Shown one piece after another: positions 1 to 64,000 of a stretch of 64,000 nt of DNA. Position 1 is the first letter of the stretch; every line of letters starts with the position of its first letter. The notes beneath the pieces were generated by a model. It searched no databases. It saw only the letters and a program-made list of their open reading frames with translations, and had not been told where the DNA came from. The DNA comes from Phoronis australis (lineage: Eukaryota > Animalia > Phoronida). The stretch spans positions 674,460-738,459 of the forward strand of contig NMRA01000167.1 of NCBI GenBank assembly GCA_002633005.1, given 5' to 3'. Made by a program: the position numbers and the translations under genes.

Positions 1-1440
1 GATAACATTGATGCCAAACTATTAAAACTGGCGTCTCAGCAAATAGCTGAGTCCCTCACGAGTATCATGAAGTTAAACGGCAACAATTCCTAGAGAATAG
101 AAGGTGGCGGTTGTTACTCCTGTTTTTAAAGATGGTGAAAATTCCAGTTGCGAGAATTATAGACCAATATCGGTCCTCCCTGCAGTGCCCAAAATTCTTG
201 AAAGGTGTGTCCAAAAGCAGCTTCACCAATTCCTGGAGCAAAATTCCCTTCTCTCGGCAGCACAGCCTGGTTTCCGCTTCTTGCATTCCACTTTGACTAC
301 AAATATTCATGCTAGTGGGTTTACATGTATCTTTAGCAATATGGACAAGGGGAGGCTTACTGGTGCTGTCTTTGTTGACCTTAAGAAAGTGTTTGACATT
401 GTGGACCATGGTATCCTATTACAGAAACTAGAGTCTTTTGGAGTTAATGATAACGAACTCCTTTGGTTTAAAAACTACTTAACTACCGTAAACAGGCCAC
501 CAAATACGGTGGAATCGTTTCCGACTACTCTACCGTAATCACGGGCGTACCTCAGGGTTCCATTCTGGGGCCTCTATTTTTCACTGTTTTGTTAAAGCCC
601 TCCCTACTGTCCTCCACAACAGTGTCCCAGTTTTGTATGCTGATGGCACTGCAGTTATGTCCACAGTTGGAAACTTCTCTCAACAATGAGCTAGCCCTTA
701 TCCATGACTGGCTGATTCAAAATAAACTCACTCTTAACGCTAGTAAAACCAAGTCGATGCTTTTGGGAACTCACCAGAAATTAAAACAACAAAAAAGTCC
801 CTTTCTATCAATAGTTCTTTCATCGAAAATGTTGACGAGTTTAAGTACTTGGGCCTTATTTTAGATCTCAATGTTAAATTTATTATGCACATAGATCACA
901 TCATAAAGAAATTATCAAAGAAATCGGTGTACATAACCGTCTAAGCAAATTTCTTAATATCAATACTCTTAAGACAATTTACCATTCTATTATTCAGCCT
1001 CATATTGGTTATTGTTTACCGGTTTGGGGGCAAACGAGTGACACACTTGTCAGCAAAGTTCAAGTAGTCCAAAATAGAGCCGCCAGGGCTACCCTGGGTA
1101 TGTACTAGAATTCGGGACACCAAGGTAGATGACTTGTATTCCAAACTGGGATTTATGAAAGTGAAACAAAGAAATAAATATCTCTCTGCCTGTTGTATGT
1201 ACAGATGTATCAATGGCTGGGCTCCAGCATATCTCACCCGAAAATTCAATAGCAGTCAAGCTATATATTCTACACGCTCTTCTGTTGTTGGAAATGTGTC
1301 TTAAAAAAAATAAAACCGAGACGCGTAAGAGATCTTTTATCTATGCTCCTGCTACAATATGAAATTCTCTTAGCCCAGAAAACAAAAGGTCCGATTCAAT
1401 TGATATTTTCAAACGTAATATTAAAAAGTGGCTGTAATTT
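1..1440 (+). mobile_element. Decayed CR1/L2-type non-LTR retrotransposon, RT region and 3' end of ORF2
   Basis: ORF 104-538 has RT motifs VVTPVFK, NYRPISVLP, Q-x-GFR, GAVFVDLKKVFDIVDH; GVPQGSILGPL follows at about 543 in another frame; WLIQNKLTLNASKTK at 589-864. Multiple frameshifts and stops. Confidence 0.9.
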
Positions 1441-1615
1441 ACCTAACCTTTTTACCCTACCTGTCTCAATCATGTCATTCTTTCCATTATCGTAAATACT
1501 CTCACTGTCATCTCTTTATTTATTTCATCTCTCTTAGTATATTTTCACCATTTTTCGTCATTAATTTACTGTTTTAATTCTCGACCTGTATGACGTTCAT
1601 TTTAAATGCGCACTT

Positions 1616-2017
1616 GGCCCAGTCTCTAATCTTTGTACTCGAAACGAACTCGAAACTATTTTTGGCAATTTCTTTGCTCCTTTTGTGCGAACTTAAGATA
1701 ATTGGTTATCAGACTGTGCTCGAATACATTATAGTTTATGCATAGGAGTTTCTTGTTCAAGTTTGCCCTTGAAGACCCTTATATTCGTGCTACAAACTCA
1801 AGTAAAAACTCGAAATTTCGAGTTCAAACTCGAACTTATTGCTTTAATATTGGGTTTACAAACTGTGAACTAAGGGCAATAAATTATCTACGTAAGTTAT
1901 TAGTGTACTCGAGCATAGAATAATAGACACTTATCTTGATTTCGCCCAAAAGAAGAGTAGAAAATGCCAAACCTAATTTCGAGTTCCATTTCGAGTAAAA
2001 AGATTGGAGACCGGGCC
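1616..2017. mobile_element. MITE with about 42-bp terminal inverted repeats (GGCCC...GGGCC, PIF/Harbinger-like)
   Basis: GGCCCAGTCTCTAATCTTTGTACTCGAAACGAACTCGAAA at 1616 is the imperfect reverse complement of TTTCGAGTTCCATTTCGAGTAAAAAGATTGGAGACCGGGCC ending 2017; flanks CTT/CTG. Confidence 0.75.
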
Positions 2018-3438
2018 CTGGCCTCTTCAGAAATCATCAAAGCGTAAATATTGACTCAGAACACCCATGAAGGACGTCATAAGGGAGGCGATAGAATCAA
2101 CCAGTTTTCGAAGGAAAGAAATGATATGCAGAGGGCATTTGCTTAAAGAAAGAACATGACGGTCCCTAAATCCTCTGTATTAAAATAGTTATGTTGAATA
2201 CGATATTCGTGTACAGAAACAACGACTTCATGACCATGCATTCAGTTTCCCGCTTAAACCCAAAATCCAGTAAAGAGCGTTTTGTCTTCTTCCATATCGC
2301 CTGTATTCGGTGCAAGTGATTTTCTAGGAAGTCTTGGGGTATCTGTGCGCACACGCTGGTACGCAGACTGGTCATGTGCAGACACCTTGTTCTAAAATGC
2401 TTCATTTTCGTTTTGTGCTATTTTTTTAACTTTTCATGAAATTCATAAAAACGCCTTTGTGATAGCTCCTCATCCTAAAGTGGAAAGCTTCTTATCGGAG
2501 TTTTTGGAGAACATTGCATATATTGTAGTTGACAGTATCGTGTCGATCTAGTCAAGCAATGGTGAGATATGAATTAAGTTCCGAAAATTATTCTAACTTG
2601 GATTACACAACATTAAAGTGGTAAAGAACGTGAACAAATCGACTTGGTGCATTGTTCCATAAGGTTCTTTGCCACTGAAACAGAAGTCAAACTGGTTACT
2701 AGATATTTTTACGGACACATAGATTTCGAATTTCTATTGATTTCAAAGCAATTCTCCTTTAGTTTTTAATTTCAGAACAAAAGATAATCTGTCAACTACT
2801 CGTCACGTTGCCAATTTTTCCATGACAAGAAACGTCTCATTATTTGGAAAGGGTGACGTTTGACCTTTTACGTAAACATAACAAGTTCGACAGCAAGCCT
2901 TGCTGGTTCCCTGCGTGTAATGAGATATCACATGCAGGTTTCATTCAGTGGCACGTGCTTTATGGATTGAACATAAAAACTTCTTAAAATATGTCATTGA
3001 ATTTTTACGCAAAAATGTATCATTTTCATTACACCATATTTTATATGTCAATTGTCATTTTGTGTTTGATTTTACTTTATTTCTGTTTTTGTTGACAAAG
3101 GAAGTTATTACATCCGAAAATTTCAGTTGATCCATTCTTGTTGTTTTATTTACCGATTTATTTTGTACGAAGCAAACGTGAAAGTGCGCATGTTGCAAAC
3201 ATGCAGAACCATTGTAGTGTGAACACAACACTGTCTGATCACGGTAAAAGCCGTTCAGAAGGACGAGCGGTGAAAAGTCACGCATATTTTCAGAAATGCG
3301 TGACTTTCGGGTAAGCGTATTATTCACGGCATGTTACGTTAATAGTGACACCAGGGAGAAATCTCTTCCTGGTGCCACGGAAATTAAAAAAAACATCGTA
3401 TTGAGCGGTCGATGTTGATGAAAGGAGCGAAACTTTAG

Positions 3439-3596
3439 CAATGCTGTAGTGGGGCGTAGCCGCACATAGGAGCAGCCAACCACCACTTTTGGTATTTGAA
3501 AGTAGCGCCTACACACCGTAAGTTACGTTCAGTGCTCATGGTGATACGGTGGGCTTTGGACGTCTACTTTCCTCTAATTTTACCACTACGGCACTA
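3439..3596. mobile_element. Small hAT-like MITE upstream of gene copy A
   Basis: Termini CAATGCTGTAGTGG / CCACTACGGCACTA; imperfect 8-bp TSD AACTTTAG/AAATTTAC; segment absent from the paralogous upstream region of copy B (about 15890-15930). Confidence 0.55.
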
Positions 3597-3719
3597 AAAT
3601 TTACCAAGAAAACAAAAATATTTTGTGTGAAAACACAATCGCGTTGATCAACAATCGCAGATCGTGCGCGTTTTTTTTGAGATTCAAAAGAAATCACTTC
3701 ATCGCCAAATTTAAGGTTG

Positions 3720-4309
3720 ATGGCAAATGTTAAAGGCTTTGTGCTAGTATCATTAACACTATTCTTATTCGTAATCCAATGTGAAGCTCAGCTAGAAAAT
3801 CACAGTTTTTGCCAGGATCCATCCACGAATCTTATAGTCTTCCAAGGAACAAAGTCTCTTGTCTGCAACGAGACATATGCATCAACAGTGTTTCTACCTG
3901 CACTAAGTCTAAAGGTTTGGTGGAGAAATGCAGATCCTAGCAAGAAATACACATTCATCTTAATAAGTCCGAAAAGCCGGACGTACACATGGTTGGCCTT
4001 TCTTGCTGCTGGTATTCCAGAAACAGTCTTACAAAACCCACAAGGTGACGGCGACGTTTATGCGCAAGCAAGTGGAACTAAATCTGCTGGCATTTATCCA
4101 ATCCAGCCTAGGACGCGTCTCCAAGTGGACAGAAATACCAATGCCTCCTTTTCCTTGAGTCAGACGGTCAGACAGTCACTGATACAAGTGGAGGATATTC
4201 ATCTCACATCGACTTAAACGCGTTTCTCACCACAAACAACTTTGCCGTACAAGGAAGCGTCGTGGCCAGCTTCCAGTTTATCGTATACATGGTATGCTTG
4301 ATGCCGCAG
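3720..4309 (+). pseudogene. Copy A exon 1: signal peptide + divergent PEBP-like domain + first Cys of CCP module; frameshifted
   Basis: ATG 3720, hydrophobic leader MANVKGFVLVSLTLFLFVIQCEA; collinear with 16033-16623; an extra CG at about 4116 shifts the frame (stop at 4217) while the homologous KYQCLLFLE...VASFQFIVYMVCLMPQ continues in another frame to donor CAG|GTTGGT at 4309/4310. Confidence 0.8.
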
Positions 4310-4479
4310 GTTGGTAATTTTTTATACATTTATTACATAAACAGAACATTGAAGATCAGATTACAGCACACAGAAAGAGACACACGTGCACGTGTACCCC
4401 TCAGCCAGTCGGGTTGTTGTGTTAAGACAAACGTCATAATAGATCTAGGATCCAAAGCTCTATGAAGACGTATTCTTGG

Positions 4480-4690
4480 TACAAAGTTGGATACTAAATG
4501 TACAGCTTTGCACTGATGTGGCGTAAAGGCCAGATGAAATCTGACACGAAATTAGTGTCATTAAACATTACACTCTTCCTTGAGTGAACTAAATTTTTTA
4601 CCAATGTTGGAAAAATAGGCGTTCTATTCAACTGCAAAAATTGCGTAGCGATCTTGTGCGTCGGCTTTCGGTGCCATGATATATTGTGCC
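4480..4690. repeat. Dispersed repeat, second copy inverted at about 47340-47560
   Basis: AAATTAGTGTCATTAAACATTACACTCTTCCTTGAGTGAACT...GCGATCTTGTGCGTCGGCTTTCGGT matches the reverse complement of 47355-47485 by eye. Confidence 0.6.
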
Positions 4691-6449
4691 AGCTTAATTG
4701 TGGCTAGTTTCTTTTTTCTCCTATTCTTCAATCAACTGTTGATATTTCATGAGAAGTCTTTTAAAATCCTGTGAAGGGGATCAAAAGGTGTGTAAAAAGA
4801 CGTGGTAAGAATTTTAGGCAACACTCTAGAACTATTATCTTTGGAACAGCTGAGAATGCTATTTCATCGTCTACATGTATGCTTAAAAACCAAATTATTC
4901 GCAAACCGATGCTTGAATGACAAAATTTACAATTTTAATTTAATTGTAAAGTGTCTCATATCATATGGACTTCGTTTACTCCTCTTCCGTGTTTCACTGA
5001 CTTACACCCGTAAGTCCAAGAATTGCAAATGTGAGCTTAATTTCATTAAAATTTATTCAAAGTCAATATGAAAAAACGCCATTGATGAACACAGTCTAAA
5101 TCTGAAACTTGTATTTTCACAGTCAGTGAACATTTAAAAGGATTCTGGACTTAGGTGATATTTTCTGAGTGCATATTGAGAATATTGCCAACTGTTTCAT
5201 GTCATTTCATAGTTCATGTACATTGCATCTGTTCCTGAATTTTGTGACTGTTGTCTCACAGTTTGGCCAATTTTGCAGTTGCACTAATCACAAACTGATT
5301 TTTGTTATTGCGTAGAAGGCCGCCATGCTGTTCTTTCACGCTAATCTACGAACAACTTAATGTGCTGACCTTTTGCACTGAGCTATTCTGATACTCCACT
5401 AAATCACATGGCTTTGTGTTGTTTCAGTTGCAGTCTAATAGGGCCGTCCCGGATAACCAGATAACACGGCGATAGAACTCTCCGTCGTCCCGGAGATAAG
5501 AAAGCGCTTGATCTCCGCGTTTTGGAAATCAGGCACATTTTCGTGCCTCTCATTGACATTGGGAAGGCAAAGAATTTCAGATCACACAACCACGGATATT
5601 GTCTTGGTCGTTAGTAATACAAGAGTAATACATCCTTGGCATTGATCTTCGTCGAGGTCGTTGTTGGAAAACGGGAGTGACTTTGTATTTCACAGAGTGA
5701 CTCTACCAGGACCATCAACTTTCTCAACATACTAGTCAAACTAACATACCTCAATTAGCACAGCTATTTTGTACCATTTCACAGGCTGAAGTCTAATTTG
5801 ATTTTGGATCCCCACATGGTCGCCGAAACCGGAGGACGGGAGCCTCTTAGTAGCCGTGTCTGGCTGCAGGGATAAGTTGAAAGAAGCCGTTTGTATAACA
5901 CACTTTATTCGTCAAACGATAGAGTTCAAAGCGATGAAAAGTGTCCGAACAAGCGTTCGTATGAGATACCAAAGAAGCGTTGAAAAGTGAACACGAAAAG
6001 GCACTGAAGAAGTGGAAACCGAACAAGCGGCTATATAAAGAAAAACACACAGTCTGATTACTCGGCAAGCAAGCGTAATTAATTAACAAGCACTACATGT
6101 ATATCTCAGAGCGTTAGAAAGACTCGCGACAATGACTGTATTACAGGCCTAACAAATACTACCTCGCTCTACAATACACAATTAACTGGAACCTGATCTA
6201 TTCTACAACTGGGAACCATTACCATATGCAAACAACAGCCTAACTGCGACTTGTAACTATTTATCCTATGAACCGTTGCCGGGTACCGCGCAACATAGCC
6301 TATACGCCAAACAAGCAGCTGATTAAAACTATACGTTAAACAACAAGCATGTACGCTCTAAACTTAGCTAGTAGATACACCCGAGTACAACATGCCATGC
6401 CATAATACCCAGTACTAACAACAGTCTGGTAAAAGTCTGTGCTTTATCT

Positions 6450-9400
6450 AAAAATTCCAGCATCAGCTGATGAAAACACATGATTCGCGTTACAGTTCTT
6501 GTCAACGTATGCCTTTAAACTCGTGAAACGCTAGTCATCAAACACGCGTGTAACATACATGTACAGAGGCTAATACGTAATAATAGCCGGCCGGTCAAGC
6601 TATTTTTCGACTATGCAAATGCTATTGTAACCACTGGAAAGAACCGGCTTACTAAAAGAAACCAAATCACAGCGGTGAAAGACGTACGTCTGCCTACAAA
6701 GAAAATAAACAGGGTGACAAGTAAATGAAATACAAGAACCAATGACAGTATTGATGCACGGCATCAACACTCTTCGTGTGATCTGCACTCAGCGTACTTC
6801 GTGCTCAGGTTTTCCTCTCTGGCGGCTAACGTTTTGCGATATTCGTCAAGTGCCATATACTCCCAAGGTTTTATGCGGAAGAAGTCCCGGATGAGGTGTC
6901 CAAAGACACATATTGAAGGCGATCGCTTTGTATCCCTGCCTGGGTAGTTCCGGTATTGCAGATTGACACGTTGGAAACATCAGTGTCTAGGTCACCATGT
7001 GGAGGTGGTGTCTGATATTCATTTCATGTCTTATTTTGAGCTCAGTCCGACAGTTTCTATGAAGGAAGGATACTGACGATAGTCGGGGATGTTTGCCCCC
7101 AACTGCCTTGAGAAATCGTCTGGTCTGATGTGAAGTAAATTCAAATTGGTCCATCGTCTGAGGAAAACTCATCATGTATCCTGAAAGTGACGAATGTGCG
7201 TCAAAGTCGGGCGATGAGACCTGATGTGTCATCTGTTGGTCTCTCGGCAATGGGCCATGTCGAGAATCTGTCTACAACTACCACACACACATTGATAGGG
7301 GTATTCTGGGGATGCAGGGGGTATGTATGGATAGAGATGATGGCTGCGATGATGCCATCCTATTTCAAGGGTTGCACCCTTCGGTGGTGTTCGCTAAGGC
7401 GTGGGTTATGCCAGACCAAAAGACAGAAATCACGGTACAAGACGTACATGGAGATGACACATTGATGTGCAGCACGTAGGGCAGCAAAGACGCTACATCA
7501 TTAGGTAAGTCAAACTGCTCGGATGCCCCACTGGGATGTCGACAAATACCATCGGCAGCATGGTGTTTGATGCCAGGCAAGTGGATTACACGACAGAGAA
7601 CTTTTCTTTAATCTTGTGTAATCTGGAGTTGAGTGTGTCCTCTAGTGACTGGTGGCTAAATACCATCATAAGGGTTTTAAGGTCAACATACATTATGAGC
7701 TGATTACATCCTAAGACGAAGTGTCTTGCTTTGTCATGCAAGTCCGCCACGTCAAGAGCCTTAACTTTACAGGAGAGTGACGGGACTTAGCAGAAAGTGT
7801 AAACCAATCAGTTCACCTTTCTAGCCGGTGTCGCACCAACATGGGGCGTTTCCTTGACTCTTGCAGTGCATCTGGAGTAACCAAAATCCATTGCCACTTC
7901 TTGACCAGTCAGTCGAAAGATATTTACGTAGGCTCTTGACAGATGCACACCTTCTTCGACACCACGAACTACTGTATCCCAAGCTTAGGTTCTCCAAACA
8001 AGGTATTGAGCTGGTCATCGTATCTAAGCTTTGTGCCTAGCTGGCTTGAGAAACTTCCTAAATGCTCAGTAACATCTTTTCAGTCATGCTGAAGGCGTAA
8101 GAAACCAAACCAAGAACGTACGTGTATGCAATTCAAGCTGGTGGGAGCAGGCAAAGTCCATGATTGCCTTGAGGATATCTGGAACGAACTGGAACGAACT
8201 CAATCAGAGGTGATTTCAAATCCGGCAAACGCGTTTTCGTCCTTGGCAAACACGATTTTTTCTGGGTTAAGGACCATCACATGGGGCATACAGATGTCAA
8301 TCTGTTGGTCTGCTTGGAAGAAACAAATTTGGTGTGATTGGGTATGTGGGACACTATCTCATCATAGTGTCTAGTGTAGCCATCTCTAGATGCTATAAAG
8401 CCTTGGGGTGCGGTCGTGCAGCGGTAACTTCACCAAGGTGCAAATGTACATGTAGTGAAGAAACGGTCTTCCTCTTTGATAGGTATGCTGTGATAGCCAC
8501 TCCAGGCATGGAAAACTATTTTTGTCTTGTCATGAGGGACTGACTTTGTCTGGTAAAATGGAGAGAGTGACGTGCTTCCTGTGTTGTGCATGAATGGTTC
8601 TTGGGGTTGAAATCCAACTGCTCGTCGCGGGAGTCCGGACTTTTTCACCATCTTGTGACACCAGGAACTAGGTTCATCAATTGGCACTGGCTCAACGATG
8701 CCAAGCCTGACATCTTGGTCCAGTGCGGCCTTTAAATCATCCTGCCAATGAAGTGGCGGCCGATATGGGGATATGGAGTGCAAAATGCTCTTCGTTTGGA
8801 TCCATCATCAGTCCCAGCGGTGGTGCTTCCATGAGCGGTAGGGGTTCATGGTGAAATGCACCTGAGCGATAATAGTCCAGCAAATACACCTGAAGCCGTT
8901 GGCTGAGAATGGAGGGGTGGTTGACAAGGGTGGTGGCCGCTGCAAAGTGATGTAAGTTTACTCTGGTTAGGAGTTTCTCGTACAGTGTCAATGTCAGAAC
9001 TGTTTAACACTGCATGCCACTGCGAGCTGTTGCTGGTTCATCTCTTCCATTGCAAGAAAGGTGGCGGATATCAGCCTAAGAGCGACACCTGCCACCCTAC
9101 AGATGAAAAGTTTGTCGGGGGAGTCTGTCACATAGATCAGATGTCGAGTTGTCATAGACTTACCACTGGCGTCTTCCTCGACATGCGTGGTAGAGTGGCA
9201 CTAATTGTTGTGATGGTCAGATTTATAGCACTATGAATCTCCATCATGACAGGAATGATATCAAATTGACGTAAGCCAAGGCGTTGGATCACTTTTATTC
9301 CGGTAAGGTAACATTGGCACCCCGTATCGGCTAAGACAGGAACCATTGCGGTTCGCTGCAACAGACTGTTGAGCTGGAAGCCAAGAGTCGTGTAATTGGC

Positions 9401-10500
9401 GGAAAGTGTGTACTTCAAGGTGGAGATGAACAAGGGACTGTGGCAAAAAGCGTTTCTTAACCCAGGTGTCTGAAAATCTGTTGTACAAGTCATGGGCATT
9501 GGGGTTTAGAAGTCGTGCGCTCAGTGAATGAAACCGTGCACAGACTGTTGAAAACAGCTATTTCAATATCCGGCTTGTATTCACCAGTGCCAGTGGTCCG
9601 CTTGTTTTTTTTTCCGTTTGCAGCAGCCGACATATACGAGATGATTTTCATTCCTGACAGTGCTGACGTCGTTGACCGTATGCTGGGCACACCCTCCTTC
9701 GGATCCTGGTCGGGAATTCTTACCATGTCCCTTTATGTCCGCGGCATGTATTTGGACCCAAGTTGTCTACGGAAGTCAATTTTCCTAGACCCATATTGTC
9801 TAGGGTGTTAGTTTTATTTTCTTGTCGGTGATGCTGATGGTCCCGCTGTCCAGGAGCTACGTGGAAGATCGCTTATTGGTTTGTTTTGCATCCTCTATGA
9901 TCATGCCTTGGTTCTTATAGAGATGGAGTTCCGTTTCTGTGATTCCATGTGTCAGGACATTGCGGAGCAAAATTTCTGTGTAGTTGCAGAATGGGTATAA
10001 CACTGAGAAATCGCATATTCCTGCCAGACCCCGTAAGAGGGCACTGAAACTACATGTACGCACCATCTCGTCGCGATCTTGTTTCGTATTACGCAGGGTG
10101 ACACCGGTAACCATTGTACGTGTATTTTTCTTCCCAGACATCGAGTTTTCTAAAGGCAGCTAGTACGTCTTCTGTTGTCTTACCTGTGAGACTGCCGCCT
10201 GCATAGCAAGTTAGGTCTTTGCATAGTAACTCAGAGAAGTAGTCTTATGGTTCAGTGTACAACTCGTTCACAGTCAGTTTATCTTAGTGGCATTTACATA
10301 ATCAGTCCATCGTAAGGTGAAAGTTCCCCTTCTTCAGTTGTGCTAGCAACATCGATGGTGGGTCGCTTCGTTTTCTAGATTTAGCTGCGTCACCTGACAT
10401 GTGTGCAACACTATGGGCGGTGATCAGTTCGGCGGCGATTGAGGCGACAACCAGGCATGGGGCAGGCGACTGAGGGCATTTTGATCTTGATGTGATTTTG
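6450..10500 (-). mobile_element. Decayed Ty3/Gypsy LTR retrotransposon internal region (gag, protease, RT, RNase H, integrase) in the intron of copy A
   Basis: Gag-like KQDRDE..SFSALLRGLAGIC (9857-10141), protease VLADTGCQ (about 9330), RT PLHWQDDLKAALDQDVRLGIVEPVP..WCH and AWSGYHSIPI (8430-8783), RNase H LSTDWSRSG (7821-8018); heavily frameshifted; LTRs not identified, boundaries approximate. Confidence 0.85.
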
Positions 10501-11477
10501 GTCACTTAAATGACCCAAATCAAGACCCAGGAAAGTTTTGGTGATGATTTGGGTTAGTCAGCTCTGGAGATGGTCGACTCACAACTTGGCTGACTGAGTG
10601 AGCGTTGCAATAGACGTATGCGTACATGTACAATTCAACAATGACAGCGATCTTTTGAAAAGAATAAGAGAATGTCTTAGCTAAAACCCTCTAAATTTCC
10701 ATTACTTTATTAAACATTAAAAATATACTGTTTCGCTAAAACCAAAAACGAATTCATGAAATTCAAAATTTCGTAATGGTATGTCTCCGCAAGTAAGTTT
10801 AAAAAGATAGTGTTTTACGACCGACAAACTAGCAAGTAGTTCTGGAAAATGCTTTAATCCAGCATTCAAAATCGTTCAGCCGAGTAACATATGACATATT
10901 GCCCATAATTACACATATGACAGTGACATTTTCACGAAGTACCTTACAAAAATTGCATTGAACTATTTCTCTTCAATTTATTTTTCGGAGAAAAGTATAC
11001 TTTAAGCTATTTCTTTTGTCAAATAATCGACATTTTGTGTCCTTTGTCATAATATAGCGTAATACACACGCAGACTTCCAATTAAACGCTTGGGTCTGAT
11101 TGCAATCGGCAAATTACTTCAGTTCAGCTGTTGTCAATCACAGGCGCTCAAATTTTCCGATGACTCATAACCACATATAAGAAACATAAAGGTTGGGCAC
11201 TTAAACTTTGCCAAGCCGAGGCTCCCAACTTCAACCGTCCAAAATCCAAATAAAATCTGCGTGCACCTCCCTCAGTCTCGTGTTGAATAAACACAAAAAC
11301 TTCGCATATCAATACAGTATCAGGATAATTTATATTTGACACAAATATGTGAGTAATTACATTTATTTGGCAATAAAGTGCTCTCTGCTTCTCATGATCT
11401 TTCGGACTTAGCTCGGGAGCGTCCGTCAAAAACCCGGATATGCGAAGACCGTCTGCCATGACATCACGGAATCACTT

Positions 11478-12056
11478 CCTTGAATTTGTGATTTTGTCAT
11501 TCTTTTGACATTTTTGTCGCCAAATCACCACTCGAAGGCAATTTGAAGAGATCAAATGAAAGAAAGTATTCTAAGAGTTGTTCGATGCTAGTTTCGTGGA
11601 GTTCCATGCACATTTGAGTAGAAAATTCTGAGCAAACAGATTTCGAGTGTCCAACCTTTATTTTTCTTATTATGTGCTATTGAGTGACGTCATTTGCGAT
11701 CCAGGAACAGATAAACCCAAGCGCCTGTGCTACAAAGCTGCACCAAGGCTAAGCTGTTTTTTGACGACAGTCTTCATACAGCTGGCTGGATGGCTACACG
11801 GAATAAGGTCCTTGAATTTGTGATTTTGACATTCTTTTGGCATTTTTGTAGTCAAATCACCACTCGGAGGCAATTTGAAAAGATCAAATGAAAGAAGGTA
11901 TTCTAAGATTTGTTCGATGGTAGTTTCGTGGAGTTCCATGCACATTTGAGCAGAAAATTCTGAGCAAACAGATTTTGAGTGTCCAACCTTTATGTTTTCT
12001 TAGTATTGAGTGACATCATTTGCGATCGAGGAACACATAAACTCAAGCGCCTGTGT
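11478..12056 (+). repeat. Direct duplication of about 250 bp (11478-11729 and 11810-12056) ending just before the exon 2 acceptor
   Basis: CCTTGAATTTGTGATTTTG...CAAGCGCCTGTG occurs twice with scattered substitutions. Confidence 0.9.
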
Positions 12057-12081
12057 TGTCAATTGAGCAATGTCGTTACAG

Positions 12082-12483
12082 GTCGAGCATATGACAAGCA
12101 ACGAAACGGGGAAAATAAAGATAGGCACGAATGTCATGTTCACATGTGAAGACGGGTATACAATGAAAAGCGGTAAAAAAACATTGACAACAAGATGCAA
12201 ACAAACAGGAGATTTGAACCCCACTGTCCCTACAGCGTGTGTTGCACTAGCTGCGACAGTGGACACTACATCCGAAACGTCTCCTGCGACAAGCAAACAT
12301 TCGACTGCTCCATCGTTACTGTTGTCATCGAAAAGAACACCAAAGGCAAGATCCAGCACTAAATGTATGGATTCCACGATTGCGGCAACGACTGTCGGCA
12401 AAACTTCGGGAATGTCTTTGCAGTCCTACGAACTTTTTTCGTTGCTCATAACCATTGTGATCTGTACATTGTTCACGTTTTAG
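12082..12483 (+). CDS. Copy A exon 2: rest of Sushi/CCP module, shortened Ser/Thr stalk, hydrophobic C-terminus
   Basis: Acceptor TTACAG|GTC; open frame VEHMTS...GTNVMFTCEDGYTM...RCKQTGDLNPTVPTAC (CCP pattern), Thr/Ser-rich tail, ELFSLLITIVICTLFTF-stop; paralogous to 36529-37260. Translation depends on the upstream frameshift. Confidence 0.75.
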   Translation, partial: VEHMTSNETGKIKIGTNVMFTCEDGYTMKSGKKTLTTRCKQTGDLNPTVPTACVALAATVDTTSETSPATSKHSTAPSLLLSSKRTPKARSSTKCMDSTIAATTVGKTSGMSLQSYELFSLLITIVICTLFTF

Positions 12484-12636
12484 TTGAAGCAACACCAAAA
12501 CACGAGTGCAGAGAATTCAGAGATGAGGTCGTGAGCATTAACAATAGCGCATTTTTAATTGCAGTATTTGGACGCAACTATAAAATAAATAAACAAAACG
12601 TGCCGAGAGTGGTGTGCATGAAGTAATATCCTACGA

Positions 12637-12695
12637 GACATTATTCAGCGTATCGACAGAGACCGAAGGTCGAGGTCGATACGCGGAATAATGTC
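12637..12695. repeat. Hairpin with 21-bp arms inside an insertion in the copy A 3' region (non-autonomous transposon-like)
   Basis: GACATTATTCAGCGTATCGAC ... GTCGATACGCGGAATAATGTC; the surrounding 12590-13090 is absent from the copy B 3' region. Confidence 0.6.
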
Positions 12696-13744
12696 GAGTG
12701 CACTTGTAATATCTCCTGAAAATAGTTAAATTACAACAATATTTGGTATTGTAGTTAGCGAGGAATCGTCGCCTGAGCTGCAGACGAAGAAATATTTAGC
12801 AAATGATAACTGAGACAGATTATCAGTCCTCTTCCAGATGTTACGACTGAGACCTTATAGTATGTTGAGCGGTATTTACACTGCTATAATTGTATTACTA
12901 TTTTACGAAATTTGGTTATCGAACCAGCTAACTACGTCGAGTCGACATTGACCTACCTTTTGAACTTCGCATGTCGGAGGTCACTGTTGAAGTACATGTA
13001 GTGCGGGAGGTGAATACGGAAAACATTATTACAAAGCCGTATGTCCCTCCACAGATTCAACGCGTATGGGATAAAAATTTTTACTTACAATAACTGGAAA
13101 ATGCAGAAAACAGCGCTTCACAATAAATTGATGTCATCAGTGTCTGAATGGAGTGGGGTTTGGACACAGAATCTAACCGGTTACTTACGAAATTTGCTCG
13201 TATCCCTCGAACCTCGGCTCCGTAGGTCGGCTGATGATATGTGAAAGTAAGTATTTGTGTTCGTAATAGTATTAGGGGCTTGAAAGAGACCTGGAACAAG
13301 AAATATAATCTAAGTTGCAACATAGACTATAGTACAATAATCTATGGTTGCAATATTTAAAGTGATTCTCTCGCGTTTCATGAGTGTCTTTAACTGAAGT
13401 AGTTCGTAGACTTGTTTTGTCTTTTACATGTACCAAGGGACAACAAACCATGTATATTTACCATTGAGCGGACTTTGTCTGGGTAAAAACGTTTCCGACA
13501 CTGCAATATATCCAAATTGTTCCAATATAACTATCTTTATATGCGCTCCAAGCCCGTAGCATAATATAGGTAGTTCATGCAAAAAGGATTGTGTGAAATT
13601 GTGCACGTGCTGCAATTGGCAGGATTCTTATTTTATGACAGTCCAGTCGATATCTCTCGAAAAATTGTGATTTTAATAGGACCTATACCTTCACATAGGT
13701 ATACATCTTAAAACTCGTGTAAAGTCTGTTGTTTGTCATTACGT

Positions 13745-13970
13745 AAATTAAGAATAAAAGATGACGGACGAAACCGTGGACTCGTGTATTACAAGGGATT
13801 TGTATAATAATAGGTGTGTATGTGCGTGTGTGCGTGTGCGTGTGCGTGTGCGTGTGTGTGTGTATTTGGGTAACAGACCTTCTTTTATACATGTTTCGTT
13901 GAAAAGTAAGCCGTTCTTGGCCTTAGATAGTTTGTTCAACAGACAGTTGGAATAGTAGATCACCGAGTGT
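13745..13970 (-). mobile_element. Penelope-like element remnant with embedded (GT)/(GTGCGT) microsatellite
   Basis: Minus-strand peptide NKLSKAKNGLLFNETCIKEGLLPKYT resembles the N-terminal FNxxCxxxxLLPxYT motif I associate with Penelope-like ORFs; microsatellite 13814-13863; adjacent GATGACGGACGAAAC resembles a degenerate minimal hammerhead core. Confidence 0.5.
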
Positions 13971-14317
13971 GAGTGGCATCACAAACACAGACACATGAGT
14001 AAATATAAAATAAAACACAGTACAAAATATTTCATAGTAAAAAAATTGCTGCACTTCGACAAGACTTCAGTCATCCAAGTAAATAAATTTAAAATCATAA
14101 ACGCTATCGCGTATGATACATGAAACAAGAACAATGACAATAAACACAAATATAAGGTAGGACATATATGAGCGCAATTTTGGAAGGAATTTTCATGGAG
14201 ATTAGTGTACTAGAAAACGTCATATTTGTCAGAATTTAGACTGACACTGTTCTTAGTTTTATTTTATTTTATTGTTCTGTTTGTATTATTGATTGGCATA
14301 ACCCCTGAGGTCAGTAA

Positions 14318-14757
14318 TGTGATGATGTAATATATTTACTACAGAATAGTGTGGAACTTTCTAGAAGACTCTAGCATGTCAGTGATTAATGTAGTCTGGA
14401 ATACTCTAGATGTATATGTTTGTAAAATGATTGGGTAGATTCCGGAAAGTTCTAGAATGCGCTTGAATTGGCGAAAAGGTTCTAGTACGTTGCATGAGAC
14501 TATAAATACCCGGACATGGGTTTGGGAAGTGAGTTGAGAGAGTTAAAAATTGAACTTCATTTAGTTACTGGAGAGTTACAGTTGAGTTGCTGAAGGTGTC
14601 TCAGAAGTTTATCACAAGTCAAGGCTTCGCAGCACTGGCTGGAGCGTAGAACAGACATTACGTCGGACATTTTGTTTGAGTAGGCTTGTGAACGTACGGT
14701 CGATGTTAATAAATGGATTAACTCGAACCAGTCTTCATTCTATCTATTATTATAACA
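14318..14757 (+). mobile_element. Candidate solo LTR
   Basis: TGT...ACA termini, U3-like TTCTAGAA repeats, TATAAATA at 14501, AATAAA at 14708; no clean TSD. Confidence 0.6.
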
Positions 14758-14869
14758 ATACTTCTCCTTGACTAAATATTTTTGTGTGAAACTATTTTTA
14801 ATATAAAAAATGACTCTTTTCATTTAGGTTCTTGTTTTTTCGTTGAAGAAGCTAAAGGTGCTAAGAATA

Positions 14870-15886
14870 TGTTTGGAAGGATATTTTTATATCTTATACA
14901 AATTTATCAATCTGTGTGAGATAGATTACCCTTTGTACCAACCTTTGTGGTATAACTCCAAAATTCGTATAGATAGTAGTCTAATTTCAAAAGTATATAC
15001 GATGCGTATACGATATAATTGACCCTGATAAAGGATATATTTATAATTATCATACTTTTTGTATACGTTTTCAATTGTGTCCTTGTATTACTCAATACTT
15101 CGTTCTTGGAATCATCTAAGAGACAAGAGTACTATAGTCACTCCACTTTTTCCAGAACATATTTTTCGAATCTCCTCGGAAAATAAAGGGACGGGGAAAT
15201 CTGTCAGTTATTCATTTCCAAACTGTATATAAAACCTGTTGCAAAATTGAAGTGGCAGAGAGAAATTAACTTATGCGATACTCAGTCTTGGCAAAAAATC
15301 ATTCTGTAATATATCACTGTACTTCCGATGTCAGATTCAGATGGTTTCAATTCCGCATCAACCACAGACTTATTGGTGCAAGCTCTTATTTAAAGAAAAT
15401 AAGTGTTAGTGAATCGTCTTTATGTTCTTTCTGAGAACAACATGATGAAACAATTCTACATTTGTATTGGGAATGCTCACTTGTTCAGAAGTTTTGGGGA
15501 TGTATAAAAACATAGATAAATCAGTGCGATTTCCCTCTGCAGTTAAATATGTCTTCCACCTTGTTTGGAGATCCAGCCTTTAGATTAGAAGTTGTAAGTT
15601 TAATTTTTTGCTTAGCAAAATTTCACTTATATAGGCAAAAGGCTAAGGACAATTCTTAGTCATTTTACGCGAGGTACGCGATTACCACAACCTGGAAAAA
15701 TTAAGTTACAATGATAAATTGGATACTCAGAGATTCCAGGCAAGGTGGTCTTCTTTTTTGCCCAACTAGGTTTTATAGGGTTCGTTAATGTTCGTAATTT
15801 GTTTGATGTGCACTTGACTAGATTTCATATTGCTGCACAGCTATGTACTGGTTGGTTGAGTTAATAAATGTTTCATTCAAAAAAAG
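14870..15886 (+). mobile_element. 5'-truncated L1/Tx1-type LINE, ORF2 C-terminal zinc-binding region and poly(A)
   Basis: Reads FRWFQFRINHRLIG...LCSF*EQHDETILHLYWECSLVQKFW (zf-RVT-like); ends AATAAATGTTTCATTCAAAAAAA about 150 bp upstream of the copy B ATG. Confidence 0.8.
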
Positions 15887-16032
15887 GTTGATGAAAGTCG
15901 CGAAGTTTTTGTAAAACGACAGAAACATTTCGTGTGACAAAACAATCACGTTGATCATCAGACATCAATCGCAGAGCGTGCGCGTTTCATTCAAAACAAA
16001 ACAAAATCAGTTCATCTCCAAATTTATGACTG

Positions 16033-16623
16033 ATGGCGAAGGATAAACGCTTTTTATTAGAATCCTTAACACTATTTTTATTCGTTATCCAATGTAAAGC
16101 TCAGCTTGCAAATCACAATTTTTGTGAAGTTCCAGCCAAGCTTCTTATAATCGTCCAAGGAACAGAGTCTCTTCACTGCAACGATGAATACCCATCAGCA
16201 TTTTTTGAATTTGGAGTTATTCCAAAGGTTTGGTGGAGAACGGCGGATGCTAGCAAGAAATACACATTCATCTTAATAACTCCGCCCAGTTCTGGACCGG
16301 AATACGGGTTGATCTTTCTTGCCGCAGGTATTTCCGGCACAGTCTTACGAAAACCACAAGGTAGCGGTAACGTTTATGGGGAAGCAAGTGGAGCAAAGTC
16401 TACGCAGATGAATCCAATCCAGCCTGGAATGTCTCCAGACGGACTAAAATACCATTGCCTACTTTTTCTTGAGGCAGACGGCCAGACAGTCACTGATCCA
16501 AGTGGAGGATATTCACCTCAAATCAACTTCAACGACTTTCTCACCACAAACAACTTCGCTGTACCAAGAAACCTAGCGGCCAGCTTCCAATTTACCGTAT
16601 ACATGGGATGCATGTTGCCTCAG
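16033..16623 (+). CDS. Copy B exon 1 (197 codons): signal peptide + divergent PEBP/PEBP4-like domain + first Cys of CCP module
   Basis: Leader MAKDKRFLLESLTLFLFVIQCKA; PKVWWRTADASKKYTFILITP, LAAGISG, KYHCLLFLE, NFNDFLTTNN, LAASFQFTV match the order and spacing of PEBP elements (P.V....A....YTL.M.DP; WLV..I.G; HRY.F..Y.Q; F...F; ASTQF); donor CAG|GTTTGT at the same site as in copy A. Confidence 0.8.
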
Positions 16624-18724
16624 GTTTGTCATCTTTTTATACATTTATTACATAAACAGAACATTAAAGATCTGATTACAGCACACAGAAATAAGCACAT
16701 ATGCACGTGTATACCTAGCCAGACGGCTAGTTTTATGGAAAATATCGTCAAAATACAGCTAGGATCCAACGCTACTATAGACCTGGAAATTTCCACCCAA
16801 TCAGATCTATGCATCGCAACAAGCTTGAAACTGTGTTTGAAAAGGTTGTCGAAACATTCTGCATCCTCACCTCGTATTTTGACGTTTGTTTTCATAAAAC
16901 AAAGCGTAATTGGGTGGCTACCTTCATCCGCGCGCATATGTTATAAACTAAAAGAAAGTGCAACTACATTTATACTGTTAAAACATTCAAGGCGAACGGT
17001 GAACACTTATCGTAGCGGAGTTTGTTCAAGAAATGCAGACGTAATATCGTGTTATTCTCGATCAGAAGTTGATAGCGCGCTTTCACAATTGCCCAGAGCC
17101 ATTCCTGAGTGAACTTCTGTTTCTGCTCCTACTAACTACTAAACGAGCAAAGGCGATTTGCTTTTTCTGTTCATTCATGTTTTCTACATTACAGCAAATA
17201 CCCTTAGTTTCAGTAAATTATGTTCAATCATCGAATTAGTCGGTTAACCAACCCTTAGAGGACTGGAAGTCAATGCAGTGAAAGAGTACAATCAAGTGGC
17301 ATGCACATCCCACTCGAATAGCACACCAATAATTAACCTGGACACGTCAAACTTGCGCAACCACGTGAACACACTTATTTGCAGAAATAATACGGCGAAT
17401 GCAACCATAGATTAAGTCTATGATGCAACATTGCGGAAATCAAGCTGTTCGAAATCATTTATTCACTCGAAGATTCGACTTTTTAATATTCGCTTGTGAC
17501 TCCGCCATTTACATTTTTAACCAACCGGTGAACATGTAAACTGAAATATTCACTCCTGCGATGTATCAGATGCAATGGTTATTTAAACTGTTAAATGAAT
17601 CTTGCATAAATCCCGTGATGGCTTATATCTGTCATACCTCCAACAGGGGGTTGCTACGGAATAATAATCAATGGTCACTTGTCTTGGCATACAAAGCCCT
17701 CCGAAGAGCTGAGTGCTGGCTATCATCAAATGATCAGTTGCTCTTTGGTATTAGGTAAATTTCAGCAGTCAGTTTTTCAACTGACTCTGTCCTGGCATTT
17801 CACCCTTACTCTTTTGTGCTTTTATATAATTTTTGCAGATATTTGGCAAATCACTGTTATTTGGAAATTAAACTTTTTCCTAGACCTTTGGATTATGAAG
17901 CTCACTAAAAAATCGTATAAGAACCTAAAAACTTACGAGTGTTAAAGTGTAACTCATTTGACTTACATCACGAAACTCGAATATGTATATGTATAACCTC
18001 AATCGATACTTCGCCACCGAATGTCTTCCCACAAGCTAGAGCACAACGGAACCATGTCCATCCCTTTGCACATGGGGAAATTTGGCTTGAGTGCTCATTG
18101 ACTTTACGTTTCCGTTGCGTCTCCTGGACCTCCCTGCAAGAATCCGTTCAAGCTGCATGTCATTTCCAGCTCAAAATGCGTCCTACCCTGAGTCTTCACC
18201 TAACGGTCGCAAACAATTTTGCGTTTGTCCATGTTCATTTTTTCTGGCTAGGCCAGTATTTGGATTACCAATATGTGTCCGGACACCCTACATCTTGCTG
18301 GCAAGTAATAAATAAGTTGAAAACATGATTATTAATTTTTCTTGATCTAGTATACGATTTTGAGTCAAGTTGGCGCTTTTAAAAAACCTGAATTTCGCAG
18401 TCCGCCCATCTCAGATTTTAACCACCAGTGAACTATTAAATCAAGATTGTGCGGTTTAGTGAACACGGTTACACAGCTATGCTACCTGCTGTGTGTATTG
18501 AAACACAAACGTGTTTTATCGATCATATAAGTCCACTAAATACAAATTTAATCCACCGAAATCGTAAGCGTGGCGATCATAGATTCACTGTTGACCACTA
18601 ACCTGACATTTTCGCTTTTCACTCGTTTCAGTGCCTAGCTGACTCCCGTAATAATCACATGTATCTACAGACTGTATCAATTGCCTGGTGTAAAGTACCT
18701 TTCACACACACAGGCTTACCCTAT

Positions 18725-18885
18725 TGCTCTCCTATACTATAACAAGTTACTTCTCGAACGAGTTGTCGCTAGGTGCAACCTTGACGCTATTTTAACTACT
18801 TAGAGTAGTGCAACTTGCGACATTTGTTACAAAAAACTCGTTCGAGAGTAACTTGTTGGCACTTTTGATCGCAGTGTGACAGCAC
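18725..18885. mobile_element. Short palindromic MITE-like element
   Basis: AACAAGTTACTTCTCGAACGAGTT (18741) pairs with AACTCGTTCGAGAGTAACTTGTT (ending about 18857). Confidence 0.6.
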
Positions 18886-19066
18886 TTCAGGTGCAAGGCG
18901 AAAGTATTTATCCGGGTAGGGTTCAAAGATTCTAGGATCTTGCTACATGTAGGACCTCGCGAGAAAAGCAGGAGCTGGCAAAATTATGCAAGATAGTGCA
19001 GCGTATTTTAAATGAGAGCACGTGATTTTCGCTAGACTTCTGTCGCCGCTAGGCAGCTACAGTAGC

Positions 19067-19094
19067 TGTGTGTGTGAGGGTTGTGTGCGTTTCT

Positions 19095-19147
<53 letters not shown>
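19067..19147 (+). repeat. (GT)n microsatellite
   Basis: Perfect GT run at about 19099-19147. Confidence 0.95.
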
Positions 19148-19148
<1 letters not shown>

Positions 19149-19349
19149 AAATACATCCGGACAGGTGTTTAGTCAGATATTTGACTTGAAACAACGAGTG
19201 ACACATTAAGGATGGCGATCATTTACTGGCAATACTAAACCTACAAAAAAGATACAACTATACCTTTTTGAATGAAACACTATACGCAACAAAGCTTAGA
19301 ACGTGTTACAAAATCAGAAAAAAATGACAGACTGTTACTTCTCTATGTA

Positions 19350-20950
19350 ACTGGGTGATTTTGTCCTTTACATGTCCAGTCGATGGGGGTAAATACACGA
19401 CCAAACTGAGTCTTGACGAATGTATGCGGGGACCTCACACGCCCCAGAAGTATGCTGGCGGTATTTGGCGTCTTTGGGTTTTCACTATCGGCATCCTGGT
19501 TTGTAGTCTGACTCTCGTTGATCTGGGTTTGCTGAGTAGTGTATTGGGAAGGTTGAAGAACAATATGGCCGATACAGCTCCAATGGCTGCCAGTACCTCC
19601 ATCAGTTTTGATAAAGTATGAACGTCACCGTGGCGTTTTGGCTAGCGCCAATTATTGTGCACTCTTGGTTCCCGAGGTTTAGACTGTTGACCCCTACTCT
19701 GGTACCTTTTTCCAGAGGTTGCATGTCGTTAGCATTATGTCTAAGTTCATGGTGCGTCTTCTGTTGGGCCTTGCTGTAAGACAATCGAATTCCGGCCATT
19801 TGGGGTCGGGGATGCTTGGCTGAATTAGGACGTTCGTTCGCAAGCGCTGTCCCATGAACAGTTCCTTGGGCTTGAACCACTTGCAATTGATGTTGCTCTG
19901 TAGGCCTACGTGTAGCTGAGTAGCCATAGAAACGGATCGCTATCATTTTTCAGCAGATTCTTGATAGTTTCCACTCCTGGCGCTGCAGCACCATTATTTT
20001 GGGAGTGACGAGGGCTGCTGGTAATGTGTCTGAGATCACAATCGTGTGAAAAGTAGGCAAAATCGGCAAACTTGCTGCCGGGGTCTGTTCTCATCACGAC
20101 TGGTACGCAATGACTTGCAAATTCTGATTTTAGATGGACAATTACTTCATACAACGTGTTGGAGGCGAGAGGAGCGACTTCAGGGTAGCAGGAAAAGTAC
20201 TCTACCTGTAATATGTACGATCGTTTGAACTTTTCAGTAGTGTCATGACCTCACGAGGGGCTCAGTCGTTATCAGGGGATCAGAAGGCTGGCACCTAAGT
20301 CTAACAAAGGTCACACGGTTCTTTACGGCATCTTGGATATGGTGACACAATCAGGAGCACCTTGTAAAGTTGAGCTCGTTGCTGGCATATGGCAATGCCT
20401 TTGTGGCCATTGATAGCTTTAATCCAAAAATGGCGAGAGTACGCGGGCCATATTTGAGTTGTCCCTTGTCGTACGTGTTGTTGCTGAGGTGGGTCCAATG
20501 GGATCTGGCAGTCATTGGAATTTGCTTTTTGTTGTCATAGTTTTCCACGAACGTCACAAGCAAGTTGCATTCCTCGTAGGTTCTAGTCGCTATTCTCAGC
20601 TGTTCTGGGCGGTTCTTCGTTGCTGGTAGGGACAATTTAATGGCACGCACGAACGCTGTGGCTTAGTTCTCTAAGGCTCTGTCCTACCTAGCAGGTCCAC
20701 CGTTGCAGATTGAGCCGCAATACCTCATCAGCATGATATAGGATGCCTGTATTCTGTATTGAAATCCACTGATGTCATAGTTTCCTAACATTGGGTCGAG
20801 TGACTAATGATCGGTCACTATTGTGAAAGGGAGTCTGATAAGCGATCGCACGCCCACGAGACGTCCAAAGCCTCTTTCAGTCTGCGACGTGGCGCAGTAT
20901 GCTTGGACGCAGTGAAACGTCACGTCTTATTGTTGCTGCAGGAATGCGAA
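19350..20950 (-). mobile_element. Decayed Gypsy fragment (end of RNase H and integrase)
   Basis: FASHCVPVVMRTDPGSKF...HITSSPRHSQNNGAA..VETIKNLL..DPFLWLLSY (19906-20154); PKELFMGQRLRT. Confidence 0.8.
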
Positions 20951-22701
20951 ACCCAGTCAAATCTTTGTAGAATTTTACTCTGGATAAGTGAAGTAGCCTA
21001 TTTCATTTCTTTGAGTACTGTAAAATCACCGACTGCATGAAACATTCTATAACTCTGTGGTCAAAATTATGAGAAGTCTTTGAAACTCCTGTGACAGGGA
21101 TCAAAATGTGTATAAGGAAGGTTTGAGGAATTCTATGCAACACGCAGCTGAGAATGGTATTTCATCTTTTATATGCGTATAAACAAAATATTCTCGCCGA
21201 TGCTCGTCTGTCAATTTTTTATACTTTAAATCTGATTGCAAAGCGTGTCATGTCATCTAGAAGCTCGTTGATTCCTCTTCCGTGTTGCACTGACTTTGAT
21301 AAGTTACGTCCGTAAAACAAACAATTGCAAACGTGAGTAAAAGCCCATTAAAAATGAAAAAAAGTCTTTGATGAATACAGCCTAAATTTGCAACTTGTAT
21401 TTTTACATTTAATGAACATTTAAAAGGATTCTGGACTGCAGGTGGTATTTTCTGAGTGAATAAAAGTTTCGTCTGATGATACGCAACACTATAGGCATTA
21501 TAATGTAATAGTGACAACCTGAAATCTATTTTTTTGAAAAGTATCTCGATTTTTGTTGGATTTGAATACTGCTTTTTCCTTGTAGTGGCAATTGTATTGT
21601 TCATTTGTCAATGCATATTTCAAAACTCAGGTTTGCGCTTGTTATATGCGTGTAGATGTTGGCGTAACTACATGTAGTCTTGAGTTTAAAGACATGTAAT
21701 ATTTTGAATGAAGTTGTTGTAGTTTACAGAGGAAAGGTAGGCGGAGGGAGCTTCGAGTTCTTTAGGGGAGTATGGGGAGCGTCTGTGGAGCCATGCAGAA
21801 ATATCTAGCATATTTTGAACGACTATGAGCTATTGTTAGCATAATGGCTATAAAAGATGACATCCTACTGCTGAAGGTGCTTGTAGCTTGAACTTTTCGT
21901 GATTCTTATTTTTTGAGAATATTGCTTTTTGGTGTCATTTCAGAGTAAATTATATCTTTTCTTGAATTTTTAGACTTTGCTTAATTGTTTGGCCAATTTT
22001 ACATTTGCACTAATCGCAAACAAATTGAGTTCTGTTATTGCATAGAAGGCTGTCATGTTGTGGTATCGCGCTAATCCACCAACAACTTGTGCTCGCCTTT
22101 GGCTTTGAACTACGCTGATACTCCACTAAATCACATGTCTCTCTGTTGTTTCCACTGCAGTTTAACAGGGCTCTCCCGGATTACACGGCGATAGAACTAT
22201 CATTTGTCCCGGAGATAAGAAAGTGCGTGATCCTGTTTTGGAAGTCAGGCACATTTTCGTGTCTCTCTTGGGGAAGCAACGAATTTCAGACGTGCCTCCA
22301 TGGGTATTTGGACAAATGGAGTAATATACATGTAATGGGGAATAAACTTGTAAAGAATGAGACAACAACAAATAACATGTAAAACTCCCGAGTGGCATAA
22401 AAACGAGATACCAAATGTGCCTGGGGCATATTTACGGCATTGTGGGTAAATAAAGGGAGACTCGAGTGTCGCTCTGTAATCCGGGACAGCCCTATCCAGT
22501 CAGTTTTGTGAGCCACTTGGTTTTCTGAAACTAATAGATGAGAGATTACATAATACCGCTGTTTAGTAAAATCATGAAAATTTTGAGACTAGGCAAGCTG
22601 AAGTCCGTGAGATGCGAACACAAAGTCGCTAATTTTTGTAAGTATTTATTCCAGTATTAGACTCAAACTGTTTTACAACAGTTTAGTGTGTTATGAGTTA
22701 G

Positions 22702-25700
22702 TGTTGTACTGGTGGTGTTTTGTCATAGTTGCTTGTGATTTCTCTGATGTCGTCTTTTTGGTTTCCAATAAAGAACTCCTTTTTACAACATAACAATTGG
22801 CGACGAAAATAATGGCAGATATTTTTGAAATCATTGGCCTTATGCAACAGCACATTTTGGAACAAAGATAACCCCCTAACAGACGGCTGGAAGCCATGGC
22901 ACAAAGTTTCTCACAACAGGAAAGGAACAATCATTCAGTCCCAATTCAAAAGTTTAAAGAATTTGATTCTAATGCCGAGCTCTGGATAGACTATTGGGCG
23001 AGGTTTCAAATTTCGCATTTCAATTCCACATGAAAGATTGGCTCAGATTTTTTTCTGACAAACCCAGTCATCTTCAGTTTACAAGCTTCTATGTATCCTA
23101 GCAAAACAATTGAGTCCTCCGAAGGAAATTAGCCAGTAGCAATTTATGTCAGAACAATTCGTTGAAAAACGTGTTAGTGTTCGAGAACCACTCAAACTCT
23201 GGACTGAAACTAAACGTAAATCTGGTGAGAGTTTCCAAGAGTTAGTGGCTAGAATCAGACAAGTTGCGACTCAGTGTGATTTCTTGTCCATCAAAGATTC
23301 GCAAGAAAGCAATGAGAACAAGATTTGTCAAGATTAATTATGAAGCAGCGCTGAAATCGTAGTTCAAAATTAAAGATGGTAAAGTTTCCTTCGCAAAAGC
23401 AGTTGAAGTGGCTATGGAAATTGAAGAGGCATCCAGTGTGGCACAGACATGGTTTACGGAGATCCAGTACTTAAATTGCAAAGGGAAAGAAGGAAGACAG
23501 TAAGCAAAACGAAGCACAGAAACACGGTGATTTTCCAAAGGGAACATGTTCCCGTTGTGGAAAAAAAGGATCACGCTGCAAAGGATTGCCGTTTCAAGGA
23601 CGTTGAATGCCACTTCTGTCATATGAAGGAACACTTTTGGCAAAAGGGTAAAGTACGCCAACTTTTACTTCCACCATTTCTGCGGAAACAGTTGGTCAGT
23701 TTAATAACATAACAGATCGCGATCCTATTCAAATACTGTTGCAAATTATTGGTAGAGATTTGTTGTGCGATGTTGATTCGGGATCGCAAGATAATTTCAT
23801 TTCAAAGCAGACTTGGGCAAATTTGAGCAAAACCAAACCTCAACGCTAGTCACAGCAAATATTGTGCAGGGAATGGCCAGTCACTTCCAGTCATAGGAAT
23901 CTTCAAGCCTGAAGTTTGCGTGGTAAGTCAGCCTAAAATACATTGGATATTTGGATATTGTTGTCGGCAAAAATGTTTTAAATCTTGTAGAGCAGTTCGG
24001 GGATACGCCAACACAAGACATATGTTACTTCGCCTTGCGGTTTTCAGTTATAAGAGAAAGTGAATGTTCTACACTCGCAAACAGGAGTAGACATACATGT
24101 AAGCCTACAGAAAGGATGCAAAGAACTTTGTAAACAATTACGTGATATGTTTAAGCCAGAACCTGGTGGTTTGAATAATTTTGAACTGGAAGTAAAATTT
24201 AAGTCGAACGCCAAGCCACAGTATTACAAGCCTTGTACTGTACCATACATGTATGCATTGCTTGAGGATTTAAATCTTGCTTGTGAAGAAGGTATCAAGG
24301 GCAGAGTATGGGAGAAATCTCGATTCAGTGATTATCATACACCAGTTGTCTCTATACAGAAACCTCATTGTCTGCACAAAAAGAACTGGAAATTGCGTGC
24401 TTGTGGTGATTATTTTGCTACCGGAAATTCACAGTTGGAGACGCATCGACATCCGATAGTTCTACTGAGGGCCTGGTGAGAAAACTGAGTGGTAACCATT
24501 TCTTTACAAAACGTGATTTAGCTGATGGATGTAACCAGATTAAATAAGCTCCTGAAAGTCAAAGACCACTAGCGCTATCTACTCATCAAGGAGTTCTTTT
24601 ACAAAAACGCCTACATTTTGGCATTAGTTCTGCTCCAGAGCATTTCCAAGAACTAATGGAAAAGTTAACAGGTGATCTTCGAGGAGTTGCAGTATACCTT
24701 GATGACAGTTTAGTCACTGGTAAGAATGCTACTGAACAATTAAGCAATTTGCGTGCATTATCGCAATGGTTGCAACACAAAGGACTGCGATGCAGAAAAG
24801 AAAAATGTTGTTTTGCACATCAACAGTTGAATAGCTTGAACATTCACTGACGCAAATGGGTAATAATTAAGATTCAAAGGTTGATGCAGAACTTAAGATG
24901 CCACCACCTAAAGACGTGGCAAGTCTACACTCTTTTCTTGGTTCGTTGCAATTCTAGGGAAAATTTATTAAAACCAGTTTCCGCTCATTCTGAACTACTA
25001 AATCGGTCAGTTCTATTATAGGAAGACTTTGAACAGCGTATCAATGCCGATTTTTTTCGTTGTTATGGACAGTAAAATAGATGTGAGAGTTTTCTGTCAA
25101 AATACACTAACCGGAAACTGAAATTGGCAATTTAGGAGAGTGGCACCTCCTCTAGGATACTACGCAAGAAAATGTTGGAGCTGCGAATCTGTTGTCTATA
25201 ATCTATGTTGAAACAAATAAGTCTTCAACTAGACCCTGTTAATACAAGTTCGCTCACTAAAGGATCACGAAAGGATTCTGTTATTTCAATGGTCATGCGC
25301 ATGCGCGAACCCAGCCTTTACTATGGGGGGGCTCGAATTTCTGACGATGTGGACCTTTTGCTGACAAAACGCGGGAGGACTAACAAAAAACGGGGTACCA
25401 CATTTATTAATGACCTTTGTCTCGTTTTTTTTTTTGATTTTTGTTTCTCTGAGGCGGACCTTGAGGATCTAGAAAGACGATGTAGGTCATGTGCTGAATA
25501 CCGAAATAAGCCATCCAAAGCTGTTGTTCATCAAAGGATGCTTCCAGAAAAGCCATGGAGTCGTTTTCATTTGAATCATGCATTCGATTTTCTTGGGTCT
25601 AATACATGTAGGTTAGTACTCGTGGACGCGTACAGCAAGTATCCTTGTAATCATCCTACGTCGTCAGTATCATCCAAAGCAACCACAGATATTTTGGTTA

Positions 25701-26315
25701 TCCACATACAATAGTGACTGGCAATGCGACGCCATTCGTTTCAGAAGAGTTTCAGGTTTGGTGTCGCGAGCGTGGTATCGTCTAGCCTACAGGAGCGTCA
25801 TAACATCCGGCTACTACCGGATCTGCCGAGAGAGTTGTTCAGCCTTTTAAACAATCTTTGAAAAAATCAGCATCCCAGCCGAGGAAAGCTTTACAAGAGC
25901 TTCTTATTATAAAATACAGACGCATTCCGTTGGATTCAGGCTATACGCCGAGTGAACTTCCAAACGGTCGTCAAATACGTTGTAAGCTATATGCTTTACT
26001 ACCTTCTCCTGTGCACGCCGCTCGAGGCAAACAATCATTACAGACCACAAAAGGCACAGTACTGTACATGAAAGGAAGTGCATTCGCTTCTCGTTTGACT
26101 TCTCCGCATCCCGTGTTGGGTCAGAATGCTATGCGCATTACTGTGGAGACGAATAGCGCCGGGCAAACCCAAGGCTGAAAGACTTAAAAAGAAGCAGATT
26201 TTTCGATTGGAAGGGGAGGTGTTGTAGTAGTAGTGTTTTGTCATAGTTGTTCTTGGTGTCACTCTGGTGTCATCGTCATGGTTGCCAATGAAGAACTCCC
26301 TTTTACAACATAACA
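22702..26315 (+). mobile_element. Near-complete decayed Gypsy (Mag-like) element with very short LTRs (22702-22795, 26220-26315)
   Basis: LTRs TGTTGTA...TTTACAACATAACA of 94 and 96 bp; PBS-like TGGCGACGA after the 5' LTR; PPT GGAAGGGGAGG before the 3' LTR; gag knuckles DHAAKDCRFKDVECHFCHMKEH; RT VAVYLDD; integrase PEKPWSRFH..VDAYSKYP. Confidence 0.92.
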
Positions 26316-26448
26316 GTGAAGATGGAATTTGTATTCAGGGAAATGTCCCAATTACTTCTGTAGTTAGAAGGGAGTTGTGAGATTGTACAGAGGTTTGCCT
26401 TTTTATATTGTCCAAATGTGGTGTGGTGTGGTGCCTCTGTTTTCAGTT

Positions 26449-26454
26449 CACACA

Positions 26455-26519
<65 letters not shown>

Positions 26520-26541
26520 ACAGACATTCACACTCACACAC
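26449..26541 (+). repeat. (CA)n microsatellite
   Basis: Long CA run. Confidence 0.95.
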
Positions 26542-26710
26542 AAGCTTTTCCTTCCTATTTCTATCACGTTTCACTTTCCTACATTCACGCTTCCCATTTT
26601 TCATGAAAGGGCTGTAAACAGAGGTTGTTGCAGCTAAGCATTTTTGTGTTTTATGATAGTTAAGACCAGTTTAATCAAGGTTGCGAAACTCAATTATAGA
26701 TAGGAAAAAA

Positions 26711-26956
26711 GGACCCGTTCCAATAAACCTGCCTCACCTGAGACATATCTTGGAATTCAGAGTCAATTTTAAAATAAAACTTAAATTTGCCTGAAGTCCG
26801 CTTAACAAGTAAGATAAGTTTGACTTAAATCTTAACATAAGTTTTATCTTAATTTTGACTAACTAATCGAATTTGAAATTTTCAGAGTTTAGAAGTTGAC
26901 GCAAACCTTAGACGTTAGTTAAAAAGGAACTGAGACGAGTTTCTTGGAACGGGCCC
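26711..26956. mobile_element. Harbinger-like MITE
   Basis: GGACCCGTTCCAATAAAC pairs with GTTTCTTGGAACGGGCCC. Confidence 0.65.
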
Positions 26957-27049
26957 ATGGTCTATTTATAGATATTCAGGCTACAACCCAACAATGACAA
27001 CAGTTATGTGTAAAGAACAAGAAAATGTCGTAGCTATAATCCTTTCTCT

Positions 27050-27955
27050 CTCACCAAGTTTTTAATAAATCAAACCAAGAACGTATGCCATTCAGCCTGG
27101 TAGTAGCAGGGAAGTGTATGATTGCATTGAGGCACTTTAAAGTGGAACGAACACAATTGGAAGTGATTTCAAATCCAACAAACTCGACTTCGTCCTTGGC
27201 AAACACGGGTGTGTCTTGGTTAAGGACGATCATATGGTGCCCACAGATGTCAATCCGTTGAAATGCTTGGAAGAAACGCATTTGGTGTGATTGGGTACGT
27301 GGGACACTATTTCATCATAGTGTCTAGTGTATCCATCTCCAGATGCTGTCTTGCAGCGGTAACTACACCAAGATGTAAATGTCGTGAGGTGACGGTCTTA
27401 CTCTTTGATTGGTACGCTGTGTTTTTTTTCTGATCATTCGGGACTGACCTTGTCTGGTAAAATGGAGACAGAGTGTGACGTGTTTCAAGAGTTGTACATT
27501 TACATGAATGTTTATTGAGGGGTTGAAATCCGACTGATCGTCGCGAGAGTCCAGACTGTTTCACCATGTTGTGACACCAAGTAATAGGCTCGTCAATTGG
27601 CACTGGCTCGACGACGCCAAGCCTGATATCTTGGTCTAGTGCGGCCGTTAAACTATCCTACCAATGAAGTGGGGTCGGGTATGGGGGTATGGAGTGCAAA
27701 TTGTTAATCGTTGTCGCCCACCATAAGCGGTAGGGGTTCATGGTGAAATACACCTGAGCGATAAAAGTCCATCAGGTCCATTGTAGCATTTCCCTGTTCA
27801 TATCGTTGGCTGAGAATGGGAGATAGTTGCCAGGGGTGGTGGCCGCTGGCGTTGTACACATTTTCAAAGTGATGTAAGTCCACTCTGGTTAGGACTTTCT
27901 CGTACAGTCCTTATATCAGAAGTGTTTACCTCTGCCCCTGCGAGCTGTTGCTATT
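27050..27955 (-). mobile_element. Gypsy RT fragment homologous to 8100-9035
   Basis: PIDEPITWCHNMVKQSGLSRRSVGFQPLN; VLNQDTPVFAKDEVEFVGFEI; collinear with the copy A intronic Gypsy in the same orientation. Confidence 0.85.
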
Positions 27956-28699
27956 GAAGGATTCCTTCACTTCTTTATTGGGAAGTCGAATTTGTGCATG
28001 CTCAGTAATGCCTAAGATTTTCTTGAAAGCAGATGGTTACACAGCAAAATCGTGTTGTGACATTTTAAAAACCCACTCTAAATCCCACGGCAGTTAATGC
28101 GCACGCTCCAATTTTTACCGCGCTCGCTAGGTGATGTGACTTCATCATCTCAATTTTTAAAATATAGGCCAAAGGTGAGCCATTGCGGTGTTGTCAGTCA
28201 AATGTTCGTTTCCAAAATGTCACCACTTATACTTGTCTTTAATTGGCGTTACTTGAAACTGTTTGTATTTCAATGAATTATTGTTTGTATTTGATAAAAA
28301 TAAATGCTGTTGATATGACATTTAATAGTCTTTGTGCACATTTTTGATATTTTAATGTTTAACAACACGGCAAATGCACGGCTGGTTCCCGGCAGCACGT
28401 ACGCAAAGGGCGGGAACCGGTAGGATCGCAACTTCTGACCTTCGGCCTGGTTAAAAAGAATGAAAATTTTGATTTCACGATTTTGGGAACTGAAATAGGG
28501 ACTGATCGAAGAAAAAGTTTCATAACGGGAGTATTTGTTCGAGTTGGAAGGACTTAAACACATCGACAACCTCCTAAGGTGTTCTTCTATGCGCAATAGG
28601 TATTTATAACAACGTGACTTTGATGGTTTAGTCGGTGCGAGGCATAATTCGCCGAAAAGCTTCCGGCGTACAGAGCGCCTATAGCCTCAGCATCGCCTC

Positions 28700-30537
28700 T
28701 GGTTCGGGCCAACAGAGGCGATGGTCATTGCCTAATGCTGATGTTGAAAACATAGCCACAGCACGTCTCGTGGAGTTAGCTCTAAAGTCTTTTAAACCAT
28801 GGAAGTCCCCTTGACTAGACATGATATATCCTATAATGTTGCAAGAAGCTGGGATACTACTATTCCAAATACTCACATCAACTTACAAAGCCAGTCTTGG
28901 ACTAGGTTATGTCCCTAAGACTTGGACTGAAGCTAGAGTAGTCTTCATTCCTAAACCAGGGAAGAACTCATACCTTTTGGCTGAATCATTTAGGCCTATA
29001 ACCTTAACATCCTTTCTTCTCAACGGACTGGAAAGGCTCATCCTGTGGCATCTTGATAAACAAGGAATACAGAACAAACTTCAGAACAACCAGTATGCTT
29101 ACAGGCCTGGCTTCTCTACGGAGACCGCTCTACGTCATCTGGTTGCTAGGCTTGAAAGGGCCTTCATTGATCTTGTTAGTGTTTTCAGCAATATTAAGCA
29201 TGATGCCATTCGGATTGCACTGAACCACTTTAAAGTGAATAGGTGCCTTACCAGGTGGATCATTAACATGCTTGGAAGTCAATCTGTGATTGCTTGTCTA
29301 GACGTTGTGAGATTGGCGGTTCGCATCACCAGAGGAACACCTCAGGGTGGCGCTGCCTCACCCACACTCTTTAACATGGTTATAGATGGTTTTCTTCGAC
29401 AATTGTCTACTGAAATGGGTCCAAGCTTGTATGCTGAAGCCTATGCAGATGATATTATTCTCAGTGTGTCTAGCATCACTCCTGACACATGTCGCTATCT
29501 TGCTCAAAGAGCACTGAATACAACAGCCACATGGGCCAAGTCAGTTGGCGTAAACATTAGTGTTAGAAAACAAAGGTGATGATGTTCACTTGGAAGCTTA
29601 AATGGTCAATGCGGCCTTTAACGCTGAATGGTAAACATCTTGATCTTGTAGACAAGGCGACTTACTTAGGTGTCGTTTTACACCATTGTCTTTCCTAGAC
29701 CCGCGTATTACAGAAAAAAATCTCAAAAGCCAAATCTGCATTAGTGAGATGCAGTCGTGCGGTTGGTAAAACTTCGGAAATGTCTCCCAAGAATATGTTC
29801 GGGATTTATACTGCTGTTATCCGTCCTACATGTATAATGTCCTATGCTGCGTCGATATGGGTCTAACAGTATTAAAACTGATGACAATTATCAACAAACT
29901 TAGGCAGCTGCAACGTCTAGCTTGTCTCTGCATAACCTCTGCTTTTCCAGGAACGCCTTCTGCAGCCCTAGAAATGCTAATCGGTCTTCCACCACTGTAC
30001 ATATACATGTACCTTGAGGGTGAAGCTGCATGTGCTGCACTTCGTCTCAGAAAAAAATGATCAGTGGGTGAAAACTAACATCCCTGACTCCCTTGCACAC
30101 AGAAGCCACAGGAATGTTTGCAATAAGCTAATGGCCAAGACTGGGCAACTATGGAACATGCCTAGTGATGTCCAGGTCACAGCTTTAAATCATACAAACA
30201 ATTTCTTTACGGAAATTTGCGATGGATGGCCTACCGCAGAACAAAGAATGGTTTATTATACGGACGGCTCTAAACTGGAAAATGGCCAGACAGGTGCTGG
30301 GGTCTACTTTCCAAGACATAATGTTGCAGATGCAGAAAACTGGGTATCGCTAGGCAATCTTGCCACGGTGTTTCAGGCTGAGATCACTGCAATTAATAGA
30401 GCTGCTCCACTGGCACAACAATATAACACTGAGCTTGGCAATCGGCCAATTACCATCTTTTCAAATAGCCATGCAGCAATAAAAGCCTTAAAAAACTAAG
30501 GGTCAACTCTCGTTGTGTTAATGCTTGTATTAAGTAT
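28700..30537 (+). mobile_element. RNase H-encoding non-LTR retrotransposon (Loa/Lian, R1/I group), 5' part
   Basis: RT VVFIPKPGK, FRPITLTSFLL, GTPQGG..SP, AYADD; RNase H YTDGSK, TVFQAEITAI, IFSNSHAAIKAL; interrupted at 30537. Confidence 0.9.
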
Positions 30538-33500
30538 CAGTCCACGGATCCACCGACCACTGTACAGCCAAAAAGCGGCAAGGTGGGGGGTCAACCATTC
30601 AGATCCATGTTTAGTCTGATAAATCACATTAGGGATGAGAGAAAATGGGTGAAGTATGACACCACAAAGTTTGGTGGTTTAGGAGATACATGGGAAGTGT
30701 TCTTGGGGGCAAAATGAGGCAATTTCTTGCTGTGGAATGAGTCATTTTTGACCAAATTTTCTACTCCAGTTTCTGCTTCAAACAGAATCGTTTCTGAACA
30801 ATTTTGATATCACATGATAGGTTCATGACCAATGTCAGTAAAAACGGCACCGACACTGCAATATCGGTTACCATGGTAACACTGCAACTGTTTCCGTGGA
30901 GGTACATTTCCGTCTTGTGAAAAACCAGCAGTAAGCTGTACCCTTATAGCGAAGCTGCCCCCGCAAGAAAACTAAAAATAATAACATGGACATGTAGAAG
31001 ACTCCATGCCCTTGAAATTAATACAATAAAAACTTTGTCAGCGCTTCAGGCAGGCTTGGTAATAGGTGTCTGAATTTCACTATTTTCAGACCGCGTATGT
31101 GTATTTGTCATGTTAAACCAGTCACTAGTTGTGCGCCGTTTCTACGCATTAATATGCCGTGGTATAAAACAACAATTAAAACAATTGGTTTGCTTAAATG
31201 TTTTTAATTAATTTTAAGGACACTAGCATTTCCCAATAAATAATGAAATTATACTAAATTTGTTCATCCAATTCGTCTGAATACCAAACTAAAGCTTACA
31301 ATGCGTTAGTTGAATGATGGCTGACCTAAAGTGCGGGTTTGCGAATTTATCTATTTATCTGGCACTGCCAGTCGCATCGAATGTGGTATTTCTACAAATT
31401 GCGGGGAGAAACAACTTTGGAAACTCTAGGGAAATACACAAGGTATAGAGCGAGACATTTGAGCACCTTATAAGAGTACGTGGAGCTGATGTGGAGGTGG
31501 AACGTGTCCTCCTGAGTAGTCTGTCTCAGTGTCTGCCTCGGAGGCACTGTGTGCAGCAGGAGCTACATAATCTACCGTATTAGGTTCACTTGCCCGAATC
31601 ATCGTTACAACACTCGAGATATGTTGGCGTCGCCAAAGACACTTAGAACATTCACTGCACACTAGAGGAGAAATCTGATAGAGGTCTGAAAAATTACCAA
31701 AGACGTTTAAAGCCAAGGTTCAACGTCCTGCTTCGTGTGAGCTCAGGTAGGAATCACTAAACTCCAGGGTCTGACCCTGAGGAATATTTTTAGAAGCCCG
31801 TCATTCATGCAAAAATACTTTTATTGACACAAAGTGATTGCTTATAGCTTTGGCCTTATTGCTTAATCATATCTTATCCAAATGTGTTGATGTTTATGCA
31901 ACTACATGTATACAATGGCATAGAAAATAAGGTTGTCATCATAACTTTTCATAACAACCACCAAATGTGTAACATGACTTCTGCCCATGAAATACTTTTA
32001 GAGACTAGGGAGTATGTTTTGTCTACCAATGATTTTCTGCGATTGTGAAGTTAATTAAACATGCTAAAGCCGTCAAAAATATTGGTCCCTTCACTTATTT
32101 TAGCTTGGTATTCATATTTTGTGAGCCGAAATGGCCACATTAAATTTAATATGTTTAATTTTTCATTAATACAATTTTAGGAATCGGGAAAGGCTTATGC
32201 TGAAGAAGTGGCTTCTGCTGAAGTTGGAGACTTGCCGATTATTAGTAAAGGTTGGGTATGGAAAATTTCACAACCAGCGAGAAGATACCCTTCTGGACAA
32301 CTAAGTGAGGGGGCTAGAGAGAGGCCGAAAAGTCTACTCCCAGAAGATATGTAAAAGAGAATTTGTAGCTTGAGGAACGAGTTGGGGAAAAAGCATTTGC
32401 CAAAGATTACTGGCTTATACCACAACAGGTCCAAAGTAATTTGTTGAGATAGGCCACTCTCAACAAATGTGGGGAAACTGGGACAGAGGAAGTGGAGTAT
32501 GCATAGAAAGAGGCAATCTGCGATTGTCAAGGATGTAGCATTGTAAAAATTCAATGGGAGGAAACAGTACAGTGGCTGGACCTGTAAATACTCTGGCTGA
32601 TCTGCTAAATCCAGTGGGGGCATTATTGTATCAGCACAGCTGTGTAGGGAAGTAGGCCTGTGTGTTGTCGCAAGCTTTGTTTGCACCAGAACTGCTTGTG
32701 TGAACAGCACAAGTCTAAAATTTACCTAGTCTAAGACTGAGTTTTTGTCCAGGCACGGATTATGATCCTGGGCCACATGGTAATGGTACATTGTTCATTT
32801 TGTTTAGCCACTGGATTTTTTGGTCTGACAGGATTACTCAGTGTCGCCATCACATTTAGATGATTTCTGACCTCTGTACTATTTCTTTTCCTTGAAGATG
32901 CGTAATTGATCTGAATTTATGTTTCCGCATTTTATTTACCATTGTAGATTTTTGTTTGTAAATGGGTATATATTACTGAAATTTGAGACCCTGTTGCAGT
33001 TTTTTTTGCTGGTTTTTAACTTATCTTTCTGCCTGGGTTGTAAACCCATATTCTGTCCAGGATGTAATAAGTTTTGATTTAGACCATTTACCTCTATAAA
33101 CTTTGCTCAGTTTGTTCCTTATCCAGATGGGAAGTGATTTCTGGAATTGTAGCGAATTGACAGTTTGCTATTCCTTGAGACCATGCTGTGTGTATAAAAT
33201 CGCACATTATTAGTGTGGTAGCAATTGCATATTGCCAGATCTTTCAAAGTTCTGAAATTTCTCAAAGTGACCTGGAAGTAATACCTATTTCGTGATGGTA
33301 AAATGTCTAAATCAAAAGTTGTTCTATGTGATTTTAGGCGAGTTTATGTCCACTTCAAATGATTTTTTGTTGTAGTACTGAAAAGTAGTGGCACATTAGC
33401 TCTGGTGGCTCCTTGTTTTTTTGGCGAATTGATCATTTTATGGTTCCCATGGGTAGTTTTGTTACTGGGTCTAGTATGTATGTACAACTGTAATCGTAGG

Positions 33501-35559
33501 GCAATTGTAATGCAAACCGTGTTGCAAAAGTATTTTTTCATGACCATTTCATTGTAAAATGCTGCCTAATTGGAACCAACAAGCCAATTTTTCATTTTGT
33601 GGTGGTTAGTTTTGATAAGAACATTGATGTGGTAAATACAGCTACCTCAAGTTTGTGAAGAAGAGATTTCCAGTGTTGTCAGCGATATTGCGAAATCACT
33701 TTTTCGCAGTGAGACTACATCACCTTGAATGTAATTCCCTGACTTTATGAGCTTTGTGTGGTTGACTCTGTCCTGTAGCAATTAGAGTGTTGAAAAGATC
33801 TAGAAGGCAATTTTTTATTAGAGTCATAACATTTGCACTTTTGACTGTACAGTTATCTTTGCATTGTATTACGAAAACATATTTTGTAGTACGCAAGTCT
33901 CTGGTTGGTATTTTATATTTTTTCACAAGGAATATTTTCAACTTAGATGAGTTGTCTGTGAGGTAGGCAATTTTCAAATAAGATAATGAATAAAATTGTC
34001 AAACATTGTTTTATTTTTTAGATGTGTGATCTTCCAATAAGTGATTACTTTTAAAAAACCTGTGCAGAATTTGATTTTTACTCTTCATTTGAAGGAGAAT
34101 AAATCCATAAACCTGCATTGTCTAGAAATTTTACTCAAACTACATATTACAGGGTTGGGGATTGGAATCTTAATACAACAGAGTCTGAACCCGTACCATG
34201 AGCAATACAACACAATACACGGATATAAAAATTTGGTGTTTAGGTTCCACGGAAAGGATTCGTGTGCGCGGTAATAGTTACTAAGGTGCGTGGTCATTGT
34301 TTGTGGATACTTTGGGATTCCTCTTCTGTGGTCATCCACGGGAAACCTGGTCGCATAGAGAACAATAGATTAGCATCTTCATTGTTTCCGTTGTTATAAT
34401 AAAGATATAATGACGAGCACTTATCGGCAACGGTCTGATGTACGCAAGGTTCTATATCCATGCGACCTGTGTTGTTACATCCAACAATGACACAACAAAG
34501 GAAAACAATGATAGGACCGATGGGCGAAAAACATGCGACGAGTTGCCATGGACAGTGGTGGAGTTTGTCTTGTCATTCGAATGTTTTTACAGAACTGCAA
34601 ACCCGGTATTTCGTCAGGAAAATTTCTGCGGTCTTTTGTTTTAAGTCGTGGGAAAAATTGCGGTCATGCAACCAAACTTATCCTTCATTTGATATTACAA
34701 TGCATTGCATGAACATTTGATCAACAGAAAATCTGACTTGAATATGTGTGAAGAAATACCCATGAGGAAATTGCAAAGTAAAACAACTGTAAATCAAAAT
34801 AACCTACATTTGTCGAGTTCATGTCTAACCCTGTTCACTGTGGAGGACATAATCGGCTTTTTACAAAATGGAGCCATGTATGGTATTTAGGGGTACTATA
34901 GCCCTAAGTGATCAGTAGTAAAACGTTCAAAACATTCAGGAGGAACTAACTTGTTGCAAAATATCGAAAAACATGAAGGACAATCGGATTTTACGGTGCT
35001 CACGCATCGATCTCAGATATATGAAAATTTCTCATTTTAGTACATTTGAGGTGCCAAAATATATAACTAATAAACTGGCTGACAAAGTTTTTATTTTATG
35101 AAATGAAAGTAACATGTTTTGTCAACATTTTGGCTAAGTTTCATTCTCATAACAGTGGGGGCAGATTTGGTACAGCAGTGTACTGAACACAACCTCAAAA
35201 TGGCATAACGGGGGGCAGTGTAGTAAAACTACTAAATGAGGGTGGTAAATCGGAATCGTGTTTCAAGACATCTGTGTAACAATCTACAGGCACCACTAAA
35301 CAATGCCAAGTGAATAATAAATCAATAGCTTTCATTCAAGGAAAAATATGAACAGTTAAAACTGGACAGTTTTTATACCGTGAAAACATGGCTGCGAAGC
35401 CGTAAAATGTGTTTGAGCCTATAACTTTAGAAAAACGCAATATTTTGAGGAAATATTTTACCGCTGTTTATAGATCCCATAGGACTACCTATGTGCCAAA
35501 TTTGGTGAAAATCGGCTGACCCCCACCTTGCCGCTCATGGCTGGTGCTCTCGTGGACTA
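30538..35559. mobile_element. 5.0-kb TIR DNA transposon (Academ-like, non-autonomous or decayed) inserted in the LINE RNase H domain
   Basis: Left end CAGTCCACG...CAGCCAAAAAGCGGCAAGGTGGGGGGTCA; right end reverse complement TAGTCCACG..CAGCCATGAGCGGCAAGGTGGGGGTCAG; 4-bp TSD GTAT/GTAC; LINE sequence resumes immediately after. Superfamily inferred only from YAG termini and TSD length. Confidence 0.75.
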
Positions 35560-36230
35560 GTACTTAATGAGCTTAACTAGCTTGCAATTGAAATAACCGT
35601 CAATATACGCTGGGTCAGGGCCCATGTGGGAATTGATGGCAATGAGAATGCAGATAGATTCGCAAAGATAGGAGCAAGCGTTCTGCATTTTGTGCCTGAA
35701 CCTGCTATCCCGGTATCTTACGGATGTTGCAGAATGAGTATACACAACTGGGTACATATCCAGTCAGCAGCCCACTGGGCATCACTTAACTCCTTCCGAA
35801 AGACCAAGGAGAATTTTCCCAACGTGATCGAACCAAAAGGTTCAAAAAGCCTTCTGAGTCTAGATAGATTGGGTATAAGACACGTCACTCAAATTTTGAC
35901 GGGCCGCTGCAACCTAGCCCGACACAGACATATTACTGGGCATATGGGGAGCCCTCTGAGTCCCGAGTGTAGTACTGACGTAGAATCTCCTAAACATCTG
36001 GTAGAGTCTTGCCCAGCTTTTTATAGGCTAAGGAGCAACCTACTGGATGACACTGTTACATGCCTACAGCATATAGCGCATGGCAACAAATGGAAACGTC
36101 TGTCCGTTTTCCTAAAGGAGACTGGTAGACTTAAAACCTTTCTTCACGAGGAGCCATAATTGGGCTCTCGTGCTTTTGCTCAGGTGTTTTATGCAATGGG
36201 CCTAACCATGAGGCATGCGCACGTTCGACA
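35560..36230 (+). mobile_element. 3' part of the same Loa/Lian-like LINE (RNase H end and zinc knuckle)
   Basis: WVRAHVGIDGNENADRFAK..EP, ILTGRCNLARH, C...ESPKHLVESCPA (ORF 35626-36159). Confidence 0.9.
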
Positions 36231-36528
36231 AATGATAATTCAAAATATCAAAATGATATGAGAAAAAATGCAACAGTAGAAATAAACGAATACCCAGGTA
36301 CATTCCCTTCACAGACAGCCAGAGGGCTTATCCCTGCAGTAAATCCAATGCGAAGCTGTTAACGTAAAAAACTGCTGCACATGCACTTGTTAAATAGCCG
36401 TCCGCAGTAACCTACCCCAACTTACGGACGCTGGACTTCAGACACTGAGCGGAATGCAAACGTTTGGGTCTCGTTGCATTCGACACATTACTTCAATGCA
36501 GCTGTTCAACTGAGAAATATCGTTACAG

Positions 36529-37260
36529 GTACAGCATCTCACAAGCAGCAAAACGGGGAGAATAAGAACAGGCTCGAAAGTCACATTCACCTGTGCAGAC
36601 GAATATACAACGAACAGCGGTAACAAATCATTGACAACCACATGCAAGTATCCGGGACAATTCAGCCCTGCTGTTCCAACAGCGTGTGTGGTAGCTACGA
36701 CAGTGAGCACTCCATCCGGTACGTCTCCTGCGACAAGAAAACCTACGACAGTGAGTACTCCACCCGGTACGTCTCCTGCGACAAGAAAACCTACGACTGC
36801 TCAACCGAATACTGCATCTGCGTCCAGAATGCACGAGTCGTCCACAACGTCAATATCAGGTGTTACGACTGCAGCTCACCCTATACCGTCCAAAGTAACT
36901 GAGGTCACGAGCGGATCCGCATCACGTTCCCTGTCAAATCCAAGCACGTTGGCTCCAGAACGATCTTCACTGCTGTCATCGATCAGAACACCAAAGGCAA
37001 GATCCAACACTACAATTGTGGATTCACTGGCAACGGTTGCTGCAACGATTGTTGGCAAAATGACACAGACTGTACCAGCTGTCACTTCAGGTCGACCAAC
37101 ACTGCCCACTGTAAATGCGGTCACGAGGTCCATAGACAAGTCAACGTCAACAGCTGTCGGCAAAACTTCAGGCACTGCAACTCCGGGAACGTCTTCTCAG
37201 TTCTACGAACTTTTTTCGTTGATCATAATTATTATGACCTGGGCATTGTTCACGTTTTAG
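36529..37260 (+). CDS. Copy B exon 2 (243 aa): Sushi/CCP module, mucin-like Ser/Thr/Pro stalk, C-terminal hydrophobic GPI-type signal
   Basis: Acceptor TTACAG|GTA, phase 0 matching the exon 1 donor; VQHLTS..GSKVTFTCADEYT..TCKYPGQFSPAVPTAC; about 170 aa rich in Thr/Ser; ends FYELFSLIIIIMTWALFTF-stop with no cytosolic tail. Confidence 0.85.
   Translation, partial: VQHLTSSKTGRIRTGSKVTFTCADEYTTNSGNKSLTTTCKYPGQFSPAVPTACVVATTVSTPSGTSPATRKPTTVSTPPGTSPATRKPTTAQPNTASASRMHESSTTSISGVTTAAHPIPSKVTEVTSGSASRSLSNPSTLAPERSSLLSSIRTPKARSNTTIVDSLATVAATIVGKMTQTVPAVTSGRPTLPTVNAVTRSIDKSTSTAVGKTSGTATPGTSSQFYELFSLIIIIMTWALFTF
36695..36797 (+). repeat. 48-bp coding tandem repeat (TTVSTPxGTSPATRKP x2)
   Basis: Units start at 36695 and 36743, partial third at 36791; single unit in copy A. 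Confidence 0.9.
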
Positions 37261-40200
37261 TTGAAGCAACACCAATACACGAGTCCAGGGCATTTCGAGA
37301 TAAGATCGTGAGCTCTTACATTGCAATATTTGGACGCAACTATAAAATATAGATGTTTACTTGCAATAGCCAGAAAATGGAGAAAACAAAGCTTCACAAT
37401 AAATTGATGCCACCAGTGCCTGAATAGAGTGGGGTTTGCACACACACTTTCTGATTATTTATCAAATTGGCTGGCATTCCTCTCGGCTTCGCTAATGTTT
37501 GTAATAGTATTGGGGGCTTTAAAAAGGCCTGGAACAAGAAAGGTCAACTAAATTGCATTATTCAAAGTGGTTCTCTCGCGTTTCATGTCTCTTTAAATGA
37601 ATCATTTCATAGACTTGTATTGTCTTTTTACCAAGGGACAACAAACAACATTTATTGACCATTGGGAGGACTTTGTCGGTGAAAACCTGTCCGACATTGC
37701 AATATATCCAAATTGTTACCGACATCACTACCTTTATATGAGCTCCAAATCCGTAGCATAACATAGGTAGTTCATAGTGAAATTGTGCACGTGTTGTGAT
37801 TGGAACGCTTCCCACTTTATGACAGTCCAGTCGATATCTCTCTCGAAAAATTGTGATTTTAGTAGGACCTATACCTTCACGTCTTCATATATCTTAAAAC
37901 TCTTGTGAAGTTTTTGGTTTGGCACTAAGTAAATTAGAATGAGAGACGACGGACGAAACTGTGGACTCGTGTATTACATATAAACCTTGAGTGAATTTGG
38001 CGTTTTCGCCTGGTCAACCGGCAAAGACAACTGACGACTCCCCACTTACAGGGCAATCAGATGTCTTAGCCAGTTGTCTATCAATATAATATTATAGGTG
38101 TTTATTTCAATAAAATATATCGCGTTAGCGATATAAACATTGACGCTTTGAGATATACAGCGGTAATAAGTTACGAAAATGCACTCTCTTGTAGACGCTT
38201 CATTTGAGAAGCCAACGATGAAAAAGCAGGAACATACCCGAATTACGTAAAGCTCTCTCGCGTAGGCCTAGCTGTGGAGCATCGGTTACCTGCTGTATCG
38301 CGCCGCCTAGTGGTTAACACATTAAGAGCAAAGCATTAAAAATTCGCGACATGATGCAGCATCAGTGATACGGTGCGAGTTAATTAGTTCATTTAATTGT
38401 CGGGCTCATAGCCTAGATACTCACATGTTCAAGTACATCGATTACTTCAAAGCAAAAGCAACGGGTGCAATTTTCTCTGTTTTAAAATTAGCTGTTGAGA
38501 TGCTTCAACGGCGACTGAGTTTAAAAAACACGTGAAAATAGTTCCACCTCGAACGATAGGTATACAGGCTACTCGGCTAGCTGAGCTGTCTATTACAAGA
38601 TAAGTGTGAGCTTAGCTGACAGTTCACGCCAATGAGGTGTGAAAATAAGACAACGCGTGAACTCCGTGGCGGATTTAGTGGGCCAAGCCGCCCAAAATTA
38701 TCCCAGGTTCCATTTGGCAGTTCAGTAGTGCGAATATTTGACGGGCAAAATCCTGGGTAATGCTGTACCCTGCCCGCCCCCCTTCCAACTCAAAATCATG
38801 GACCCGCCCCTACGATTTACGGATATTTGTGTACAGTCAAGACAATTCACAGAACGACAACGCGAACATATGTAGAAACAATGTTTTAGTGAAGCCAGGC
38901 AAGGTTGATTTCAGTAACACATACAACTAAACCCAAGAGGAAGCCCACACACACAACATGCTACTGTCTTCACTTTCCCAACAGAAAGCTTGATAAAGTT
39001 GCGAGACCAAAGAAACCCGAGAGGCAGCGCGCATTGGTTGGGTTTTCAAATTTGACTTGTTCCTCTAGTTGCGTTGCCTAGGAGACACATTGCCTCATTA
39101 TCCCGGTAACACTTGTTAGGAGGCAACTTCAGGCCCGGTATGCGAAGAAGCACAGGTTGATGGCCTCATAGTTTCAAGCTGAATTAAATACATGTAGGCT
39201 GTAGCTGTCGACCTGCCTGGATCACCGTGCGCAGCATTGGGCTGTGGAGACGCGCGCCAAAATCAAAGGTTCCACGTCCGGAGTTAAGACCTGTCTGATT
39301 ACTTCCATTCCCGGTGTTAACTCAGTGTCTTAACTCTAGACTGTGGATACAATACATTTTTACTTGAAGTTTAATTATATAACAGCTTAATATTTTGATG
39401 ACGTGTAATAAATTATTCGGGAGGTTAGGTAGATTGTGAACTTCGTAACTTCGAGGCTGCTGATTGTACAGTGGAAACTAGTACCTTACTGAAAAAGAAC
39501 GAGAACGAAGTCGAGCTTCGTTGACTTGTGGTTGCGACAATCTCGACCCAGTCGTTGAATTTCAATCGCGACCCAGTCGTTGAATTTCAAACTCCTTTGA
39601 GATTTTAACCAGTGTTCTTAAGTTGTTATTTATACCTTGCTTACTGCGATCAAACTGCAGCGTAGGCTACACGTGTATCACTTCCAAAGCTGCAAACTTT
39701 TTTCAACTGACGAAATTGCTGTGACTAATTTCGTCAAAAAACACCCTCTCGACCTTCGAGGTAACTCACGGTGATGAGTTAGCACATTTTTGTGAATTGC
39801 TCAAGAACGGTCCACATATAGGTAATGACACGGACATCTAAAACGGAGCGAGTAGGCCTACATGTAGATACGCCAGTGTGTCGGTTTATAACGAACAACT
39901 GGGGCCGAAGCGTTTTAGAAATTTTGAAATCGAATTCAGAATCTACTTCACTCTCGGTTACGATCGAATAGCTGCATGTGTGGGCGAACGCATTTTTAAA
40001 ACTTAATATACGAATCAAGAACGAGTCCACTGAACCAACATGTTATAGCCTCCAGTAGGTCCTTGAACTCAGATGGCTTTTCCCAATTTTTTGCAATAAA
40101 GGCAGTCGATTTGGCAAGTTTGAAACCCAAAAACAGAAGAAAAAAAAAAACGACGCGATCAAATCAAATCAAAGACCTACATGTACCAACCATACAAATG

Positions 40201-40614
40201 TCGTTTCCGGCAGAGTGTAATCGTCTCGTCTGCTCGTCAGTGAATTGCAGAGTGCGAGAAACCGACAAATCTGTTATTTCACCAGTAAATGTAGTTTGAA
40301 AATACAAACTGTTACTAAAAGATTTCAACGTTGAACGGAGTATATTGTAAACGTGTATACAATATCAATGTGAAATTATGTACATTCACGTTAACGCACT
40401 CTCTCCCAAGTTTATTTGGACTTGGCCACTGATAGCTGCTCGTGGAACTATTTCCGTGACAACGACAGCGCACTCACAATGCACTTGTCAAGACCACCGG
40501 CGTTCTCACGCCACCTTCTGTTTTTAATCACAAGACTTCAGCCGGAGCAGACTGGCGTGTAGGTATGTCTTATGGAAAACCCACCCAGCGACGTAATGAG
40601 ATTATGAAATATAT

Positions 40615-41670
40615 AACAAGAGCAACGCGGAGCGTCATGCGCCCACGAATGCACCACAAACGGTGTGTTTCTACAGTTGTTCATTTGTATCATAAAAATG
40701 GCTTCTAGATGGCGCAAAACGTCCAATCTATCTGAAAACGGAACATACCGTCGCTTCTTTAGTAGAAAGCCATTTACCAAATTTCATAAAAATCTGTCAA
40801 GAAACTTCAGAGAAACAAAGGAAAACAGAAAAAATGACATTTCAACTAGGGGGCACAGCGTCCGCCTCAAAGTCGTCGTCTATTGTTAGCTTCATATAAA
40901 TACCTCAAATCCATCTAAAAATGGGAGGATAGCGTCATGTCATCAATAGATGATTACATTCCAAATTTTATGAAAATACGTTGAGGACCTTTGAAGATAC
41001 AGAGGTAAACGTAAAAAACTAAAATTGCCACTAGGGGGCACATCGGTGGTTCGATCTGTGCCAAAGTCGTCATCATCCGTTGTCAAAATCATATAAATAC
41101 ACTTCCCAAATTTAGTAAATAAAGATCCTGCAAACTGTTAAGGAGATCCAGCCATGGGCGCAAAAAACTGCCAATAGGAGGGACCACAGTAGTCGAAGTC
41201 GTCCGAAAATCAGGTCAGCCATCCCTTTCATAGGTGAAACATACATTCCAATTTTCACGATCATCCTTAGAGCAGTTTGGTTGATATCAGGACGGATGCC
41301 AAAAACAGACTCGAAAACAGTAAAAATGGCCACCAGGTGGCGCAAACTGCATCGAATCCATGGGAAATAGAATGATGACATCATCTCACTAATAGATGCC
41401 TATATTCAAAATTTTATGAAAATACGTTGAGGACTTCCAAAAATACAGAGGTAAGCGTAAAAAAGTAAAACTGCTACTAGGGGGCACACCGGTAGTCGGA
41501 GAGGTCCGAAATTTGTCGTCATCCGTCGTCAGCTTCCTTATAACACATCTGCCAAATCTGACCAAGATCCTGTGAGGGCTTAAGAGATACAGCTGCGGAC
41601 GCCGGACTACGGACGCCCAGACAGAGATGACGGCAATGTGCGACCACATATATAAGTGAGCTCATAAAAA
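40615..41670 (-). mobile_element. Non-autonomous Helentron-associated (HINE/DINE-1-like) element with internal tandem repeats
   Basis: Minus strand starts TTTTTATGAGCTCAC, then a GTCCG-type microsatellite, internal repeats (AAATTTTATGAAAATACGTTGAGGAC at about 40963 and 41409; CTAGGGGGCAC), ends with a GC hairpin and CTTGTT. Confidence 0.6.
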
Positions 41671-41701
41671 GAGCACAGATACCTCTATTGCCACAGGTCG
41701 T

Positions 41702-44700
41702 CAGGCCCGTAGAAGGCAAAAATTACTGGGGGGCACAAACCAATTCGACTTCCCCCTTCCTACCGCCCCCCAACAACCTGTTCTCCGGATGACCCCTTAT
41801 TTGTACCGACCCCCCCCCCATCACGTGCGCCACAGATGAGGGTTTCGGGGTAATTCTCGGGATACAGCCATCAGCATTTGAGTAACCGTGAACCAACAAA
41901 GTTTCACGGGAATAAGAATGGGCTTACAGCCAGTGCACTGACGGGTAGCCTTGTACCTGATACATGTATCTAACAGTGTGGAAATACGAAATTCGATAAC
42001 TAAAGCTAGTCCGGCGCTCAGCTATGATTCACTTGAGACAGGCTGCTTAGCTCGTAAAAATTGACATCTGCACTGGCTCTATGGTCAAGATTCGTTTTGG
42101 GAATAGTTAATTTTATTAATTGTGGTCATTTTTTGAAGGAATTTTGAAAAGGTGAGGCCCCACAAATTTTCAGGCGTCAGGGTTAGACCGTGGCAAAAGA
42201 CATAGGCGTGGGGCCGGGGACAGTCGAGAAAAAAAGACTGCGAAATACGGATAAGGGAGAAAATCCAAGAGTCAGAACATTTAACAACTCTGCATCAGTG
42301 CATGGTTTACATTTTGAGGACCCTGGCCAGGACATTGTCTCTAGGGGCTCCGCTTTTGCAGCACAAGTCGTCTAAACACCCTTGAAACGAGCACGAAATC
42401 CATCATACATATATTTCGAAAAATCGAGAAAATTTATAAACGAACCTTTTGCGGAGCGTAATAATTTACTGGATCTTTAAATTCAATAAGTCAGTTTTGC
42501 GAATGCAAAACTAAATTTTTCCAGATGCCTCTCTCTGGCAAGGGATAACGGAGACCACTTTCGCTTTATTTTTTCTCGAAACTGTATATTACTTGAGAAA
42601 AATTGAAGACACGACAGATAACATTAAGTGCTGTGCATTTCCTGATATTTGAAAATATAGATGTTTTCATATTTAGGGGCCCCACCCTTGAAGGAGGCCA
42701 TTGATGACATTTAAGTGGCAACTTTGTTGTGTTTTTATTGACAAAATTCTTGAGGGGCCGCTCACGGAGACAGGGTCCAATGTTGGAATCGATTATTTCT
42801 ATTTTCCTGTGTTTTGTGAAATCGTGCAACCGGCTTTCATGTTGAAGGTCACTCCCTGCATCGCTTTGGGACAACACGAGGGTGGAATGCATTGCCACTC
42901 TTTTTTCCAAGCTTAATGATGATTAGCCTTTCATCTTAAGGTGTCCCATTTCAGACGGTACCCTCTCTCGATGAAGCAGTTGAGGGGAAATGTACCTTTG
43001 TCAATCTATACATGTAAATCCGACACTGCCAAGTATTCACGATGGAAGTTGAGATTCCAAATTCATCAAAAAACACAAAACACTCGTGCACAGCACAGCC
43101 ATTCGACCCCAACAACCAAAAATGTGAAAAGTGCAGTAGGATTGCCGCCATCGAAAGGTTGGAATTTTGAAGAAAGTGAAGACCACTATTTGTGTATTAC
43201 ACAAAAGGACTATTTCCGATAGTTATAAAATAATGTTACTGTTTCCCTTAGCATCACAAGAATAGTATCTCTTTTGAAGATGGTTACTATAAGTTGTTTG
43301 TAAGGAATTCCCACACGTGGAAAACACTGCTGTCTGGGCTATTTGTGATGACCGTGTACATGTCGAAAGGGGGTACTCAAAGAACTCTCGCAATCGTAAG
43401 CAAATATTTCAGCGTTGTTTTTTTTTTTGTCAGTAGAGTTCAAGTTTACCTCATGAACCGTTATATGTACATCTGAAACGAGCAACTGTACACTTTAATA
43501 CGAATGCTCCATCATCCTTTATTTCCCTGGAAATTGCTTATAACATTCCGTTTTGATAAACAAATTCGTTGGTTCCTGATTTACTTGTTTATACATGTAT
43601 ATCTACGAAAATCGATAGATTCATAGATGATTTTTGACAATTAGAAGCTAATCTTGCAAGAATTGATGACGCTTCAGCCTGAACTTGGAAAAACTCTGTA
43701 ATCCGATCCCCAAATAGTAAAGTGCACTTATAGACGATTTTTGCATATCTAAAATAACTCTCAAAAACTTTGATGAAATTCGGACTCACAAACCGTAGAT
43801 AGAAAAAAAGGTTTAAAATTCCTAAATACATAAAATTAAGCTCATTGCTTGGAAATGTTGTCTTTCCACTTCCTTGGTGTTTTTAGTTTCCAGTAGCACC
43901 CTCTCTCGTTGGAGCGTTTCGGGGGAATTGCCGCTTTGTCACTCTATACATGTACATGTAAATCTGACACTACCAAGTGTTCACGAGGGGAAGCTTAAAT
44001 TTCAAATTCATCAACAACACACAACTCGTGCACAGCACAGCAGTATCAAGACCGTCTGAAATGGGACAACTTGAGATGAAAAGTTAAACATCATTAAGCT
44101 TGGAAAAGAGCCACAATTCGTTCCATCGTCACGTGACCCTTCCTCAACATGAAAGCCGGTAGTAGGATTTCACAAAAAACGGGAAAATAGAGGAATTCGA
44201 TTCCAACAATGAGCCCTTTGTCCGTGAGCGGCCCCTTAAGAATTTGTCGATAAAATCACAAAAAGGGTGGCCACTTGAATGTTATCAATGGCCCCCTTAA
44301 AGGTCTGGGCCCCTAAATATGAAAAGATCTAATACATCAAAGATCAGGAAATGCGCAGCGATTGATGTTTTCTGTCAGGTCGTCAATTTTTCTTAAGTGA
44401 TGTATAATTTCGAGAAAATAACCGAAAAATTAAAGCGACAGTTGTCTCCGTTATCCCATGTCAGAGAGGGGCCTATGGAAAAATATAGTTTGGCGTTTGC
44501 AAAATTGTCTTATCGAATTTGAAATTTTCTCGATTTTTAAGAGGTATTTGAATGACTAAGTGCACGTTTTCAAGTGCGCTTAGACGATGCTGCAAAAACG
44601 GAAACCCTAACAACAATGTCTTGACCAGGGCCCTCAAAGGGTTAACCAAGCACTAATACTGAATTGTCAAATGTTCTCTTGAATTTTCTCTCTTATTCCT

Positions 44701-44823
44701 ATTTGCAGTCTTTCTTTTCTCGACTGCCCCGGCCGCATGCCATGTCGGCTGCCAAGATTCAGCCCTGACGCCTGCAAATTTTTGGGGGGCACGAGACCCG
44801 GTCCCCTGCTTCCTACGGCCCTG
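41702..44823. mobile_element. Foldback-like element: long inverted arms (about 42155-42959 and 44051-44792) with hAT-like outer termini
   Basis: Arms align as reverse complements over about 750-800 bp; CAGGCCCGTAG at 41702 and CTACGGCCCTG ending 44823; no convincing TSD. Confidence 0.7.
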
Positions 44824-45974
44824 CTCGTGGGTCGAGGGGGTTGTGGGTCAAGTGGGTTGTGAGTCAAGGGGGTCATGGGTTGAGGGGGTTTCAGAACAAT
44901 TCCTAACGCGGTACTTGTATGTAAGAACTCCATTTTGCGACCTGAAATTTGTGAGTATTTAACGCCCCAGGTAAGAGCATAACGTAAACATTTTCTCCAT
45001 GATCTAAAACAAAATTTTGCGACCTGGCATTTATAAATGCCAACTGTACTTCTAAAATGAGACCTGGGATTTTGGCTAGGTCGCAAAATTCGACCTGGCG
45101 ATTTTCACAACGTGGAACCCTCACATACAATGGCCGATTTAACCTGTGAGTTATTCACATACTGTGTGAATACAACGGGACGCTGCAATGTACATGTAAA
45201 CGAAAGTCAGGTACAGCAGAAAAATGGACTCCAGAAAGAAACAACCACAACAGCCAACTCGTCTACACAAAAAGGCCCCAAACTGTATCCACATTTTACA
45301 CTTCCTACATCGGTCATGCCAGTTTGTTTAGGTTAATCACCAGCTGTTGAGAATTTGACCAGCCAATCAGAAATGCCAAAGCAAAAAAATTCCCCAGGAG
45401 AATTAACTGATACCTGCCTGTTCTCTACCCCCAGCGGACACAAAGGGAACCAGCGAGGGGTCCATCCAATAACCTACACCATTTGTGCTCAACTTCAAAG
45501 ATGATTCAAAGGTTTTGGTAGCAAGAGTGATGACTGGTTTAGTTTATGTTCAAGACTGTTATTATGTACACAAGATGGCACTGCACTGCTCCATAAAAAT
45601 GTCTACCAAATTCCAAGGGGTGCATGCATGGTACAAAAAGACACCACTGAAAATCCAGACAAAGATGAAAATATGCCTGCATCATATGTGTATACAATTG
45701 CATGGGTGCATGAAATTAGAAATAATTTCTAATCTTCTGCAAGTCATTCCAGACACAAACAAATAATAAATAGTGCTGAAAATCAATTCTTTTTACAAAA
45801 TTTGCTAAACTTTCCAAGACTGTGCTGTTCAGACCAATCACATGTGATATCATCTCATTTTTAAAAATACACACCAACAGCTAAGATTCTAAGTAAAATG
45901 AGACCCATTTCTTGCAGATAATAAGTCTGCTTAAAACCTTCCATATTTAGTAGAAAGTACATATACAAATGTTC

Positions 45975-46268
45975 TCAATTCAGTGTGGGGATATCTTGTT
46001 TTTCTTTTCGCCTTCGAGTCTCGTACGCCAATGCCAAGTGTTTCTGTGCTTGGTTCTGATTTCGCTTCAGTTCATCCCGTCGTTCACACTCTTTCAATAT
46101 CATTCGCTGTCCGCTTGACCGATTCACTTGACCTCTCTTGTACAACCACGTGACATACAAAGTGGAACAGCCCAGTACAGAAAGGACAAAGTAATTCCTG
46201 ACACGAAATGCCTGAGTGCCCCTCAACTTACGCCGAGGATCAATTTCGCGACCAACAACCTTTTCCAT
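45975..46268 (-). CDS. PET117: PET117-like mitochondrial cytochrome c oxidase assembly factor (97 aa)
   Basis: FVLSVLGCSTLYVTWLYKRGQVNR..ILKECERR..KRN aligns without gaps to PET117 as I recall it (VLGLSVLLTAATVAGVHVKQQWDQ..VIRDIERQ..KEN); GCCATGG start context; 5'UTR acceptor T-rich-CTGCAG at 46296. Confidence 0.6.
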   Translation of the reverse strand: MEKVVGREIDPRRKLRGTQAFRVRNYFVLSVLGCSTLYVTWLYKRGQVNRSSGQRMILKECERRDELKRNQNQAQKHLALAYETRRRKEKQDIPTLN

Positions 46269-46722
46269 GGCAACTGGATTTCTATCTCACCACATCTGCA
46301 GAAAAAAATAAAAAATTCAAACAGTATTAAATCAGAAAAAAGAGACTCTTCAATTGCGGAGAAAAATAAAAGTAACAAGTCACTTTTTTCATTTACAAAA
46401 TGTTAATGGAAATGTTAAAAGTGATTTTGAAAAGTTCTGGAAAGGTTCAGTGTTAAGGTTTGGTAGAAGTAGCATCTGTAGTACAAACAAACTTGTGAAC
46501 CATGGCAACTCTTCTTAAGACAAACCACAAAATTAAACAATGTAAACAATGTGATAAGGCATAGCTGGCTTTTTAAGTATTATTGGTGTCCCGAATATGC
46601 TTGTGGCAATCCCGTTTCAAATAATTAATTTGCAATTTTATTTTTGTGAATATTTAAGTGACAGTCATCTTCAGCTACGCCATGTGCTCAGGAAGTTGGC
46701 AAGTAGAATTTATCACCCCCCT

Positions 46723-47022
46723 CATAGGCGGATTTAGGGGGGGGGCTCAGGGGGTCCCCCCCTTGGATGGAAAAATAAACAGCAGGAACAGCATGAAGAA
46801 ACACAAGTGCACCAATTTGGATTGGAATGGCAGCGGGGGGGTAGGGCACAGCGGAATCGCGTTCCCGTTTTCTTTTTTTATTAGCCCGATAGAATTTGGC
46901 AACACCAGGTCCACATCGTCAGTCCCTGCTACTTTCGGGCCGCCTGTGCTTCCAATTGCGCTTTTCCCAATTCTCCGAGGCAACATCTTGCCCCCCCTTA
47001 TGGTATCCTAGATCCGCTACTG
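46723..47022. mobile_element. hAT-like MITE (related decayed copy at about 38664-38812)
   Basis: CATAGGCGGATTTAGG / CCTAGATCCGCTACTG termini with G- and C-rich subterminal runs. Confidence 0.65.
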
Positions 47023-48479
47023 CCCCTCTCCATTAGCTCTGTCCACTTCAATTTGAAGCTGATCAGCCCAAGTATTGATGACAATCACAAAAATGGTGAC
47101 AAGAAAAAGGAGCAGGATGCAAATCCCTTTGCTCATTAGATGAAGACAGCTTCGCAGGAGAAAATTTTACTCTCAAATTTGACATGCTGATATTATTTAT
47201 GAAATGGAATCAGTTCCAATGATTTGATGTGACAATGTACGCAACCTCATGGAGGAAAAACAGTTGAATCCGCATTTTTTGCGTATGGTACACAGGTATG
47301 GATGGAAGAATTGGCGATAAAAGAAACTGGCCAATACGTGACGCTATATTTCTTGATACCAAAAGCCGACGTATAAGATCGCTTCACTACTTTAGCAGCA
47401 GAATAGTGTACGTCAAAAATTTTTCTAACACTGGTTAATTTCAGTTTACTCAAGGAACAGTGTAGTTTTTAATGACACTAATTTGCTGTCATATTTTGTT
47501 TGAACATTTTGTATCCATATCATCACAAAGGTGTATATTTGGTACAGCTTTGCACCAAGGCTAGAGAAATCTTAGTTGCTAAACCAACCCTTAAATATTA
47601 GGGTTCGCACAGTGAAATTTTCAAGTGCCATCACTCTTGAATTGCACATCAAATATTAACCTGCGCACCTCAAAACTGAGATTGCATTAACACATTTATC
47701 TCCAGAATTGATGCGGTGAACATAACTGCCCTTCAAAAGAACCTATTTAAGACTCAAATCTTTACCATTTCCTTGTCACTCTGACAATTGTATTTTTAAC
47801 CTACCACTGAACTCGTGAACTGAAGCATACGCTGGGCTCATTGGTTGGCATTTGAGTTACTACATGATGTCATTAGGTCAAAAACTAAGATGGCAGACAT
47901 TTGATTCGTTGTTGTTAGAGGAAGGTAAAAATTACGAAGCAAAGAATAATCGGTAAGACCGTTTGCGGTTTTATAAATGTCTCCAGGGAATTTTATTTGG
48001 CAAGTACTAATGCACCGAACAAGAATTTTTCTTCCAGCATTCTTTTGGTTTACATCAATTTTTTCACCAGGGAAGTGGTGAAAATTGAGCCGCCTCCGGT
48101 GGAACTTCAGCTGTTTAGGAGCTCAGTATTGATTAGTGTAAACTCACCTGGGAATCAACAATTTTTAACACATGCGATAAATTGTACTGATAATTCTAGG
48201 ATTGAATTTAACCACTTTTTATTGCAAAAGTAATTATCAAAGAACAATTAAGTCTTTAAAGACTTAATTGGAAGGAGTTAAAGAGCTCATTCCCATTAAA
48301 ACAAATACTCCCACTGCTCAAGAATAGAGAACTGAGACGGCATTGGCCAGGTATAGCGTTCGTTGATTTTGAGAACCATGCAATCACTGAATAACGAGTC
48401 CGTTACTGGTACTCAAAATCAGACCACGCTATCCTCCCACGTCGGCAGTGATTAACTAGGTCTAGGACTAGGGCCAGGG

Positions 48480-49170
48480 GCAGGGGTAAGTTCACCTACC
48501 GTCCTCCTGTGGATGGTGTGCATCCAGATAAGTGAAACTGTAATGAGCGCCCTTCAAACTGGGGACAGGATTCGTCCGAAAACCTGCGCTGAACTGCGTT
48601 GGTGGAAGAAACACGTAAAGATGGCTTAGGCTACTTGTCTAGACTCTCTAGTAGGCAAAAGGTACCCGCTCATCCAAAACCTTTACGGCTAATAGATGGC
48701 GCTTCCTATCAATCACGTGGTTTGTCGTTTTATCGCCAAGGGGTGGCACTACATATTTCCGGCTGTCGGCCAAGGGAATAACAATAACAAATTGTCAATG
48801 GGCGAGGGACAAAGGACTTGGAGGTTAACATTTTAAGGTGCCGTAAACATTCGACGTCATCAAGTGCTTAGGACTGAATGTGATTCACTTAACACAATTC
48901 TTACTCATTTAAAATCTCACTGCTCTAAGTTTAAAATCTCACAGTCTGAACTTTCCCTGTCTATTTTTCTTGCCTGTTGTGTTGCCAGTGCTGGGCTGAA
49001 GTTTGTCTTGGCCCGATGTCTGCCAAANGGAAGTTGTCTATGTTTATGCTCCTCTTTCTGTAGAGAACTGGGCTGTTCCTTGTTTTCACACTGTTTACTG
49101 TTTTACGTTAGAACCGACGAATTTTCTGTCGCCGTATGACACGCGTTGGTTTTAGATTGATACAGCATGA
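48480..49170. promoter_or_regulatory. Putative bidirectional promoter between PET117-like (-) and ANO8 (+)
   Basis: Locally CpG-richer; YY1-like GATGGCG (48695), E-box CACGTG (48714), CRE-like GACGTCA (about 48853); minus-strand donor G|GTAGGT at 48499; plus-strand exon candidate at 49167. Confidence 0.45.
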
Positions 49171-49227
49171 GCCAGGGCACATGCAGATCATCATCTTTGA
49201 CAGGCGCTACCCTGAGAAGCCGTTCAC
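49167..49227 (+). CDS. ANO8: Candidate first coding exon of ANO8 (MSQGTCRSSSLTGATLRSRS)
   Basis: ATG 49167, 20 codons + 1 nt, donor C|GTGAGT; phase 1 matches the acceptor at 59090. No homology support. Confidence 0.4.
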
Positions 49228-52200
49228 GTGAGTAGGCTCATCTTCGGCTTGGTCGCTGTGCTGTAGCCTGTGCGTGGACTTGGAGTCCTGTTTATTCTCA
49301 AGATTGCGTATGCGTGAACTTGGAATTGAATTCTCATTTATGCAATCAGCAAGTTTCCAAGTTCACGAACAGCAGCTGCACCATGCATGCCAGTAAGTCT
49401 ACTATTGTTAACTGGGAAGCTGGACTGGCCCAGTTCAGACGGTGGTAGGCATACTGCGCTGCACTTGACACCTAACCTAACAGTTATAAACTTGTCTGTT
49501 ATGTGTGCCAAGCGTCCAAGCTAGGTGATCATCCTATGGAAAATTAATCTCGAATCATTTGTAAAATTAATTACCAGAACAAGTTAGCCAGCGAGCAAGT
49601 AGTGACTTGATCCTCACTATAGGCATAGCTGGCTCAGTAGAGACGTGAAGCTCCTATATTGGAGCTTCGTACGCCGGGAGCTTTTTGGCGAATTATGCCT
49701 CACTCTGATAAAAAATCAAAGTCGCGCTGTTATAAGTAGCTTTTGCGCATAGAGGGGGACACCTGGGGCCTTCCAACCTCAGTTCCTTCCAACTTCAGTT
49801 CCCAAAATTGGAAACTGGCCATATTTAACACAGTGCACGGCAGGTGCCATGGTATGATGTCATATCCCCTGGCGTGCACAGTGTAAACATGGCCAGCTAC
49901 GGGTTTTGGGAACTGAACGAGGAACTGCTCAAAGAAAAAGTTTCTTCCGCTGCTGGCTATGCTCCCAGTGATCTTGAAGTCAAGTTTATTACTTTGTGTA
50001 TAGCTGTTATTATCTTTTAGTAGTGTAACTCCAAACTGGTGTTTCAGAGCGGTAACTTCAGGAGTGTCATCTTTTTTAAAAACAGGAAAAGCGAAATAAG
50101 TGTCATTACTTATGTATTGTGCCACAAAAATATGCCCATTTAAAGTTTTTGAGTTTGCAGCTGTTTCATGCTTTTCATTGTGCGTTTTAAGTTTTTTAAT
50201 ATGGAACAGCAGTGACACCCGTTGCCAAAATATAAATCACACATCATATGTACATTTTTCTTGTTTTCTAACTGCATCTCTGATGACTCATTTTACAAAA
50301 TATTAAGGCTAATTAAGGTGATGTAATAATCTTTATAACATCAATTTGACTCAAGATCACCAAAAACTTAGTGCACTCATCATTCAACCAATATCTCTAT
50401 TATTTGTTTGGTAAGCTACTTGGCTGTTTTCGTAAGTTTAGATTTAAAAGTCTTGGTTCACACAGTTTTTTAGTAAAAAGCTCACTACAGAGGGAACTTA
50501 GATGTAAAAGCCTTAATTGGTCCACATGTTTTTTTGTAAAAAACCTCTGTGTGTGTGGGGGGCGGGGTGAGGAATTGCTGGTGAACGGTGGTGGGGGTTA
50601 CCCGTTGTTGGAATCATGGATGCCCTGGAATATTGCAAACCCCATTTTAGACACCCAGTTTTCGAAATTCTGGATAAAGCCCTGCTGCTCGCCCCTGGGA
50701 TTTGACGTCATGTCTCTTGGCGTGAGTACTGTAAAAAAGGTGATGTTTTGAAGAAAGACTCGCGTAGACAGCTGCTTCAGCATGTTTCAGTTGACAGCGT
50801 CGACTTCTGTGCAATTCATATTTAGTATTTTGATTCAAAACACACCGAAGCACTGTCTTTTATTGTGAGGGCAGACATTAAAGTCCATTAGATTTAGGAA
50901 AAAAGGAACAGGTGAAGCGCATTAATTTATCAAATGCTGCTTCCTAAATTACTAGTAACGAACTTTTTCATTCCTCTTTTTAACTCATGACATCATTTCA
51001 ATTTTAGAGAGAGTTGCCAAATAAAGTTGCATCATGGTTCATGCGGGTTCAATAATTATGAATTTCTTAATTCGTGATGTTCAGAGAACGTATATTTGTC
51101 TTACTCCCAGTCAGCATTCTTCCCCTGGTGTCCAACAATTCGCTCTCTTGGTTCTAAATTTTGGTCCAGTCTCCTTCTATCTCTGTAGGAACTATACAGG
51201 AGATCATGGTTTTGTTCTGTCAGAAATTTGTAATATGAGATGATGAAATCATTTCATACAAGCCACCCAAGAAAGACGTACACTGAAAGACACAGTGGCT
51301 ACGGTTGAAGTGAAAGTGTTCATGACAAAAATGCCTATTGAAATAGGTCACAGGTTGCTACCACTTAAAACTGCCTAGCATCAGGTTTTTCTTCTCAAAA
51401 CATAGCATTATGGTTTAGAGCAGAAATGACGCATTGATTCCAGAATTACAGCAAGTTGACATGTATTCGTTTTACGTTTCTAAACTCCAGAGCACTTTAG
51501 GAAGTTTTGTATACTTTTTGCCTCTGCAATTTTCCAAACATTAATGATAAAAGTTATCTTAAGAAACATGTTTAGAATGAAGTCCAACTGTTTAATTTTG
51601 ACTGGTTGAATTCTTACTCAGAATGTACGAATACAAGTTTGATGATACTGTAAAGTATTTCCTTTTTGCAAATTCTTGTGTATTGAAAAAGTACAGCCGG
51701 TGCAGTCAGCAACTAATTTTCTTGATTTTGCAGCTTTCTTTGAAATATTTATTAGGATGAAAGGTGTAAGATAGAAAAATATTTTTTATTAGCTGAAAAA
51801 TTGCATTTTCGTAGGTGTGACGGATGTACATGATGAATGTTCAAATTTTGAGCTCCCAAGCTCAAATTTGACCATTTACCTCAATTTTCAATTATGCACC
51901 ATCACCATACTCAATTTTCATGTATTGCCATGCACCAATTAATTACTGCTAACAGTGTTTTTAGAGTAAGTACTTTCTATGTATAAAATGTTTTGTCAAA
52001 GTGCTACTGTCATGCTTTAAGATAAAGTAGATATTGAAGATCAGAAAGGCTTGGATGTATTTGTCTCTTACGTTATAAGCCTGCGTTGGAACAATGAATT
52101 TTCCTGCTGTGTCAATTTTAATATAATTTGTTAACAATGTATGTGGTTAGGCCTTAGATTATAAATGTTCAAGGCCTTAAACTTGATACTGAAGATGACA

Positions 52201-52818
52201 ACTATGATGACTATGAGTATTATCTGACGGTGAAATATTTGTAATTTTATTCCACAGTTAGTAATTTGGCATTGGTGTCAAAATATAGTATTTTTTTAAA
52301 CCTTTACGTGACTAATTACTTGGTAGATCACTACAAGGTCAATTTAATTTTATTAGAACTGCAGTAATGTTTACTGTAACCCTCCTGGTACGGAAATTCG
52401 TGAGTGGATAATGAAGACCTGCATGTTCGACATCTGCTCACATTCTGATTACCCCTGTATACTGTTAGTGTTTGTGAATAGGCTCCCATAGACAATTCAT
52501 ACAGGCTACAGTCATGAAGAGGTTATGGCCATTGTCTAGACTAGGGTTCTTAATGTGCGACTGACTTCTTAGTCTTAGAGTGACTGCGTTGGTTCTGAAC
52601 AGACTGCAAAATTTGTTAACGTTCACAGTCTTGGCTCTTCCTGGAAGTCGGAGCTAACATTAGAATATTGAACATCAGTTTCCGGATAAACACTGAGTTA
52701 TATTTTGTTTTGCAGTGAGAAAAGTGTCCCAGGCAAAGTTTTTGTGCTGCTGTGTTTATAGTTTGTTACTATTTTCATTGTTCTATTGGTCCAATTAATG
52801 TAAAGACATAACAACATA

Positions 52819-53196
52819 ATGCAGACCAATAAGAACAAAGCGTCTTCTTCTGGAACAGATCCTGCCACTCACTCATCCTTCACTGAGCAGCACATTCAGG
52901 GCTTCACCTTTTCATCTTGGAGCCTGGGTACTCCTGCTATCTTCTTTGCTCCGTTCAAGCCTATACAGAGATACATCGAGAAGAGCAGAAATAGGAGAAA
53001 GGAAGAGATGGAGTCCCTATGTGGCTATAGTGTTGTTGATGGAATGGATTGTTGGGAACCGGCTGAGGATGGATGTCAAATGCTTTTGGATGAACCGAGT
53101 AAACACAAGAGGCAAAAACGAAGAAAGGGACTTGGTTTAAAGAGGAAGTTGAGGAGACTGATGTGTTCGGACACCAAATCACAAGCCAAGGATTAG
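52819..53196 (+). CDS. Orphan 125-aa ORF with basic C-terminal cluster
   Basis: Acceptor TTTTGTTTTGCAG at 52715 upstream; purine-rich coding-like composition against AT-rich flanks; KHKRQKRRKGLGLKRKLRR; no family recognised. Confidence 0.45.
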   Translation: MQTNKNKASSSGTDPATHSSFTEQHIQGFTFSSWSLGTPAIFFAPFKPIQRYIEKSRNRRKEEMESLCGYSVVDGMDCWEPAEDGCQMLLDEPSKHKRQKRRKGLGLKRKLRRLMCSDTKSQAKD

Positions 53197-53768
53197 TCGG
53201 ATTAGTCTTTGGTGGCACTGAAATTGATTCATTTTCCTGGGTTAGCTGGTTCAACCCTTTGGAATATTGTGACTGCTTATTGAGCATGGCTTCTAGCTTT
53301 TAAACTACTCAGATACATTGTATATCTGAAATGTTGTTTTTGTAAATCATTTATTCCTGATTTTCAACTGTATCCATTTTCTGTAATAACAGGCATGAAA
53401 TCTGAAATACAGCTGTTAAACACTTTAATCATTAAATTTTTAATCAGGTGAATAGTCAGTTTGTCCAATTGCAACAGATTGTTATATTTCGACATCGTAC
53501 AATATTAATTATGATAGTTATTGAAATGTTGTGATTGTTGATTTAATTTAGAGACTTCATAAAGTGTTGTCACCAGGATTTTTGAAAATTGTAGGCCCCA
53601 CACTCAAATTTTGACCTTCAATTGTTAGTTGACCCCCATGCTCCATTTTTATTTATTGTCATGAACCAATTTTGAATAACTGCTGGCAGTGCTTTTCAAT
53701 AGTTCACACATCGTGTGAAACGTTGAGTCACAAGTCTTAATGAATTTTTTGCTGTCAAAATCTTTCCA

Positions 53769-54145
53769 TTTTTAGGGAGCCACACTCATATGTAGGGTTG
53801 GCTGGCACATTATGCTGTAATCCTCTCCGTTCGTCTGTCAATCCATGAATCCATCCGTTCTGAGGCTCATTATAGATCTTCAGTTAAGTTCCTTGATTGA
53901 ACTAAATGAAATCTATATATGTCAATGTTTCATTGTTCAACTGAAATGTATTTTTGGTATAATTCCAATAATCGTGTTATGCTCTTGTGGCAACTTTTGT
54001 TTTTCTTTGCATGCTTTGATATATAAAGTACCTAGTTCCTTGCTTGATATTGATGCAATTGGCATATAAGTTACTATTTTAAAAGTAGGTGACAGCACTT
54101 GCCTAATGTTTAAGATACAATGCACCCCCTAGTGGCCTTTTGTTG
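53769..54145 (+). mobile_element. Short HINE/Helentron-like element (similar decayed one at about 55930-56350)
   Basis: T-rich start, TCCGTTCGTCTGTC..TCCATCCGT microsatellite, 3' GC-rich stem then TTTGTT. Confidence 0.45.
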
Positions 54146-56991
54146 TTTTTGGTTATGTTCTTTGTCTCCCACCTAAATTTTTTCCTCCTGCTAAAGCTTA
54201 GAGTATAGTGAACAGTAACATCAGTTGAGAGCATCCCTGTGACCCCACCAGTACCATAAATCACCAAATATATTGAACTGCTTGCGTTAACTTTGTCTAT
54301 GTCATCACTGATGAGAATCCCTTTTACCTAATTCAAACGTCTATTGAATCCCCTATCCAATTCTTTTCAACCTTTTGTTGTTTGTGCTGGGGGTCTCGCA
54401 ATGACGCAATGGCACGAAAAGGCAACTTTGACACTTACTTGACGTGCCTACATTTACACGTTTTTTAGTTTAAGGCTTTGCCCAGGAATATCTGGTTAGC
54501 CCTATAAATCTAACAAAATTCCAATGAAGTTATGCTTTAATTTCATTGTATGATGAATTGTGGGAGTTGTGTTTCTATCAAGGAGAAGATAACTGACTTG
54601 CTTTTCATCGCATGCAGGTTATTGTAAGTTTACTAGCAGTGTAGGTATAACTATTTAAAAAAATATACTTTACAGTCAAAATGACGTTTTTAGATAGGTT
54701 ATGTCTTCTATTGTTTACCTGAATCCTCTGAGCACTCATTGTCTCAGAGCTCCATAAAATGTCAATCCCTCATTGTGGTTGTGTTGGTCACTCGCGCTGG
54801 TGCAGCTGGCCAAGTTGGTGCCACATGTGTTTGATAGGGTTCAAGTCTGGGCTGCATGCAGACCATTCCATTATCTGTGTACTCCCACGTGGCGCAAATG
54901 GTCTGTCACAAGCCTAGGGGTGAACTTTGTCATCTTGGAAGGTGGAATTAGTTCTCATACGTTGAAGAGTAGTGATTGCCTCTGACTGCAGGATGTCGTC
55001 TCGGTATTTTTTTTAAATTTAGGTTGTCATGAATGGTGGTGACATTGCCTGGCAAAAACGGGGAAATTTGCCACATTCACTTTAAGACTAAGCCTTCTTT
55101 GGCAGCAAAGTTACTGAGCACTTTTTATCAAAAGTTTATTGACAAAATGTAGGATTGCTGGAAAGGGGAATGGCGGAGCTTTCTACTGGTATGCTGTAGG
55201 ATATAAATAAACCATAAGTAATGAAAACACGGACAAGTTTACACAATTTTCCTAGCTTTTGTTGAGGTGTTCATATTGCTTTACAGTCAAAATGACATTT
55301 TTAAATAATGTTTACCTGAATCCTCTGAGCAGAGTTCAATCATTGTCGGGAGAGGTCCATAAAATATACATCCCTCAAGTGAAATGTGGTGACTTGGGCA
55401 GATAGCTGATCAAGAAGGAACTTAGTACATAATTATTATTTTAGTTTTTTGTACACAACTGAAATGTTTAGTTTCCACATCTGATTTTATGTTTGGCAGA
55501 AATGCGTGAACATTTCTCAGATGACTGTGTACACCTTACTCGCCAAAGTCACAGACAAAAATTGACAGCCTCTCACTTGAAATTGTCAACATTTTCTACC
55601 AGAGTAGACTAGAGTTTCAGTCCTCCGTCAAGGTTAGCATAAACCTGTGGATTCCCCTTTCTCATTAATTAAATTATGTGAAGTTATGTGCTGTGATTCT
55701 TTTCTCATCCACTCAGCTCCTATAAATGCCAACATTTCCCCATGAACTCTGAGAGCAGAAAAGCAAGGTTTATCATGCCTAAAGTACAGTACGTCATCTT
55801 CAGTAGCTGCTGTTGCAGTAGTCATATTTACTGTGGTCCTGGTAATACAATAGTCATGGTTGCATACAGTCAGCATGCCCGTGTTCTTTGACATTATGAA
55901 ACACATCTCACAGTGTCCATGCTAGGGTAAAATTTTACTAACTTCAGACCAAAAAGATTGGCATGGTTGGTATGATTGGCGTCCATCCATTTGTTTCGCG
56001 TCTGTCCCGGGTCTGCAGCTGTATTTCCTAAACTGCTCGTAAGATCGACATGAAATTTTGGAGATGTGTGTTTCTATGAAGGTGATGATGAGTTATGACG
56101 ACTTTTGTACAAAGTCAGCTCTGATATTTTCCATCTATAGAGTAAATTCCACTTGGAGACTATAGTTAAAACTGTCATGCATACTTCTCTAGTATCCCTG
56201 ACTTTTGGCGGTCTGCGTTGTTCCACTTTTTTAAGATTTCCCGTTCCACCACACCATCATAATATGCGCCACTTTTTGACAGACGTGACAAAATTTACAA
56301 CTGTTTGCCTATTTTTGGACAGTTCTGACTTTTGCTGTTCCCCCTAGTTGTAGTTGTATTGGATAACATGATTTCTAAAGTCTATTTGTCAGTTTACTCC
56401 AATCTGTTGGTCTGTTTACATGACGAATTGTTTCTGTCAGCCATGTCTCTTTTTGTCTTTAGGTGTTACAGCGATTGCACAGGTATCTGGTACTGTGATG
56501 GGAGATTGCATTGTCCCTGGTACATATTGCGGTTTGAACATGGTACCTCTCGCTTGTCAATCGTACTCTTTTTAGGAATGCTATGACATGTGAAGATGAC
56601 CTGGGAAATGACTGGCCTTAAAATGCTGCGCCAGTGGCAATGAGTTAAAGACTAGTGTAAAACTAATAGATTTCAAGGATGGTGTTACTAATAACATCAC
56701 CTCAAAATTTGCAGATATCTTTATTGGACAATAAAGTGTTCATTTTCGATGTCGGCCTCTGCCATTAACCCTTGCATGGTTAAGGCAGCACTGGCATGGA
56801 TTATTGGATGGATCTGATTGCTGTTGTGATGCCCTGATTGTAATTTAGTTCTATTTAGAGCAATTACCAGAAATGCATTTCTCAATTTCCCAGGTGATGA
56901 CGACTGCACAATTAAGGCCCCTATATCTTTGCCATTTTTCTATCAATGTCTTTTATAATCCATTCAGTATGAGTATAATATAAAAATAAAG

Positions 56992-57209
56992 AGCAATGTT
57001 TCGCCAGCGTCCGCTGGCTTTTTCAAGCCTGTGTGACCTCTGGGGGATTAGGTTGGAGTTGATTAAATCATCAGGTGCGTGATCGATTGAATCACACCTG
57101 CCGGTCAGGACTCTGACTTAAGTTTCCCACCAATTTGCTCAACTCCGACCTAATCCACCAGAGGTCGCACAGGCTTGAAAAAGCCAGCAGATGCTGACGA
57201 ATTGTTGCC
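56992..57209. repeat. About 220-bp palindrome resembling inverted Penelope-like termini
   Basis: GCAATGTTTCGCCAGCGTCCGCTGGCTTTTTCAAGCCTGTGTGACCTCTGG...GGAGTTGA pairs with TCAACTCC...CCAGAGGTCGCACAGGCTTGAAAAAGCCAGCAGATGCTGACGAATTGTTGC. Confidence 0.8.
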
Positions 57210-57429
57210 CTTTTATTTCAGATAAGTTAAGTAAATAACGACTCATAATTTTCTGTGTATTTGTCATCTCTGATGCACAAGGTTGGGTGCAGGTGAACAG
57301 CCTGCATTGCCCTTAATTCCTCAAAACATTACCTTGTGCTATGTATAATATGTTATGGGAAGGTGGAAGGCTTATAGGAGTGGGTAATACATTTGTAAAA
57401 TCCCACTGAATGGATGTTTAAGCAATTAA

Positions 57430-58650
57430 AGGAGAATGCCACCCGATTTAATTAGACATTTTTGCCGTCTTAAGCAGTCTATATCCACATCGCCTCGCAC
57501 ACGGTCGATCTTACCTTGCCAAGAGGTGTCGCGTTAAGCTGTGAGGAACATGAGAAACGACGCTAGCGACGTCAGTGGTTCATATGCAGAGAGAATGCCG
57601 CTGTGTTGTGGTGCATCGTTCCCGCTTGTCCGAACTAGGCAGCTGTGAAGAAATCGGGTATATCGGGTTTTTTACTTCCTCGAGAGTCCGAAATGTTTGG
57701 GAAGTGGCTCATGGTAGTGAAGAATGAATTGTACGCTGTAAATAGCAAGTATGAGGCCGTGAAACAACTCCGTGTCTGTGGCCTGCAGACATCGACAGTG
57801 CCTGACGGAATGCCGGCTTACCGGCCAAATAACTCCATACGTTCCGTTGTCTGAGCTAGTTCACGAAGCCTCTCTAGTATTTCTTCATCACTGTATTCCT
57901 GTTCGAATTGATAGCCTGTAAAACTTAACGATCCACCTGCGAAGTCGGGACTGATGAGCTCTAGCTCGTCCTAAGTTGGGATTGCGAGTTGCCATGTTGG
58001 TATTTATTACTGAGCGTTCTGTTTTTAAATGAATTATTCTCACCCTAACCAATACTTACATAAAACTGAAACAAAGTCTATCTCATTAGATGCAGTTTGT
58101 AATGCCTTTGGAGTGTTCGTGAGTGCAAATGATGTGAGAAGCCAGCAATGAATAAATCACTGCGTTTCCGGCTTTAGGTGCAATAAAACCAATTGACGGG
58201 ACACCGCGAGGCCGTGTGAGCTCATGCTAATTTAGTGTTTGCTGGCAGAAACTGTTGTGAAACAACTTGATTTCCATCCCACGGCCAGGTGCTAGGGGAA
58301 TCTTTATTTACATTTACATTACTCAAATAATGATTGTCAATGTACAACAGTTCTGACCTAACGGGGCTGTGGCCTAAGCGGAACCTGACTTCGCGCGGTC
58401 CTCGACGAGTAAGTAGATTTGCAGTTTCATGGCTAATTCACCAACATAATCGTGTGCACACTACAGTATAGTATTTTCTTGACTGGAAGTTTAGTTTCCA
58501 CTGAACTTTGGCTGGTTTATGTTCGTGATGTCTGATCAGTTTCCGAGCCACTGGCTGGGATAACGAGTCAATCCGGCCAGCCGCTACGGGCCAGATCGGG
58601 TTCCGAGCCACTGGCCAGGATAACAACCATTTTGTGTTTAGAACTCAAAA
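57430..58650 (-). mobile_element. Kolobok-like DNA transposon fragment
   Basis: TTAA|AGGAGAA terminus at 57426-57436; CpG-rich interior; minus-strand TGYQFEQEYSDEEILERL (about 57865-57920) resembles the YQFEP-acidic N-terminus of Kolobok accessory proteins; other end not found. Confidence 0.4.
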
Positions 58651-58787
58651 AATCACAAGTCTAAACAACACAGATCTAGGTTCTCCTGTCTGTATCTCAT
58701 AATAATTGTATCAAATTTTTGTAAAGCAAGACAAAACTTAAAGTAAATTACAGTATCTCTCCATGTCTGCTAGCAGTTATTGCTCAG

Positions 58788-58865
58788 GTTTTACATCACC
58801 CGATTCTATAATCATAGTTACTGTTTTACATCACCCGATTCTATAATCATAGTTACTGTTTTACA
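58788..58865 (+). repeat. 35-bp tandem duplication
   Basis: GTTTTACATCACCCGATTCTATAATCATAGTTACT twice, perfect. Confidence 0.95.
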
Positions 58866-59089
58866 AACAGTTCGTGCATTAATGACTCCCTGTGATGGAG
58901 TAAGTGTTTGTCTCAAACCACCAGTTTGAAATTTGGCCAAGACCACATCTGCCTTTTGTCAGAATATGAGAGAAGGGGTCTTGCCTGAAATACTTTTCGG
59001 TGTGCTATTTTGCGGCTGTCGCGTGATTTTCAGACATTGGTTGTCCCCTTGTAGCAGTCAAAAGATCCACCCCCGAATTTACTTTACAG

Positions 59090-59342
59090 ATGCTGCTCAA
59101 AGGTACATAGAAAGAAAACTCAACAAAGCTAAGCACTTTGTGGCGTCGAGCAAAGCATGGCTGAATGCAATACCTACGAAGGATACAGACGTCGTAGTCC
59201 TGTTTCCGCCATCGACCGATGACAGCACCCTCGAGTGGCTGTTATCGAAACTGAAGTCTCGAGTTCCAGCCCTACAAGTGCAAGTTGTGCAACATGGTAG
59301 CACCAAGACGTCTGCCTTTTATTTGACTACTTCCTATCCAGA
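59090..59342 (+). CDS. ANO8: Anoctamin-8 (TMEM16H) internal exon
   Basis: SSKAWLNAIPTKDTDVVVLFPPSTDDSTLEWLL matches ANO8 SHKAWMKTVPTENCDVLMTFPDTTDDHTLLWLL; acceptor TTTACAG|, donor GA|GTAAGT. Confidence 0.93.
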
Positions 59343-61041
59343 GTAAGTGGTTCAAGCTATTGAAACCTGGTTTCCGTGTAAAATAATATCTTTGTTAGGT
59401 TTCACACCATTGTGAAATAGTCTTGCCTTAATGCACTCTCATATCAAAAGCGCTGTTATGTTAATTGGTTTGGGAAGAATGGAAAATGGCGCAGGACCTG
59501 AGACTGAATAAGTTGGTTTGCTGGTCAGGTGTTCCAAGAAACTGACTTAAAAATTCCTATTTACTTAAGTCTAAGATTAAGTCAGAAGTCAAAGTTAAAC
59601 TTAAGATTTTTTGTGTTTTGTATTTTTTGCTGAAGGAGAGTGAACATTTAAAACCTGAAAAGAATCCATCAGGCTGGCTGCCTGGAGTCTTCTGTTCGAA
59701 TTATAATTATAATTATACTCTTACTTAATGATTGGCTAACAAAACTGCGTGATCTTATTTTATCATGTCATTGGATGATACAATCTGATCATAGAAATTT
59801 CCAGAATTCTTACATTACACAAAACATTGGTTTTCAAAGATCCAACTGCTCAGAATTTGAAGAATGCGTACTAAGTCTACTTTACGGGTTTTGGGATTGT
59901 CTCCCTGTAGCATGTTTTCAATTTGATTTTTTATTTCAGCGCTTAGTTGTAAGCTTGTTATTTTATGCGATTTGACTAAGTGACTAAAAGTGACTCGAGA
60001 CATAAGACATTTGATCTCAAGCTTCACTCCAGTTTCTCAGTTGATGAAGAAAGATTTAGCAAAGTAGTTGTGAGTTCACAGTTTAGGAGTAATTTTTAGA
60101 AATGATCTGATTCGTTAGCAGTTATTTTAATTTTCTCAGAGTCCTTAGACTCTCGCACAAGAGAGATTCAACTGTTTTTCAAAAACAGTTGTGCGGAGTG
60201 TTATACCATATTTCTGACTTAAGTCTTATTTCACTTTTCATGAAACTGAGCCTTGGTGTCAAAAATATCAGTTCTTTCTTCTCGGGCATATACTTGCTCT
60301 TCCCTTTAGGAACATCCTCATTCTTAATCTTATACTTTGCTCAATTGAAACTGACTACAGTTTCACCCCCAGATATCCCCTGAATGGCAACTGAAACAAA
60401 CCCGCCACAAAACAATGAATTGCCAACATTCTTTTGAAACCTGGAGTAAGGAACAAGATGTGTGTTTTTAAGGAGAAGCGGGCAGGTTTAGTTGCACCTT
60501 TTCAAGTGTTTTGCGACCATGTCTTGGGGTCCCTTTGATATTGGATATTGAAACTTGTACAAAAAAGTGAATTTTTAAGTTGGGCTTTACGCAGTGCAGT
60601 GTCTCGTGTCTTTAGTTTGTTGCCCCATATGATATATAAAGTGCATATGGCGTATGCAATTTCTCATTTTCAAATATTTGAATGAAAGGAAACCTTACAA
60701 AGTAGCTAAGTTTACTTAAGTGATAACAACTGTAAGAATTTGTGATGTTAACTTGCCGTGTTATCATATAGCAGCTCTATGATAGGCAAAAGGATTGCTC
60801 AACTTTCCAATATTTCAAGGTCAATGTTTTGACCCTATATTGCTCAAATTTTTAAAAAAACGTTGATTTAGAATGTTCATCAGATTCCATAAAACAAGAA
60901 TGAAATAAAGCTTGCTTACTATAAAATTTTCTGGGTGCATATGACAAGATAGTGCCCATAAAATTCCAAATTTTCTGAAACAATACTGTGTTAAAAGTGC
61001 AACAAACCTCTCACAGCTTTTGTCATAAAACATCCTTTTTT

Positions 61042-61906
61042 TCTTTTTTTAATTTTTTTTTTAAACATTTTATTTCTAAATACACTAATATTTACAAACA
61101 ATAAGATCTTTCCAAATGAAACACAGGCACACACACACGCACACACACACACATATCTAAATTACAGAAATTCACGGTTGGTCTAAAATAAATAGGCATT
61201 GATGGTTTCCCAAAAGGCAGTTTTGCGGGGTTGTATATTCCTTACTTTACAGTAATTATACAAGAAACATTGAAATTGTGAATATTTAGGAATAATCTGG
61301 CTTCTAGAACATTTGTGGATGAAATACTGGCAAATAGTTAATATGGTATTGATATCTTCAAAATTACATCCAAAATATGCTGTCAGAATAACATTTCTAT
61401 CCAAGACTAAATCGTGTTGTGCAGTTACGTAAATTAAAAGTTTCTGAATTTCACACCACAAAGTTTTCACAGAACCACATTCCACAAACATATGGTTAAA
61501 AGTCTCAACAGTTCCACAAGATGCACACTTGTCATCACTGACTAAGTTCAACTTTTTCAAAATAAGTTTTGTAAACACTTTTCTATGAATATAGAAGTAC
61601 TTAAAGGTTTTAACATAAGGAGGTAACAAGAGTTTGTGTGGAAGAACATAAATTTGTTTAATTCGTTGTCTAGAGTAAATGTCAGTTAAGCTGTATTCTA
61701 TATCAGGAGGCAAAACAATTTTGGAAAGCAAAATATTTTTAGAAAACAAATTAGTAATTTGGCTTGACTGGGGATGTATGCATTTTGAAATTGAAGGATC
61801 AGCTTTCAACTTAATCGCACGTCTCAAAGCAGCATAATGAATCCAATTTGAAAGCTTATATCTATTTTTCAAAACCTCCCAAGTCAGAAATTTATTTTCA
61901 AAGTTC
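61042..61906 (-). mobile_element. Young 5'-truncated L1/Tx1-type LINE in an ANO8 intron, antisense
   Basis: Open ORF2 end with DDKCASCGTVETFNHMFVEC..W zinc motif, AATAAA and A-rich tail on the minus strand, perfect 14-bp TSD AAACATCCTTTTTT at 61028-61041 and 61907-61920. Confidence 0.9.
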
Positions 61907-62285
61907 AAACATCCTTTTTTAGTTTGGCCACTGACCATTGTAAAATCGGTCTGGTCCTATCCTTTACCGGGATTGGAAAACATTTCTTGGCTTAAAAGAA
62001 ACTTATTTAATAAGAATTTGTTCCTGCCTCAGATCATGCTCAATAGTTAACATATCACGAGAGGTTCATTTCAACAGCAAAGTGGGTTTCAGTGAAATAC
62101 CAGGCATTTTACTGGTAAGTAAACATAAATTTCTACAATGGAAAAATGTAGAGTGCGGTGACGTTTCTTTGAAAAATCAACAATATGCCTGTGAAGAAAT
62201 AAATATATTTTTTTACTTGTCTAGCATGTTGAATGGTGGCTTATACAGTCTTGGCCATTATATGTACAATGTCTACTTATTTAAG

Positions 62286-62521
62286 ATTTCTACTAAAGGC
62301 TGAACAGCTTGGTTTTCAAAAGCCATTGAAGCCAGAGTTTGGGGGAGGCTATCGCGAGTTCTGTTTCGAAGATCAAGACGACTTCCTTGGCATCGAAGAT
62401 GCTAAGCATTTCCTGTCAAGCTTAGAGAGACAGACTATCATCCGTGATCTTCTAATGGGACTCAAGGCACAAGCTGGTGATGAGCTGGGGAGTATCACCT
62501 TTTTGGAGGAACGTGCAATCA
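62286..62521 (+). CDS. ANO8: Anoctamin-8 next exon; the gene continues beyond the window
   Basis: FLLKAEQLGFQKPLKPEFGGGYREF..FLSSLERQTII matches ANO8 LLRGADELGLRKAVKAEFGGGTRGF..FFTSQERQSII; TAAG| acceptor phase 2 fits the previous donor; donor A|GTGAGT. Confidence 0.93.
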
Positions 62522-63310
62522 GTGAGTTGCATTCGAATGTATCGTTTCATTCAATGATACTTCATTGTTTTTACCCATTGACTTCTGAACAGATATGAAT
62601 CACCTGATTGTTTGTTTATCTCTCAGAATACTGTTTGGTTGATGAGGGCAAGTGGAATTCCTTGCTTTGGCGACTGAGTGAAAATGTAATTCGGGATTGC
62701 CGAGACGACATGCCATAGGTCATATACTGTGTTGACGTAATCAAGTTGTGCACTGTATGAGTAACATTGTATGAGCTAGGCCAAAACATTTTAGAGCTGA
62801 CCTTCGACAGCCAGTTGCTTTCCAAAGAATAGTTTAATTTGTCTTTTTAAAAGTTGGCAAATGTTTGGAACGGTGTGAGTGGTAAGCTTTCAATGTAGCT
62901 TCGCACCTGTTTTCCAGCTGGGTTTCACCACAACGCCAAAAAGCTAGACTTAGTTTATTGGAATTTGTCAACCATTTTGTGTGACTGCTGTTAGTGGCAG
63001 TTACATTATTTCTGAAGTGCCTTGTTACCTCAAAGTGTACCACTGAAAGTCCATAATCCTATTGCCACCAGTGCTCCTGTTAGTCTCAAACTCAGATTCT
63101 ACTTAGCACTTAAGTGTGGGGAAGATCTCAAAAGTGATGCACTTTGGTCAGATTTTTACCAACTAAACGTTGAACTGATTTGCATGCATATTTCAGCTCT
63201 AAATTTTTCTGGTTTTTCTCTCATTGTCTTTAGTTTCACCAGACAACTTTGTGATGCTAAAAACATCATACTTGCTTGTTACTCTCGCTTGAGCTTGAAG
63301 AATCTCTTTA

Positions 63311-63893
63311 TGCTTTTAATCCCACTGAATGAACCTACTTAATGATTGCTCAGAGAGCATCATTTTACCCTATGCATGCCTCAATGTGCAATGCCTCTCT
63401 GAAAATACAGTCACGCAATTTACTAATCTATGACTTGCAGCAATGTTTTTTGCTTGACTCTTGGTGATGAATAGTATTTTGGGTAAATACCCGGATATGC
63501 TTTTAAATGGCCACTCTCAGCACTGCTGAGGTCCTCACTGTCAATTCACTTTGCATCTATCAGGGTTGTTCCAGTAAAATCTGTGTGGGAGGGGGGGGGG
63601 CAGNTGCTTTTAATCCCACTGAATGAACCTACTTAATGATTGCTCAGAGAGCATCATTTTACCCTATGCATGCCTCAATGCGGAATGCCTCTCTGAAAAT
63701 ACAGTCACGCAATTTACTAATCTATGACTTGCAGCAATGTGTTTTGCTTGACTCTTGGTGATGAATAGTATTTTGGGTAAATACCCGGATATGCTAAAAT
63801 GGCCACTCTCAGCACTGCTGAGGTCCTCACTGTCAATTCACTTTGCATCTATCAGGGCTGTTCCAGTAAAATCTGTGTGGGAGGGGGGGGGCA
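63311..63893 (+). repeat. About 290-bp direct duplication joined by an N (probable assembly artefact)
   Basis: 63311-63603 and 63605-63893 are nearly identical; N at 63604. Confidence 0.85.
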
Positions 63894-64000
63894 GCAGTAG
63901 AAATAAAAATTCATGGGTGGTGGTCTTCAGAAAAAAAAAATATGGGTGGTCATTCCTGTAAGAAGTGATGTATTAAAAATGGGTGGTATTTTTTGACCTG

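Follow-up and report, generated by a model that had tools for sequence, protein, structure and literature searches.

The locus examined here raises two questions: do two open frames almost 20 kb apart belong to a single gene and, if so, what kind of protein results when an N-terminal domain missed by Pfam is joined to a Sushi/CCP module? Below, "the window" refers to the whole stretch of Phoronis australis DNA that was analysed (64,000 nucleotides); all features are on the forward (+) strand.

Two exons joined across a retroelement-filled intron

The gene (hereafter copy B) is real. Its coding exons at 16033-16623 (591 nt) and 36529-37260 (732 nt) are both multiples of three in length, and translation of the spliced DNA yields an open frame of 440 aa (donor CAG/GT, acceptor ACAG/G). 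In raw RNA reads of the same species, of which ~18-19% per run was read, the joint 16623>36529 (GT..AG) is covered by 394 reads in X1 (~87 starts) and 331 in X2 (~80 starts), all in one orientation; raw run X3 has 0 reads across the joint, and X4 has 0 contigs across it. A second mapping shows 373 (X1) and 329 (X2) reads that break at the donor and resume at the start of exon 2, with an agreement of 1.0. The preliminary description had proposed precisely this phase-0 GT-AG joining across a 19.9-kb intron, and translation and junction reads (in two of the three raw runs) agree with it.

Based on RNA depth and on 5' ends of RNA molecules, which pile up at 16002 (X1) and 16005 (X2), exon 1 spans 16002-16623, with a leader from ~16002-16005, coding sequence from the ATG at 16033 and the donor after 16623. 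Depth in bin 15938-16431 is 283 in X1, 199 in X2 and near 0 in X3; the best reading is that expression of copy B is sample-restricted, being on in X1 and X2 and absent from X3. A 360-codon read-through frame (16030-17112) is ruled out as the product because reads break at the donor and continue in exon 2, while depth at the start of the intron (bin 16926-17400) is near zero. Additional coding exons between 16623 and 36529 were also rejected: no such joint occurs among the 15 of 40 joints listed, and the depth of the direct joint is about that of the exon. RNA mapping reached 36574; for the stalk and tail encoded further along exon 2, the open frame is known from DNA. The phase-0 GT-AG intron delimited by the junction reads (16624-36528, 19,905 nt) is filled with retroelement remains and microsatellites, with matches to RVT_1 at 28815-29576 (E 6e-28) and to RNase H at 29981-30496 and 35581-36156. 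An anoctamin label for frames downstream was discarded, as it lacked Pfam or PDB support.

A tandem paralogue (copy A) has its exon 1 at 3704-4309 (ATG at 3720; 79% DNA identity to copy B, RNA depth) and its exon 2 at 12082-12483, where tblastn finds an open frame for a CCP (PF00084, E 1.2e-6), a short stalk and a hydrophobic tail. Copy A is weakly expressed (RNA depth 12-19 in X1/X2, ~1 in X3), and a net +2-nt frameshift near 4110 is followed by a stop at 4215-4217. The splice sites had been described as conserved in this copy: GT and AG are indeed present at matching places, but the copy is frameshifted and the joint 4309>12082 does not occur among the 15 of 37 joints listed. Joints that were seen are 4309>5428 (13 and 5 reads) and 3310>4021 (6 and 9 reads). 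The N-terminal domains of the two copies are 58-71% identical at the protein level, against 79-87% for the non-coding flanks. The dN/dS ratio (0.67 overall, 0.77 for this domain) may be taken as weak evidence of constraint, confounded by the frameshift of copy A.

Layout of the encoded protein

A signal peptide is predicted by inspection for residues 1-23 (16033-16101; hydropathy up to 2.0), with a basic start, a hydrophobic core and Cys-x-Ala ahead of Gln24; copy A has the same layout. It is followed by the PEBP-like domain (the head; residues 24 to ~191, ~168 aa, 16102-16605), assigned by hhalign, HMM, alignment A5 and an ESM Atlas lead. Next comes a single CCP that is split by the phase-0 intron: the end of exon 1 (16609-16623) encodes Cys193 to Gln197, with Cys positions conserved in copy A, and exon 2 (36529-36690) supplies Cys219, Cys236 and Cys250. 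With all four cysteines present and PF00084 scores of 27.2 bits in B (E 5.2e-6) and 29.3 bits in A against a cut-off of 20.7, the four-Cys CCP module of the preliminary description stands. The Trp that is typical, though not universal, between the third and fourth Cys is absent (Phe in B, Leu in A), and among PDB sequences the CCP matches factor H, factor XIII B and CR2 best, though weakly in each case (lowest E 2.7e-4, a sum across repeats).

The remainder of exon 2 encodes a mucin-like stalk (residues 252-420, 36691-37197), recognised by its composition (169 residues, 40% Ser+Thr, 10% Pro) and a 48-nt tandem repeat (36695-36797, 2.1 copies), and then a C-terminal hydrophobic segment with the stop codon (37198-37260), seen by inspection in copy A as well. 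Both the Thr/Ser stalk and the terminal segment had been noted before. Hydrophobic residues (mean hydropathy up to 2.4) make up the final 16 positions, and nothing follows them, leaving no cytosolic tail; just upstream, Ser411-Ser419 offer small-residue candidate sites for GPI attachment. Judged by inspection, both copies look compatible with a GPI-type layout of signal peptide, small residues, spacer and terminal hydrophobic segment, and the tail is probably a GPI signal rather than a membrane-spanning segment. The Ser/Thr-rich stalk is likely to be O-glycosylated.

Relationship of the head to PEBPs

The common view of PEBPs is that of soluble proteins with a pocket that serve as regulators or perhaps as enzymes, and in which replacements at the five signature residues are very rare. 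These residues, which surround the pocket and define the family, are polar and nearly invariant: two Asp, two His and one Arg (PMC8793217, section 6). Direct searches do not place the head among the PEBPs. With exon 1 of either copy, Pfam reports no family, PF01161 included, up to an E of 10 (the PBP cut-off is 24 bits, and five control PEBPs scored 41-67 bits). A direct search against PDB sequences gave no match, and profile A3 retrieved just two unrelated rows at E ~1. In 5.8 billion proteins (E up to 1) no match to the head occurs among 35 near-length and 1292 longer candidates; three matches among 1.84 billion representatives were rejected as tandem-repeat proteins with weak stretches summed. 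No homologue occurs among 72 pattern matches from metagenome contigs or among 74 from prokaryote genomes. One matching stretch was reported for viral contigs, but without a locus, which makes it uninformative. The unfiltered ESM Atlas search with the whole domain gave no usable match, E. coli YbhB shows no similarity to the head, a two-sequence viral PEBP profile reaches a probability of 0.8%, and 15 of 24 single PEBP domains stay under a z of 2. The unseeded single-sequence AlphaFold model failed (pLDDT 31), and Foldseek and VIA returned nothing meaningful with it.

At the profile level a relationship does emerge. Aligned with hhalign, the head and the PEBP profile match with 92% probability (E 6.7e-7, score 47) over 109 colinear columns, while the top score among 188 shuffles was 22, none coming near 47. 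In an HMM search with the PEBP profile the head obtains 13.4 bits (0 of 2000 shuffles), and copies A and B rank at the top of 303 ORFs. These tests were aimed at one family, and their E-values carry no correction for a search across all families. The ESM Atlas language-model search, run with a chosen part of the head against all named clusters, places PEBP clusters first at 0.82, a lead only, given that this applies to any score <0.9 and that 0.8 is reached by a third of shuffled proteins. The best single-sequence matches (z 4.2 to 8.0) are the metagenome PEBPs L068 and L072 and the spider 'protein D1-like' P0004. The Cys31/Cys49 pair of the head, which may form a disulfide, is in register with an N-terminal Cys pair in L068 and L072, and L068 also has a signal-like N-terminus; all three proteins keep every signature residue, and none has a CCP, stalk or tail. 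A PEBP-seeded structure model fits the PEBP fold, which is circular with 13 of 16 seed rows being PEBPs; its residues 1-37 have pLDDT under 50, and Foldseek returned no row at E 0.001 with it.

The head could alternatively be a lineage-specific, beta-rich domain unrelated to PEBPs, in which one strand motif is alike by chance. Such a reading would account for the missing Pfam and database matches, the failed unseeded fold, the absent signature residues and the confinement of the top local similarity to a single stretch (the HMMER alignment spans 29 residues). We nonetheless consider it very unlikely, since the colinear match lies well outside the shuffles, both paralogues lead the ORFs, PEBP comes first across all named Atlas clusters and the Cys pair shares the L068/L072 register. 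The head is thus, with high confidence at the level of sequence comparison, taken as a remote PEBP homologue of PEBP ancestry, and the earlier label "PEBP-like" holds for profiles (hhalign, HMM, Atlas lead), but neither for Pfam PF01161 nor for the pocket.

In alignment A5 the signature Asp-Pro-Asp, His, His-Arg corresponds to Thr83-Pro84-Pro85, Ile94 and Leu138-Lys139 of copy B, and hhalign gives the same register: identity at the five pocket residues (Thr83, Pro85, Ile94, Leu138, Lys139) is 0/5. Copy A has Ser, Lys, Ala, Gln and Lys at these positions. Because no signature residue is kept, the head is described as PEBP-derived and not as a PEBP family member; the replacements, which the preliminary description does not mention, argue against a ligand-binding or enzymatic role of the canonical PEBP type.

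Known architectures and possible roles

Pocket loss has precedents in mitoribosomal mL38/YmL35 and plant PYBHB, which have the PEBP fold although several of the five polar residues are replaced, neither group being described as secreted or CCP-fused (PMC8793217, sections 5 and 6). mL38/YmL35 differ in being structural parts of the mitochondrial ribosome. PEBPs had been presented as mostly soluble, with PEBP4 secreted; secretion and glycosylation of vertebrate PEBP4 agree with PMC6755245, but PMC1828699 and PMC13747963 indicate that PEBPs at the surface or outside the cell are not as unusual as this suggested. PMC1828699 describes Cryptococcus neoformans Ova1, with a PEBP domain in an extracellular mannoprotein and a predicted GPI anchor, and PMC13747963 Toxocara canis TES-26, a secreted PEBP with two ShK domains. 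TES-26 resembles the predicted Phoronis protein in combining, in an animal, a secreted PEBP with small Cys-rich modules and in its paralogue expansion; it differs in having two ShK/SXC partner modules, in occurring in secretions and in being recognised by standard PEBP profiles. Ova1 and fungal PEBPs such as P0007 are fungal and have no CCP; P0007 carries PF01161 twice, ends in a hydrophobic C-terminal stretch and keeps the Asp-Pro-Asp, His, His-Arg signature. PEBP4 is a soluble single-domain protein and is not known to have a CCP, stalk or anchor. Neither a PEBP and CCP combination nor a described family with this architecture was found in the literature and databases searched, in line with the preliminary description; the 13 matches to longer PEBP proteins among 7994 candidates scored include 0 with PF00084, which is weak evidence of absence.

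We assign a probability of roughly 0.55 to the reading of a surface-tethered, likely GPI-anchored binding protein with a pocket-dead, PEBP-derived head. The predicted signal peptide would direct export of the 440-aa protein, which is likely to be GPI-anchored, and the Sushi module and likely O-glycosylated stalk would hold the head off the membrane. There the head could bind an extracellular partner without acting as a catalyst, the protein serving as tether, decoy or co-receptor; as no part of it would reach the cytosol, it could not transmit a signal by itself. For its function we lean towards recognition or adhesion.

Yeast Tfs1 inhibits carboxypeptidase Y by means of an acetylated N-terminal extension, and serine protease inhibition has been reported for mammalian PEBPs. 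By analogy the head might block an extracellular or microbial protease at the surface. Inhibitory roles of PEBPs are stated in PMC1828699, VIA lists the Tfs1-CPY complex 1wpx second for the seeded model, and the Gln that comes first after signal cleavage in both copies could cyclise to a blocked N-terminus. We regard this as unlikely: none of the five pocket residues survives, a Tfs1-type extension is incompatible with signal cleavage, and the 1wpx match simply mirrors the seeded fold. Adhesion of gametes or of a particular stage (sperm-egg, larval attachment or matrix) instead of defence would fit the on/off expression of both copies within one study (X1/X2 high, X3 near zero), the fast protein divergence of the head relative to the flanks, and the tandem duplication with altered stalk length. 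The RNA samples, however, are identified by codes, without tissue, sex or stage, and the high dN/dS may simply reflect decay of copy A, so that this role too appears quite improbable.

CD55/DAF and CD46 are regulators of complement activation that likewise consist of signal peptide, CCP, Ser/Thr/Pro stalk and membrane anchor; they carry CCPs in a tandem of four and lack a PEBP-like head. The order of CCP, stalk (rich in Ser/Thr/Pro, before the anchor) and terminal hydrophobic segment supports the earlier comparison with a CD55-type layout. Together with the weak PDB matches of the CCP, it speaks for the alternative that the protein controls a complement-like (C3/TEP) cascade on self surfaces. 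Decay-accelerating and cofactor sites, however, span at least three consecutive CCPs, whereas each copy has one and exon 1 is joined straight to exon 2, so membership does not follow. As the Trp found after the third Cys in factor H modules is also replaced and CCPs are widespread as spacers, such a regulator is the least probable of the alternatives.

More speculatively, and in our view doubtfully, the PEBP fold may have become a fast-evolving, pocket-dead extracellular recognition domain on a CCP-mucin-GPI scaffold, constituting a new self/non-self or gamete receptor family. If true, the PEBP signature would have been lost independently once more, in addition to the mL38/L35 and PYBHB cases, and the receptors would form a family invisible to standard annotation. 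A PEBP fold with a dead pocket, displayed on a CCP-mucin stalk, would show that the fold is reusable as an extracellular binding module, and the head, with scaffold retained and pocket gone, would be a natural control for the question of pocket function. Because the head escapes Pfam as well as large database searches, its relatives are probably labelled 'Sushi domain-containing' or 'uncharacterised'; copies A and B provide a first seed for finding them. A single exon without introns encodes the whole head and the first CCP Cys, which would be compatible with capture of a secreted-PEBP retrocopy by a CCP-mucin gene.

Splicing and expression of copy B

The preliminary description joined exon 1 (16033-16623) to exon 2 (36529-37260, + strand) as one gene, copy B, and this model is confirmed: the join is in phase 0 with GT-AG borders and an open frame of 440 aa, and the RNA joint 16623>36529 is seen in the same-species raw runs X1 and X2. 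Four same-species runs (three raw runs, X1 to X3, and the contig set X4) were mapped onto 16575-36574, using about 18-19% of each raw run. In this mapping the joint is crossed by 394 reads in X1 (about 87 starts) and 331 in X2 (about 80 starts), all sharing one orientation, and by none in X3 or the X4 contigs. In a second mapping (2600-17400), 373 and 329 reads run from the copy B donor into the first letters of exon 2, and depth is about zero in the first bin lying fully in the intron. When bin 16432-16925 is rescaled to the 192 bases of exon it contains (our own arithmetic), X1 depth comes to about 425, near the junction count, so nearly all copy B exon-1 RNA is spliced 16623>36529. Copy B is a real, expressed, sample-restricted gene. 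The mappings end at 36574; stalk and tail are read from the DNA alone.

The RNA 5' ends lie at 16002 and 16005, and the transcript thus includes an out-of-frame ATG at 16026, 7 nt 5' of the start. It opens a six-codon frame (16026-16046) overlapping the main one, which could damp translation; copy A, the tandem paralogue, has AAG here. Two further stretches (23245-23911 and 13751-13793) resemble copy B in coverage, with one-orientation, loose-ended reads from X1 and X2 but few or none from X3; they are probably repeats within another transcript that has the same expression pattern.

Protein anatomy and the PEBP-like head

By inspection, residues 1-23 resemble a signal peptide and the C-terminal 16 residues are hydrophobic with no tail after them (the predicted GPI layout), while residues 252-420 contain 40% Ser+Thr and 10% Pro. 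The Sushi (CCP) module PF00084 scores above cut-off in exon 2 of both copies. Its first cysteine comes from the last codons of exon 1; the intron therefore cuts the module in two and the joint restores it, which gives separate support for the two-exon model. The position after the third CCP cysteine, usually Trp, is Phe in copy B and Leu in copy A.

PMC8793217 defines the PEBP signature by five polar residues that hardly vary (two Asp, two His, one Arg) and names only mL38/L35 and plant PYBHB as groups with multiple replacements. In a PEBP alignment including both copies, copy B has Thr83, Pro85, Ile94, Leu138 and Lys139 at these places (a profile-profile alignment gives the same register) and copy A has Ser, Lys, Ala, Gln and Lys: none of the five is identical and one is conservative. 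Flanking Pro84 and Tyr140 are retained. With the signature lost, the head would be PEBP-derived yet outside the PEBP family, probably a pocket-dead derivative invisible to standard annotation. Cys31 and Cys49 are in register with a cysteine pair of two PEBPs from metagenome contigs, so they may form a disulfide, and the head may descend from a secreted PEBP. Both of these PEBPs (L068:400-987 and L072:315-875) are eukaryote-type and have their Cys pair near the N-terminus; L068 additionally begins with a signal-like segment. The head may have arisen from this secreted subtype.

Proposed mode of action

Surface or secreted PEBPs are already known: Cryptococcus Ova1 is an extracellular mannoprotein with a predicted GPI anchor (PMC1828699), Toxocara TES-26 joins a PEBP to two ShK/SXC domains (PMC13747963), PEBP4 is secreted and glycosylated (PMC6755245), and a secreted fungal PEBP was termed a putative protease inhibitor (PMC5987419). 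PEBP and CCP in one protein were not found in the titles and opening abstract lines of the literature searched, which covered few subscription papers (supplementary annotation tables of invertebrate genomes could list one), and PF00084 occurs in none of 13 longer PEBP proteins. For the domain combination predicted in copy B, we found no description. Domain shuffling is frequent among invertebrate surface proteins.

We favor, with a probability of about 0.55, a GPI-tethered cell-surface binding protein acting in the tissue or stage sampled by X1 and X2. The protein would enter the ER and exchange its C-terminal tail for the predicted anchor; O-glycosylation would keep the Ser/Thr stalk extended, lifting CCP and head above the glycocalyx, where the head surface may bind a partner. 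A role as tether, decoy or co-receptor is proposed because the pocket residues and a cytosolic part are absent. A tethered protease inhibitor is unlikely, and slightly less probable again is adhesion of gametes or at a specific stage, which would put this anatomy to a narrower use. A head unrelated to PEBP is improbable. The lowest rank falls to a CD55-type regulator: such regulators need more than a single CCP, and copy B, with one, has too few.

Copy A and the surrounding sequence

Copy A (3720-4309 and 12082-12483, + strand) and copy B are tandem copies of the same gene, with 79% DNA identity between first exons. The splice sites described earlier as conserved in copy A are both kept in sequence, but the reading frame carries a net +2-nt shift near 4110 (stop at 4215-4217) and 4309>12082 is absent from the best 15 of 37 joints in the 2600-17400 mapping. 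Those listed include 4309>5428 (13 and 5 reads), leading to an exon whose frame ends after 15 codons, and 3310>4021 (6 and 9 reads). RNA depth is 12-19 in runs X1 and X2, against about 1 in X3. Most simply, copy A is a recent transcribed pseudogene. The frameshift may instead be an assembly error or null allele, in favor of which exon 2 is still open and the stalk departs from that of copy B in frame only; no indel at the site is among the best 12 of 44 listed in the same mapping. Over 265 codons dN/dS between the copies is 0.67 (head 0.77, CCP 0.55, signal 0.21), which, with non-coding flanks 79-87% identical, would fit relaxed or positive selection alike.

The window is eukaryotic DNA with abundant retroelement remains; its spliceosomal intron, Sushi module and LINE content suggest that it probably belongs to an invertebrate animal. 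The copy B intron carries reverse-transcriptase and RNase H remains, including a LINE-like element (28815-36159; RVT_1 and RNase H matches) whose family is plentiful in the reads of every run (depth up to 240 in X3) and which contains a GT-AG joint, 31746>32181 (6, 4 and 11 reads). Some intron segments are common to both copies (70-76% identity), so part of the intron is older than the duplication. Broken frames at 24054-26178 and 8098-9034 / 27063-27952 look LTR-retrotransposon pol-like by eye; the three tested had no Pfam match. Frames 58930-59346 and 62233-62598 resemble the N-terminus of an ANO8/ANO10-like anoctamin, but Pfam and PDB searches gave this no support. Open frames at 49730-50236 (- strand, 168 codons) and 52804-53196 (+ strand, 130 codons), lacking Pfam matches, could be exons of other genes. 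The 294-nt tandem duplication at 63311-63891, whose units share 97% identity, is likely an assembly artefact; position 63604, where the units meet, holds one of the two N bases in the window.
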